A stretch of DNA of 63,644 nucleotides, filler included, from Folioceros fuciformis (taxonomy: Eukaryota), in the NCBI GenBank assembly GCA_049999805.1. It is 16 parts of 16 records of this genome, joined end to end, with 100 filler letters (N's around TTAATTAATTAA, not from the genome) between each part and the next. Parts side by side here need not be neighbours in the genome. Positions count along the whole stretch, not along the records: positions 6,753 to 15,510 come from JBNGIO010002962.1; 15 more parts are not named here. The stretch is one strand, 5' to 3'. The first letter of the stretch is position 1. The number at the start of each line of letters is the position of its first letter. The translations under genes and the position numbers were made by a program. Positions 1 through 63,644 of the stretch are shown here, piece after piece. A model generated the notes under the pieces. It saw nothing but the letters and a program-made list of their open reading frames with translations, had not been told where the DNA came from and ran no database searches.

Positions 1-816
1 GGAAAGCAAGAAGTAAATTATGGAAGGTCGTGTGGCCTTCTTGAAGGCGTGGGGACACCGGTTCACGGTGTCCCGTGAAAGTGGCTGTTGAGTTAGTTAG
101 GTCACGACCATTCATTATGCACCCTTATGTATCTAAAGTTTCGATATATAACTATTATTAATTAAATGCAGGCTACTTTAAATAAATAACCTTCAACTTA
201 TTTATATTTTTATGCCGCTCACCAGTCCTCTTTTGTTCTTTCCCCTTTTTTTACCCATTGCTCTTGCTAAGACCAAGAGACCTCTGTTTAAGGACTATTC
301 GACAATCCGACGACCCATCGTGCCTTGGGTCGTTTCTAACCCGTTGGCTACACCTTCTCTTGGCTGGCTGGATGCATTGTTTGCATGTTTGCTATCCTAA
401 CCTACTCTGGCTGGAGCTCAGCTCATGCAACCTCCTCACTAACCTCTTTTGCTGTGTTCTTTTTGTTACTAACTTGTCTACGGTAGGTTTGACCTACTCT
501 TTGTGGGCCCTATAGAACAATAGTTTAGGACTAAACTAAAAGACTAACATGTGCTCCTCCCATGAGGGTTGTGCGTCAGCCATCGTGAGGACCGTTAGGG
601 GAGATGCTACAAAGGTGAAGGTGACTGGACCGGAGGTAGCGTTAGCCACCATGGGAACAGTTGTAGGGAAAGACTTTGCAGGCAGCCAACCAACAATAAG
701 AAGGCGGCGCCCACTAGATTTGGAAGACCAGTCAACCACCAAGATTTTGCAAGAGCTGTTGGTAGGGTTAGCAAGGGGACTAGCAGGTTTTCAAGTTGAT
801 GGTAGGGTAGACTAGC

Positions 817-1122
817 TTAGAATAATAGTTTGGGATAAACTACTACTTTAGCTATCATGTCATAGTAATCAACCTGTAGAGAGATTAAAGGGGACTAGAC
901 CTAGGAGTCTTCCATAAGAGGTTGTGAACCTCTAGAACCCGCTTGTCACTTAGCGCTCTCTTTTGGGTTGTCCCTGCTTGGATGAAGTAGTGTGTGTCGG
1001 CTGTGCGTGTTGTGCAATGCCTGGCAAAGCTTTGAGAAACAATGGCTAGGGTTAAGGGTTGGGCCCCTTTATTTTTTATCGTGCCATCCGTGTAGTCTCT
1101 TAGTTTATCCCTCTTGTTTCCT
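817..1122 (+). repeat. Ty3/Gypsy LTR fragment, inverted relative to the LTR at 3403-4263
   Basis: Aligns by eye with the reverse complement of ~3955-4263 (tagaataatagtttgggataaac...gggcccct...ccctcttg). It probably extends upstream into 1-816. Confidence 0.75.
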
Positions 1123-3380
1123 CACAGGATGATGCTCTCAAATAGAAACTTAGCTACTATTGGGGCATCATTCTATTTGGTAGCCTCTGCCTCCACCATC
1201 TTGGTGCAGTAATATGTCACCACTAAGATGTATTGCTTCCTTGTCCAACGAGTGGGTGCACGAATTGGCCGTACAAAGTCCCCACTTCTGAAATGGAGCC
1301 AATGGCAAGATGAAGGTCAACGGCCACCTGGTTGTCAATGTGGATTGCCCTACCCTTTGACAAGCATCACACCTCCTCACAAATTTCCACACATCTCTTT
1401 GCATGGTAGCCCACCAAAACCCTGTATCCAAGATCTTTTTGATGGTAATGGGGACTGAATAGTGGCCTCCTCCCTTTTTAGCATGTAAAGCTTCAGTCAC
1501 CAAAGCACCTTCATTCACCTCCAAACAACACCTCACCTTATCATCCGGGACTAATTTGTAAAAGACCCCTTATTTCATATAGTATGGGGCTGTCTTGTGC
1601 ACAAACACTGCCCTACCTTCACGACTCAATCCAACTGGCATCATTCCAAACTCTAGAAATCTCCTCACCTCAACTAGCAGCAACTATCTAGCATAAGGCC
1701 TCCCAACCTATCACCATGGTCGCCCTTCATCCTACGACCCTTGCTGACCTTTTGGCTGCTCTCAACCCTTGTAGAGGTTCCTCCTCCCTCTTGGGCTGAC
1801 TGTCCATCAAATTCTCCATCTTTTGCTGTATGGACAGCAGCAACCAACTCTTGAATGAATCTCCTGTAATAGCCAACCAACCCAATGAAGCCTCTAACCT
1901 GCCTCACACTTTAAGGTGCATCCATCTTCAAGACGATCTTCACCTTCTCCATGTCAACTTGTAGCCCCCTAGTTGAAACTCTATGGGCTAGCAAGATACC
2001 CTCCGTCATGCAAAAGAAACACTTCCCCGGATGCAACTTGAGGTTAGTCTCCTTACACCTCTACAAGCACTTCCTAAGTTGTTCCAAGTGTAGGCCCTTC
2101 TCCCAAAGACACAAAAATCATCCAAGAACACCTCCATGAACTTTCGGAGGAACTCCTTGAAAATGGTATTCACCACCCGCTGGAAAGTTGTTGAAGCATT
2201 GCAAAGCCCAAAAGGCAACTTGGTGTAGGCATAGGTCCCCCAATCAGTTGTGAAAGTCATCTTGTCATGATCCTCCTCTTGTAGCGTGATCTTATTATAA
2301 CCTGAATACCCATCCAAGAAACTATACATCTCATGTCCAGCACAGTGTTTAGCACGCTGTCCATGAAAGGGAGGGCTAGAAGTCCTTCTTGGTTGCCTCA
2401 TTGAGCTTCCTTAAGTCCTGACAAACCCTCACCTTGCTAGCCTGATTCTTAAGCACCACCACAATTGGAGCTACCCACCCACTAGCTAGTATAGGGTAAA
2501 TGACTTCGGCCTCCAAATACTGGTCCAATTGCTCCTTCACAACCATGGACTACTTTGGGTACAGCTGGTATTGCTTCACCCGAACCGATGTGCTTCCCTC
2601 CTTGAGGTCTATCCTATGAACACCCGGCTCCTTTGGGACACTTGTCATGTCCATCACCTTGAAGGCAAACACATCCAAGTATTCAGTCAACAATACCTTC
2701 AAATTTGCCCTCTCCTTGGGTGTGAGGTACTTGGACACCTTGACCTTCTTCCTTGGAGCCTACTCTATGTCCTCCACATCATATGAATCCACGTAAACTC
2801 CCTCAAGGCTGCTCCCTACACTTGATCCTGATCCTTCTTCTGGAAAATCATAGTCATATGCCTTTCCCTTCTGAAACGCAGCTCCTTCCCCTTGCTCTTC
2901 ATCCTCCAGTGGATCTTCATTCTCCATCACTTCAACATGGAAACAGGTCACCTCTTGACCTAAATCCACCATCCTAACAGCATGCCCTACTCCCTTTTAG
3001 GCTTTTGCATTGTTGGAAGTGCTACCTCTGGAACTACCATTGCGTACCTACTGGATGATCTTGCTGTCTCTTCCCCATAGGGAGCTTTGCTCCACAAGAC
3101 AAATGAAACTGCCGCAGGTTCTGTAGGTTAAGACCTAAAGGTTGCACCTTTCCTGCCAAAATCAAACACACAGGCTATCCCATACAGCCACCTCCTCCCA
3201 AGGAGCACCTTGTACCCAAGGTCAAACACTGGCCTCATGACAATGTAGGTAAGGTTGAAAGTGATCCCTTCTATCACTATAGGCACATCCCTTAGCACTC
3301 CTAGAGGTTTCCTCTTGGTTTGGTCTGCCATCTTATAGGAAACACTTCCATCCAAACAGGAAAAGAAACTCCCAAATTGC
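1123..3380 (-). pseudogene. pol: Degenerate Ty3/Gypsy (Athila/Tat-like) pol: protease C-terminus, RT, RT connection, integrase
   Basis: Fragments VLLGRRWL (protease), SFLDGYSGYNKI / LPFGLCNA / VFLDDF (RT), VRGFIGLVGYYRRFI, and H...GHY...CDACQR (integrase Zn finger), in Gypsy order RT then IN. Many stops, frameshifts and deletions. Confidence 0.9.
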
Positions 3381-3398
3381 TCCCTAGCAACGGCGCCA
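3381..3398 (-). promoter_or_regulatory. Gypsy primer-binding site (tRNA-Asp type)
   Basis: Minus strand TGGCGCCGTTGCTAGGGA, 4 nt after an LTR end ...CCACCACA; resembles the Athila-type PBS TGGCGCCGTTGCCGGGGA. Confidence 0.8.
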
Positions 3399-3402
3399 AA
3401 AA

Positions 3403-4263
3403 TGTGGTGGCAAAACCTTGGGCAATTGCCTGCTAAGGGGTTCAACCTCTAGTGTCCACACTTATCCCACTATTGTTGAGACATTGGGTTTCATTTCGAT
3501 GAAGAAGCAATAGGGTTCCTTGCTACTATGGATGGAGGGCTAGACTTACGATACGCACAGCCCACAACAGGTTGCCAACCTCTAGGAATACATATGGAGA
3601 ATGGTATCCCTATGACTGGACAGTCCTTACAACGTCAGCACACTCATATAAACTAGATGATGAATTTGAGGGCTCCCCTCTAGCTCCGATCAGGCATGGG
3701 ATAGTCCTTAATGTCCAACTGTCTTCTGCCAACAAACTCACTACAGCCACTACAATGACTCTAACCTCTCAGGTCGACAACTTTCCTCACTCACTCACAA
3801 ACTAGCACAAGCACCACCACCACTACCTCTACACTTCCCTATTGACTCCCCCACTCGGCAAGAGTCACTAGACTAACCCCAAAGAAGAACATGTCGCTAC
3901 TCACGATCCTACCAGGCACCATGCAAGCATGGTCAGCACTCACTCCAGCCTTGCAAGGGAACAAGAGGGACAGACCATAGAGACATGACACGGATGGCAC
4001 AATCAAGAATGAAGGGGCCCAACCCTTAACCCTAGCCACTACTTCTCAAAGCTTTACCAGGCATTGCACAATACACACAGCCAACACACACTGCTTCATT
4101 CAAGTAGGAACAACTCGAGAGAGAGCATTAAGTGACAAGTGGGTTCTAGAGGCTCACAACCTCTTATAGAAGACTCCTAGGTCTAGTCCCCTTTACTCTC
4201 TCTACAGGTTGACTACTATGACACGACAACTAAAGTAGTAGTTTATCCCAAACTATTATTCTA
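3403..4263 (-). repeat. Ty3/Gypsy 5' LTR (its 5' part probably truncated)
   Basis: Ends in CA next to the PBS; homologous to LTR pieces at 817-1122, 29285-29426, 32265-32863 and 56958-57482. Confidence 0.8.
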
Positions 4264-4790
4264 GGGTGGTGTCAGGCCCAAAAATAACCATCAAAGGATT
4301 ACTCTGATGGCCCACCGAACTCGTTTTCGGAGTAAGAAGGAAAAAATTGGTTTTCTAATAAATGGCTATTTTCTGCAGTCCCAAGTTTATTGGAGTTGAA
4401 GACATGCCGAACCCCTGGCTGTTAACTGGACGAATGGATTGATAGTAAAGACGATCCGCTCAAGATCCGGTACTTTGACATCATGCAGAAGGCGAGGCGT
4501 AATCATTCCGAACGGTTGCAGGCGTACCAAGGCCGCCGGACATAAGGTTTCACGCTGGCATACACTAGCCGATACGCCCCACTCTTTTCCCTCTCCCTCC
4601 CAACATCCCGCCTGGATGTCATTCTGACTTCCTCGTTCTGCTCCGTTCTTCTACTACTCCAGTTCGTCTTCACGTGCCTCATCTGCCCTCTTCTTGCCCT
4701 TGTTTTCTCCCCTACCTCCTCTTAGAACCTAGTGCAGTGCCTCTCTCTACTACCTCTTCCTCATTCTCAAGCCTGCAGGACTTCTTCGTC

Positions 4791-6652
4791 ATGGCCCCAG
4801 GACAGCTCCACAAAGTCGGTAGCACCTAGAGGCTCAACACGAAGCAAATCCAGACACCCTCCTATTCAAATTTTGCACCTTGGATAGCAACGGCAAGGGA
4901 CCGTTTGGAGTAGTGGGTATTGGGTATTTTCCAATTTCCGTGGGCCATCAACTCCACGACCATCGTCCAGGAATTTGCCTGGACCATGCTGCAATGCGCA
5001 CGCGGCAAGCCTACCTCCTCGTAGATCCGGGACAATCCCACGCTATGGACTGTCTAGATGATGTGCGACGTGTATTGACGTCCAGAGGAGGAACGTGGTG
5101 GACTCTACCTCAATTCGCAATGCAACAAGGAGCGGCAACACTCCTAGAGGTGGACTCCACCAAAACCACCAATGGGTGGTTGATCCACGACCTCACGGAC
5201 CCTCGGATCAAGGGAGTGGCCTGTATAATTGTCAACTAGTTGCTAGTGACAAAGACGGACCACATAGCCGACAAAGTGCTACTACTCTTTTATGGGCTGG
5301 CACAGGGCACCCCAGTAGATTAGGGGAAGGTTGTGGCACATCGGATTCAATTCGATGTTAGAAAGCTCAGGAAGGAGAAGCCACCTACCTCGTGCCTTTC
5401 TCCTCTCCTTTTTCATATATGGAATGACTATAAGGTCCTGACGGATTTGGAGAAGGCCTCTCTTGCCCGACTACCTCCCCCCCGGGCCCCCTCCTCCGCT
5501 GCTCCTCCACCATCTCCTAGGAAGAAGGCCTCGATGCCAGCCACTCAGCCCAAGACTCTCCCCATCTACTAGTTTTGAATCCCTCAAAGGACAGGCGCGG
5601 AGCAGTGCTAGAGTTGCCCTCTGTGGCCAATGCCCCCAACTCTCCGCCCATCCCGCCTCCAAAGCAGAAAACAGGAGTGCCGCCGGCCCAGCCACCTCCT
5701 CCCAAACAACAGAACATCATGGCCATGTCCATGGTGGGGAGACGGATGCAGCTACGGAATGCCCCGCCACCTACGAGTCCGGAGCCAGAAGACTTCTTGG
5801 CTCTAGTACCCGGAACAGGAGGAGTGCCAAGGACTAGGGAAGAGGTGGACCATATCGAATGATGGTCCGATTAGTCGGGCAACTAGACTTCAACGAGCGG
5901 CACGGGATCAGACCGTCTAGTGCTAAATGGTCACCCTCACCCCACAGAAGGAAGAAGGGGTGAAGACCCCACTCTTCGAGCCCCCACCACCTATCATAGT
6001 GATACCTCCTCTGGTCCCCAGACCAACTCCCAACCCAGCTCAAGAGGAGGTCGACTGTTGCAAGGCACTACCACGATCCATAATGCTAGAAGACCTCATC
6101 AATGGAGGTAATACGGACCCAAAAGCCATGAGAAAAGCTATCTGGACGTCCTTCGGGAGGGCACAGATGCCTCCCAACTACCGATTCTATATTGAAGCCA
6201 TCACAGAAGGAACCACACAAGCAGCCTAGGAGATCGTCACGAGCATGGCAGAAGGACTAGCGTGGTCCTTCGAGTAGGTTGCAGCACAAGAGGGTGAGAA
6301 CATCACCCTCCGGAGAAGGATGATTGAACTAGCCACTCAGTTATCCACTTTTAGGGAAAAAGCTACCGGACACACCACCGAGTTGTAGGAGGAGTCTGGT
6401 AGGTATTGGGAAGAGCTAGACAGGTGCGAATAGGAGCTAGAGGAGTTGAAGTCCCAGGTGGCCAAACAAACTACGGACCGGGAGAGACAACTCGGTGAGG
6501 CATGGGGAGAAAATGCAAGGGCACAGGCTACCATGGAATCCATCCACGTAGAGGAGAGGCAGGCGTGAAGAAAGCGGGAGACTCACTCCCATGAAGCCTA
6601 CAAGCTGTGTATTTTGCGGAGAGAGCAAGGCAATTGCTATCGACTAAACTTT
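4791..6652 (+). pseudogene. Degenerate transposon accessory ORF (helical domain, Pro-rich linker, C-terminal coiled coil), probably a Gypsy extra ORF
   Basis: Broken frames reading FQFPWAINSTTIVQEF...VAHRIQFDVRKLRKEKPPTSCLSPLLFHIW, then a Pro-rich stretch, then a Glu/Arg-rich region with many TAG stops. Confidence 0.45.
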
Positions 6653-6752
6653 NNNNNNNNNNNNNNNNNNNNNNNNNNNNNNNNNNNNNNNNNNNNTTAA
6701 TTAATTAANNNNNNNNNNNNNNNNNNNNNNNNNNNNNNNNNNNNNNNNNNNN
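6653..6752. other. Artificial contig linker N44-TTAATTAATTAA-N44 (first of 15)
   Basis: Identical 100-nt linkers also start at 15511, 17639, 20784, 21958, 26348, 29185, 32165, 40092, 43764, 46860, 48926, 56858, 59341 and 62321. The 12-mer places stop codons in all six frames. Confidence 0.98.
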
Positions 6753-6799
6753 GCGGTCGCCTGATTGCTCAAGGACAGAAGGTTGGACGGATGTTCACC
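6753..6799 (+). mobile_element. Fragment of an older Copia pol that is the insertion target of Copia-A1
   Basis: Translates GRLIAQGQKVGRMFT, similar to RKLIAKGSRNGRMFT in Copia-J (48970-49833 ORF). Confidence 0.6.
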
Positions 6800-6974
6800 A
6801 GAGCGGAAACAGAACTCTTGCTTGAAAAACTCATGCTTTTTATTTCTCGTGAACAACATTTATATATATTCAGTTGACGGTTAAATAACCGCTTGTAACT
6901 TTAATAATCCTAAGTAAACTGAAACTATCCAAAACCAAACTAGGAACTAGGATTAGGAACTAGGGGTTTTTACA
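6800..6974 (-). repeat. Copia-A 3' LTR, 175 bp, TG...CT
   Basis: Reverse complement matches the 5' LTR at 29427-29601, including both positions where that copy differs from 26448-26622. Confidence 0.93.
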
Positions 6975-7056
6975 CTCCCTCTAGTTGAAGTTTTACTTAG
7001 AATAAATATCCTTTTATTTATTTATTTATTTAATTTATTTTATTTTCTTTGACCTT

Positions 7057-10000
7057 CTAACTTTTAACCAAAGCTAAGTCCTTCACTCCCAACGCTGCCC
7101 GGTGCTGCTCATGTTTGAAACGAGCCAGCGCCTTCGTTAGTACATCAGCTTGATTTTCCTCTGTTGCAACATATTGTAACTGGATTTGCTTCTCCTCCAC
7201 GAGTTGTCGAATGTAGTGAAACCTCAGCTCTACATGTTTGGTCCGTGAGTGATACACGGGATTCTGAGTCATAGCAATGGCCGATTGTGAGTCTGAAAAG
7301 AGAACAGTTGGATTATCAAACGGTCGACGCAGACCCTCCGAGAATCTACGATGGCACAACACCTCCTTCGCTGCTTCAGTACATGCAGAGTACTCCGCTT
7401 CTGCGGATGACAAACAGATTGTGTGTAGCCGCTTGCTACTCCATGATATAGCAGCAGATGCGGCCATAACTGCATAGGCTGCCGTGGACCGTCTCTTGTC
7501 AAGATCCCCTGCCCAATCGCTGTCGCTGAAAGCTGTAAGTAACATCTCTGCTGGCTCCGTACTTCCTCTCAATCTGTAAACAAGTCCATAAGCTGCCGTG
7601 CCCTTGAGATAACGAAAAACGCGCTTGGTTGTAGTCCAATGCATTTCACCATAACCCTCGAAATATTGACAAATCTGTGACACGGCTTTGCTTATATCAG
7701 GTCGAGTCGATACTTGCAGATATTGGAGTGAACCGCAGGCTGCGCGGTAAGGAATCTCTTGCATTCTTTCAATATCTCTAGCTGACAACGGTGTTGGCAT
7801 AGCTGATAGTTGTACTGAGGTAGACATTGGTGTTGCACAGGGTTTTGCAGTATCCATGCCAAATTTCTTAAGAACTTGTTGAACATACACCTCTTGAGAC
7901 AAGGTGAGAACCCCTTCAGCACGATTTCGAGTTACCTTGATGCCTAGAAAGGAATGAAGCTCACCCATGTCTGTCATGGCAAACCTGCTTGATAGAATCT
8001 TCTTAGCATATTCTAAAGTTCCGCCAGGTCCTGAACTGTTTGATATTAAAACAGTATCATCTACGTAAACAGCTAATATCACAAAACCTTGCGTGTTCCT
8101 AAGCAAAAACACATTCATGTCGGACGGATTCTGCTCAAAACCACAGGTCAGTAGATACTCTCGAAAACACCCAAACCACTTGTGTGGACTCTGCTTGAGC
8201 CCATATAATGCCTTCTTTAATTTGCAAACAAAATTCTCTTGTCCTACAGGTACCTCTACCCCTTGGGGTATCTCCATGAAGATGTCTTCATTAATTTTCC
8301 CATATAAGAACGCACTCTGGACATCCATTTGATGGATGTCCAGATCTGTATATGCTGCAAGAGCCACTAAGTGTCTTACTGAGCTTTGTCGTACTACTGG
8401 AGAAAAGGTCTCTAGGTAGTCCTCCCCGGCCTTCTGAGAGTAGCCCTTAACGACAAGCCGTGCCTTAAGCTTGTCGTGCGAACCATCAGCCTTGTATTTT
8501 GTCTTAAAGACCCATTTGGTCTTAATTGGTTTTCTTCCTCTAGGGAGTGGCACAAGCTCCCATGTTTTATTTCGATGAAGTGCATCTAACTCCTTCTTAA
8601 TTGCCTCTGACCATCCTCTTGCGTTCTCACTTGATAAAGCTTCATCGTAGGTCTGAGGATCACTTCCTCTTTCAGCGTCCTCTGCAGCAGCAGCTAGCTC
8701 ACTATTAATACTTACTTGGTGATCATATGTGAGAGGAGGCTCCCTCCATAGTTCTCTTGGTGGTCTTGTCCTTTGAGAACGTCGTGGTTGTTGATTTTGT
8801 GGATGAGGTAATACTGGTTGATTATCAAGACCATCTTGTGGCTGTGGCTCCCCACTTTGTGGATTATCCGGAAAAGATGCAGAGCTAGGTAGAGGACGTC
8901 CTCCACCTGGATCAATGGGATCGGCTGCCGTGGGAGGTGACTGAGGCTGCAACATAGGAACAGGAGTACCTGTCGGTGAAGGCTCAAGGAATCGTGGAAT
9001 CTGAAATTGAACTCCTTGTGGGTATTCCGTAACTTCAGGCTCATCAAAGGTATCAGTTCCAACACCTTCAGTGTTTCTCGAATCTTTCCACATAAGGTTC
9101 TCTCTAAATATCACGTTCCTTGCAAAAATCACCTTCCTTGTTGCAGGATCAATCAATTTAAAACCTTTCACTTCGTCAGAATAGCCGATAAACATCAATC
9201 TTTGCCCCTTTGCATCCCACTTTTGTCGTTTTTGTGAGGGCACATGCGCATAGGCCAGACACCCAAACACTTTGAGATGTTTAAGGTCTGGTTTTCTGGC
9301 AGTCCAGACTTCAAATGGAGTTTTTCTCTCAAGGCATTTTGTAGGTAGTCGGTTCTGGACGTGAGCAGCTACTGCCACAGCTTCAGCCCAGAAACTCTTC
9401 TCAACTCCTGCTGCTTGCAACATACATCTTGCTGAATTATTGAGGTCTTTATTACGTTTTTCCGCAACACCATTCTGCTCTGGGGTGTAGGCTACAGAAA
9501 AATGACGCTGGATGCCATGTTGCTTGCAGAAAATGTCAAACTCTCTAGATGTATACTCACCTCCGTTGTCAGAACGCAATGTCTTCAATTGACTAGATGT
9601 AAACCTTTGTGAGTAGCTCAAATACTCTTTGAATCTGTCGAATACTTGGTACCTAGCCGATAGAAAGTAGATGCAGGTGAACCTACTATAATCGTCGATG
9701 AAACTTACAAAGTAGCTGCTGCCACCAATTGATTTATACTCCATCGGTCCGCACACGTCAGTATGGACCAGGTCCAATACACGTGTGGTCTTGGATAAAC
9801 TGTTAGGATGAGGAAGTTTTTCCTGCTTACCTAATATACATGGCTCACAGTGATCACCCCGATGAACTGTGAACTTGGGAATTCCAAGAGCTAGGTCGTT
9901 GTTGACTAACTGCTGCAGCTTACGCATGGATGGATGTCCCAATCGCCGATGCCACAACTTCGTCAAATTGACATCAGTTTGAGTGACTTTAACACGTAAG

Positions 10001-10473
10001 TGTGTGGTTTTTATGGACTTGACGTCCAACAGAACTAAACCCTTTTCTGGGCGTCCTCTTATAAGTACTTGATCAGGTGACGACTTGAGACTTATAGTAG
10101 CCTCATCATCTTCTATCACCACCCGATAAAGTTTTAAATCTCCTAAGCTTATTGTAGAAAGGAGATTCTTTGTGAGCGCTGGTACATACAACACTGGATG
10201 AAGTTTAAGGTGCGCTCCTGAGGTCAGCTCCAGCGTTACAGTGCCCTCTCCCAGTATTGGGCATATTCGATCGTCTCCTAAAGCAACTCTTCTAGGAGGT
10301 TCAAATTTTACATAGTCTGAGATAATCTCCTTATCATAACAAAAATGGCTTGAAGCCCCAGAATCAAGAAACCAGCATGAACTATCAAAATCAGAGGTCA
10401 AGTTACATGTGACTATGAAACAGCCCGGAGAACTGGAAGGAGGAGAGTGTGAGGTTTTGTTGTTTACTGACAC
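7057..10473 (-). CDS. pol: Copia-A Pol polyprotein (protease, GAG-pre-integrase, rve integrase, RT, RNase H), uninterrupted
   Basis: WFLDSGASSH, LWHRRLGH, LVHTDVCGP, RSDNGGEY, QNGVAE, QMDVQSAFL, AVYVDD, SDSDWAG, RTKHVELRFHYIR, ADVLTK. Confidence 0.95.
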   Translation of the reverse strand: MSVNNKTSHSPPSSSPGCFIVTCNLTSDFDSSCWFLDSGASSHFCYDKEIISDYVKFEPPRRVALGDDRICPILGEGTVTLELTSGAHLKLHPVLYVPALTKNLLSTISLGDLKLYRVVIEDDEATISLKSSPDQVLIRGRPEKGLVLLDVKSIKTTHLRVKVTQTDVNLTKLWHRRLGHPSMRKLQQLVNNDLALGIPKFTVHRGDHCEPCILGKQEKLPHPNSLSKTTRVLDLVHTDVCGPMEYKSIGGSSYFVSFIDDYSRFTCIYFLSARYQVFDRFKEYLSYSQRFTSSQLKTLRSDNGGEYTSREFDIFCKQHGIQRHFSVAYTPEQNGVAEKRNKDLNNSARCMLQAAGVEKSFWAEAVAVAAHVQNRLPTKCLERKTPFEVWTARKPDLKHLKVFGCLAYAHVPSQKRQKWDAKGQRLMFIGYSDEVKGFKLIDPATRKVIFARNVIFRENLMWKDSRNTEGVGTDTFDEPEVTEYPQGVQFQIPRFLEPSPTGTPVPMLQPQSPPTAADPIDPGGGRPLPSSASFPDNPQSGEPQPQDGLDNQPVLPHPQNQQPRRSQRTRPPRELWREPPLTYDHQVSINSELAAAAEDAERGSDPQTYDEALSSENARGWSEAIKKELDALHRNKTWELVPLPRGRKPIKTKWVFKTKYKADGSHDKLKARLVVKGYSQKAGEDYLETFSPVVRQSSVRHLVALAAYTDLDIHQMDVQSAFLYGKINEDIFMEIPQGVEVPVGQENFVCKLKKALYGLKQSPHKWFGCFREYLLTCGFEQNPSDMNVFLLRNTQGFVILAVYVDDTVLISNSSGPGGTLEYAKKILSSRFAMTDMGELHSFLGIKVTRNRAEGVLTLSQEVYVQQVLKKFGMDTAKPCATPMSTSVQLSAMPTPLSARDIERMQEIPYRAACGSLQYLQVSTRPDISKAVSQICQYFEGYGEMHWTTTKRVFRYLKGTAAYGLVYRLRGSTEPAEMLLTAFSDSDWAGDLDKRRSTAAYAVMAASAAISWSSKRLHTICLSSAEAEYSACTEAAKEVLCHRRFSEGLRRPFDNPTVLFSDSQSAIAMTQNPVYHSRTKHVELRFHYIRQLVEEKQIQLQYVATEENQADVLTKALARFKHEQHRAALGVKDLALVKS

Positions 10474-10504
10474 TCCACGTTTTTGATCATCAAACTTCTT
10501 TTTC

Positions 10505-10736
10505 TAAGAAATTACATGCAGATGTAGATTTATTATAAAAATAACATTGTATATATTCAAGAAAAAGAGAGTAAGTAAAACATTAAAACTTAAACTTAAC
10601 TATTCATGAATGGGTGTGACTATTACTAACAGTCGTAACCCTAGCGAAGAGGTAAGACATTTTAAACTATACACACAATATGAAACTGGATATAATATAA
10701 CCCTAATCTCATTATGCCAACATCAATACTCCTTCA
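10505..10736 (-). repeat. Copia-B 3' LTR (TGAAGGAGTATTG...TTCTTA)
   Basis: Preceded by PPT AAGTGGGAG (10737-10745); its start resembles the Copia-D LTR start TAAAGAAGTATTG; the other end is defined by the junction with Copia-A. Confidence 0.75.
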
Positions 10737-10998
10737 CTCCCACTTGTTGGATTATGACGATTCGGACGTCTCCTCTTCGCCTTCTCTAACACGGGTCGAG
10801 TGTGAGACTGTGAGCTGAGCTGAAAGCTCCGCTGTGTGCATGTACTGGGTTGCGCCGACACCTTTGCCTTTAAAGAAACGCGATGGAGCGTATCTGCACA
10901 AACTTGGGTAGCAGGTGCGTCGCGACCCTTATAGCATCCCTCCTCGCTTCAAGTCCTTTATTTGTAAGCTGTTGGAGCGTAGGATCTCTGAGCTCAAG

Positions 10999-11610
10999 AT
11001 GTCGTCTTCAGCTACTGACTCCCCTCCTGCAAAGCGCCGTGTCTGCCATCGTGACAAGCTAGGGCGGTTTGTGAGCAAGCCGACTAGAACAGCCGCCTCC
11101 TCTCAGCAGCAAGGATCGGCAAAGATGCCTGCTCCTGCTGCTCAAGGTGGCAGCGGCGGAAGGCGTTCGCGAGGGAGGCCGCGCGGCACCACCAAAGCTT
11201 TTCTTGATCAGCGGCGCTCGTCAGAGACTACAGCCTATAAGACAAAGGCTGCTGTTGCGTGTAAGGCAGCTCCCCGCAAGACGGCTACCCCTAAAGAGAA
11301 GTCTCTTTCAAGGGATCAAAGTGCCAAGTTCCGCTTCAAAGCTGGTGAGTTCGCGTATGCTGATTCTGACTATAGGCCTACTGTGCCGATAAGATTTCCA
11401 GTTCCTACACACTCTGATGAGGAAACCAAGATTGTGAGCCTTGGTTCTTTTGCTATTCCTTGTACCCCTCTGTGGTATAAGTGCCCTTACACCCATCTGA
11501 AGATGATACGAGTGAGGATAGAGCACTGCCGCGAGTATCAGCGCCATGTGGTCAGCTTTTACAGTAAGTGTTCCGTGAGTGATGCACAGGGTTTTGTGCA
11601 AGGTTTATAG
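10999..11610 (+). CDS. Antisense accessory ORF of Copia-B: basic protein with an NLS-like motif and an AT-hook; C-terminus truncated by a deletion
   Basis: Open frame from 10915, first ATG at 10999; PAKRR, RDKLGRF and RSRGRPRG motifs; lies between pol and the 3' LTR on the opposite strand. Confidence 0.6.
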   Translation: MSSSATDSPPAKRRVCHRDKLGRFVSKPTRTAASSQQQGSAKMPAPAAQGGSGGRRSRGRPRGTTKAFLDQRRSSETTAYKTKAAVACKAAPRKTATPKEKSLSRDQSAKFRFKAGEFAYADSDYRPTVPIRFPVPTHSDEETKIVSLGSFAIPCTPLWYKCPYTHLKMIRVRIEHCREYQRHVVSFYSKCSVSDAQGFVQGL

Positions 11611-14600
11611 AACCCTGACTGTCTGTTTTGATCACTGTGCAGGTGGGGAGAGGTAGTCTGAGTTCATTGAAAAGCAGCTTGCACCAAGCAATTTCTTTAG
11701 AAGCGGCTGTGAGGACACGGTACTTGGCTTCTGTGCTTGAAAGAGCAACCGTTGGTTGCTTCTTGCTGGACCAACAGATTGGTCCCCCAGCAAACATGAC
11801 GATATATCCAGAGACAGATCTTCTACTGTCTATGTCACCAGCGTAGTCTGAATCGGTATATACATCCAGTTCAAGGGAGGCATCAGGTTTGTATTTGTAA
11901 ACGATTCCATACTGTGCTGTCCCCTTTAAGTATCGAAATACCCTCTTAACACAAGTCCAGTGCTCCTGTGCAGGGTTTTCCAAGTATTGTGAGAGCACAC
12001 TTGTGGAATATGCCACTTCAGGACGAGTAGTGTTTGCTGCATATATGAGCTTTCCTACTGCCTTGCGGTAAGGGATAGGAAGCATTTTGTCCTTTTCAGC
12101 TTGCGTTTGTGGGCTCATGGATTTGCTGAGCTTAAGTCCACTTGGTAGAGGTGTGACTGCAGGCTTTGCATCCTTGAGTCCAAGCTGGTCTACGCTATCA
12201 AGAAGGTATCTTGGTTGAGTGAGAGTTAAAACTCTTTTCTTTCGATCTCTCTGAATATGAATGCCAAGGCAGCTTTGTAAAGCTCCTAAGTTTGACATAT
12301 CGAACTTCTTGGATAGGAGGCCATTAATTTTTGTGATAAAGGAGGGACTGTTACATGCGAGTATCAAGTCGTCCACATACACAGCAAGGTAACATACAGT
12401 GTCTCCAGCCCTATAGACATACAGGCTACTGTCTGAAACACATTTGATGAAGCCTAAAGCTCGCAGTTCCTCATCTAAGACTGCATTCCATTCAAGAGCT
12501 GACTGTTTTAAACCATACAGGGTCTTGATTAGGCGAAGAACATGGTCCTCTTTTCCCTTTACTACGTAGCCCATTGGTTGCTGCATATAGATTTCAGTAT
12601 CCAGCTTGCCATGTAGGAAGGCTGTTTTGACGTCAAACATTTCCAACTCATAGTCATGGTGTGCTGCTACTGCGCAGAGAACACGAAACGTGGCTAGCTT
12701 CACCACAGGAGCATAAGTTTCCAGATAATCCAGACCTGGTACTTGGGAGAAGCCACGAGCAACGAGTCTGGCTTTGTACCTGTCAAAGGTACCATCTGCT
12801 TTAACCTTGAGTTTAAATACCCATTTACAGGACACCATTTTGCGTCCAGGAGGTAATTTTGCGAGTTCCCAAGTGCCATTCTTGATGAGGCTGTCATACT
12901 CAGACTGAACGGCCTTTTTCCACTCTGCAGCATCTGGCCTACTCATAGCTTCTTCATAGGTGCGAGGCTCTGTAGGGTCCAGACTCATAGCATTAGCACG
13001 TGCTGAACTTGACCTGAAATCATGTGATTGATAGTAATCAGGTGCACGTCTTTCTCTTGCAGGGTATCGACGTTCAGGTGGGGGTTCAGGATGTGGTAGC
13101 TGTTCAACTGCATCAGCATCATCATCACTGTCCAGAACAACGGCTGCATCGTCTGCAACGTCATCATAATCTGGATCTAGTATGTCCGGTTCTGGTTGTA
13201 GCTCAACAGCAATGGGAGGTTGCTGCTGCTGCTCATCAAGGTCAGCAAAAGCATCGTCCTCTGCTGGGTCAACTTGATTAACTTGATTATCTTGATTATC
13301 ATGCTCATCCCCCCCTGCAGGAGCAATCTCCTCAGGTGTTGAGTCATCAAAGAAAGTGATATTGGGGAGAACAGACAGATCATCACTATCATCTGGAGTG
13401 GGAGGTGTTCCCACTGGCGTCCAAACACGTCCTTCGTCAAAGGTAACGCTTCGTGCATATACCACCTTGTTCTGAGGGACATCATACAGTTTATAAGCTT
13501 TTATGCCCTCAGTGTAGCCTATCATAAGGAGTTTTCTGGCTTTTGCAGATAGCTTCTTACGCTTCTCCTTCGGGATGAAAGCATAAGCGATACAACCAAA
13601 GGTTCGAAGATGAAGGATAGACGGTTTCCTGCCAAAGAAAGCCTCATATGGCGTCTGACCTACAACTGCAGTGGTAGGTAATCTATTTCGTAAATACACA
13701 GCTGTCATTAGGGCCTCAGCCCAATAGGGCAATGGTAAGGTAGCCTGATGCAGCAAGGAGGAAACCATCTCCTGCAAAGTCAAATTCAGGCGCTCTGCAA
13801 CGCCATTTTGCTGTGGTGTATACACGACGGTGAGTTGGCGCCCAATACCCTCCTCTGCACAATATGTTTGAAATTCGTTAGATGTGAATTCTCCTCCGTT
13901 ATCGGAGCGGAGGGTCTTGAGCTGTTGTCCTGTCCATCTCTCAACAAATTTTAAATAAGTTTTGAATTGAGAGAAGGCTTCACTTTTGGCCTTCAAGATA
14001 TAAGCCATGACAAACCTTGTCTTGTCATCAGTGAAGGTTAAGAAATACTTGCCACCACCTATGGAAGGCTGTGACAGTGGCCCACAAATATCAGTGTGGA
14101 CTAGCTCGAGGACATCAAAGGCTCTGTGTGGGGTCCTGTTTTTGAAGGCTGCTTGGTGACGCTTAGATAACACACAAGCTTCACACAGGGGTAAGGTAGG
14201 AAGAGTGCCAATCTTTCCATCATAGTATAGGTCACTGGTAGCCAGTTTTTGCAGCTTAGCACCATGTGGATGACCTAACCTATTGTGCCATAATATGGCT
14301 TTGTCTGTTTGATGTGAAGGTGAGAGGTCACCTTGTGACGTCAAGTGGGACTGCACAGGGATACTGTGCAAGTGAAGTCGGAATAGATCATGGTCAGAAG
14401 ATCCATAAGCTAAAACCTTGCGATGATCAAATGCATCAAGGATCTGGCACTCTGTGGGGGTAAACAGAATGTGACTGTTGTTGTCTATGTTCAGTTGCCT
14501 GACAGAAATGAGGTTCCTAGTCATTCCAGGCACATAGTAAACATTGGTAAGGGACAGTTTTAGCCCTGAAGGGACAGGAAGGAACACTGTGCCCTTTCCT

Positions 14601-15508
14601 GGAGATACCAATGCCCTGTCATCACCTAAATAGACAAACTGATCCTTTACTTGTCTGTAGGTGGAGAAGGCACTTCTATCAAAGCAAATGTGCGCTGTTG
14701 CACCTGTGTCTAAGTACCACTCTTGAAATGGTCTAGACTCTGCTATGGCAGATAAGCATGTGGGAAAGACTAGAGGTTGAGCAAACTCCCTTACCCCTAC
14801 TGTCAGGGCGGAAGGAGAGGATTGCTTCTTTACTACAACGTGTGTTTCAGCATTCGCATTGCCCTCCTTGCGAGGTATGCCAGCCTGCTTCTTACGACAC
14901 TCGTTTTCCCAATGGCCGGGAATTTTGCACCAGTTGCATTTCCCGGTCTTCTTGGGTTTCTTCTGTGAGGAAGCTCCCTGTGAGCTCCCTGCAATAGCTG
15001 TAGTATTTTTGCCTCTAGGGTATGGTTTGTTTCCTCTGCCCTTGTTTGAGGTGTAGAGTGCTTGCTGTTTCCCATGCTTAGGTCCACCTCTCGTGGCTTC
15101 TTCTTGAAGAAGTGCTCCCACTAACTCAGAAAAGGTCATGGGAGGTAGCTTGATCCTGGCTGCAGATGCCAGTTTCTGAGCTTGTGCCTGTGAGGTGTTA
15201 TAAGAAGTCACAAAATTCGACCAGGAGGCAGGTAAAGAAAGCATTAAATAAAGTGCTAACATATCTTCCTTGATGGCTTCCTGTGTTGTTCCTTCCAACT
15301 TAGAAACAAGATGTCTGAAAGTAGCAATGTGCTTTTCTACTGAGTCACCATCTCGCATCTTGCAGAGTTGAAGGTTTTTGAGGGCTGCCATCTGACTGGT
15401 TGAATTTCCACCAGAGTAAAGCTCACGAAGTCTAGACCAGATATCTGATGCAGATACTGCTCCTGAAGTGTGCCTCAACATTTCAGAGGTTAGGCCACAC
15501 CGTATCAT
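11552..15508 (-). CDS. gag-pol: Copia-B Gag-Pol (5'-partial; RNase H C-terminus deleted)
   Basis: CNWCKIPGHWENEC knuckle, WYLDTGATAH, WHNRLGH, RSDNGGEF, AVYVDD, TDSDYAG. Ends NPVHHSR-NTYCKS* instead of the expected ...RTKHI...ADxLTK. Confidence 0.93.
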   Translation of the reverse strand: MIRCGLTSEMLRHTSGAVSASDIWSRLRELYSGGNSTSQMAALKNLQLCKMRDGDSVEKHIATFRHLVSKLEGTTQEAIKEDMLALYLMLSLPASWSNFVTSYNTSQAQAQKLASAARIKLPPMTFSELVGALLQEEATRGGPKHGKQQALYTSNKGRGNKPYPRGKNTTAIAGSSQGASSQKKPKKTGKCNWCKIPGHWENECRKKQAGIPRKEGNANAETHVVVKKQSSPSALTVGVREFAQPLVFPTCLSAIAESRPFQEWYLDTGATAHICFDRSAFSTYRQVKDQFVYLGDDRALVSPGKGTVFLPVPSGLKLSLTNVYYVPGMTRNLISVRQLNIDNNSHILFTPTECQILDAFDHRKVLAYGSSDHDLFRLHLHSIPVQSHLTSQGDLSPSHQTDKAILWHNRLGHPHGAKLQKLATSDLYYDGKIGTLPTLPLCEACVLSKRHQAAFKNRTPHRAFDVLELVHTDICGPLSQPSIGGGKYFLTFTDDKTRFVMAYILKAKSEAFSQFKTYLKFVERWTGQQLKTLRSDNGGEFTSNEFQTYCAEEGIGRQLTVVYTPQQNGVAERLNLTLQEMVSSLLHQATLPLPYWAEALMTAVYLRNRLPTTAVVGQTPYEAFFGRKPSILHLRTFGCIAYAFIPKEKRKKLSAKARKLLMIGYTEGIKAYKLYDVPQNKVVYARSVTFDEGRVWTPVGTPPTPDDSDDLSVLPNITFFDDSTPEEIAPAGGDEHDNQDNQVNQVDPAEDDAFADLDEQQQQPPIAVELQPEPDILDPDYDDVADDAAVVLDSDDDADAVEQLPHPEPPPERRYPARERRAPDYYQSHDFRSSSARANAMSLDPTEPRTYEEAMSRPDAAEWKKAVQSEYDSLIKNGTWELAKLPPGRKMVSCKWVFKLKVKADGTFDRYKARLVARGFSQVPGLDYLETYAPVVKLATFRVLCAVAAHHDYELEMFDVKTAFLHGKLDTEIYMQQPMGYVVKGKEDHVLRLIKTLYGLKQSALEWNAVLDEELRALGFIKCVSDSSLYVYRAGDTVCYLAVYVDDLILACNSPSFITKINGLLSKKFDMSNLGALQSCLGIHIQRDRKKRVLTLTQPRYLLDSVDQLGLKDAKPAVTPLPSGLKLSKSMSPQTQAEKDKMLPIPYRKAVGKLIYAANTTRPEVAYSTSVLSQYLENPAQEHWTCVKRVFRYLKGTAQYGIVYKYKPDASLELDVYTDSDYAGDIDSRRSVSGYIVMFAGGPICWSSKKQPTVALSSTEAKYRVLTAASKEIAWCKLLFNELRLPLPTCTVIKTDSQGSINLAQNPVHHSRNTYCKS

Positions 15509-15837
15509 GTNNNNNNNNNNNNNNNNNNNNNNNNNNNNNNNNNNNNNNNNNNNNTTAATTAATTAANNNNNNNNNNNNNNNNNNNNNNNNNNNNNNNNNN
15601 NNNNNNNNNNCCACTCCTTCCCACCTCTTCTCTATCTTTCCCATTGCTCATGCTCCTCCCCTAGAGGCTGGCTCAGCCACCAAGGGTAAACAATTGCAGG
15701 GGAAGACTTAGCGGGCGACCATCCAGCAACGAAGAGACGGCGTCCGCAGATCTTTCAAGATCAGACATCCTCTGAAGTCTCAGGATAGTCTAAGAGGTGG
15801 TAGATCCTTGTGGTGGTAGGGCCAGGAGCTCATCCTT

Positions 15838-17375
15838 CGATTCTGCACAACAGCAGTGGAGAGTCACTTATTCTCTAATTGAATAATTGACTGTGGAGCA
15901 TCTTTCCATGTTACTCCGCATAGGGAGTGATTTAGCACTTATGATGATGCTACTAGGAAAGGGTGTGTTTGGCTTAGAAATAACTACGCATGCGAGATTG
16001 CAAGTGTTGGTGATGTGCAGCTGAAGTTTGACAACGGATCTTCATTCATACTGAAGGATGTTAGGCATGTTCCGAAGTTGACAAAAAGCATGATTAGCGT
16101 AGGGCAGTTGGATGACGCTGGCTACCACTATTGGTTTGGAGATCATTCTTGGAAGATCTCCAAAGGTTCTCTTGTGTTAGCTCGTGGATCGAAGTGTGGC
16201 ACTTTGTACTCACTTCAGATAACCACTGTCAAGGATCATGTTATTTGTGTAACGGAACAGCCAAGTGTTTCTTTGTGGCATTGTTTGTTAGGACATAAAT
16301 CTCAAAAAGGAATGAAGATCCTATCTCGTTTTGGTTACGTCCCTGCATTGTTTGTATGGGAAATAGACGAAGTCACCACATGGAGCAAGAGGTAAACACA
16401 AAAGTAAACCTCTTGAATTGGTTCACAGTGACGTCTATGGACCTACGTTGTGTTGTGTAGGAACAAGTTCCTCCACTTGTAGAAGAGGACAGAGTGCAAC
16501 CAGCTCTTGTTGAGGCACCTGTGCTTCATGGGTCAAGAAGGATTTCACGTCCTCTTGACAGGTATGTTGCATCTCTTGATTATGTTATGTTGACAGATTG
16601 TGGGGAGCCCTCTTCTTATCAAGAGGCCATGTTAGTGACTGACAAGGACAAGTGGGAGAAGACAATGTTATCGCAGATAGATTCGCTCCATAAGAACCAA
16701 ACTTGGGAGTTGGTTTGGTTGCTTAGGGGCAAGAAGGCGTTGCCATGCAAATGGGTGTATAAGATGAAGGACATACCCCATTATGGCAAACCCAAGTACA
16801 AGGCACGATTGGTTACTAAGGGTTTTAAGCAATAGTAAGGTATTGACTTTGATGAAATTTTCTCACCAGTTGTCAAAATGACTACTTTGCGATGTGTTCT
16901 TGCTCTAGTTGCAAGGAACGACATGGAACTTGTCCAAATGGATATGAAGTCGGCATTTCTGCATGGTTATCTCCAGGAAGAGGTATACATGCAGCAACCA
17001 AAGGGTTTCATTGAGAAAGGCAAAGAGAATCTGGTGTGCAGGTTAAAGAAGAGCCTTTATGGTTTGAAGCAGGCACCTAGGGAGTGGTATTACAAGTTCC
17101 ACTCATTTATGCTTTCTCAAGGCTACAAGCGTAGCAATGAGGGTCATTGCCTCTATACACAGCAAGCTAAGGATGGAAGCTTGCTCATTTTGGTCCTCTA
17201 CGTGGATGATATGCTAATTGCTGGGACTAACAGTGATGAAATTTCAGCGTTGAAGTCAAAGTTGAATGCTCGCTTTAACATGATAGACTTGGGAGAGGCA
17301 AGCCATATTCTTGGCATGCGTATTTGTCGAGACAGACATAAGCATTTGCTTTACTTGTCTCAGACTGGATACATT
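15838..17375 (+). pseudogene. Degenerate, internally deleted copy of Copia family H (Tnt1/Tork-like)
   Basis: Collinear with ~41284-43595, with stops and loss of the integrase core near 16445. Confidence 0.9.
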
Positions 17376-17489
17376 AACTTTTTGATTAAATGAAGATGCA
17401 GATTAAATCAACATGTTGATCAATTACATCTGAAATGTATATTAAAGAACATTAATTAATAATTTCTAAAAGTGAGTTTTTTAGTAGTG
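17376..17489. mobile_element. Possible CACTA transposon terminus
   Basis: AT-rich insert ending ...TTTTTTAGTAGTG (reverse complement CACTACTAAAAAA); no partner end is visible. Confidence 0.35.
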
Positions 17490-18349
17490 CCAAGTGATGT
17501 TGCTGCTAAGCGCCGAGTCACCCTTTTATAGCTTGGAAGATCAAAAGGACACAGGCTGTGATCGCAATCAACGCCACGGCACAAGAGGATATCGTGACAA
17601 CTAATGGCGGCAACTGAAGTGCCTCCACGAGGAAACGCNNNNNNNNNNNNNNNNNNNNNNNNNNNNNNNNNNNNNNNNNNNNTTAATTAATTAANNNNNN
17701 NNNNNNNNNNNNNNNNNNNNNNNNNNNNNNNNNNNNNNGTGTAACGAGACGTGGTGTGTATGAGTGACTAGCCGCGATGAGACTGTGAGGAAGTTGATTT
17801 GAGACTGCAGAGGGTGTACCTAGAGTGTGAAATCACATGGGTGGAAGGCGACCGGCAGATTGTTGTTGTTCATATGTGTGTGCGTTTGATCCTGAGGGTG
17901 AGAGGCGATTTTGTGGAGAACCAAGGAAGGAAAGCGCAAAAGGGAAAGCGCGAGAAAACAGTCGGGTAGGGACGACTCGGAGAGAGAGAAAATCCTAGAG
18001 AGTGAAAGAGAGAGAGAGTGGGGCCCACGAGTGGTAGCCCAAAAGACGACGGTAGTAGTCCATTGGGGAACGGAGGGTAGTCCGGTGGCCCACCAAGAGT
18101 AGTCCAGGGGGAGGTAGTCCCTGGTGCGACTAGGTGGTAGGAGAGTCGTCTGGTGGGAGAAGTAAGGGGGCTGGGTAAGGACCGAGCACTGGACGTGTGT
18201 GCGTGGGTCAGTCGAGTTTAGGTGCTAATTGACTTTAGAAGCTAACCTGTGTAGTTTAACAAGAATCATTCCCTTGGGATCGAATCCCAGAGCTACAACG
18301 ACATAGAGGGCTTGTGTGGACCTCGCGGTACCCCCGGGTACCATATTTT

Positions 18350-18490
18350 AACCCCACATGTTGATAAAAAACCATCACAGTGAACAAGTGGTACAAATAC
18401 TTGTCCATACCAAATGTGGTATCCATGGCTAACACAATGTCCATCCCATGCTTAACCAACATTTCACTACTATAGCCCAACACTCCATAT
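18350..18490 (-). mobile_element. Mutator/MULE transposase fragment
   Basis: MLVKHGMDIVLAMDTTFGMDKYLYHLFTVMVF resembles the MULE first catalytic Asp motif (D-x-T-F/Y...K-Y...L). Confidence 0.65.
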
Positions 18491-20514
18491 TATGGTGCAA
18501 TATTACAAAAAAGGGACACGTTATAACGTTTGAAGCCCATGTTGTTACGGTGTCCTGAACCAACAGAATTGTAACTCTATCGTAACACAAAACTTGTAAC
18601 AATTTGTGGTGTTACGATATTGCGGGTTGGGAAGAGGTCGGGGCTCAACTTAGGTGCCTTTCATAAAGAGCATTTATCGCTGCCTCCTTTACAATGGCAT
18701 TCATTTAAATTGGATGCTTGACCTCAATTGACACAACAATGTAGCACTATTTGCTATAAATGTGACGGGATTGGTGGAATGGTTTTGTATAAGGTGATAA
18801 TACATTTGGTTGCATGTGAAAGCATGGTGAAGTGCGCCAAGGGTTGACATGGTGTCTCCGTATATGGAGTTCCATTTCCTTTTGCTATAAGCCCAACGTC
18901 GATGTACTGCCATGGTGTACGTGCTTACATCACTAAGTCATATAGGAGGAACATGCTAATTGATTATGGAATCATATTCTCACATTGCATACAAGATGGC
19001 CTTATCACTCATGACACTCCGGCAGCCTTTCGGTCGTTTCGTTCATGATGTCATGTGCTTTGGTGCTCTCCTTTTGCTGGGCGGTGCAGCTGGTGGAGGC
19101 GACGTTAGTGGCATTCCATTGCCTATGTGTTCCGCTCCCTGTGCCTGCGAAAACGCAAAGCATGCTAGTTCTAAATCTTAAAACCCGAAATAGAGGCAAC
19201 GGAACAAGAGATTATACCAACTTTGAGTTCATCTTCGATTTCAATGCATCCTCGTGTTGAATGGCTCTTTGGACCTGCTGCAAATTGCCTCACAGCGGTT
19301 GCTCTCGCCCTTGTCAACCGGGCCTCCACTTGTACCACATCCCTTTCATTTGACATGCAAGGCTGCCTTCCTCTAGGCACCTTCGGCACTGGACAAACCA
19401 CTTGCATGTCTTCTGTCGTGATGGCCTCCATGTGATTACCTTGTGTTGGATTAGCGTGTTGCCCAGCCGCCGATACTCTACCATTAATGGCATTATCTTT
19501 TTCTATCTCCACTCAAAACTCCTCCTTGAGCCACACAAACTCCTCGTTGAGCCGCACAGACTCCTCCTTGAGCTTAAACACAACCTAGTTAGATAGCAGA
19601 GTGAGGAAGGGAAAAATCACAGCCGAACGGCTCACAAGAGTTTCGCAAGACTTGCGCTCCCTCTCGGCTTTCCAGGGGTTTCCCGAAACTCGCGTTCCCA
19701 CCCTGACCTTCTACTAAAATTTCTCCTCCTCACAGGTGCAAAACACCCCTTTCACTAGCCACACCAGCCATGGAGCTGGACACACAGCTTTCGACCACCC
19801 CAAGGATCTTCCTGGTCCTCTTGTGATGAGGGGATAGCATGCCAAATCAAGCCTCCATCGATCGGATGTCTTCAATCCACAATGCACAAGTTCAACACAC
19901 GGAAGTTCACTTTTGGAATTGTCTGCAGAGAGGAACGTAGACCTACCCCCTTATACATTTGGCCTCGGAGCACCATTACTGCCGCAGCCTTTCGAAGTCT
20001 TAAAAATAATTAAAGGTTCTTGGCATGCTTCTACAGTCAACACTACTTGGTTCAGAATTTATGAGTTAATTATCCTATGATAAAATTCTGACCTACTGTT
20101 TCCTAGACTTTCATTACCGTCTTTGTTGTGGCCATCTTGGCCTTCGTGCTCTTGGAATTCCCTTGGCCCTTCTGCCTCGTCGCTGATCCAAGAGATCTTT
20201 CCATAATACTTCCACTTCACTTGCACTGTCCACCGTTCTCTCTTCTCTTAAGGGTCTTCCCCTTGGTTCTTCATCATTGGACAACCACATTGTGTGGTCT
20301 TCCACCCAAGTCCACACCTCCCCTTCTATCATCTCCCACAGTCTCACTTGTGAAGAGTACACTGTGGGAACAGCCCATGGCTGTTAAAATGTGCAACTAG
20401 TAGTTCTTGCCCGCTCTTGTTCCAACCACCACATACACATTTAGAGTGAGCACCTGCTCACAATGCAATTAGAAGCCAGGGACATGGGTACCTTCATCCA
20501 TTCAGTGAACAGGC

Positions 20515-20734
20515 TGTGAACGTAGGAAGTTCAATAGAGATGAAAACAAAGATGAATTAAGAAAGGATCCCGTGGTGAGAACTAGGGGCACGATGCCCGT
20601 CCAAACCGTTGTGACTTGAACAGGCATTTCCTAAAGACGTGACCAGTGAGATATTATCTAGAGTGTGAAACGAAAAAACCCTAACTAAATAACTTGGATA
20701 AGGGTGCTCAAGACCTAATCTAACACTCCCACTC
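20515..20734 (-). repeat. Probable Copia 3' LTR with PPT (distal end uncertain)
   Basis: Minus strand GAGTGGGAG directly followed by TGTTAG at 20725, the same PPT style as Copia-B and Copia-E. Confidence 0.4.
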
Positions 20735-22057
20735 AGCCGATCCTAGTTTCGGTTGTCTTCGAAAATTCAACCGTCGATGGATCNNNNNNNNNNNNNNNNN
20801 NNNNNNNNNNNNNNNNNNNNNNNNNNNTTAATTAATTAANNNNNNNNNNNNNNNNNNNNNNNNNNNNNNNNNNNNNNNNNNNNCCGGTTGGGCTACTGTC
20901 GGTTTCCCTTCCACGACGGTCGTCCAACCGGCTACCGTCTCCCAATCATCACACTCCGGTTTTTCGCCTAAGTCCACAACTACCTAAGCCCTTACCCATT
21001 TCATGTTTCTTATTTTCCAGGGGGGGGGTACATATGTAGACACCTAAGTGCCCCCGCACTACCAAGGGCCAAGGACACCCTCGTCCACACTTCTCCTTGG
21101 TCCTATCACTCAATCCTATCAAATCACCAAGGGCCAAGGAGCCTTTTGGGTATAAATAACCAAATATTATTTTCATACTAAGCCGCTTCACTCGCATCTT
21201 CACAAAAAAAAACACTACCTGTTCATTCTGTTCTTCAAAATGGGAGTCCCGAAAGTTTTTTTCCTCTACACCAGGCATTCCAGGAGGGCGACTTGCACCA
21301 GGCGGACTGAGCTGGGGGATGCAACAGCAGTTGGAGGGATGGAGGACTCTCAGGGACCCCAGGAGAGCAGAGGACAGGCAGCCCGAGGTAGCCCAAGGGA
21401 GGAAGGGGTAAGCACCTCCTTTATGACAGAGGGTGAGGTTATTCTATAGTATGAGGAGGAGGCCTCTTATTAGCCAGGCCTCTATGCGGAAGGAGCCCAA
21501 GTTCTGAAGCTGTTTTTGTATGTATGTATGGGCATAGGAAGGACGCGAGGCTATGGCCTACAATTGAAGACCCCAGGGGCATCTACTACTACCGCTAACG
21601 GGTAGGGGGGCTGCCTCATTGCTATTCTGAGGCAGTCCTGGAGGAACTAATGGAAGAGGAGGCATAGCAATGGGTTGAATGGAAGCCTATCCTCATCCTC
21701 AGTAATCGGCGACAGAGGGAGGAGAGGGATTTCCTGTAACGGGACCCACCTGCGCTGCCTCCAGCGAGGGCCAGCAGTAGCAGCAGTGGGGTGGAGGTCA
21801 TGTAGGAGGACCTACCTGACCAGCGGTGGGGCAGGAGGGCCAGAGGCGGACCAGTAAGGGGAGGAGTGCGACGGCCAGGAGGAAGGCGCCAGCGGCAAAG
21901 AGGGAGGGGATAGTAATTACAGTCTAGACTAGCTTTTTTTAGATTGTTTTTGCTTGGNNNNNNNNNNNNNNNNNNNNNNNNNNNNNNNNNNNNNNNNNNN
22001 NTTAATTAATTAANNNNNNNNNNNNNNNNNNNNNNNNNNNNNNNNNNNNNNNNNNNN

Positions 22058-25000
22058 ATTGGGGCTCTGTACCAGGAAGAACAAAGCAAAATTTTTTCTC
22101 AGACTGTTCCTAAGAACAGATCAGAAAAAATACTGGCTATTAACCAAAGGGTTTTTAGAGGAAAGGGAAAAATGTCTGCAAACTCTCATAATAAACCTCT
22201 TGCAACAGTTAAGTGCCCTGGAAATTGCAATTGGTGTGGAATTGCAGGCCACTGGGAAAGAGACTGCAGGAGGAAGAAAGCAAGCGAGCCGCAGCGTACA
22301 CAGAAGAGTGTTGCAGCTGCATCAGCCAAATCTAAAACACAAGGTGACACTAAGTCAGTAGTGAAGATACTTACTGTTAGTTTGGCACGTACTTTTCCTG
22401 CTGAAGACATCTGGTTTTTGGACTCCGGTGCAACTTCTCATATCTGCAGAAACAGGGAACTTTTCTATGAGTTTACCCCCAATTACACAAACAAACGTGT
22501 TCTACTTGGTGATGAAACCAACAGGACTAGTCTACCTATTCAGGGTAGTGGGGTCTGCAAGTTCCCTCTGCATGAGGGTTCGATACTTACACTTCAAGAT
22601 GTATTGTATGTTCCATCAATGGCTAAAAATTTGTTCTCCTTGAGCAAATTGATGCAGATTGGCAAATATGAGATGAAGGCTACAGAACAAGTTTGCCTTT
22701 TCTACCTACAGACCACACCTGAGTTCCTTGTTTTTGAAGGAGTTCTTGAATATGGCTTGTATAGGCTGGATGTATATGTTCTCCAACATAAGGCTGCTAT
22801 GGTTTCCAAACAGTCTGAGCATCTTGCTGTCATGTGGCATGCACGATTGGGACATGTTAATAGGCGTAAGCTGTTAGACATGTCCCTACAAGACTGTCAT
22901 AATGAGCAATTACCTCAAGTATTCAAGGAGCTACCTCCTTGTGAAGCCTGTATAATCGCGAAACAGAAGGAACATCCATTCCCCTCAACAGCCTCCTACA
23001 GAGCCACAAAAATTCTTGAGTTAGTACATGCCGATATCTCAGGCAAGATACAAGTTGCTTCATTAGGTGGAGCTTTGTATTACCTGTGTATTACGGACGA
23101 CTACTCTCGTTATACTTGGACGTTTCCACTACACCTCAAAAGTGATACCTTTGAGATGTTTCAGGAATGGTTACAGTTAGTAGAAAGACAAACTGGCAAA
23201 CTTCTCAAGTGTCTTCGGACTGATAATGGCACTGAATTTGTGAACCGTACTATTGATTCCTATCTGCAAGATAAAGGCATACAACGTCAACTCACTGTAC
23301 CATACACACCACAACAAAACGGTGCTGCAGAAAGAAAGAATCAAACACTTCTGGCTATGACCAGAAGTATGCTACTATGGGCAGGCTTACCCCAAACTTT
23401 TTGGGCTGAAGCTAATGTAGCTGCCACTTACATTTTGAATCGGCTCTTTACCAGTTCGATCTCCTCCCGGACTCCCTATGAAGTTATGTGGAATAGAAAG
23501 CCAAGCTTACTTCACCTTCGTGTTTTTGGCTCTAAGGCTTTTGCTCTCGTTCCGGGGGAGAAACGTCGCAAGTTGGATCCTCGAGCCCAAGCCCTCATAT
23601 TTGTAGGATACAGTGAGCGATCGAAGGCATACAAATTGTATGACCCTGTCAACAATTGTGTAGTGTTAGCTCGTTCAGTCACTTTCTTGGAAACTCAGCA
23701 ACCTCAACTACTCAATCAACCATTATTACAACCGCCTCCAGAAGACTTACTTTCCGCTGCTGAACCACTTGATTCATCATATCCTTCTGATGCTGTTGAT
23801 GAATTGCTTGAGGATGCTGATGTTGACCCTCCTGTCCAAACATATACCCCACTTGTTCATACTGATCAGGAGGGAAATGAACATCCTGCTGTGTTCGAAC
23901 AGGATCCCCCTGCTGCAAATTTACAGGTCGTTAAGGAGCCCTTACCTATTGATCCAACTGCAGAGGGAGTACCTTTACCTGAACATAGGACAGTGGAAGA
24001 TGTGCCCCAACCTGCACAGCCTGATCCAGTAGCTGATCCTCCCCGTAGATCTAGCAGAAATAGGCTACCTTCTGAACAATGGAAAGAACCTAGATATGAG
24101 TCCATTGATTTCAGAACTTCATATGCAAATGCTTGCCATTCAGCTTCAAGTACAATACACCTAGAACCTAAGACACTTGACGAGGCATTTTCTGGCCCTA
24201 ATAAGGACAAATGGAAGTTTGCCGTCGATGATGAGTACAATTCTCTCATTAAGAATCATACTTGGGTGCTAGCAGATCTCCCCAAGGGCAGAAAACCGAT
24301 ATCCTGTAAATGGGTATTCAAACTTAAGTTAAATGCCAAAGGAGAGATTGCAAGACACAAAGCCAGACTAGTTGCTAGAGGTTTTACTCAGGTTGAGGGT
24401 CTGAATTATCAAGAAACATTCTCACCTGTTGTCCGAGCTCAATCTATAAGGATGATCTTAGCTCTGGCTGCTGAACTGAATCTTGACCTTCAACAAATGG
24501 ACGTGTGTACTGCATATTTGTATGGGGCATTAAACGAAGAACTTTATATGATACAACCTGAAGGCTATGAAGATAAACAACACCCAAATAAGGTCCTCAA
24601 GTTGCTGAAAACCATATATGGCTTGAAGCAGAGTGGCCGAATCTGGTACCTCACTATCCATGAGTATCTTCTTGCCAATTCCTTTATACAGAGTGTTGCT
24701 GATGGCACAGTATACAAGATCACTCGTGGACAACACTTTCTTATACTGGCCATATATGTGGATGACTTGATTCTAGCAACAAACCACCAACCTTTGTTAG
24801 CAGAAGTCAAGAGTGTGCTGAGCAGCAAGTTTGATATGAAGGATATAGGAGAGTTGAAATTCTGTTTAGGAATACAACTCCTACGTGTTAGATCAGAAGG
24901 GTTGCTAATAATCAGTACCAATATGTCCAGGAACTGTTAGTAATATTTAAACTTGAGCAAGCACGCCCTGCAACTACACCCATGGCTATAGGAATGAAGC

Positions 25001-25746
25001 TTACCAGCCTACAGTGTCCCCAGGAGTGTGATGAGATAAGAGAAATGGCCACAGTCCCCTACCGGCAAGCTGTAGGCAGTTTACTGTTTATTGCCAACTG
25101 GACAAGGCCGGATATACAATATGCGGTCAGCACCTTGTCACAATTTCTGGAGAACCCCGACAGGGCTCATTGGGTGGCAGTTAAGTGGGTGATTCGTTAT
25201 TTAAAGGGTACAGAATACACCGGGCTTATTTGCAAATCATTTGGCACTGGAAGACTTACCCCAACTGGTTTTACAGATGCCGATTGGGCCTCTGATAGTG
25301 ATTCGAGACGCAGCATATCATATTCCTTCATGCTGTCCTCTGCAATGGTAAGCTGGAGCAGCAAGAAGCAAACGTCAATAGCCTTATCTTCTACAGAAGC
25401 AGAATACAAAAGCTTAACAGAAGCTTCTAAAGAACTCGAATGGGAACGAACCTTCCTGTTAGACTTGGGGCAACAACAGGACAGTCCCACTTCTCTGCTG
25501 TGTGATAATATGTCAGCCCTTGATCTCGTTTCTCATCCTAAATACCATGCAAGGACTAAACACATAGAGATACAACATCATTACATCAGAGATGTTGTGG
25601 AAAGAGGGATTGCCGTTGTCAACTACATATCTACAGACTTGAACACAGCCGATATACTAACAAAAGGGCTGCCCAAGCAAAAACACTGTCAACATATGGA
25701 AGGGTTAGGCCTGGCAGATTTTTCTGTCTACTCAAGACATATTTAA
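22058..25746 (+). pseudogene. gag-pol: Copia family C gag(3' part)-pol with one frameshift near 24915-24950
   Basis: CNWCGIAGHWERDC, WFLDSGATSH, RTDNGTEF and AIYVDD in ORF 22172-24940; RNase H TDADWAS...ADILTK in ORF 24982-25746. Confidence 0.93.
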
Positions 25747-25833
25747 CTACTTGTTCTTCCTATCTGGTGTTCTCAAACTTCACTATCATGTAAATTTGTC
25801 CAAGTACACCAGGTGGATGAAACAGTGTTACTT

Positions 25834-26347
25834 CTACTGATATATGCTGACAACAGAAAGTTTACAGTGGATTTCTTCAACAACTGGATGTGATATCCTC
25901 CCCCCTGTTTGTAGATCTGTTGTTCTCCTGCTTGTTCTGTGACAGAGGGAGCACGATACAGATTTTAGGAGGATGATGTGCACAGTATCCAGAGAAACCT
26001 GTATAATAAGAGCAAAGTCGAAGCAACAGATGGATGAAGCTTCAACGAAAGATCTAATCACCTGTTGTTCGATGCCTATTGGTGCCTCCTCCTCTATCAC
26101 GCAAGATTGCACATGGCTGTTTACCTCCCCTTCCTCGTCGAATGAGCTTTGAAGAATCTCCGTGCTGTTCCCGAGAGTCATGCTTCCTTGGGAGTCGAGC
26201 TTTCCATTTGTTTTGATGAAGCGCCACGACATATCCTTCACTCCTGCCCATCTCACCCGTAGGTTCCTCAAAGTTTGCACTGCTGCGTTCCTAGGAACAA
26301 ATGGAGATGTTGCCAGTATCACTGGAGACGAAGGTGCAAGGGGCTGA
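25834..26347 (-). CDS. Antisense accessory ORF downstream of Copia-C pol (5'-partial, runs off the contig)
   Basis: About 170 stop-free codons converging on the pol stop; no recognisable domain; has a C-x2-C-H motif. Confidence 0.45.
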
Positions 26348-26622
26348 NNNNNNNNNNNNNNNNNNNNNNNNNNNNNNNNNNNNNNNNNNNNTTAATTAAT
26401 TAANNNNNNNNNNNNNNNNNNNNNNNNNNNNNNNNNNNNNNNNNNNNTGTAAAAACCCCTAGTTCCTAATCCTAGTTCCTAGTTTGGTTTTGGATAGTTT
26501 CAGTTTACTTAGGATTATTAAAGTTACAAGCGATTATTTAACCGTCAACTGAATATATATAAATGTTGTTCACGAGAAATAAAATGCATGAGTTTTTCAA
26601 GCAAGAGTTCTGTTTCCGCTCT

Positions 26623-26634
26623 TGGTATCAGAGC
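26623..26634 (+). promoter_or_regulatory. PBS complementary to initiator tRNA-Met
   Basis: TGGTATCAGAGC; also at 29602, 38075 and 53643 (+) and at 34333-34344 and 50967-50978 (-). Confidence 0.92.
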
Positions 26635-27420
26635 CTCATAGATCGAGCGAAGCCGCACGATCGGAGCTGCGACCAGTGCAGTGCCCATTCAGATCAGGGC
26701 GCCCTGCGCAGCATGACATGTGGGAGGCGATTCTTGCTTGATCACGGTTCAGATTTGTTCGCAAGATCCACGTGTGCCGTAAGCTCAGCCTCTGCCCAGC
26801 ACTCATCGGCTGTGCAAGAATCTGGGCGCAGATCACACGATCGGCGGTGCAAAGTGGCTTGCAGCAATCTGAATCCTGCTCACTCAAGTCCAGGCAGGCA
26901 CGATTGCGGTGCGGCGGCCTGCAGCAACGTGCGCCCTCGGCTGTGCAGAGGCTCAAGCAGTAGCAGTCGGGCGCAAGAGCGAGCAGCGGATCAGTACAGC
27001 AGCGGCGCGCGCGTGCCATCTTTGGTGGCACCGGGCGGTCGCAGGAGAGGCGGCAGCCGCAGGAGCATCAGAACCCGCGGCGCAGGCTCGCAGCCGACTG
27101 GGCACCACCGCGCGCCCAAGGGTAGCCGCGCCGCGTGTGCAGCGGCCTGTAGCGTAAACGGCCTAGGCTGCCGGTGCGCGGCCTGTGCTTCATCCTGCCC
27201 AGCAATCTTGCAACATTGTAGGCGGCATCCGACCGAGGCTTTCGGACCTGTTGGATGTTTTGGAAACTTCACTCCATACTTCTGACTCGGCATCCTCTGG
27301 GTTTACAAAGGAGCGTCCAACAAGTTCGTTTGCTAGCACTTATCGATCTGCATCTGTACAGTGTGAAACACCTCAGCGTCCTTCAAGTGATCCCGATACT
27401 CAGGTTAGGTTGTGAGGTGT

Positions 27421-29184
27421 ATGCCTCCTCGAAGCAAGGGAGTAATTCCAACTCCTCCACCACCTCCACCTAAGCACAACCGTCACCCTCTAGTCAATAA
27501 ATCAACAAACATGGCTGGAAATATAGTGAACAACAACTACACAACCTTTGATTTTAAGGAGCGTGATAGATTTGCGGGAAAAGACTTTGAGATCTGGGAA
27601 ACCAGAGTAAGAGCTATCTTGGAAGATAAGGATTTGTGGCCTGTCGTCAGCGGGAGCAAACTGAAGCCGGTACCTGCTGATGCAGCAAATCCTACTGCAG
27701 CAGAGACCCGTGATATTCAAGCCTGGGAAGCCTCGGACAGGAAGGCAAGAACGATCCTGATGCAAGCTTTAACAACTGAGACTATGCATCATATCTTAAG
27801 CACAGAAACATCCAAGGCTGCTTGGGATCAGATCAGGGCCAGCTACGCTTCAAAGGACACTCTGTCCTTAGTTCTCACAACCCAGCAATTTTATCAACAT
27901 AAGATGAGTGATCACGACACAGTTGACAAGCACATCACTCAATTTCGGTTGAATAGAACAAAACTAGCATCTATGGGAACTGTAATTACTGAGGAGCATG
28001 CAGCTGTAATCCTGCTTGCTTCCTTACCAAGCAGCTGGTCTACCTTCATCACGTCACAACAATCAAGGATAAACCTCACCTTATCCATGGTCATTGCAGC
28101 CATGTATCAACATGAAACAACTAAGCGCATTAGTTCAGGTGCGTCATCAGGTGGAGAGGGAGGAGCCTTGGCAGCAAAAGGACGGTTTCAAAGGTTTAAC
28201 AAACCGTGGCAGAAAAAGGATCAGCAAGGACAAGCATCTCAAAATCCAAATAAGCGTTTTCACAAATGCAGCTACTGTAAAAAGCCTGGACATTATTGGA
28301 AGGAATGTAGGAAAAAGAAGTTTGATGATCAAAAACGTGGAGTGTCAGTAAACAACAAAACCTCACACTCTCCTCCTTCCAGTTCTCCGGGCTGTTTCAT
28401 AGTCACATGTAACTTGACCTCTGATTTTGATAGTTCATGCTGGTTTCTTGATTCTGGGGCTTCAAGCCATTTTTGTTATGATAAGGAGATTATCTCAGAC
28501 TATGTAAAATTTGAACCTCCTAGAAGAGTTGCTTTAGGAGACGATCGAATATGCCCAATACTGGGAGAGGGCACTGTAACGCTGGAGCTGACCTCAGGAG
28601 CGCACCTTAAACTTCATCCAGTGTTGTATGTACCAGCGCTCACAAAGAATCTCCTTTCTACAATAAGCTTAGGAGATTTAAAACTTTATCGGGTGGTGAT
28701 AGAAGATGATGAGGCTACTATAAGTCTCAAGTCGTCACCTGATCAAGTACTTATAAGAGGACGCCCAGAAAAGGGTTTAGTTCTGTTGGACGTCAAGTCC
28801 ATAAAAACCACACACTTACGTGTTAAAGTCACTCAAACTGATGTCAATTTGACGAAGTTGTGGCATCGGCGATTGGGACATCCATCCATGCGTAAGCTGC
28901 AGCAGTTAGTCAACAACGACCTAGCTCTTGGAATTCCCAAGTTCACAGTTCATCGGGGTGATCACTGTGAGCCATGTATATTAGGTAAGCAGGAAAAACT
29001 TCCTCATCCTAACAGTTTATCCAAGACCACACGTGTATTGGACCTGGTCCATACTGACGTGTGCGGACCGATGGAGTATAAATCAATTGGTGGCAGCAGC
29101 TACTTTGTAAGTTTCATCGACGATTATAGTAGGTTCACTGCATCTACTTTCTATCGGCTAGGTACCAAGTATTCGACAGATTCA
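27421..29184 (+). CDS. gag-pol: Copia-A Gag-Pol, 3'-partial
   Basis: FDFKERDRFAGKDFEIW, UBN2-type gag, CSYCKKPGHYWKEC, WFLDSGASSH, LWHRRLGH; 1-nt deletion near 29137. Confidence 0.92.
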
Positions 29185-29284
29185 NNNNNNNNNNNNNNNN
29201 NNNNNNNNNNNNNNNNNNNNNNNNNNNNTTAATTAATTAANNNNNNNNNNNNNNNNNNNNNNNNNNNNNNNNNNNNNNNNNNNN

Positions 29285-29426
29285 GAGCCCTCGAATCCAT
29301 CATCGAGTTCATCAAGTCCGACCCTCCACCCACAGCAGCAAGGAACCCCATCGCTCCTTCGTGGGAACGAAACCCAATGTCTCAACGACAGTGGGATAAG
29401 TGTGGCCACTAAAGGTGGGTCCCGTC
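29285..29426 (+). repeat. Gypsy LTR fragment, insertion target of Copia-A3
   Basis: Matches ~32692-32830 and ~57310-57450. Confidence 0.85.
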
Positions 29427-32164
29427 TGTAAAAACCCCTAGTTCCTAATCCTAGTTCCTAGTTTGGTTTTGGATAGTTTCAGTTTACTTAGGATTATTAA
29501 AGTTACAAGCGGTTATTTAACCGTCAACTGAATATATATAAATGTTGTTCACGAGAAATAAAAAGCATGAGTTTTTCAAGCAAGAGTTCTGTTTCCGCTC
29601 TTGGTATCAGAGCCTCATAGATCGAGCGAAGCCGCACGATCGGAGCTGCGACCAGTGCAGTGCCCATTCAGATCAGGGCGCCCTGCGCAGCATGACATGT
29701 GGGAGGCGATTCTTGCTTGATCACGGTTCAGATTTGTTCGCAAGATCCACGTGTGCCGTAAGCTCAGCCTCTGCCCAGCACTCATCGGCTGTGCAAGAAT
29801 CTGGGCGCAGATCACACGATCGGCGGTGCAAAGTGGCTTGCAGCAATCTGAATCCTGCTCACTCAAGTCCAGGCAGGCACGATTGCGGTGCGGCGGCCTG
29901 CAGCAACGTGCGCCCTCGGCTGTGCAGAGGCTCAAGCAGTAGCAGTCGGGCGCAAGAGCGAGCAGCGGATCAGTACAGCAGCGGCGCGCGCGTGCCATCT
30001 TTGGTGGCTCCGGGCGGTCGCAGGAGAGGCGGCAGCTGCAGGAGCATCAGAACCCGCGGCGCAGGCTCGCAGCCGCCTGGGCACCACCGCGCGCCCAAGG
30101 GTAGCCGCGCCGCGTGTGCAGCGGCCTGTGGCGTAAACGGCCTAGGCTGCCGGTGCGCGGCCTGTGCTTCACCCTGCCCAGCAATCTTGCAACATTGTAG
30201 GCGGCATCCGACCGAGGCTTTCGGACCTGTTGGATGTTTTGGAAACTTCACTCCATACTTCTGACTCGGCATCCTCTGGGTTTACAAAGGAGCGTCCAAC
30301 AAGTTCGTTTGCTAGCACTTATCGATCTGCATCTGTACAGTGTGAAACACCTCAGCGTCCTTCAAGTGATCCCGATACTCAGGTTAGGTTGTGAGGTGTA
30401 TGCCTCCTCGAAGCAAGGGAGTAATTCCAACTCCTCCACCACCTCCACCTAAGCACAACCGTCACCCTCTAGTCAATAAATCAACAAACATGGCTGGAAA
30501 TATAGTGAACAACAACTACACAACCTTTGATTTTAAGGAGCGTGATAGATTTGCGGGAAAAGACTTTGAGATCTGGGAAACCAGAGTAAGAGCTATCTTG
30601 GAAGATAAGGATTTGTGGCCTGTCGTCAGCGGGAGCAAACTGAAGCCGGTACCTGCTGATGCAGCAAATCCTACTGCAGCAGAGACCCGTGATATTCAAG
30701 CCTGGGAAGCCTCGGACAGGAAGGCAAGAACGATCCTGATGCAAGCTTTAACAACTGAGACTATGCATCATATCTTAAGCACAGAAACATCCAAGGCTGC
30801 TTGGGATCAGATCAGGGCCAGCTACGCTTCAAAGGACACTCTGTCCTTAGTTCTCACAACCCAGCAATTTTATCAACATAAGATGAGTGATCACGACACA
30901 GTTGACAAGCACATCACTCAATTTCGGTTGAATAGAACAAAACTAGCATCTATGGGAACTGTAATTACTGAGGAGCATGCAGCTGTAATCCTGCTTGCTT
31001 CCTTACCAAGCAGCTGGTCTACCTTCATCACGTCACAACAATCAAGGATAAACCTCACCTTATCCATGGTCATTGCAGCCATGTATCAACATGAAACAAC
31101 TAAGCGCATTAGTTCAGGTGCGTCATCAGGTGGAGAGGGAGGAGCCTTGGCAGCAAAAGGACGGTTTCAAAGGTTTAACAAACCGTGGCAGAAAAAGGAT
31201 CAGCAAGGACAAGCATCTCAAAATCCAAATAAGCGTTTTCACAAATGCAGCTACTGTAAAAAGCCTGGACATTATTGGAAGGAATGTAGGAAAAAGAAGT
31301 TTGATGATCAAAAACGTGGAGTGTCAGTAAACAACAAAACCTCACACTCTCCTCCTTCCAGTTCTCCGGGCTGTTTCATAGTCACATGTAACTTGACCTC
31401 TGATTTTGATAGTTCATGCTGGTTTCTTGATTCTGGGGCTTCAAGCCATTTTTGTTATGATAAGGAGATTATCTCAGACTATGTAAAATTTGAACCTCCT
31501 AGAAGAGTTGCTTTAGGAGACAATCGAATATGCCCAATACTGGGAGAGGGCACTGTAACGCTGGAGCTGACCTCAGGAGCGCACCTTAAACTTCATCCAG
31601 TGTTGTATGTACCAGCGCTCACAAAGAATCTCCTTTCTACAATAAGCTTAGGAGATTTAAAACTTTATCGGGTGGTGATAGAAGATGATGAGGCTACTAT
31701 AAGTCTCAAGTCGTCACCTGATCAAGTACTTATAAGAGGACGCCCAGAAAAGGGTTTAGTTCTGTTGGACGTCAAGTCCATAAAAACCACACACTTACGT
31801 GTTAAAGTCACTCAAACTGATGTCAATTTGACGAAGTTGTGGCATCGGCGATTGGGACATCCATCCATGCGTAAGCTGCAGCAGTTAGTCAACAACGACC
31901 TAGCTCTTGGAATTCCCAAGTTCACAGTTCATCGGGGTGATCACTGTGAGCCATGTATATTAGGTAAGCAGGAAAAACTTCCTCATCCTAACAGTTTATC
32001 CAAGACCACACGTGTATTGGACCTGGTCCATACTGACGTGTGCGGACCGATGGAGTATAAATCAATTGGTGGCAGCAGCTACTTTGTAAGTTTCATCGAC
32101 GATTATAGTAGGTTCACCTGCATCTACTTTCTATCGGCTAGGTACCAAGTATTCGACAGATTCA
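29427..32164 (+). mobile_element. Copia family A, copy 3 (5' LTR 29427-29601, PBS 29602-29613)
   Basis: Nearly identical to copy 2; inserted after CCGTC in a Gypsy LTR. Confidence 0.95.
30400..32164 (+). CDS. gag-pol: Copia-A Gag-Pol, 3'-partial
   Basis: Same protein as 27421-29184 apart from one D/N change and the absence of the 1-nt deletion. Confidence 0.92.
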
Positions 32165-32264
32165 NNNNNNNNNNNNNNNNNNNNNNNNNNNNNNNNNNNN
32201 NNNNNNNNTTAATTAATTAANNNNNNNNNNNNNNNNNNNNNNNNNNNNNNNNNNNNNNNNNNNN

Positions 32265-32863
32265 AGGGGCTTGCCCCTAGCTCTTGATTGTAAAGGGTGT
32301 GTCTTTCTCTCAACCTGTCCACTCTTGTTCCTTGCTTGGTCAAGTGCTGTAGGCCGGCCATGTCTCATGGCGTCTGGTAAGGTTGTGGGGAGGAGATACC
32401 CAAGAGGGGAGTGTGTTCCCTTCTTCCTTTTGTTTGGGGTTAGTCTAGTGACTCTTGCCGGGTAGGAGGAGTCCGTAGGGAAGTGTAGAAGGTAGTGGTG
32501 TCGTTGCTGGTTGCTGGTAGTTGTTAGTGTTGGTGCTGGAGCGAGAGAGTGAGTGAAGTGAGTGAAGGAAGTCGCAGATCTGAGAGGTTAGAGTCGTTGT
32601 AGTGACTGGAGTGAGTTTGTGGGCACCAAGAGAGGTGCAGCTGACCACCGGACAGCGAGGCCTGTCCTACGCCTGATCGAAGCTGGAGGGGAGCCCTCGA
32701 ATCCATCGTCGAGTTGATCAAGTCCGACTTTCCATCCACAGCAGCAAGGAACCCCATCGCTCCTTCGTGGGAACGAAACCCAATGTCTCAACGACACTGG
32801 GATAAGTGTGGCCACTAAAGGTGGAACCCATTGGCAATCAGTGCCCGGGGTTTTGCCTCCACA
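32265..32863 (+). repeat. Gypsy LTR 3' part (solo or 3' LTR)
   Basis: Ends GGTTTTGCCTCCACA like the LTR at 3403 but is not followed by a PBS. Confidence 0.8.
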
Positions 32864-33212
32864 CTCTGCAAGGGCGCCTATATATAACATACCAGGCCAA
32901 GGGCGCTCAACTACAGGCGCACAAACGATGCGGGCGCACGAGGCGCCGCGGACACACAAGGCAAGCTGCCACCCCGGCCGCAGGCGCCAAGCGGGCGCCA
33001 TGCGGGCCACTAGCTCCCGGGCGCCTCGCTGCAGGGGCACCAGGCCCCAACCGCGGGGGTGTAGACAGGCCCCCGGCCGCGGGGGGTGCAGCTAGGCCTC
33101 GGTCGTGGGGGATGCAGCTAGGCCTTGGCCGCAAGGGGGTGCAGCCAGGCCCCGGCTGCCGGGGGCACCTGACCCCGGCAGTACGAAAGAAGACCCGTAT
33201 GAAAATGAAGAA

Positions 33213-34627
33213 AGTGGTATTAAACTCATTCAGATGGTCGGACATCCTCGCCCCTTCCTTCATCTTCAAGTCTACTAGCTATTTCAACCAGTACACCTGA
33301 GAAGTTGCACTTTGCTTCTCATAAAGGTCACACAACTTCTGCCATAGCTTGTAAATTGTGGTCTTGTCTTTCACATTGAAGTAGACCGACTTCGACGATG
33401 TTACCATGATGGTAGACCTAGCAAGCTCATCTAGATCCTGCCACTCATCTTGAGTCATGCTAACAGGTTTCACTCCTAGCAGCTTGATGGGCTTGATTTA
33501 CTTCTTCTGTACTAGAACATTATACACTTGTTCTTTCCATAACGGGAAGTTAGTACCATCTAACTTCTCAATATTGAACATGACGTTTTCTGAGGACGTC
33601 ATGATTCGAAATCGATGCAAATCAAGCAAAAGGCTAGCTGGAAAATAGTCAAAATGTAATGTAGATCCTAAAATTTACCCTCACAACTCGTTCCGAATTG
33701 ACTGTCTGCAATTCAGGCCGACATTATGGGCCTAAATTCTTCGATTGAAATCTGGTCGCCTCACGGTTGGGATCTCGGTTCGGTGCCCGTGCCCTCACTC
33801 TCAGGGTCAACTCTCCAACACCCGATGTCCTTGATGCCCTTGCCTCGCGACGCCTATGCCTGCGTTGTCACGCCTCGGCGACCGTGGCTTCGGCACCCAC
33901 GCCTCAGTGCTCCGGCGCCAGCGTCCTGTGGCCTGGCCGCATCGCGTCGCAATGCCCTGGTCCGCGGCGCCAAAGCACCGCGGGCATCCGCACTGAGTGC
34001 GGTTAGGCGCCCGCCGCGCCTGGCTCCCCCAACGTTGGGGGCCTGATGCCCCTACAACTAGCGCCTGCGGCTGGGGCACCCGCAGTGCCTGCCTAGCGCT
34101 GCGGGCCTAGCCACCTGCACCTGCCTGCGCTCGTGGTGCCCTTGGGGCCTGCGTAGACCTAGCTCCCCCAGCGCCCCACGGGCTGGCTACTCCCTGTGCC
34201 CGCATCCTCCATCCGCACACCACGCTTTGCGCTTCCTTCGCTCCCGGCGCCACGCCTAGATGCCCATCCTCACCGACCTGACGCCTCTGTCCGTAGCACC
34301 TGCAACCATCACCAATCTTGCTCCACACCTAGGCTCTGATACCAGTTGAAGGATCGCTAGAGGAGCCACATGGTGAAGGAGGAGAGGAGGAGAGGAGAAA
34401 GAGAGGTCACACTCTCTCACAGAGTCTCACATTGTAAGGGAGCTCAAGGGGGTATTTATACCCTCTAGAGGAGCTCCCAAGGAAGCTTCACAAGAAGCGC
34501 AAAGGAAGCTGCGCAAGAAGCTTCCTACATATTAGCTTAAGCTAATCTAAACTAATGATACTTCACTAGACACTAATCTTAGACTAAACATATTAGTCTA
34601 AGCACATTGGGCTTTAATATCCCTACA
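33213..34627 (-). mobile_element. Copia family H 5' portion: LTR 34347-34627 (TG..CA), PBS 34333-34344, GC-rich leader, truncated gag from 33602
   Basis: gag MTSSENVMFNIEKLDGTNFP matches the copy starting at 40428; inserted in Copia-I. Confidence 0.85.
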
Positions 34628-37600
34628 CGACTAATCCACCTGTCAATGTTCAAGTGGGAAACACATATTCAGGGGAGTTTAAGGAAAAGGACCTTTTTGA
34701 TGGTAAACCTTTTTTATTTGAGAGCTAGAGAGCTTGCATGAAGGCCCATCTTAAGGCCTGAGATGTTTGGGAGTATGTTGATGGCTCTCTTCCTTATCCT
34801 TCCACAATAGTTCCACCAAGATCAACAGATGAGATAGCAAAGTGGAAGAAGGGGAATAATGTCGTATTTGCAATTTTACTGTCTGGCATGGATGAGGTCA
34901 CAGTAACTAAAGTGAACTTCCTCGACACAGCTGCAGCAGTTTGGGATTAGCTTACACAGACATACCAAGTTAATAATATTCTTACCTTGGTTGCTGCTAG
35001 GTAGAACTTCTATGGCTTAAGAATGAAGGAAGGGGACTTGGTTGGAGCACACGTCACTCGGATGCACACCCTATGGGCTGAGCTAGCCGCGTTAGGGAGC
35101 AAGATGTTTTATTTGGACGCTACTGCTCAACTCTTGGCCAGCCTTTCATCATCTTACTAGACTTTTGTCTCTAGTCAGAACTTTGCATTGCACGACTCCT
35201 ACAAGGCTGTGGCTGCTGGTCAATCTATTGCTGTCAACATTAATGAGGTGATTAGTGCTCTCCTGCAAGAGGAGCAAAGCCAAAGCAATGGCAAGCCAGT
35301 CCATCGTTAGCGAGATGACAAAGTCCTCTATGCCAAAGCTAAAGGTCCTTGGAAGGGGATAGAGAGAGGAGCAAAGAAGCAACAGTCCAACGACTGTAGC
35401 TCAACTCTGACTTCCTCTACTAAATGACAAGGTACCTGTAACTGGTGCCAGATTCCAAGACACTGGGAAAGAGACTGCCGCAAGAAGAAGGCTAGTGAGC
35501 CTAAGAAGGAGGCCAGGCAGGAGGTTCATGCTACCTCAAAGGAGAAGAAGTCCTCAGCTGGCTCCAACAATACCTCACAGCACCTTAGCAATAGTGCTAC
35601 ATCTTTGATAGTTTGCCTCACACTGTCTAAAGGCAGTTCTTCACAGTGTTTTGTGGACTCAGGAGCCACGTCGCACATTTGCAACAATCGTGGTCTCTTC
35701 TCGAAATTCCAAAAACAGATGTCACTGCAATTAGTTTTTGTGGGTGATTCCAAAGGAGTACAAGTCAGAGGTTCTGGTACAGTAGAATTACCTTTGCTAG
35801 ATGGGTCTTGTCTAATGATAGAGGATGTCCAATTTGTCCCTGACATGAGTAAAAACCTATTGTCAATTCGTGCTATCTCTCAAAGTCAGAAATATGGTTT
35901 TAGGTTTGAGAATAATACCTGTCTAGTTTATTTTCTTTCTGACCCTGATAGTCATGTTGCTAAGGTAGTGTTAGTCAATGAACTCTACCAGCTTGTTACA
36001 ATTCACAAGTCTAAGGCTAGAGCTTTACTTACTGCTTATAGTGAATAGGCTAATGTTTGGCACGCTAGGTTAGGACATGTCAACCGTGCTAAGCTGGACC
36101 TTATGGCTAACTCTTCGTGTTACCGAGAACGTTTGCCTTCTTGCTTCAAACATCTTGCATCTTGCAGCTCCTGTATCTTGTCAAACTAGAAAGAGCTTCC
36201 TTTTAAAAATAGAAGTGCCAATCATGCTAAGCAAGTGCTAGAGCTAGTTCATGCAGATATAGCAGGAAACCTACCTATCAAATTGTTGGGTGGAGCAGAG
36301 TACTACCTGTCCCTTACAGATGACTATTCCAGGTATACGTGGACTTTTCCAATCAGACAAAAGAGCGATGTGTTTGACACCATCTCTTCCTAGATCACCA
36401 TGGTTCAATGACAGACTGGTCAGCTAGTTAAATGCTTTCGAACCGACAATGGTGGTGAATTTACTGGACAGCAGTTTGATAATCTATTTGACTCCCTTGG
36501 TATAGTGAGATAGCTTTATGTGCCCTATACACAGCAACAAAATGGTGTGGCACAGCGTAAGAATCAAACCTTGATGGGAATGGTCAGGAGTATGTTGTCA
36601 TGGGCAGCTTTTCCTAAGAAGTTCTGGGCAGAAGCCATAGTATGGGCCACTTACATCTTAAATCGAGTTGTTACTTCAGCCCTCCCCGGCAAGACACCCT
36701 ATGAAGCATTCTGGGGTTGAAAGCCTAGTCTTCTTCATCTGAAGGTTATTGGGTCTCCTGCTTTTGCCTTTATCCCTGAACCCAAAAGAAAGAAGTAAGA
36801 TGCTAGATCTAAGCCTCTTATCTTTTTAGGTTATTCAGAAGAGTCAAAAGCTTACAAGCTCTATGATCCTGTCACATCTCAAATTACCTTGTCTCGGAGT
36901 GCCACTTTTCTAGAGCTTATCTCTCCTTGATCCAATTCATTTGTAGACCAGTTGTATGCTGCAGATCCTCTCTCCCCAGATGACCCTTCCCCTGGACCTA
37001 GATGTTCCTGAGCAAGTTGTCACTTATCTAGATTTTGATGGTGAGATTCCTGTTCCGACTGCTCAGCTGGATTCTAACCCACTTCTACAAGGGCCCTTAC
37101 CGGATCCAATAATGCATGCTGCTGATCAAGATGATGATTTTAAGTCACAACATTCTTTGAATTCGAGATCTGCTCCTCCTTCCCACTCTGCTGAGGTTGA
37201 TGGCCTCAAGGATGATGCTGCTGTAGAGGGAGCAGAGGGGAATGACCCTGAAGATGTTCCCCCTCCACCATATCCTCCTCATTATTCTTTCAGAGATAGG
37301 CGGTCAAGAGACCACTGGATTGAACCTTCTTATCAATTCGTGGATTTTCAAAGACATGCAGCAAATGTGTTTGACCTTCATGTTCTTGATGTAAGATCCT
37401 CAAACTTACACAGAAGCCATCAATGGCCTTGATGGTAAGCACTAGCGGATCTCTATCGATGAAGAGTATAACTCCCTTATCAAGAATAATACTTGGGAGC
37501 TGGCTGACCTACCTCCTGGAAGAAAGCCCATAACGTGTAAGTGGGTGTTTAAAACAAAGTTGAAGGCATATGGCACAATTGCGAGGTATAAGTCACGCTT

Positions 37601-37861
37601 GGTTGCGAGAGATTTTTCTCAGATACCTGGCATTGACTATGGGGACACGTTTTCTCCAATGGTTAAGCCTCCTTCTGTGTGTATCTTGCTTGCCATGGCT
37701 GCTGAATTCAACCTCGAGCTTCATCAAATGGATGTGTGTACAGCCTTCTTACATGGTGAACTTGAGGAGGTCCTTTACATGGAGCAACTTGAAGGGTTTG
37801 TAGATAAAAGTTGGCCGAAAAAAGTGTGCAAGTTGTTGAAGACCCTCTATGGTTTGAAGCA
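34628..37861 (+). pseudogene. Old Copia family I gag-pol with many premature stops
   Basis: [50 protein letters not shown]; interrupted at ...LYGLK by Copia-D. Confidence 0.88.
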
Positions 37862-40091
37862 TAAAGAAGTATTGAAGAGTAGTCTAGGGTAGCTGCCTGG
37901 ATAACCAAATAGGAAAACAACCTAATTTTATATATATTTATATATATATATATTCATAAATAGTCCTAGATATTAATAGTCACGTGAACATGAACGCCAA
38001 CGATTTTTAATCGTTAGCCGCATGCTATGTAAACGTTTCATTCATAGTAAAATGTATCTTTGATGAATTCTAAATGGTATCAGAGCAGGTTCTACAATGA
38101 TTGGTGATCAGATGGTGTTTTCACGCACCATCGCTGAGCGGACCGCGCTTACAAACAAGACGGTTCAAGAAGCTTGGGAAGATCAAATTTTTCTAACCAG
38201 TTTTTTTTTTTTTTCATTGGCGCACGTTGGCGCACACAACAACGTTTAGGCTAGTTCAAAGTTGAGTGAGTCTCATCAAGATTGAATCGGGTGCCAAGTT
38301 TGGAGATGTACCAAGAACAAGATGGAGTTTGGCAGACGCGATCTGTCTGTGAGGTCGGATTTATCTATGAAACAAATCTTAGAAGGATTTGAACGTTTGC
38401 CTCATGCATCGCTTTATACTCAAAAATAGAAGCCTTGCATCATGTTCCAAAAGAGAGATGGCGGATGTAGTTAAAGAACTTAAATCCGGCACCAAACTGG
38501 ATCAAGTACACAATCTTGTGAGGATTTTGCAGACACAAGATATCATGCTGGAGGATTCCAGACCAGCATGCCCTAAATCAGGAGAGCGAATAAGGGGCAG
38601 AACTCCTGCCTGGTTGACCAAGGACCCCAATAAACCGAAATCAAGGTCGGAGTCTCATTGATTGTGGACTCCTACACTTGCGGGATCCAAACTGCGTCCC
38701 ACTGCAAAGATGGCTACTACATCAATTAAATTAGACCTTAAAGATAAGGATAGATTTGTTGGACACAATTATGATGCCTGGGCCCATCGCCTCAAGACTA
38801 TTCTACAGATAGAAGACGTCTAGGATGTGGTCAATGGCACTATTGCAATTCCTTCTGGACAGGCGGCTACGCAAACAGACATTGATGCATGGAAGAAGAG
38901 GGACTTACGAGCCAGAGCAATTCTAGAGTTGGCGATCGATAGTTCGATGATTCACCACATCGATGACGTCGATACATCGCATGAGGCTTGGACTGCTCTA
39001 AGCCAGATGTTCGCTACAACGAACCAGTCCTCACTCGTTCATGCAACTCAGTCCTTCTGGAACTGCAAGATGAAGGACGGTGAGAGCGTGGAAGATCACG
39101 TTATGCGATTTTGCCATCTACGTCAAAAATTGGCATCTGCAGGCACCAAGGTTACTGAATTACAGGCTTCCGTAGCACTATTAATGTCACTCTCGGAAAA
39201 ATACCGGGTCTTTGTGAGTACACAAAACAGGAATCTCAGATCTATTGTAGCTGGAGCAATCTCCTTGTCTAACACAATAGGTGCCCTCCTAGAGGAGGAG
39301 GCAACACTTACCTCGTCCCGGCAGCATGCTTCACAAAGCAGTAGAGCCCTCTTCTCATCGAGTGGTGGTCATGGCTGTCAAGGAGGGCGCTATGCCCAAC
39401 GTGGACGACGAAGAGGCATGTCTTTAGGGTTTCAGACAAACAAGCGCATCATCTGTAACTGGTGTAGAATACCTGGGCGTGTAGAGAATGACTGCAGGAA
39501 AAAGAAAGCAGGTGAGCCAAGGAAACCTGCACAAGGAGAAGCAAACATGTCAGTTAAGATCAAGAATGCATCCACGATACTGGCAGTTTACCTTGCTCAT
39601 GCCAAAGTGGAGAGGAATCGGTGGTTTGTGGATTCCAGAGCGTCCACAAATATCTGCCACAGTAAAAAGGATTTCTCGACTTATACTAGCATGGACCCAT
39701 GACATTATGTCCTCCTAGGCAATGAAAGTGGCTTACAGATAGCTGGAGTGGGAGAAGTTCCCTTACTCTTGGCGGATGGATCAATTCAACATCTTCGAGA
39801 GGTGCTCCACGTTCCACAGATGAGAAAGAATCTCATCTCCGTAAGACAAGTCTGTAAAGATTGGGGTGTAAAGATTGAATTTGATGATGAAACCTGTTGG
39901 TTAAGAGATATGGCCTCAAAGGAGATCTCGATGATTGCAAAAAGGGAGTCCGACCTGTGTCTGCTTGATTGTACATCTGCAAAATCCTCACAAGCAGCTC
40001 ATGCATATTTGGGGGTCAGGACTCGGCAGAATGATGCCACTTACATCTGGCACTGTAGACTAGGGCACCCTAGTCTCAAACGCATGGAGGC
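37862..40091 (+). mobile_element. Copia family D: LTR 37862-38072, PBS 38075-38086, ~620-nt leader, degenerate gag-PR from ATG 38710
   Basis: MATTSIKLDLKDKDRF, CNWCRIPGRVENDC, WFVDSRAS, WHCRLGH. Confidence 0.88.
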
Positions 40092-40427
40092 NNNNNNNNN
40101 NNNNNNNNNNNNNNNNNNNNNNNNNNNNNNNNNNNTTAATTAATTAANNNNNNNNNNNNNNNNNNNNNNNNNNNNNNNNNNNNNNNNNNNNCTGGAAAGT
40201 GAACAAATTGCAGACGCCGGGAGCGAGAGTGTGGGCGCCGTATTGACCCCGGCTGAGGAAGTCAGGATCTCGATCAGACGTAAGAGGACATTCCTATTAT
40301 GAGCGACAAAGGCCCAAGTTGTGGACATACGATTCGGAAGAAGTTGTGAGGGTAACCTGTAGAATCTACATTTCATTTCGACCAATTTCAAACTAGCCTT
40401 TTGGTTGATTTGGATCGATTTTGAAGC

Positions 40428-43400
40428 ATGACGTCCTCAGAAAACGTCATGTTCAATATCGAGAAGTTAGATGGTACTAACTTCCCGTTCTGGAAAGAAC
40501 AAGTGTATAATGTTCTAGTATAGAAGAGGCAGATCAAGCCCATCAAGCTGCTAGGAGTGAAACCTGTTAGCATGACTCAGGATGAGTGGCAGGATCTAGA
40601 TGAGCTTGCTAGGTCTACCATCATGCTAACAGTGTCGAAGTCGGTCTACTTCAACGTGAAAGACAAAACCACAAGTTTTGAGCTATGGCAGAAGCTGTGT
40701 GACTTGTATGAGAAGCAAAGTGCGGCTTCTCAGGTGTATTGGTTGAAACAGCTGGTGGACTTGAAGATGAAGGAAGGGACGAGGATGTCCGATCATCTGA
40801 ATGAGTTCAATACCATTTTCAGCCAGCTCTCATCTCAAGGTATCTCATCCCAGATTCTGTGAGAGCTATGTTTCTGTTGGTCACATTACCAGAGAGCTTG
40901 GACACCTTCCGTACGGCTCTGAGTAATTCTGCTCCGCCAGTGGTCTTACCGTTGTAAATGTAGAAGGTAGCCTGTTAACAGAGGAGGTGAACAGGAAGAA
41001 TATGGAACCTTCGAAAGGTTCTAATGCCCTCATGGTGAGAGGAAAGTCCACTTCAAAGGGGAAGTACAAGAAGCGAAGTTCTTCCCGTAGCAAATCTCGT
41101 AGTTGTAACAATGTTGAGTGTTACCATTGTCACAAGAAGGGTCACATCAGAAGGGACTGCGAGAAGTTCAAGAAGGAAAAAGGCAAGGAGAAGAAGCAGA
41201 GCGACAACAAGGCAGATTCGAGTATTGAGCGTGATGAGGTGAACTCTGTTGACGATGAAGATGTTCTTATCTCTTCTTCTTTTGGTTCTGCACAACTGAC
41301 AGCCATGGAGAGTCACTTATTCTCTAATTGGATAATTGACTCTGGAGCATCTTTCCATGTTACTCCGCATAGGGAGTGGTTTAGCACTTATGATGCTACT
41401 AGGAAAGGATGTGTTCGGCTTGGAAATAACTACGCGTGCGAGATAGCAGGCGTTGGTGATGTGCAGCTGAAGTTCGACAACGGATCTTCATTCACACTAA
41501 AGGATGTCAGGCATGTTCCGAAGTTGACCAAAAGCATGATTAGCGCAGGGCAGTTGGATGACGGTGGCTACCACTGTTGGTTTGGAGATCGTTCTTGGAA
41601 GATCTCCAAAGGTTCTCTTGTGATAGCTCGTGGATCGAAGTGTGGCACTTTATACTCACTTCAGGTAACCACTGTCAAGGATCATGTGATTTGTGTAGCG
41701 GAACAGCCAAGTGTTTCCTTGTGGCATAGTCGGTAAGGACATATGTCTCAGAAAGGAATGAAGATCTTATCTCGTTTTGGTTACGTCCCTGCTCTTGACT
41801 TCTCCGATTTCTCCGTGTGTGAGCACTGTTTGTATGGAAAACAGACGAAGTCACCACATGGAGCAAGAGGTAAACACAAAAGTAAACCTCTTGAATTGGT
41901 TCACAGTGACATTTGTGGACCTATGCCCACTGTGTCGTTAGGCGGTGCATTTTATTTTGTCACTTTCATTGATGACTTCTCACGCAAGGTGTGGGTTTAT
42001 CCTTTGAGGAAAAAGGATGATGTTCTGACAGTGTTTCAGAAATTCGCCACCCTTGTGGAGAATCAGTTTGGCCTCGGGCTGAAGTGTCTAAGGACAGACA
42101 ATGGGGGAGAGTATGTCTCAAAGGCTTTCCAGTCATTCTGTGATTCCAAGGGAATCAAGAGAGAATTGACTGCACCGTATACTCCTCCCCAGAATGGTGT
42201 GGCTGAGCGGATGAACAGGACCATCCAGGAGAGGATGCGTAGTTTGTTGTCAAACTCTGGATTGCCTAATGGATTTTGGGCAGAAGCGGTGGTTACGGCA
42301 GTGCATCTTATTAACAGATCTCCTAATAGGGCTGTGGATGAACAGGTTCCAGAGGAGATGTGGTCTGGAAAGAAGCCGTCATACAAACATCTACGAGTGT
42401 TTGGCTGCGAGGCATACTACCATGTTCCGAAGGAGTTTCGCGACAAGTTGGCTCCTAAGTCAAGAAAATGTATTTTTCTTGGCTATGGTGAATCTAGTGA
42501 GATGGGATACCGTCTGTGGGATCCAGAAGCCAAGAGGATGGTTCGCAGCAATGATGTGTTCTTCAATGAGACCAAGATGCACAAAAAGCCTACTCCAACT
42601 GTGGAGGTGTGACGGGTGGTCTTCCAAGAAGATGGACTTGACCGTCCCGCGTAGGCTGAACATCGTGATGTGCAGGAACAAGTTCCTCCACTGGTAGACG
42701 AGGAGAGAGTGCAACCAGCTCCGGTCGAGGCGCCAGTGCTTCGTAGGTCAGGAAGGATGTCACGTCCTCCTGACAGGTATGTTGCATCTCTTGTTTATGT
42801 CATGCTGACGGATTGTGGGGAGCCCTCTTGTTACCAAGAGGCCATGTCAGTGACTGACAAAAACAAGTGGGAGAAGGCGATGCAGTCGCAGATGGATTCG
42901 CTCCATAAGAACCAAACTTGGGAGTTGGTTCGGTTGCCTAAGGGCAAGAAGGCTTTGCCATGCAAATGAGTGTATAAGATGAAGGACATACCCCATTATG
43001 GCAAACCCAAGTACAAGGCACGATTGGTTGCTAAAGGTTTTAAGCAACAACAAGGTATTGACTTTGATGAGATTTTCTCACCAGTTGTCAAAATGACTAC
43101 CTTGAGATGTGTTCTTGGTCTGGTTGCGAGGAACGACATGGAACTTGTCCAGATGGATGTGAAGTCGGCATTTCTGCATGGTGATCTCCAGGAAGAGGTA
43201 TACATGCAGCAACCAGAGGGTTTCATTGAGAAGGGCAAAGAGAGTCTGGTGTGCAAGTTAAAGAAGAGCCTTTATGGTTTGAAGCAGGCACCCAGGGAGT
43301 GGTATTTCAAGTTCCACTCATTTATGCTTTCTCAAGGCTACAAGCGTAGCGATATGGATCATTGCCTCTATACGAAGCAAGCTAAGGATGGAAGCTTGCT

Positions 43401-43763
43401 CATTCTAGTCCTCTATGTGGATGATATGCTAATTGTTGGGACTAACAGTGATGAGATTTCAGCGTTGCAGTCAAAGTTAAATGGTCGCTTTGACATGACA
43501 GACTTGGGGGAGGCAAGCCATATTCTTGGCATGCGTATTTGTCGAGACAGACAGAAGCGTTTGATGTACTTGTCTCATAACAAGGTGCATACATTAACAA
43601 GGTGCTTCAACGTTTCAATATGGAGAAGGGAAAGGTCTTAAGTACTCCGTTGCCTCCATATGTGAAACTTTTGAGCAAGGATTGCCCAAGTTCTGCGGAG
43701 GATAAAGCTGAAATGGAGAAGGTTCCATACTCATCAGCTGTAGGGAGTTTGATGTATGCAATG
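40428..43763 (+). pseudogene. gag-pol: Copia family H (Tnt1/Tork-like) gag-pol, 3'-partial, with stops and frameshifts
   Basis: CYHCHKKGHIRRDC, WIIDSGASFH, RTDNGGEY, QNGVAERMNRT, QMDVKSAFLHG, LYVDDMLI, VPYSSAVGSLMYAM. Confidence 0.93.
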
Positions 43764-43864
43764 NNNNNNNNNNNNNNNNNNNNNNNNNNNNNNNNNNNNN
43801 NNNNNNNTTAATTAATTAANNNNNNNNNNNNNNNNNNNNNNNNNNNNNNNNNNNNNNNNNNNNC

Positions 43865-45967
43865 CACGCAGAGCTCAAGTCCGTGAGCCGGAGAGTCGAA
43901 GGAGCCGAGAGAAGGGTTTTAGAGCTCGAAGAATTGCAACGGCAGCGAGACGCTGCCCAGGCAGGGCTTGAGGAGGTGAGACGGAGGCTTGAAGGAGACG
44001 AGAGACGACTTCTCGAGTTGCAACAGCAGCGCGACGCGGCTCAAGGGGAGCTCGAGGAGATGAAAAAGAAAGTGGAAGGAGGCGAGAGGATGGCTCTCGA
44101 GCTGAAAGAATTGAGAAGGCAGCGAGACGCTGCTCAACGAGAGCTTGAGGAGGTGAGAAGGAGAATGGAAGGAGAGCTCGATGCTGTTCAAGCCGAGATG
44201 GAGGATGTGAGGAAAAAAATGGGTGGAGAGCTCGATGAGCTCAGGAGGAGACTGGAAGGAGAGCTCAAAGAGATGAAGGAGAAATTGGCAGAGGAACAAG
44301 AAGCCAAGAAGGCGGTGCAGCCTAGTGAGGATCCAGTGCCTCAGGCTGACCAGTTGCCCGCGCCGCAGGGCAATGTGACTCTTGCTGATCACCTTAGCAT
44401 AAGGCAACCAGGTCTTAGTGTCAGACGGTCAGAGTCGGCCCTCATGCTGGTTCAGGAGATCCACAAGCTTGAACATTTACAGGACGAGCTTGGGGAGGAT
44501 GCAGGTCGGGCTCTGGAGGCCCTCCAGAAGGAAGTTGAATGCTTGCGTTTAGCACAGTCTGGCATGAACGAGGATGCAGCTGCTGCCATATCCAAGCTTC
44601 GGTCGGAGATTCAGTCTATGCACTCCCTCAGGACCAACCCAACCCGGTCCGGGCAAGGAAGCTCTACTCTTGCTGTGACTCCTGTGAGCATGAGGAAGTC
44701 CATGCACCAGGAGCTATCCAGGTTGCAAGCTCTTGGGGAGGAGAAGTACAACACTGAGGCAACCATTGCCACCTTGGAAGCCCAGCTGGAGAATGTTCAA
44801 ATATCTCTGGACAAGTTGCTAATGGAATCAGTGCCGGCATCACCAGTGGCCTCCGAGGAGGCCTCACCAGCAGCACCTTCTTCTGCAACTCCGTTAAAGA
44901 AGAAGAAAACTATGCCGTTTGGAGTGAGCGGCAACATTAGGTACAGATTGCTGGCGGGCAGCCCGCCTTGCTCCCCAGGCTCACCTGGCACCAGGAGGAG
45001 TGAGAACAACGAGAACGTTCCTCCTCCATCTCCTCGCACACCCAGCAACAACACCAGGTCTCACGGCAAGGACGGAGATGGATCCAAGGAAACCCAGAAG
45101 AAGAAGAATTCTGTGGATGTGCGCAAGATGCAAAATCTGTTCAAGACCGCAGCAGAGGAGAACATCAAGAGCATTCGGGCCTACGTGAGCGAGCTCAAGG
45201 AGCGGGTCTCCAAGCTGCAGTACCAGAAGCAGCTACTAATGTGCCAGGTGCTGGAGCTGGAGGCCAACAAGTCAGTTTCCAAAGAGCTGTCCCCACAGGA
45301 AGACAAGGACGCAGGCGCAGTGGAGCTCCATCAACCAGCTGCTGCTCCCTCCCCGCAGGCCCTGCCATGGCACGCCCAGTACGAGATGCAGCGCAACCAA
45401 ATCATCGAGCTGTGGCACATCTGCCAGGTGTCCATCATCCACAGGACCCAGTTCTACCTCCTCTTCAGAGGCGACCCAGCAGACGCCATCTACATGGAGG
45501 TGGAGTTGCGTCGCCTCTCATGGCTGCATGAGAACGGTTCCGACCCATGCATCATGAACAGCCCCAATCCCAGCTTCAGCCCCAGCCCGATCAAGAGTCT
45601 GTTCCAAGATGAGCAGGGCACTCCACTGTCTGCCAGCGCCCGTTCTCTTCGACGGGAGAGGGAGCTGCTTGCCCGCCGGATGCGCACCAGGCTGACCATA
45701 GAGGAGAAGGAGGAGCTATACTTCCGGTGGGACGTCCCTGTCGATTCCAAGCAACGCAGGTTGCAGCTTGTGCAGCGGTTATGGACCAGCTGCGACCTGG
45801 ACCATGTCCAAGCCAGCGCTGAGGTGGTGGCCAGGATTGTGGGTTTCTGGGAGCCTGGCAATCTGCCCTCCAAGGAGATGTTTGAACTCAATCTGACTCA
45901 CCCAAACCAGCAACGACAGTGGATCGTCAATGGCCTGAACTCGATCTCAAACCTGCTAAACCTGTAA
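43865..45967 (+). CDS. NACK1: Kinesin-7, NACK1/HINKEL-like (NPK1-activating kinesin), stalk and C-terminal domain; 5'-partial
   Basis: EIHKLEHLQDELGEDAGRALEALQKEVECLRL, VDVRKMQNLFKTAAEENIKSIRAYVSELKERVSKLQYQKQLL.CQVLELEAN, IIELWHICQVSIIHRTQFYLLFRGDPADAIYMEVELRRL (DUF3490-like), SKEMFELN, ISNLLNL*. Confidence 0.88.
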   Translation, partial: HAELKSVSRRVEGAERRVLELEELQRQRDAAQAGLEEVRRRLEGDERRLLELQQQRDAAQGELEEMKKKVEGGERMALELKELRRQRDAAQRELEEVRRRMEGELDAVQAEMEDVRKKMGGELDELRRRLEGELKEMKEKLAEEQEAKKAVQPSEDPVPQADQLPAPQGNVTLADHLSIRQPGLSVRRSESALMLVQEIHKLEHLQDELGEDAGRALEALQKEVECLRLAQSGMNEDAAAAISKLRSEIQSMHSLRTNPTRSGQGSSTLAVTPVSMRKSMHQELSRLQALGEEKYNTEATIATLEAQLENVQISLDKLLMESVPASPVASEEASPAAPSSATPLKKKKTMPFGVSGNIRYRLLAGSPPCSPGSPGTRRSENNENVPPPSPRTPSNNTRSHGKDGDGSKETQKKKNSVDVRKMQNLFKTAAEENIKSIRAYVSELKERVSKLQYQKQLLMCQVLELEANKSVSKELSPQEDKDAGAVELHQPAAAPSPQALPWHAQYEMQRNQIIELWHICQVSIIHRTQFYLLFRGDPADAIYMEVELRRLSWLHENGSDPCIMNSPNPSFSPSPIKSLFQDEQGTPLSASARSLRRERELLARRMRTRLTIEEKEELYFRWDVPVDSKQRRLQLVQRLWTSCDLDHVQASAEVVARIVGFWEPGNLPSKEMFELNLTHPNQQRQWIVNGLNSISNLLNL

Positions 45968-46260
45968 ACCCTGTGTTATTGTATACAATTGTTTTAATCT
46001 ACAAACCCTCTGTAGCTGGGCGTTGTTGTAAAATACTCAAACCTTCCACAGCTGTCTGAATATTGCTGCTTTCCCACGTTTTCATCTGCCCCTGGCCTCG
46101 CACCTTCCATGCGCTGTTGTCAAGAAAACTGTGTCCATCGCTTGCTAAGGCAGACTTCGATGATCGCCATTGATGACGTACTTTACTAAGTACGATAAGC
46201 ATAGTTCCTTTCTGGGACCCAGAAGCGGGAAAATGCTGATGACGGTTTTGAGTTTCTGCG

Positions 46261-46859
46261 ATGTTCGTGGGCGGAGGTGTGAAGAATTGGGCAAAGAGGT
46301 CATACAAGGTTCTTCTCGAAACTGTTGGAGTTAGGAGAGTGGCTTTGCGGGCAGTGGACCATGTGGATGAGCAAGGTATGGTTTGGAGTGACGTGCTGTA
46401 CCGGCGGATGCAGGACTGCTTGAAAGAGAGGAACCTGGGAGGTGGCAGAGAAGTGCACTCCCTTATTGTTGCAAGTGGGTTGGAGGGCAATTCTTTCTTG
46501 GGCAGCCATCTCATCCGTATGTATGCAGCTTGTGGGAGCTTGGCGGAAGCAAGTGCGGTGTTTGAGAAGCTACCTTGCTTGGATGTGTATGCATGGGCTT
46601 CCCTAATTTCAGGTTATGGAAACCAGGGAGGACCTGAGCAGGCTTTGAAGTTGTACTACAGGATGCGGGAGTCGAGTGTGCAGCCCAATGAATACGTGTT
46701 CGTCGCTGCCCTCAAGGCCTGTGGCAGCATGGCAGCTCTTGCCGCTGGCAAGTTGATTCATGCTCATGCCGTGGAAAGTAGTTATGAGTGTCATGTATTT
46801 GTGGGGAACACTCTTATCGATATGTATGTGAAGTGTGGGAGCTTAGAGGATGCACGTAG
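46261..46859 (+). CDS. PLS-class pentatricopeptide repeat protein (organellar RNA editing factor type), 3'-partial
   Basis: GREVHSLIV...LIRMYAACGSLAEA...AWASLISGY...QPNEYVFVAALKAC...GKLIH...VGNTLIDMYVKCGSLEDAR. Confidence 0.92.
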
Positions 46860-49025
46860 NNNNNNNNNNNNNNNNNNNNNNNNNNNNNNNNNNNNNNNNN
46901 NNNTTAATTAATTAANNNNNNNNNNNNNNNNNNNNNNNNNNNNNNNNNNNNNNNNNNNNAAGTGTGAAGTGCCAATAGCTCCAGAATCCCGCGTGCCGAC
47001 TCTTTGATTGGCTCCCAGCCTGCACACGATCCAATCTCATAGCATTCAGAAGCAACCTGAAGGACGGGCCAAACGTTGCCTGAGCGAATCAGGGGCAAGG
47101 GTCCCTCAGCCCTTGGAGTAATGAATGCTTTCGAATTCTCAGGAAGGGACATGCTAGCTTCGGGTGGGTTGTGGTACCGGGATGGTCCCTCCTTCCTGGA
47201 TTCCTTCCCATGCGGTGACATAGGACAGGAGCACTGGATTCACAACATTTACTGGCTTCCCGGCTTAGGGGAAGGTGTAGTTTGTCAGCTAAGGCAGGCG
47301 GAGAAGGAGAACGAAATGATCTTCAACCAGCTACCTTCCCACCTACTGCTGCAATAGACAACCCAAGCTCAGTCTTCGTCGGTCGTGATCAGAGAGCGTG
47401 ATGCCAGGACGGGAACCTTGAAGACCATCCCTTGCGAATATTACAAATGCATGTCGAATATTCTCTGTATTATAAATATAATATTTTCAGGGAAACAGGA
47501 CAGCGAGCTAGACATCTTGAAGCTCATCTCTGCACACGTCCTAGATAAGAGATGTGGCGGAAAACGCGTCTGGAGAGGTAGGTGGCACAGCTGTTGATGC
47601 TGAGGGGCGTGAAGACTTGCAGTCAAGTCCAGAGGTGGACGTTATCTGGAATGGCCGGCCTTCGTCCCATGTTATCCTCAGGACTGTGCCCCTCAGCGGC
47701 TGAGCCCGGATGTGAAGCATACCGCCGCTGCACAATGCCATTTGGCTGGGATGAACCCGAGGGCAGCACCTGGGGTGGCTTCTATCCGCTATCTTCTTCG
47801 CCAAGGTATGTGGTGCAGGAAAGTAGGTAGCAAGCTAGCCCCATCCTTGCAACCCTGGCCTAGGGATTGCAGACCGGGCTCAGCACTGTCCTCCGTGCGG
47901 ACTTTCTTCACAAGTCCGTGCACCAGTCCGTTGATGCCTTCGATGTCCAGCTAGGAACTTCTGTTCCTGATTCGCAAGCTCCACCGAGCTCATCTTTCTA
48001 TGCTAGTTCCTCACGCCAGTCCATCATTACTAGAGACGCTCCGGCTCTAGGTCGCTCAGCTAGAGACAAACCTCGGAAGGCTACGAGCGGAGCCCGTCGA
48101 AGCCACAAAGGGAGAGTGCTCTCTGCTGCCCTTGCTCGCGTGAGCTTCCCTCGTGGCCTCGAATTGCTAGAATGCAACAAGAATTGACGGAGGTCATCAC
48201 TATCTAAGAGGCAGCCTTCTGAAAATTGGTGAATGTTCATGCCCTACTGGCCAAGAAGCAGCGTCCTACAAATTTGAGAATGTTCGTGAACTACTGGCCA
48301 ATAAGCAGTCTCCAGTCCTTAGCCCTTCCTGTATTCAGCGCCTCAAAAGCCGCAGAGAGTATCTTCAAACTACATAATTGGTCCCAATTCGATCGTGTGC
48401 TTTGCCAAATGTCGTGTCCCGGTCCCTGGGACAAGGGATGGCCTACCTCGCACGCTTGGAAGTTGGTGCCTGAGGTGCCGCGCCCGAATCCGTGCCAAGG
48501 AGGAAAGGGAAGCCAAGGAAAGTGGGGAAGCGAAGAGAAGGGGACCAAACGAACATTTGGACCCTGGGAAAAGGAGCCTATTGACCTTAGTGGGCTTTAT
48601 CATAGAGCGAATCTTGGGCGTGAATTTGCATGAGAAATAAAGTATGTAGTCCTTGTGAAGATATTATTGATAAGGCTAGCCTCAACCGTCCACACACGGA
48701 GCACAAACCGAACCAAACGAGCAACCAGCGTGCCTAGTTTAGAAGGAATGGTAAACTAGGACTTGGAGTATGTAGTGTCCTGTGAAGCGGACGAGTGAGG
48801 GAAGGCAGCGAGCCAAGGCGAGATAGAATGCGATGCGTAAGTAGTCGGTCCTGTCTGGATAGGGACGATCATCATGGCATTCAGGGGCAGAAGATGACGT
48901 TGTAGTTGGTGCCATGGGCGCAGTANNNNNNNNNNNNNNNNNNNNNNNNNNNNNNNNNNNNNNNNNNNNTTAATTAATTAANNNNNNNNNNNNNNNNNNN
49001 NNNNNNNNNNNNNNNNNNNNNNNNN

Positions 49026-51241
49026 TGCTGAAATCATCAATGAAGGAGACATAGTAGTGGGCTCCTCCAAACGATGCATTCTGTGAAGGACCCCATACAT
49101 CAGAGTGTATCAATTGCAAAGGTCTCGAGCTGTTCTGCACGTGTTGCACACATGGAAACCTTGACTGTTTTCCAAATTGACATGCAGAACACACATGACC
49201 AAGATCAGCATACTTGAACTTGGGCAATCCTTCCACCACGCTTTTCTGTTGCATAGATTTCAACTTCTCTATGTTCACATGCCCAATCCTCTTATGCCAT
49301 ATTTCAACATCACGTATGGCGCCTGCATCATTTGCAAACATTGCTGCATTTAGCTCTGGAATGGATGCATCCAGAGTGAACATCCGTCCATTCCTACTAC
49401 CTTTAGCAATCAGTTTGCGCCCTCTGTCATATTCTTCAATAAAGCATCCATCTTTATTTAATCGAACCTGTAGATTTTGTTCAGCCATCTGTCCAACAGA
49501 CAACAGGTTCTTCGTAATGGTTAGAACATGCAACACATCTTGCAGACTCTTCTGCTGACCATTTGGCATCCTAAGAGGAACAATTCCTCTGTGCTTTATG
49601 TCATGTTGTGTATCATCTCCTGTACACACATGGCCATGAGGACCTGCATCCATCTTGTTAAACCACTCGCCATGCGGAGTCATGTGGTTTGATGCTCCTG
49701 AATCAATGTACCATCTCTCATCATTCTGCCCATCCTGTGCAGACAGATGTTGCATGGCAAACAACCTATCCTGGTCATTTCCAGCATTACTAGAGGAGGC
49801 ATAGTTCCCATGCTGCCTTCCTTTTCCTCTCATGTCTACTTGCTGCTTATAGCAGTCCTTAGCAATATGACCAACCTTACCACAGTAGTAACACTCCTTG
49901 TCTCTATTGGAATGGTCATGAGATTGAAAAGAACCATCTCTTCCTCTTGTGGCTCTACCTGCGCCTCTAAAACTTCCAGATTCTCTCTGGTCTTACGCAT
50001 TTCCTCCACGCCAATTGTCTTGCTGATTTTGCGTGTTCCGAGCATCACCCCATCCTCGGAATGAACCACGACCTCTATGGCCTCTCCCACGCTGGTTAGA
50101 AAACAAAACAGTGTCTCTCCCTTGAGATATACCTAAACCTGTGTTCAGACCAAGCTTAACTTCCTCATGCAGCAACAAAGCAACCAATTCATCCCAACTT
50201 GGGAACTCAACTCTCATAGAGATTGATGTGTCAAAGGACTTGTACTCCTTGCCAAGTCCGTTCAGAGTAACTGCAACCATGTCATCTTCCGTCACACTTG
50301 CACCGATTGTAGCAAGCTGATCAACTATGGTCTTCACCTCTGTTGTATACACAAGTATGGATCTGGTACCTCGTGACAAGTTGTTGAACTGCTGCTTCAA
50401 CTGGATTTTCCTAGCATGTGTGACATTTCCATAGTTCCTCATGAGAATGTCCCATGCATCCTTCGGAGACTCACATCCCGTGATCTGTATGACCATAGCA
50501 TCTGAAATGCTTAAGGAGAGCCAGTGTAACACTTTACATGCTCTCTCAGTCCAATGCTTGTGAGCAGTCTTTTGCTCCTGTGATGGAGTACGATCCATCT
50601 CTAGTTCACTCTCTTCACCTGTGAAGAGGTCCCAATAGCCTCTACCTACCAAGAAGTTCTTCATCCTGAACTTCCACAAAGCAAAATTCTTGTTATCCAA
50701 CTTCTCTCCAACGACCTAAGAGATATTGTCTGATCCCTGCATATTAGCCATGATTCAGGCTCCTTTACGCTCCTCCTGAGTCTCTCTCCCTCTCGCGCCT
50801 CTTGCGCGCTCTTGCGCCTGTAGCGCCTGTTGCGGCTTCCTACGCCGCCTACGCCGCTGCGCCTCCTGCGCCTCTCAGTGGCTTGCGTTGCCAGCCACAT
50901 TCACGCTCACGGCCATAGCCTCAAACCCCCGCCATAGCCACCGGTGGCACCGGCACTCTCTCTCTGGCTCTGATACCATGTTGAAATAGCACCACAGGCT
51001 AAGAAGGACTCCATAGTTCCTTACTTATGGTGCATAGGATGCTACATATATAGCCTTCAGGCGGGGCAACCCTCGATAAGGTAAGCCTTGGTCTCGAGGG
51101 TGCAATATCCTAGTATATCCTGATAAATCCTGATATAACAGTTAGGTGATAGATAACTACGAGTTCAATATGGGATAATCTACACTATCCTAAATGTTGT
51201 ATGCTCTTAATAACAATTCAGTTAGAGCTTGATTTCTAACA
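49026..51241 (-). mobile_element. Copia family J: LTR 50979-51241 (TG..CA), PBS 50967-50978, degenerate gag-PR-IN from ATG 50751
   Basis: KLDNKNFALWKFRM, WYIDSGASNHMT, WHKRIGH, LIHSDVWGP; one stop near the gag start and a frameshift in gag. Confidence 0.9.
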
Positions 51242-52419
51242 CACTTCAGCTCACACTCCTGCACTCCAGCAGCTCACACTTCATGTCACTTCACTCCAAC
51301 ACTTCCTCACTTTGATTCAGCTCACCCCTGGAATTTAGGACACAACATCCTCGCTCCTTGCAGTCTCCAAGCACGGGTGTGGGAACTAGGACTGGATAGC
51401 CCTCCTGGCTCACGGCCCTGTCACTTCACTTCAGCTAGCCTGCAAAATATTCAGCCATTGCGAATTCGGCCACACGGATCTCAACAGTCTTGGGATCCAC
51501 CACGTCCCCCTAGTGGCAAGGGGAATCAAGCCCTTGGTTCAATCTCAACCGGCTCAGCCTCTAGGCCGGGAGTTTGCACACAAGGTCAAGGGAAATCACA
51601 CGGTAGACCCCCCTCCTCAATAACAAGTCAAGCCTCTTATACTACCTTGGCCCAAACCTCCATCTCTGTCTACTAGGGTTAGCCTTAGTCACCCGCCCAG
51701 CAATCTCTCTCTGTCCTAAGCCACCCCTAACTCTGACCTAATAGGGGTTGTCTCCCTTGGATACCACTAGGTGCCCTAAACCCCTTACCAAAATTGACCA
51801 ACCTCTCAAGACTACCAAAATGGTTAGTGCCTCTCAACACTCTCCTTCTTCTCTCAGATCATTCCATCCCTTCCCTTCATAGCATCCTGCAACCCTTCAG
51901 AGCCTCCACCTCTTCAGGTTCGTTCAGCCCCCACGCTGCTGGTCTGGTGCCCTTGAGGGGCCTGGGACTTGAAAGTGACATTCCACCATTTGGCTCCCCG
52001 CCTGCGAGCAACACGTCTGTATTCAAACCTTCCGCCTGCTGGCGGCTCGTAGGAGGGGTGCGCTGCTCAGGCCCCAATCAGTGCAGGGTTGCGTTGCAGG
52101 GCTCTCGAGTGCATTGGGATCTGCCAAGGTTGACTGTTCCATGCCCCACATAACCATTGCTCCTTCGCATGAATCTTCTGCCAATTGCCCAATCCATCCT
52201 CCCCCTTCCAACCCCAGCAGGTTCTGCAACTCGAGCCCCCAGCATCCCCTCCTGCATAAATGCCTTCAACAACGAAACCTGGAACACCAGCCCCCCAGTC
52301 GCACTTGTCCACTCGCCCTCAATTCGACACCTCCCTACAGCGCTATCATTGATAGAGGCCTTCGCTATCACCTGGTTTTGGATCGGGCAGTCGACCTGTG
52401 CTTGCCCCGTGGCTGCCAC

Positions 52420-53360
52420 TACTAGCCAGCCGGCCGCCCTGGCTTGCCTACCTTCTGCCGATTTGGCCGGCCAACCAGCCAACAAGCTTGGCACCCAATC
52501 AGCCCCGCCTGCCTACATGCTGGCCCCCCAGGACCACAGCCGGGTCCGACCCCGACCCGCCAGGCCTGGCTATCCAAACCTGCCTGGGCAAACAGCCAAG
52601 CCGCCAGGATCCGGCCAGACCGTGCTCCACCCCACCGCCATGGCCCGGCCAACCAGCCAGCCTCGCTGACCCCTCCACAACAGCCCCCGATCCGGCTTCT
52701 GCCGCCTGTTTGCCTTAGCCTACAGTGCCCTGCCTTCGACCCTGGTAGCCGCCCGCCTGGCCTACTGAATCCGGCGGCTACTGAGCCACCTGCCGGCTTC
52801 CCGATTTGGCCCCCGGCTGCCTAGCAGCCAGGTCGCTTGCCCACCACGATCCAAGCCAGCTTGCCTGGCTGCATGGATCCCGTCATCCCGCACTGCCGAC
52901 CCTTGCTCGGGCTCTTGCAGCCAACCCACCGCCCGACTTACAAATTCGGCCCCGGCTTGCCATGCCCAGAGCGCCCTGCCGACAACCCGCCTCCGGCGTC
53001 CCGCCCGGCCGACAGCGCCCGCCTGGCCGGTACCAGGCTACCTGTCTACAGCCGGGCCAGATTGCCTGCCTGCAGCCATGAGCAACCACAGCCAGCCCGG
53101 GCGCCCAGCCGTGCCTCCTACACTCCGGTTGGTCGATTTGCCCAGCCAGCTTGAATTTGGCTGGCCGCCAGCCTGCTTAGGCGTTCAAGCCAGGCCGCTG
53201 CCTAGCTTCCCAATCCTGTTGCGTCCTGATCTGCCCCTATAGCTAGCCTACGGCCGCCTGACTTGAGCCTCACCTGCTAGCCTTACCAGCCAGCCAGCAC
53301 GGCATGGATCTGCCCGAGGCCCACCTAGCTTGGATCTAGCGCCGCTGTCTGGGCTGCTTG
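52420..53360. repeat. GC-rich low-complexity region (CCGGC/CCTGCC/CCAGCC microrepeats), probably internal to an unidentified retroelement
   Basis: Strong C skew on the + strand; many overlapping Pro/Ala/Arg-rich ORFs without recognisable domains. Confidence 0.45.
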
Positions 53361-53844
53361 GTTCAGATCTACCTCTCGTGAGTATTGGTAGGATAAAATA
53401 GGTTTATTCATATTATATATCCAGCATTTATAGTAAATAGGCCTAATTAAATACTAAGTGGATTTGCAACGTCACACACAAGGGTTGGCGTCCCAAACTC
53501 AAACGTCGTGCCTCTACATTCACAGGACGTAACCGTTAACGTACTATAAGAAACCACATGGTCTGAAATAAAAATATCTCTTCTACTTTCACTCTCACCT
53601 TGCCAGATCTCGATCTCCTTGCCTCCTCGATCCTAATCTTTATGGTATCAGAGCGGTGATGGAGGACGCGTCGCCACCGCGCGACTGTGAAACCTGTAAG
53701 AGTAACAACTGCACCCGGAATCTCAGCCATAAAGATTTCTGCGCTGCGATCTCTGCACTCCGGGTCTCACTCATCAGGTTTGGCGCGATGGCCGATGCAA
53801 TTCTAGCAGATGTAGTCAGCCACTACTACGACTGACTGCACGCT

Positions 53845-54411
53845 ATGCCGAGAGCGCGAGGTAGAGGCAAGCAGCCCCCTTTTGATCTCCTTTCTGGCCG
53901 CCGCCGTGCTCCAGAGGATGTTCACCTGCAGAACTTGCATCGTTTCTTTGACACCCACTACAATCTCAACCCTCCGCACACGCACAGCAATCATAAGCGT
54001 CAGTATAAGCGTTGCAACGCACAATGCTGTCAGCAACACCAGAAACCAGATCCACTAGCCTCACAGAGAAGTCAGATTAGGCAATACATTCAGAACGCAC
54101 GCACAATCTCTGAGCAGAGATCACGCGAGTTTGTACGTTCCAAGTCCTACGACTTTAATCCATATCCAACACCAACTGATGTCATTTTAGCAGAGACATC
54201 TTTGAAGAATACTATTCAAGTGAATTCCTCTGACAATGAGACAAACATGTCGCTTCAAATCTTGATTGCACCGGTTCAGGTTTCGGGTCCACCTGTTCAC
54301 ATCTTGGAGCATACACCTCTCATGAAAATGATTGAGGCAATTCGAGCAACTCATCTTTGCTGCACTGAGCATGCAAGGCCGCTCGGGTATGGTACTACTG
54401 AAGTCTTGTAA
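53845..54411 (+). CDS. Copia-E extra ORF upstream of gag (188 aa, unknown function)
   Basis: ATG-initiated; basic N-terminus and His/Cys cluster; stop 8 nt before the gag ATG. Confidence 0.55.
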   Translation: MPRARGRGKQPPFDLLSGRRRAPEDVHLQNLHRFFDTHYNLNPPHTHSNHKRQYKRCNAQCCQQHQKPDPLASQRSQIRQYIQNARTISEQRSREFVRSKSYDFNPYPTPTDVILAETSLKNTIQVNSSDNETNMSLQILIAPVQVSGPPVHILEHTPLMKMIEAIRATHLCCTEHARPLGYGTTEVL

Positions 54412-54419
54412 AATTTTAC

Positions 54420-56424
54420 ATGTCAGGAAAGGGAAGGGGTACAGACACATGCAAGCCAAAGGGCATAGGTAGCAGTAGAGGCAACTCACCTCCTACAGAC
54501 CCTTCAGACCCACTTTCCATTTTTTCCACTTCATCTTCACAAGGCAGTAGTACATCTAGGGTAGATCCAGCCCTTGATCGCATTCAAAGAGCCCGACAGA
54601 AAAAGACACGAAAGAAACAGGCTGAATTAGTAGCAGCAGCACTTGCAAATCAAGTTCTAGCAAACATGGCAACAGTCACTCACCTGAAAATAGATTTCAA
54701 AGAAAAAGATCGCTTCTCAGCTTCCCAGTTTGACATTTGGTCACTTAGAGTCCAGACAATCCTAAAAGAAAATGGCCTGTGGGGGGTTGTCACTGGAACT
54801 GTACCTAAGCCTGCAGCTGCTACCTCGACTGCTGCACAAATCGAGGCTTGGGAAAAACTGGACCTAAGAGCACTTGGAGTGATCCAGTCCGCACTGGATG
54901 GATCTATGATGTCTCACACTCAAGACGTGGAGAACACCAAAGAGGCATGGGACTCACTAACACACACTTATCAAGTCAGCAATGGCTCATCTCTAGTTGG
55001 AGCAACAAGAGCATTCTATACTTGTAAGATGCATGAAAATGAACCAGTGGAACAACATGTGGTAAAGTTTCGACAGCTACGATCCAAACTTACCTCGAGT
55101 GGGACGAAGACCACAGAGATGCAGGCAGCCGTTGCCCTCCTTCTCTCTCTTCCTCCCAGTTACCGCACTTTTGTAAGCAACCAGAGTTCGGCATTAAGAC
55201 TTGCAGCACAGAATGCTCAGGCAGGTCAGCCACCGGATGTTACACTTGCGGATGTAATTGGTGCTCTTCTCGAAGAAGAGTCAACCAGAACTGTTAACCT
55301 AGGTGGCACCTCCCGAGGAGAGTCTTCAACAAGGGCACTGTATGCAAACAGGGGTCCCAGAAGACACCCACCACGGCAGTCCTGGACACCAAACAACAAC
55401 ACTGCGTTTAAGAAACGTCCAGCACAAGCTGCATCAACCAAAAAGAAGGGACCCTGCAATTGGTGTCTCATACCTGGCCATTGGGAAGCCGACTGCCGCA
55501 AGAAAAAGGCTGGAGAGCCCAGGCGTGTGCCACAACCAGCATCTAATGTGGTACAACGTAAGGGAAACCCTATCCTAGCAGTATGCATGGTCTCTACCGC
55601 GTCAAACAAACACGTATGGTTCATAGACTCAGGTGCATCTGCACATATCTGTCATTGCAAGAAATCCTTCTCTGAATACAGGTCTATTTCACCTGGTCAG
55701 TTCGTTCTTCTTGGCGATGACAGCGGCCTACAAATAGAGGGCACCGGGTCAGTCCCAGTTATGTTGAGTGATAGCACCACACTAGTGCTAGAGGATGTGT
55801 TGCATGTACCTTCTATGGTGAAGAACCTTGTCTCAGTCTGCAAGTTGACTTCACAGCACACATTGAATGTTTCCTTCACTGGTCTTCAGTGTCTAGTCAC
55901 TGACCCTAAGCACAAAAACAAAGTGTTAGCGAAAGGAACACCTCTCCACGATTTATATCAACTCAACATTACCTCCAAATATGGTCTTCCTCTTGCACAT
56001 GCACAAGTCTGTGCCAGCCAGGAAGCCAAGCAAAAGGATGCTGCTATGCTATGGCACTGCAGACTGGGCCATGCCAACTTCGAAAAAATCAAGTGTATGG
56101 TGGCCAGCACAACACTTTACAGAGAAAAGTTTGTGCTCCAGTCAGCTGAGAAGCAGTTCTGTGAGGCGTGTGTTTTTGCCAAGCATCAACGCCTTCCATA
56201 CTCGGATGATAACCCAACAAGGGCAACAAAACTACTGAAGGTTGTACATACCGATTTATGTGGCCCAATGTCCACTGCAACCCTAGGAGGTGCGCTGTAT
56301 ATTCTCTCGTTTGTTGATGACTGGAGCAGGTATGTCGTGGTTTACCTGCTCAAGAACAAGAGCCAGACTCTTGGATGCTTTAAGGAATATGTATCTTTTG
56401 CCCAGAGGCAAACTGGAGAGCAGT
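54420..56424 (+). CDS. gag-pol: Copia-E Gag-Pol, 3'-partial, with an ~80-aa N-terminal extension
   Basis: KIDFKEKDRF, CNWCLIPGHWEADC, WFIDSGASAH, LWHCRLGH, VHTDLCGP. Confidence 0.92.
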
Positions 56425-56957
56425 NNNNNNNNNNGTGGAAAACCCTGCACAAATCTCCACCTCGAGTGTGCCAGCTCCAGCTCTTCCTCGGCAGACTGTT
56501 TCCTGGCAAATTACTGCAGACTGCACATGACTGACGGCAGCGGAGAATCCAAGCACAGAGAACCATCGCCAGGGCAAGGACTACAGCAGCAAGCTCCGCC
56601 ATCGACTGGACGCAGTTGCGGGCGTAAAGCAAAGAGTTCGAAGAAATTTCCAAAGTGCTGAATTTAAATTTTGAAAGATGCAAGGACGTAAGTCCGGGAG
56701 TAAGCCGTTGAGAAGACTTCTTCGAAAAAGCTGTACGAAGCCCGAACCTGGCGAGATTCCTTCAATCTGTGGTTACGAAACCTAACTAGGATAATGCTGG
56801 CTAAGTGGGAGTATTGGTAGGATAAAATAGGTTTATTCATATTATATATCCAGCATTNNNNNNNNNNNNNNNNNNNNNNNNNNNNNNNNNNNNNNNNNNN
56901 NTTAATTAATTAANNNNNNNNNNNNNNNNNNNNNNNNNNNNNNNNNNNNNNNNNNNN

Positions 56958-57482
56958 CAAGTGTTGTAGGCCGGCCATGTCTCATGGCATCTGGTAAGGT
57001 TGTAGGGGGGGGAGATATCCAAGAGGGGAGTGTGTTCCCTTCTTCCTTTTGTTTGTGGTTAGTCTAGTGACTCTTGCCGGGTAGGAGGAGTCAGTAGGGA
57101 AGTGTACAAGGTAGTGGTGTCGTTGCTGGTTGCTGGTAGTTGCTGGTGTTGGTGCTGGAGTGAGGGAGTGAGTGAAGTGTGTGAGGGAAGTCGCAGATCT
57201 GAGAGGTTAGAGTCGTTGTAGTGACTGGAGTGAGTTTGTGGGCACCGAGAGAGGTGCAGTTGACCGCCGGACAGTGAGGCCTGTCCTACGCCTGATCGGA
57301 GCTGGAGGGGAGCCATCGAATCCATCATCGAGTTGATCAAGTCCGAGCCTCCATCCATAGCAGCAAGGAACCCCATTGCTCCTTCGTGGGAAGGAAACCC
57401 AATGTCTCAACGACAGTGGGATAAGTGTGGCCACTAAAGGTGGAACCCGTTGGCAATCGGTGCCCGGGGTTTTGCCGCCACA
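56958..57482 (+). repeat. Gypsy LTR 3' part
   Basis: Matches ~32340-32863; ends TTTTGCCGCCACA. Confidence 0.82.
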
Positions 57483-57888
57483 ACAGGCTGCTGGAGTTGC
57501 TGAAGGGAAGGGCCAGGAAAAAGCTTCCCATGACAAGGGAGGTGTGAAGGAAGGTGAGATGAGGGAAGAGGGCTGTGACCCAAGGTCTGAACGGCCTGTT
57601 GAAGATGATATGGAGGTCACTAGATTTACCTCCGAAGACCTATTCAGGGAATGGGGAATAAGGGAGGAGGACCCCCGAGAGCCGGAAGAGGGGTTTTGAG
57701 TCAGCTTAGCACCGGTGGAGTGTGAATGGGTGCAGGCTGGTGAAATCAGGGACGTGGAGGTGCTGCCGGGCAAGGTGCTGAAGTTTGCCAAATAGCTGGA
57801 CGCCAAATTGGAGGAGGGGATGAAGCAACTCCTAGCAGAGTTCATCGATGTGTTTGCCTTTGAGGTGACGGACATGAAGGGAATTCCC
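57483..57888 (+). pseudogene. Gypsy pol fragment (acidic linker and start of RT)
   Basis: QLLAEFIDVFAFEVTDMKGIP matches LLTEYLDVFAFKVMDMTSVP in the 2550-2738 ORF. Confidence 0.7.
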
Positions 57889-57985
57889 TGATAAAATATA
57901 GGTAGTATAGGGCCCTATTCATTAGGGCCATTTTAGATGCTACCATATAATGTAGTTACCTAGTAGTTATTCTAGGAAGTTAGTA

Positions 57986-58049
57986 GTTGCAACCACTTAC
58001 GGTTACAACTACTTATGGTTACAACCACTTTCGGTTACAACTACTTATA
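57986..58049 (+). repeat. Four tandem 16-bp repeats in the Copia-F U3 region
   Basis: gttgcaaccacttacg / gttacaactacttatg / gttacaaccactttcg / gttacaactacttata. Confidence 0.85.
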
Positions 58050-58368
58050 GTTGTAACCGCCCAACCACCTCAACCACCTAGCCTATATAAAGGCTTGTAC
58101 TTTACTTCATTATAATTCAATTACATTCTAGGATTTGCATCTAAGAGCAAGGCTAGATTTTCATCATTGTATTAGAGCTTCTTGCTCTACATTATGCAAG
58201 TGCAGCTTCAAGCATCTAAGGAGCGCATCTAGGAGGCATTTTTCTAATCTAGCACTTAGCTAGATGGATTATGCTTCTTCTAAAATTGTTGCTCCTTCAT
58301 GCTTTCTTCTCATGCGAATATCCCTTTTCTAATAATGCTTCTATGTACTAATTCTTCGTCCCCTCTTT

Positions 58369-58953
58369 ATGGATTTGATTTCTTTTAAAAGGAGGAGGCC
58401 TAGAATTAAGAAAAGAGATTGCCCTCCAAGACAGCAAAAACAAGTTAGGATCAAGAATACTAGAAGCAATGGAAGTTCACATATTATAGCAGGAGAGATA
58501 GTTGAAATATCTTCTTGCATAGCTAACTTCATTGCATCTATCCTAATTTCTAGACCAGATCAAGGGAAGGTGATTAAGGTACCTAGACGTGATTTGCTAG
58601 AAGTATTTGGCCCCATTTATATTAAAGCCTTAGAACTAGCCATCCAACATATTCCCAATTTGAGAGCTGGTACTAACACTCCTAAATTTTCTTGTCTGCA
58701 AGGCCTAAACATAGAAACTCACAAACTTGATGACCTAGATAGAGAATTATCTTCTCTAACAATCCAACATCTTGATCTCAAGAGAAAATTAACAAAACTT
58801 AGGACAAAGGTATCCATTCTCTCTAAGTTCAAACATGTGCATGAATTTTCAAGTAAGTCATCATCTCCTAATGCAGGTTATCGTATAAGGGAGGAGTTTC
58901 GAGCTCGCAATAGAGAAGATGAAAAGTTGTACCGTCGAGGCTTAGTCCTCTAA
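58369..58953 (+). CDS. Copia-F extra ORF upstream of gag (194 aa; basic NLS-like N-terminus, coiled coil)
   Basis: Long ATG-initiated ORF in AT-rich DNA; KRRRPRIKKR; LDDLDRELSSLTIQHLDLKRKLTKLRTKV heptads; stop 10 nt before the gag ATG. Confidence 0.6.
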   Translation: MDLISFKRRRPRIKKRDCPPRQQKQVRIKNTRSNGSSHIIAGEIVEISSCIANFIASILISRPDQGKVIKVPRRDLLEVFGPIYIKALELAIQHIPNLRAGTNTPKFSCLQGLNIETHKLDDLDRELSSLTIQHLDLKRKLTKLRTKVSILSKFKHVHEFSSKSSSPNAGYRIREEFRARNREDEKLYRRGLVL

Positions 58954-59440
58954 ATCACCTTCTATGGCTGGAGTGTCTAATATTGAAGAAGAAATTTCAA
59001 CGTCACCAAATACACCCATGATGGATCCTTCTGGGAGTTCTAATCATACCTTGATTAATCATTATGGTGATAGCTTTAAAGAGAAGGATAGGTTCAATGG
59101 AAAGAATTATTATGTTTGGGCTATACGGATGAAAGGAGCCTTGCGACAATGAGACCTCTGGGAAATAGTTGATGGAAGACTTCCCAGACCCACTGAAAGA
59201 TTTGAAGCACACCTTTGAACTTCCTGGGACGTCAGGGACGAGAACGCACAAGACCTTATCATCAGTGGACTTTCGGAGCAAATGGTGATACAGGTAGGTC
59301 ATGCAAAGACTTCCCACGATATGTGGACTCACCTTGCTCANNNNNNNNNNNNNNNNNNNNNNNNNNNNNNNNNNNNNNNNNNNNTTAATTAATTAANNNN
59401 NNNNNNNNNNNNNNNNNNNNNNNNNNNNNNNNNNNNNNNN

Positions 59441-61354
59441 TTCATTGCTAAGGTATTCCAAAGCGTTATCACTTCTAAGTTTCTTCAGTGTACGTCCAGT
59501 TTGGGTTTCTGCCATTTGTACATAGTCGACAAACTTTTCATAGGTTTGGTGACGGTGATGCAGAAAATACAGGTAGTAGTAGTGACTCCATTCGTCAAGG
59601 AACAGCAAGAAATATGTGGCGCCACCAAAGGAGGTAGTCGACATTGGCCCATAGATGTCTGAATGCACGACATCCAACAAACCTGCTGCTTTGGTGGGCT
59701 CTGGATCATTGTATGGCTTCTGTGCCATTTTGCCAATCTGGCAATCTTCACAAAAAAGGTGATCCTGTACTTTGAAAGAGATTGGGTCTTTGTATAATTC
59801 TGGGTTGCTGATTATCTGACGAATGTACGTGATGCTCGGGTGACACAATCTGCTGTGCCAGAAAAAGCTCTTGTCAACATCTGATTTTGCGTCAACTACT
59901 AAACCACGAGGTTGTGCTACAGTAGTATCGAATTGATACAAGTCATTGTAAGTGATTCCTTCTCCAAGTATTTGAGAATGGTTGTTTGCTGATGTCACCA
60001 CACAGCCTGCTGGTGAAAAACATATACGCAGATCATGGTCTGCTACAAGTTTCCTCACTGATAACAAGTTCTTCGTCATGCTAGGTACATGGAGGACGCC
60101 TAAGAGCAGAATTTCCTGTCCCCCATTGAGAGGAAACAGCACATCTCCATAGCCAGCAATAGCCAAACCACTATCATCGCCAAGTAAGACGAACTGGCTG
60201 GTTGGCGCCGACTTGTAAGTGACAAACTTGTCCTTCAATAGGCAGATGTGATGTGTGGCTCCTGAATCCAGGAACCACATGTTAGTATCAGCTTGTGTAA
60301 GGGATAAACATACCGCGAGAATGGTTGGCGGCTTGGCAGCTATCTGTGTGCCATTGGTCTGTCCACGAGTCACTACATGTGACTCTGCACCGGGAGGTGC
60401 ATCACGGCGAGGCTCTCCGGCTCGCTTCTTCCGGCATTCTGATTCGAAATGCCCCGAAATTTTGCACCAATGACATGTGCCTTTTTTCTTCAGACCAGGA
60501 TTGAAGGAGGAGGGTGCTGTATATGGTCGTCCTCGTCCACGACCTCGCCCTCGACTACGTCCTCTGAAGGTGTAGAGGACTTGAGAGGTATATTGTTGAC
60601 CTCGTCCAGTAGCAATTCTGCTGGACTCTTCTTCCAAAAGCGCACCAACCACTTGTGATAAGGTGACTTTCGCTCCTGCTTGATGTGTGAAGGATGTTTG
60701 CGTAGTAACAAAAGCTCTGTAGCTTTGGGGCAGTGATGTAAGGAGGACAGTCACTGCTTGCTTCTCCGACAAGACCTCTCCACAGGATGATAGCTTGGCG
60801 CGCAAGGTCCTGAACCTGTGCATGTGATGCTCAACGCTATCATTATCTTTCATTCGGAGACCATAAAGTTGTCTTGTAGCATTAATGAGAGACATGCCAT
60901 CCTTGGCTGCAAACATGTCCTTAAATAATGTCCAAATCTCCGCAGCAGTTTTCTGCCCTAAGGTATGTTGGATCATGTTTCTGTCAAGAGTAGCAATTAG
61001 GATGCAGCGTGCTCTTTTATCTTGCTTTGTCCATACTTCGATCTCTGCTGAAGTGCCTTTAGGTGTGGCTATTGCTGGATTTGTTATCTTGCCAAGCACT
61101 ATGTCCAACAGATCGTGTTCATCGAAGATGGACTCCATGCGAAGTTCCCAAATTGGGTAATCGGTTCCATTGAACCTGTCTTTGTCCTTTATGTCAACCT
61201 TAAAAGTGTTGTTAGTATTGTTTATTACAGTGTTTGTGGCAGTGCCACCACCTCCTCCACTGCTACTTCCACCACCTCCGCTACCAGACATGATTGGTTT
61301 GGGTGGCGTGTGTCTACGAGGTTCTCTAGGCAACCTGTGTGGAGGAGACCACAT
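59441..61354 (-). CDS. gag-pol: Copia-G Gag-Pol, 3'-partial
   Basis: KVDIKDKDRFNG, CHWCKISGHFESEC, WFLDSGATHH, WHSRLCH, RSDNALEY. Confidence 0.92.
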
Positions 61355-61476
61355 ATACTAATGTACTAATCCCATGTGTGCGGGGTGGAAATTGGGGGCG
61401 TTATTTGCATAACTAGGAAATTCTGCTGAACTCCTCAACTTTCCTTCCCGGACTCTACCTAACAGTCTTAGGGTTG

Positions 61477-61974
61477 CTACAGAATTAATGGTTCAGGGTC
61501 CTGACCAAACATTCTAGCTATACACCCTAAAATCTCTTCTGTTGGTTCAGGGACAAGCATTAAGCCGAAGGTTGGATCACAGCGCGAGACATCTGGAATC
61601 GGTTCAGGATGATTAGCTATGTTATTGACTCTTACAAGTGTTGTGAGAGGGTCAGATTGTATGTTGATTTGAGATAGTTTTTTATTGAGTATGCCAATTT
61701 GTTTCTGAAGGGCAATCTGGTCTTTCTTATAGCTAATGCGTGCAAGGTTTGCTTGGTCTCTTAGGATACCTACACTAAACTTTAGGTTCCTAATGGTGAT
61801 GTGATCGGGTGTGAATTGTGGCTGTGGCGATGGCTGCTGGCGGTTTGAGAAGGGGCGCTGGCCGGTGGAACAATGATGCTGAATGAAACAATTTGGACAG
61901 GATTGCTGGAAAATAAATGGTTGAGGAGGTATATCACATCCTCTGCAGCATCTATGCTTGTTGTTCCGTGTCAT
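61477..61974 (-). CDS. Copia-G extra ORF upstream of gag (165 aa; Cys-rich N-terminus, coiled coil)
   Basis: CCRGC...CPNC...HHC, then LRDQANLARISYKKDQIALQKQIGILNKKL. Confidence 0.5.
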   Translation of the reverse strand: MTRNNKHRCCRGCDIPPQPFIFQQSCPNCFIQHHCSTGQRPFSNRQQPSPQPQFTPDHITIRNLKFSVGILRDQANLARISYKKDQIALQKQIGILNKKLSQINIQSDPLTTLVRVNNIANHPEPIPDVSRCDPTFGLMLVPEPTEEILGCIARMFGQDPEPLIL

Positions 61975-62420
61975 GGTGTAACTGCCTAGCGTCTATCCTT
62001 CCGTGCTCTCTGCCATTTGCTGAGTGCTTGCCAATACTGCTTCAGAAGGCTGATGTAATTGTTCTTCTCTTCTTCTGTCCAATGTGCATTGATGGGAGGT
62101 GCAATCCACGTTGGATGCGATACCATAGCATGCTCCATGCTGCTGAAGTTCAAGAAAGTAATTTCCTAATAGTAGTCCCAAAAGATCTAATCCTTGAGAT
62201 GACTGTAATCACAGATCGCCTAGGGTTGGGTTACTCTGCACATCAGATGTTGTAACTTTCCAAGTAGATGGTGCAGATCCCATACCATAGGGGATCCTGA
62301 TATTGTCCATGGTGCTCTGANNNNNNNNNNNNNNNNNNNNNNNNNNNNNNNNNNNNNNNNNNNNTTAATTAATTAANNNNNNNNNNNNNNNNNNNNNNNN
62401 NNNNNNNNNNNNNNNNNNNN

Positions 62421-63644
62421 TGTTGGATGGCACCTCCTTGCAGCTCTTTGATGTGTTGTATGTACCGTCTATGAGCAAAAGTTTGCTCTATGTTAGAGCA
62501 ATTACCTCTGCTAGACAATATGGATTTAGCTTTGAGCACAACCACTGTTTTCTTTACATAATAAAGGATCCAGGGAACTATGTTGCTAAAGCTATTTTGC
62601 AGGATGATTTGTATCAGTTGGATACCTCTTCTCCTTGTAGTGTTCAGGTGTTGGTGGCTTCTAATTCTCTTCAGGCTAAGCTTTGGCATGTGCGTTTAGG
62701 TCATGTCAACCAGTTTAAACTCAATCTGATGTCCCACTCCAGTTGCTATTGTGAGAAGTTGTCTTCCTGTTTCAAGCACCTTGCACCCTGCAGTGCTTGC
62801 ATATTGTCTAAACAAAAGGAACTTCCCTTTAAAAATCATATGGCTACAAGAGCTAGAGCAGTCCTTGAGTTGATACATGCAGATCTTGCAGGGAAACTTC
62901 CAGCTAAATCTCTTGGTGGGTCTGAGTATTACTTATTTCTCACAGATGATTTTTCTCGCTATACCTGGACTTTTCCTTTACAGCTGAAGAGTGATGCCTT
63001 TGATCATATTTCCACATGGATTCCTATGGTTCAAAGACAAACAGGACATTTGGTTAAGTGTTTTCACACAGATAATGGTGGCGAATTCATTGGACATAGG
63101 TTTGATGACTTGTTTCAGCTTTATGGAATTACAAGGCAATTGTCTATTCCATACACACAACAGCAAAATGGCATGGCTGAGAGAAAGAATCAAACCTTAA
63201 TGGGTATGACCAGAAGTATGTTGGCTTGGGCAGGTATTCCAAAGTCCTGTTGGGCTGAAGCTGTGGTTGCTGCCACTTATATTTTGAATAGAGTTGTCAC
63301 AGCTGCTCTTCCAGGACGTACACCTTATGAGGCGTTTTGGGGTCGCAAGCCAAGTCTTCATCACCTTCGCGTCTTTGGGTCTCCAGCCTTTGCATTCGTT
63401 CCTGAAGCCAAAAGGGTTTAGAAATTAGATCATAGGTCCAAGCCCTTAGTTTTTCTTGGCTACTCAAAAGAATCCAACGCCTGTAAGCTATTTGACCCTC
63501 ATACACATAGGCTAACACTAGCTCATAGAGTTACATTTAGGGAGATTACCTCTTGTAAGTCTGACTCTGTTTGTGGTGATGCTGTTCCCTTGACTGTTGA
63601 GTTGGATGAATCTTCCAGTGAGGTTTCTTCAGTCATGTTTCCTC
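62421..63644 (+). pseudogene. pol: Copia pol fragment (PR-integrase), close relative of family I
   Basis: LWHVRLGH, LIHADLAG, TDNGGEF, QNGMAERKN; frame disrupted after ~63415; similar to 35800-36900. Confidence 0.9.

Follow-up and report, generated by a model that had tools for sequence, protein, structure and literature searches.

Antisense extra open reading frames (ORFs) have long been noted in plant LTR retrotransposons, although they lack a functional explanation. The locus described below raises the question of whether a frame that runs antisense to gag-pol, in a compact Ty1/copia element of the non-seed plant Folioceros fuciformis, is an accessory gene of that element or an open frame of some other origin. 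The frame lies in a 63,644-nt stretch of DNA from assembly GCA_049999805.1, which was analysed as a whole and is referred to as the window. This window consists of short contigs joined by 15 linkers of 100 nt, each composed of 44 N, TTAATTAATTAA and another 44 N; the linkers are of the six-frame stop type and are found at 6653-6752, at 15511-15610 and at 13 more places. Owing to this concatenation, adjacency across linkers is artificial. The contig that bears the ORF spans positions 6753-15510.

For copy number and junctions, we relied on the contigs of the public run X1, which stems from one sample of the same organism and may be the source of the assembly. Two runs, both from one sample, contained most of the stretch, and no RNA run was listed among those containing it. 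Details of the X1 contigs are taken from 19 of 206 aligned pieces, 17 of 143 loose ends and 40 of 313 variant rows.

A nested Copia element and the place of its antisense frame

The ORF is carried by an element here called Copia-B, which is inserted into a second element, Copia-A (Table 1). Along the Copia-B polyprotein, Pfam families follow the canonical order of Retrotran_gag_2, Pol_BBD, gag_pre-integrs, rve, SH3_retrovirus and RVT_2. The frame is cut in gag by the contig end, the 5' LTR lies outside the contig, and RNase H ends about 56 aa earlier than in the neighbouring Copia-A. Downstream of pol, on the element's strand, about 810 nt without pol similarity lead to a polypurine-tract (PPT)-like run and a short LTR, which starts with TG at an uncertain point within 10722-10728 and ends at 10505. 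From 10504, the sequence matches two further Copia-A copies in the window at 100% identity, placing the insertion just after the Copia-A gag zinc knuckle. Three X1 contigs extend beyond 10505 into a 12-mer resembling a primer-binding site (PBS), the reverse complement of which begins TGGTATCAGAGC; we take this to be the tRNA-Met-type PBS of Copia elements. Most Copia lineages are reported to use tRNA-Met as primer (PMC6317226).

Because the LTR end at 10505 coincides with both the Copia-A break and the PBS junction, and because PPT and LTR adjoin, the ORF segment lies inside a bona fide inserted element: 10505-10728 is the 3' LTR of the nested Copia-B, and the 810-nt stretch is its pol-to-PPT spacer. 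Copia-B thus combines the domain order, PPT-like run and LTR of a Ty1/copia element, with the PBS-like 12-mer contributed by X1 contigs. Its pol has no close relative, as identity reaches at most 48% among the best 120 of 4383 matches, and many of the nearest relatives are compact elements, their proteins measuring about 1300 aa and their contigs 4.1-5 kb. Elsewhere in the window, 26448-29184 and 29285-32164 hold 99-100% identical Copia-A 5' halves that stop at the same end base and are likely redundant assemblies of one repeat.

Table 1. Features of the Copia-B locus, in coordinates of the window (strand "." where none applies)
Feature	Position	Strand	Basis
Copia-A PR-INT-RT-RH, recipient of the Copia-B insertion	7060..10504	-	Pfam, repeat comparison, tblastn
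Short AT-rich 3' LTR of Copia-B, ~220 nt	10505..10728	-	X1 depth, contig junctions, Copia-A identity break
Polypurine-tract-like run, AAGTGGGAGTGAAGGAG	10729..10745	-	Sequence
Spacer between PPT and open frame	10749..10911	+	Sequence reading
29 in-frame open codons 5' of the ATG, presumed 5' leader	10912..10998	+	Frame reading
Native portion of the antisense frame (P0001 codons 1-192)	10999..11574	+	First ATG to deletion joint
PAKRR basic cluster, NLS-like (residues 10-14)	11026..11040	+	Motif scan
RDKLGRF (residues 18-24)	11050..11070	+	Motif scan
RGRPRG, AT-hook-like core within GRRSRGRPRGTTK (residues 58-63)	11170..11187	+	Motif scan
FRFKAGEFAYA (residues 111-121)	11329..11361	+	Motif scan
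Copia-B gag-PR-INT-RT-RH polyprotein frame	11555..15508	-	Pfam; tblastn against Copia-A
Deletion joint, 3 nt common to both flanks	11572..11574	.	X1 loose ends, frame reading
11 codons and stop made by the deletion; antisense of RNase H, non-native	11575..11610	+	X1 loose ends, frames

On the plus strand, the stop-to-stop open frame spans 10912..11610 and counts 232 codons. Its first ATG, at 10999 and with an A at -3, opens a predicted protein of 203 aa, termed P0001. The ATG is located about 270 nt inward of the PPT/LTR boundary (~10722-10728), and the ORF, antisense to Copia-B gag-pol, overlaps pol by its final ~58 nt only; pol ends at ~11555-11563. Both the position, between the pol end and the PPT and 3' LTR, and the orientation, plus against a minus-strand gag-pol, are those of the class known as aORF-3R. 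The initial annotation had described a frame of more than 200 codons opposite to pol, starting about 260 nt inside the 3' LTR boundary of a Copia element; the frame is real, and its antisense location in the gap from pol to the 3' LTR is supported. The short spacer on the PPT side of the frame would be the sole room for a promoter of the ORF's own, unless the LTR drives it.

This copy was also said to be internally deleted, and X1 contigs indeed diverge from it at 11572-11574 on both sides. The main X1 pol contig (1216 nt, depth 178.5) matches 12659-11572 and continues for 128 further nt, which on the minus strand open with TKHVEVEYHF, the canonical RNase H continuation after ...NPVHHSR. A second X1 contig follows the ORF region to 11574 and then carries 164 nt of other sequence, so that this copy lacks more than 164 nt of the high-depth form. 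On the minus strand, the 30 letters seen past 11574 are open in just one frame (NGDADIKVD), which continues in phase, with one codon across the joint, into EHLL and a stop at 11561-11563. The Copia-B pol frame as found in the window is shifted and ends at 11552-11554. These frames suggest a location of both break points in the pol tail, with 11561-11563 as the native pol stop. The deletion removes the pol C-terminus, whereas its effect on the antisense ORF is limited to the final 11 codons, which are an artefact of it; codons 1-192 are native. Without the deletion, the ORF frame stays open for at least 10 further codons shown (LSTFMSASPL), corresponding to a native length of at least 202 codons.

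Frame length and the predicted protein

Across the 830-nt non-pol spacer (10745-11574), the ORF frame is open over 221 codons, and the other five frames hold 11, 22, 6, 11 and 13 stops. This length was reached in any of the six frames by 0.2% of 2000 dinucleotide-preserving shuffles of the spacer. Scaled to the 63-kb window, the rate corresponds to about 0.15 such frames expected by chance, for an ORF that was chosen post hoc from a repeat-rich window of that size. A chance origin of the length is unlikely, though not overwhelmingly so. No tandem repeat was found within the ORF, and the open frame is thus not explained by one. The unique segment contains no internal stop codon, and the frame terminates only in antisense pol sequence. 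GC content by codon position was 0.53/0.58/0.51 for the ORF versus 0.55/0.42/0.42 for the Copia pol genes. A codon model favoured the ORF frame by 18.6-33.8 log units, with two of the 15 training stretches out of frame; as this margin is about what missing stops alone would give, the result was treated as uninformative.

Residues 1-192 of P0001, in which S, A, R, K, T and P are abundant, have a pI of 10.4, with 38 lysines and arginines versus 14 aspartates and glutamates. The four motifs quoted in the initial annotation all occur in P0001 at the places given there, and its description of a strongly basic protein with an AT-hook-like core and an NLS-like cluster is borne out. The core is embedded in GRRSRGRPRGTTK (residues 53-65), which includes RSRGRPRG and presumably fits the AT-hook consensus of an R-G-R-P core with flanking basic residues. 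RGRP was present in 0.9% of 200,000 composition shuffles. Pfam yielded no AT_hook match at E<=10, a short motif model of the kind easily lost to HMMER filters, and at that threshold none of its families matched P0001, including Transposase_28 (PF04195) and the Plant Mobile Domain (PF10536). A single-sequence AlphaFold model reached a mean pLDDT of 43.6, with 165 of the 203 residues below 50 and only residues 11-30 at about 70; residues 100-203 remained at 30-45 and showed scattered short strands only. P0001 is mostly disordered. One earlier suggestion fell away at this point: FRFKAGEFAYA had been likened to the start of PWWP or Tudor domains, a resemblance that is unsupported because the protein has no Pfam family at E<=10, no relative and no confident fold, with no domain apparent in the AlphaFold model. 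A resemblance of RDKLGRF to the end of CCT/NF-YA-type basic motifs was likewise dropped, being without profile support.

Searches for relatives of P0001 were run against several collections. Comparison with PDB sequences gave nothing significant (E 0.05-0.13, artificial ankyrins only), and of the 127 candidates from a word-indexed protein search not one reached E<=0.01. Against 1.84 billion representatives, HMMER produced two matches only, both of which were rejected as spurious, the matched proteins being internally repetitive and aligned in 4-14 stretches. The ESM Atlas held no usable match, 91 pattern matches in JGI metagenome loci included none that was confirmed, and an Rfam search found nothing. 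Within the 63-kb window, no other copy of P0001 or its ORF was found.

The window contains several further open frames. A sense-strand ATG frame of 240 codons precedes Copia-A gag on two near-identical contigs (26563-27285 and 29542-30264, plus strand); it is rich in Arg, Ser, Ala and Cys, is unlike P0001 and may be an extra 5' ORF or an open LTR or leader frame. Downstream of a second Copia pol (22010-25746, plus strand), a frame of about 170 codons runs antisense to the contig end (25834-26347, minus strand) and is unrelated in sequence to P0001. Open frames at 32588-33091 and 57207-57914, both on the minus strand, are 87% identical over 91 residues and belong to repeats D4/D7, part of another repeated element. 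No similarity to P0001 was found among the window's other extra ORFs. Finally, 46252-46859 (plus strand) holds a fragment of a PLS-type pentatricopeptide-repeat (PPR) gene, for which a liverwort, lycophytes and ferns supply the best named relatives, at no more than 58% identity.

Copy number, variation and competing origins

Depth in X1 was calculated as the mean per contig and summed per 100-nt bin. The ORF region showed values of 141-278, with one bin at 667, compared with about 180-235 for Copia-B pol away from conserved RT/RH motifs, 381-564 for the LTR and 50-62 for Copia-A. The ORF region thus matches pol and has about half the depth of the LTR, which argues for membership of a multi-copy family and against a one-off capture. 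Such a pattern would be expected of an internal segment in a young family in which solo LTRs are few, and the ORF segment most likely belongs to the Copia-B family. A one-off capture or a chimera had been named beforehand as the outcome that would undo the proposal; X1 contig depth, from one sample, indicates a segment that is part of a repeated family. The bin at 11411-11511, with its depth of 667 versus 141-278 in adjacent bins, may in part be common to other repeats.

Four X1 contigs of low depth (7-11x), among the 19 of 206 pieces, lie on 10960-11445 and are 10-19% diverged. Three of them align over their full length; the fourth leaves 45 nt unaligned and has a 103-nt diverged stretch. Apart from one 15-nt in-frame deletion at 11273 and two gap letters, they carry no indels. 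Within 10999-11574, no variant occurred among 40 of the 313 variant rows. The Copia-B family looks young, and the open frame could therefore persist without selection. A further contig, of depth 77, joins sequence up to 10749, 11550-11571 and sequence from 11706 onwards, and might either be without the ORF segment or have other sequence in its place. Together with depth arithmetic, it had hinted at an 'ORF-less' Copia-B subfamily, which we did not accept, as the anchors span 22 nt; contigs of depth ~79 align elsewhere in pol in similar patches, which suggests a diverged subfamily rather than a deletion form. Three other runs gave depth outside the ORF region only, namely X3 (organism B) in 10 of 30 bins, X4 in 2 of 30 and X5, a run guessed to be RNA, in 3 of 30, their uncovered bins being uninformative.

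We tentatively favour the view that the ORF, an antisense extra ORF (aORF-3R, or eORF-3'R) borne by the family, is a real accessory gene of a young, multi-copy Ty1/copia family. Only somewhat less probable is an unselected frame in a non-coding, cis-acting or filler spacer, open by chance and through the youth of the family, its motifs being by-products of an Arg/Gly/Pro/Ser/Ala-rich translation. Such an origin would account for a P0001 that has no homologue, domain or confident fold in the searches run, for its disordered, low-complexity composition, for codon-position GC values unlike those of pol and for a unique segment with no stop of its own. High-depth copies also look near-identical, leaving little time for decay, and the putative proteins of surveyed extra ORFs are described as highly heterogeneous and doubtful in function (PMC6317226). 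Chance would supply roughly 0.15 such frames per 63-kb window; the length itself, however, was attained in just 0.2% of shuffles, and even the contigs diverged by 10-19% show nothing over the ORF beyond the 15-nt in-frame deletion and the two gap letters. Furthermore, a spacer of at least 0.8 kb is unusual beside the compact nearest pol relatives with their 4.1-5 kb contigs.

An unlikely origin is the capture of a host-gene fragment, taken up in antisense by one Copia-B lineage before its amplification. The ORF would then represent the 5' part of a lineage-specific gene, which fits a frame that has an ATG and a leader while its own stop is missing from the segment, and the source gene with its paralogues would account for the diverged contigs; those shown, at 7-11x, are confined to 10960-11445, inside the ORF, an extent that rests on 19 of 206 aligned pieces. 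LTR retrotransposons are documented to take up host sequences (PMC7264820), and a host source gene would be missed here given that the proteome of the organism is apparently absent from protein libraries, as the PPR fragment with its matches at 58% or below indicates. Against this, no relative in other organisms surfaced among the 1.84 billion representatives, and transduced ORFs are described as occurring in one or a few copies (PMC11963269), whereas the depth here equals that of pol.

An assembly chimera, in which a segment foreign to Copia-B was joined to it on a short unplaced contig, is very improbable: the window does consist of short unplaced contigs joined by N/TTAATTAATTAA linkers, the X1 contigs shown break at 11572-11574 on both sides and 9% of sampled words are missing from the best-matching run, but the 3-nt joint resembles an illegitimate-recombination deletion and not a graph-overlap artefact, the ORF is contiguous with a PPT and an LTR whose far end forms clean insertion and PBS junctions, its depth is that of pol and half that of the LTR, and the minus-strand reading of the ORF-side contig past 11574 gives a single open frame, in phase to the stop at 11561-11563, as expected of a pol tail.

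Likeness to known antisense genes and its meaning

Antisense ORFs between pol and the 3' LTR are described as conserved in several plant LTR-retrotransposon families, some of their products being nuclear or predicted to bind DNA (PMC7264820, PMC11963269). In Grande, RIRE2, Retand and other elements, some of these ORFs occur in the majority of copies and in different species; the Grande product is nuclear, that of Retand carries Transposase_28, and an own or LTR-proximal antisense promoter has been proposed for the ORFs of these three elements (PMC7264820, PMC11963269). The Copia-B frame shares the antisense pol-to-3' LTR position of maize Grande gene23, rice RIRE2 and Silene Retand (TRP28) as described there and, like them, has no clear cellular homologue and a suspected nuclear or DNA-binding character. 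In contrast, those three are reported as non-chromovirus Ty3/gypsy elements of flowering plants with a POL-3' LTR distance of 2.9-6.6 kb, whereas Copia-B, from a non-seed plant, belongs to Ty1/copia, is compact and has a spacer of about 0.8-1 kb. P0001 lacks Transposase_28 or any other Pfam domain and shows no sequence similarity to their ORFs; from its sequence, it appears to share no domain with any described aORF.

Within Ty1/copia, the REXdb survey (Neumann et al. 2019) reports extra ORFs of at least 250 codons in 582 elements, mostly on the sense strand of SIRE, where eORF-3'F is the dominant Copia case at 74% (PMC6317226). According to its Additional file 5, an eORF-3'R occurs in 1% of SIRE elements, and Bianca and Ikeros have an eORF in a few percent, with unclear column assignment (PMC6317226). 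For the non-seed-plant lineages Bryco and Lyco, the survey gives no eORF of at least 250 codons (PMC6317226). Like the Copia eORFs of REXdb, the present ORF is an extra frame in the 3' part of its element; it differs in being antisense and in measuring 203-232 codons in a deleted copy. At 232 codons from stop to stop and 203 from the ATG, it falls below the 250-codon threshold of the survey in this copy, and it is not of the SIRE-type eORF-3'F kind, being antisense to a spacer in which the three sense frames hold 6-13 stops. An antisense extra ORF of known kind, rare in Copia, is plausible. A literature search at the level of abstract openings retrieved nothing relevant on an AT-hook or antisense ORF in Copia or in non-seed plants.

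Two further comparisons concern the product. HTLV-1 HBZ is the bZIP product of a retroviral antisense gene under the control of the 3' LTR, and both its expression and its function are proven. Like this gene (PMC11963269), the present frame lies antisense at the 3' end of an element that is reverse-transcribed, and it may likewise encode a basic nuclear regulator. P0001, in turn, is a predicted protein with no bZIP and no relationship to HBZ. With HMGA-type AT-hook proteins it has in common an R-G-R-P core with basic flanks in a disordered basic region, but it differs from AT-hook proteins, in which several hooks or an additional partner domain are usual, in its single motif and in its lack of a Pfam AT_hook match.

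If the ORF is an accessory gene, an intact element would read, on its own strand, LTR, PBS of tRNA-Met type, gag-pol, a spacer of at least 0.8 kb, PPT and LTR. The spacer would be almost filled by the opposite-strand frame, starting about 270 nt inside the 3' LTR and running tail-to-tail towards or into the pol end, and the antisense transcript would start in the PPT-proximal spacer or in the 3' LTR. We infer that the ORF is translated and that its product would be a small, basic, largely disordered nuclear protein contacting nucleic acid, probably DNA, through the AT-hook-like RGRP and the flanking basic residues. Its function is a matter of speculation: by analogy with the Grande gene23 and Retand TRP28 proteins, it may have an accessory role in regulation, nuclear import or chromatin contact, and one short motif and the composition would be compatible with a possible chromatin-binding or anti-silencing role. 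A more far-reaching proposal, which we consider improbable, is that a Ty1/copia element of a non-seed land plant evolved its own antisense AT-hook accessory gene, overlapping pol tail-to-tail and transcribed from the 3' end, whose orphan nuclear protein binds AT-rich LTR or host chromatin and thereby steers integration or counters silencing, as an independent Copia counterpart of Grande gene23 or HTLV HBZ.

Antisense extra ORFs have been described almost only from large Gypsy elements of flowering plants. Should the Copia-B frame prove unselected, it would exemplify the ease with which motif-bearing orphan ORFs arise in retrotransposon spacers. If it is conserved in a compact Copia element of a non-seed plant, such accessory genes would be seen to arise repeatedly, about 0.8 kb would suffice for an antisense accessory gene, and a gene of this type would become open to study in an element that is small, young and probably active.

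Follow-up and report, generated by a model that had tools for sequence, protein, structure and literature searches.

Extra open reading frames (ORFs) are widespread among LTR retrotransposons and functionally unexplained. Most extra ORFs are found downstream of pol, ahead of the 3' LTR (Vicient and Casacuberta 2020, PMC7264820). Neumann et al. 2019, who set a minimum of 250 codons, recorded extra ORFs in 582 Ty1/copia elements, where they formed 45 dissimilar groups, and they gave the 3' ORF of SIRE as the only one typical of a Ty1/copia lineage (PMC6317226). Of 65 Copia families in a survey of common bean, 2 had extra ORFs, which lay 3' of pol in both (PMC4093653). Extra ORFs at the 5' end have been described for Tekay chromoviruses and Retrosat2 (PMC11728184; PMC3485330) and for Ogre (PMC6317226). 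The proteins of the Tekay 5' additional ORFs (5'aORFs) contain NLS, alpha-coils and disorder, and they show no similarity between species (PMC11728184). An initial annotation of the locus studied here had treated 5' extra ORFs as characteristic of Ogre; this holds for Ogre but is too narrow, as Tekay and Retrosat2 carry them too (PMC11728184; PMC3485330; PMC6317226).

The same annotation suggested that a Copia lineage with an ORF in the leader, upstream of gag, may be undescribed. Our literature search turned up no Copia lineage described with a leader ORF; the supplements of PMC6317226 (Additional files 1, 4 and 5), which lay outside the search, may list 5' forward ORFs for each Copia lineage. 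With a survey cut-off of at least 250 codons (PMC6317226), ORFs of the size reported below would escape detection in Copia leaders. What appears to be new is a 5' additional ORF in Ty1/copia; the 5' kind itself is already known from Ty3/gypsy lineages.

We analysed a window of 63,644 bases from Folioceros fuciformis, by which we mean the whole stretch of DNA, consisting of 16 separate contigs with spacers of the form N44-TTAATTAATTAA-N44 between them. Pieces of Ty1/copia elements make up the majority of these contigs, and one contig carries two host-like genes, read by eye, which we take to be a kinesin tail and a PPR protein. The element families called E, F, G and D here lie each on a different contig. 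The family E element is carried by the contig at 49026-56857, which is interrupted by a 10-N gap at 56425-56434. Its features are as follows.

53380-53642, plus strand: 5' LTR of about 263 nt, the first 49 nt of which are repeated at the contig end
53643-53654, plus strand: primer-binding site (PBS) of the initiator tRNA-Met type, TGGTATCAGAGC, an exact match
53655-53844, plus strand: upstream leader of 190 nt with 4 AUGs, forming short uORFs of 58, 15, 3 and 1 codons
53845-54411, plus strand: leader ORF of 188 codons plus TAA, with its ATG at 53845 and the TAA at 54409-54411
54412-54419, plus strand: 8-nt spacer from the ORF stop to the first ATG of the gag frame, from frame reading
54420-56424, plus strand: gag-protease-integrase ORF, identified by Pfam and cut by the 10-N gap, with an alternative start at ATG 54666
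56435-56857, plus strand: 3' piece of the element, with a non-coding tail, then a purine-rich tract, then the opening 49 nt of the 3' LTR, recognised as a repeat of the LTR start

The limits of the element were derived from an exact repeat. The 49 nt at 53380-53428 recur at 56809-56857, at the contig end and behind the purine-rich stretch, which places the start of the 5' LTR at about 53380 and identifies the piece beyond the gap as the 3' end of the element. These 49 nt are all of the 3' LTR that lies on the contig. The boundaries of the 5' LTR are accurate to a few bases and its ends differ from the usual TG..CA; one Logan contig begins at 53383, near the LTR start. A TATAAG at about 53546, within the 5' LTR, is a putative promoter of the element. 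The PBS, TGGTATCAGAGC, is the complement of the 3' end of tRNA-iMet. Most plant Ty1/copia lineages use tRNA-Met as their primer (PMC6317226).

The Gag of family E is of the Copia type, matching PF14223 (Retrotran_gag_2) in Pfam with an E-value of 2.6e-28. Downstream of gag and in one frame lie Pol_BBD, gag_pre-integrs and the start of rve; the matches to the rve start and to DUF4219 were weak and below the cut-offs. Reverse transcriptase (RT) sequences of families E, F and G are absent from the window, the RT and RNase H of E falling in the 10-N gap. Most of pol, together with the sequence that follows it, is lost in the gap, and a search of 56435-56808, after the gap, revealed no long ORF. 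When the Gag-Pol of family E was compared with longer proteins, 24 matches were obtained at 23-32% identity, mostly from plants and from green and streptophyte algae, together with one fungus and one MAG labelled cyanobacterial. As the best identities are this low, a close relative is absent from that protein database.

The 188-codon ORF ending 8 nt before the gag ATG had been reported in the initial annotation, and our reading of the frames reproduced it. Leader ORFs of 194 codons in family F and 165 codons in family G, ending 10 and 122 nt before gag, were likewise reported there, and their coordinates agree with ours. A fourth family with a leader ORF, A7, was missing from that list. The corresponding features are given below, together with the leader of family D.

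58167-58178, plus strand: PBS of F, degenerate, a match with 2 mismatches
58369-58953, plus strand: leader ORF of F, 194 codons, followed after 10 nt by the gag ATG at 58964
58964-59340, plus strand: start of gag of F, truncated at the contig end and interrupted by two in-frame TGA stops
61974-61477, minus strand: leader ORF of G, 165 codons, followed after 122 nt by the gag ATG at 61354
59441-61354, minus strand: gag-protease-integrase ORF of G, cut by the contig end
26563-27285, plus strand: leader ORF of the fourth family (A7), 240 codons, with a second copy (A8) at 29542-30264
38087-38709, plus strand: leader of D, 623 nt, with ORF pieces at 38306-38392 and 38404-38661 in different frames

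Leaders are visible in the window for seven families (A, D, E, F, G, H and J), and in four of the seven an ORF reaches 165 codons or more. Each of these leaders with a long ORF belongs to the group of families in which Gag starts with [FIL]K[ED][KR]DRF, a motif that falls in the DUF4219 region of the copia Gag in Pfam. The shared Gag start had been given as FK(E/D)KDRF; the KDRF type is indeed common, but G reads IKDKDRF and D reads LKDKDRF, so that the FK does not extend to these two. Frame translations showed no long ORF in the leaders of two families with other Gag types, H (about 215 nt) and J (about 780 nt). The H leader is too short for such an ORF, and for the J leader, on the minus strand, no ORF of at least 50 codons was listed. 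Family D had been described as carrying a broken leader ORF, a description that found no confirmation: its pieces are 28 and 85 codons long, and a length of 85 codons was reached in 184 of 2000 shuffles, which is unremarkable. The gag of D also has a stop and a frame change.

The spacing of these leaders is partly uniform. E and F agree in having the ORF ATG 190 nt beyond the end of the PBS, and total leader lengths are 765 nt (E), 785 nt (F), 786 nt (A7) and 623 nt (D). No recognisable PBS was found in G, where the start of the leader is a guess. The ORF of A7 begins in U5, crosses the PBS (26623-26634) and stops 135 nt before gag; the corresponding distance from ORF stop to gag ATG is 8 nt in E, 10 nt in F and 122 nt in G. 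Alignment of the first 200 nt or so of the E, F, D and A7 leaders showed no conservation beyond the PBS. The families themselves are deeply diverged, with 28-43% identity across Gag, protease and integrase (E-G 41%, E-D 43%, E-A7 33%) and 24-33% between the short Gag piece of F and the other families.

We compared the lengths of the leader ORFs with dinucleotide shuffles of each leader. The observed length was matched in 3 of 2000 shuffles for E, in 1 of 2000 for G, and in none of 2000 for either F or A7. In F the ORF runs uninterrupted through AT-rich sequence (37% GC), in which the longest shuffle ORF was 112 codons, and the 125 gag codons that adjoin it contain two stops. Stops were found in each of the other five frames across the ORF spans (4-14 in E, 4-25 in F, 7-15 in G and 5-9 in A7). 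The number of codons from the preceding in-frame stop to the ORF ATG is 3 in E, 11 in F, 6 in G and 0 in A7. These results support the conclusion that the ORFs are real, non-random and in the same position in deeply diverged families of one Gag type.

Coding potential was assessed with a codon score that contrasts in-frame with off-frame reading. It was trained on the Copia ORFs of the window with the tested family left out, and the null consisted of 2000 stop-free Markov sequences with the dinucleotide make-up of each ORF. The E leader ORF scored z 2.95 (p 0.0005), beside z 3.14 for the gag of E, which 0 of 2000 null sequences reached, and z 3.05 (p 0.001) for the host PPR gene. The F leader ORF scored z 2.31 (p 0.011). 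Scores for G (z 1.12) and A7 (z -1.08) were not significant. Base composition by codon position gave a chi2 p of 0.007 for E and 0.06 for F. In composition, the E leader ORF looks like a gene and that of F moderately so, and those of G and A7 are indistinguishable from the null. The leader ORFs of E and F are probably coding.

The product of the E leader ORF is hydrophilic and basic (pI 9.5), and its N-terminus, which is rich in Arg, includes RARGRGK. That of F has a pI of 10.5 and a basic cluster, KRRRPRIKK, at residues 7-15, and the N-terminus of the G product is rich in Cys and His. All four leader proteins, from E, F, G and A7, are basic (pI 8.9-10.5) and hydrophilic and contain basic clusters.

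Searches for relatives of these proteins were negative. The E protein matched no Pfam family, and a separate candidate search scored 0 of 12; an all-length HMMER search of 1.84 billion representatives returned 0 matches, and the best E-value against the PDB was 1.2. For the F protein, Pfam gave no family and only a chance-level FtsL_2, and a word-indexed search scored 0 of 106 candidates. The G protein, searched in Pfam, matched 0 families. Domains known from extra ORFs (PMD PF10536, Transposase_28 and Athila ORF-1) had no Pfam match in E, F or G, and comparison of the three proteins with one another showed no mutual similarity. A structure check proposed in the initial annotation was carried out with AlphaFold in single-sequence mode and gave no confident fold: models of E and F were poor, with mean pLDDT of 43 and 47, and only helices were predicted. 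Atlas recognition values were 1210 (E) and 1577 (F), below the value of 2300 that is reached by 91 in 100 proteins of known families.

We also looked beyond the window for elements of this group. Scans with a Gag alignment gave 238 pattern matches in metagenomes and 115 matches in viral contigs, with 0 relatives in either. A metagenome scan with a protease-integrase (PR-INT) alignment retained 80 loci at 26-36% identity. The KDRF-type Gag motif was present in 0 of the 80, and we rejected them as clade members and assigned them to other Copia lineages. Eighteen of the 80, with gag intact and no less than 800 nt of sequence upstream, were kept as a background set, and 62 were dropped for want of either. 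An ORF of at least 150 codons lay within 900 nt upstream of gag in 3 of the 18 background loci, none of them situated in a leader. One was the pol of a tandem upstream copy (L001) and one a low-complexity frame (L023); the third (L016) ended 330 nt upstream of gag, outside a leader whose PBS lies 69 nt upstream.

The start of gag in family E was examined because two ATGs are available. The first ATG of the gag frame, at 54420, has a weak context (tacATGt), and the in-frame ATG at 54666 has a much better one (aacATGG) and corresponds to the Gag start in D and A7. The 82 codons between the two gave a coding score of z 2.80, and the Gag start at 54420, MSGKGRG, is similar to an internal MSGSGGGG of G. 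On these two grounds 54420 was retained, and gag of E likely starts there rather than at 54666. Gag of E then has 92 residues ahead of the KDRF motif, compared with about 30-50 in F, G and A7. A TGA at 54399-54401 closes the gag frame upstream, so that the leader ORF and gag could be joined only within 54402-54408; no slippery heptamer was seen by eye in this 7-nt window. Relative to the leader ORF, gag is in frame -1 in E and +1 in F; in A7 it is in the same frame, behind 5 more in-frame stops.

How ribosomes would reach these frames is not straightforward. Past the PBS, the ORF AUG is preceded by four other AUGs in E and by seven in F, and three were counted in the stretch of G examined, in which no PBS was located. 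A further nine AUGs lie inside the E leader ORF. With four AUGs before it and nine within it, simple scanning would be inefficient for both the ORF and gag. The AUG of the E leader ORF is not the first of its leader, and in this it departs from the scanning reachability expected of a reinitiation uORF. The leader RNA of E folds like its shuffles (z -0.07, 20 shuffles).

Copy number was estimated from Logan contigs. One contig of 1065 nt (two DNA runs, one sample) spans 53847-54911 with 4 differences and 0 gaps. One of the runs, of 323 million letters, gave it a word depth of 98.9, and the other, of 290 million, 64.9. A depth of about 99 would need a genome of about 3 Mb if the sequence were single-copy; family E therefore consists of many near-identical copies. 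Because the contig is deep and free of gaps, the leader ORF belongs to the family E consensus and is present in the form that replicates. Inside the E ORF the window departs from the Logan contigs at full depth in two places, both of which alter the amino acid (Y39C and N131S), and none of the 12 indels listed, of 23, falls inside 53845-54411. The family is young and uniform, and an intact ORF alone is therefore no evidence of selection. One run, guessed to be RNA, gave a single 74-nt match, in the zinc-knuckle region of E only.

Divergence could be followed in two comparisons. A sister family about 82% identical to E in gag aligns up to 53862 and again from 54726, and this break in the alignment means that the body of the E ORF is not conserved at the 80% level. 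A7 and A8, the only copy pair available, show 8 differences, of which 6 are located in the leader ORF (5 of them non-synonymous, 1 synonymous); across 1764 nt of gag there is 1 substitution.

The reading we prefer, with about as much doubt as conviction, is that the E ORF is a genuine, element-encoded and fast-evolving 5' additional ORF of a recently amplified Ty1/copia family, and a counterpart of the 5' ORFs of Tekay, Retrosat2 and Ogre. Transcription from the 5' LTR would include it in the genomic RNA. The predicted product would be small, basic and hydrophilic, with helices or disorder over most of its length and an N-terminus rich in Arg. By analogy with what has been proposed for the Tekay 5'aORF proteins, this protein might act in trans on the RNA or particle of its own element, for example in nucleic-acid binding or nuclear targeting. 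Synthesis of Gag could then depend on ribosomes that re-initiate beyond the ORF stop, or on another RNA, either separate or processed.

The initial annotation had proposed a fast-evolving accessory gene translationally coupled to gag. The first half of this proposal gains from the non-random recurrence of the ORFs and from the gene-like codons of E and F, and is weakened by the lack of relatives of the E, F and G proteins. The second half is a conjecture: four AUGs precede the ORF AUG and a spacing of 8-10 nt is confined to E and F, with 122-135 nt in G and A7.

Recurrence of the same layout in at least two deeply diverged families (F and G) suggests, from sequence comparison, an old gene slot whose protein may have evolved beyond recognition. 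A more specific version would make this a fixed third gene slot in a group of plant Ty1/copia families. It would hold a basic, fast-evolving gene of about 165-195 codons, 190 nt after the PBS and ending beside the gag AUG, kept since families about 30-40% identical in Gag diverged, and gag expression would be coupled to it. We offer this version tentatively, as possible but doubtful.

The ORFs might instead be non-functional relics, either sequence that was once captured or coding, or a lucky frame in a young family that has not yet decayed, and in either case neither translated nor selected. Such relics would account for the missing homologues of E and F, for the G and A7 ORFs that are not coding-like, for a D leader without a long ORF and for the upstream AUGs, and the youth and uniformity of family E make intactness uninformative about selection. 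They would not readily account for four independent families that each show a rare event (3, 0, 1 and 0 of 2000 shuffles), with all ORFs in the same place and in sense orientation and the ATG at the very start of the open frame in each. Nor would they explain an F ORF that is intact at 37% GC beside gag codons that hold two stops. We regard a relic as unlikely, though still a serious contender.

The main rival is a long uORF that is indifferent to its peptide: the frame would be kept open to deliver ribosomes to the gag AUG by termination and re-initiation, or to tune gag output, and its amino acids would drift freely. A device of that kind fits the short distance from stop to gag ATG in E (8 nt) and F (10 nt), the constant 190 nt from PBS to ATG and the similar leader lengths. 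Against it count the wider gaps of G (122 nt) and A7 (135 nt), the leader AUGs ahead of the ORF AUG and the low efficiency that re-initiation normally has once an upstream ORF approaches 200 codons. The leader RNA is as structured as its shuffles (z -0.07), and a special RNA device is not indicated. A drifting peptide would agree with the absence of sequence conservation between families, with the poor models and recognition values and with the mainly non-synonymous changes between A7 and A8; the gene-like codons of E and F would be unexpected if the content were unconstrained. On balance we rate this explanation as improbable.

It is very improbable that the ORF is not separate at all but belongs to the N-terminus of Gag, from which an assembly error has severed it or to which programmed frameshifting or readthrough connects it: although it adjoins gag, and the N-terminal extension of the E Gag is unusually long, the independent Logan assembly has no gap over 53847-54911, the gag frame is shut by the TGA at 54399-54401 with no slippery heptamer seen by eye in the 7 nt that remain, the frame offset varies among E, F and A7, and the all-length HMMER search of the E ORF found no match.

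If a group of Copia families does have a positionally conserved 5' ORF, a 5' gene slot arose in both superfamilies. The E leader would then offer a compact system, less than 600 nt long and 8 nt from gag, for the translation of plant gag behind a long ORF, and its orphan basic protein and those of the other families would join the candidates for element-encoded RNA-binding or anti-silencing factors. Should the ORF serve solely to channel ribosomes, it would be an unusual example of a long uORF whose frame stays open although its peptide is not conserved.

Plant pararetroviruses, such as cauliflower mosaic virus, have a long leader with several AUGs and ORFs that lie a few nucleotides apart. 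Their resemblance to the E element is one of layout only, and both raise the same question of how a downstream ORF is reached. Unlike them, E has no evident transactivator gene or shunt hairpin, and its leader folds no better than shuffles. Within Ty1/copia, the env-like ORF of SIRE (Sirevirus) is likewise extra and highly heterogeneous. It occurs in 74% of SIRE elements, in 19 groups without mutual similarity (PMC6317226), but its place is 3' of pol and that of the E ORF 5' of gag. ORF1 of Ogre (Ty3/gypsy, Tat) is, like the E ORF, an extra sense ORF 5' of gag and is typical of the Ogre lineage (PMC6317226). Ogre, however, is a giant non-chromovirus in which 57% of the extra ORFs carry the plant mobile domain PF10536 (PMC6317226), and the E, F and G proteins match no Pfam family.

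The Tekay 5'aORFs, which include ORF0 of rice Retrosat2, RIRE3/RIRE8 and sunflower Tekay group 2, differ from the ORFs described here in three respects. Tekay and Retrosat2 are Ty3/gypsy elements, whereas the E element is Ty1/copia. The sunflower Tekay protein is about 400 aa long, and the E, F and G ORFs have 165-194 codons. In sunflower Tekay the ORF is kept in 500 of 523 elements; E is known as a consensus and not as separate copies. In other respects the likeness is close. Both the Tekay 5'aORFs and the E ORF are sense ORFs between the 5' LTR/PBS and gag, and neither the Tekay ORFs nor those of E, F and G resemble one another across species or families. Their proteins resemble those reported here in their biased composition, their basic or NLS-like clusters, their few helices and their long disorder (PMC11728184; PMC3485330).

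Logan contigs (independent assemblies of DNA runs from one sample) were aligned to family E, a Ty1/copia family in which a leader ORF, an extra sense ORF 5' of gag, lies at 53845-54411 and the first gag-frame ATG at 54420. Sister-family contigs, with depths of 44.5 and 29.9, showed approximately 82% identity to family E over 54726-55360. Their alignment stopped at 53862, 18 nt inside the ORF, and resumed only at 54726. Judging from these alignment ends, the putative hypervariable part of family E comprises the body of the ORF and the N-terminus of Gag.

Depth peaked over the start of the same ORF, reaching 379 at 53890-53991 versus roughly 100-200 on both sides. The segment 53896-53928 was bordered by loose ends of unrelated GC-rich sequence, indicating that about 30 nt of the ORF's GC-rich start are common to another repeat or organism. 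Run X3, a run from the same sample, differed from family E at approximately 478 places over 53380-56424, with C>T at 190 of them and G>A at 236, a pattern characteristic of a bisulfite-type library. Many cytosines remained unconverted, which would mean, on totals rather than individual positions, that the family E element is methylated.

Family E is adjoined by another Copia element with a different Gag type and a short leader of approximately 215 nt:

49026-53379, minus strand: Copia element adjoining family E
50967-50978, minus strand: primer-binding site (PBS) of this element, exact match

The approximately 2.4 kb upstream of this PBS are very GC-rich (about 59%) and are probably the LTR of the neighbouring element.

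The leader ORF of family F (58369-58953) is unbroken over 194 codons with a GC content of 37%, although the adjoining gag (58964-59340) carries two in-frame TGA codons among its first 125 codons and the PBS of this family has 2 mismatches. For family G, the tRNA-iMet word was not found at up to 2 mismatches, and the best PBS candidate (62117-62130, minus strand) has only TGGTATC in common with it, so the start of the leader is uncertain. A fourth Copia family, represented by two copies, has a leader ORF in each:

26563-27285: leader ORF of the fourth family, 240 codons
29542-30264: leader ORF of the fourth family, 240 codons

This length was matched in none of 2000 shuffles of the leader. The ORF starts within U5, spans the PBS and shares its frame with gag, from which its own stop and 5 more in-frame stops separate it; its composition is not gene-like. 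When the two copies were compared, 6 of the 8 differences fell within the leader ORF.

The window is not a single locus but consists of 16 contigs of 1.1-8.8 kb each, separated by spacers of the following form:

56858-56957: spacer between contigs (example), N44-TTAATTAATTAA-N44

Nearly all of these contigs are retrotransposon pieces, as would be expected where shallow assembly favours repeats. One contig bears two host-like genes. The first (44060-45967) encodes a long coiled-coil protein, open without a break for 635 codons, which we take to be a NACK-type kinesin tail; the second (46261-46911) presumably encodes a PLS-type pentatricopeptide-repeat protein.

Outside the window, a metagenome contig from the PR-INT scan for relatives (L001:1692-8167) carries a Copia-like ORF in two tandem copies. 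The ORF runs in the order Gag, protease, integrase and the start of RT; shortly after this, a tail bearing C2H2-type zinc-finger motifs takes the place of the remainder of RT.
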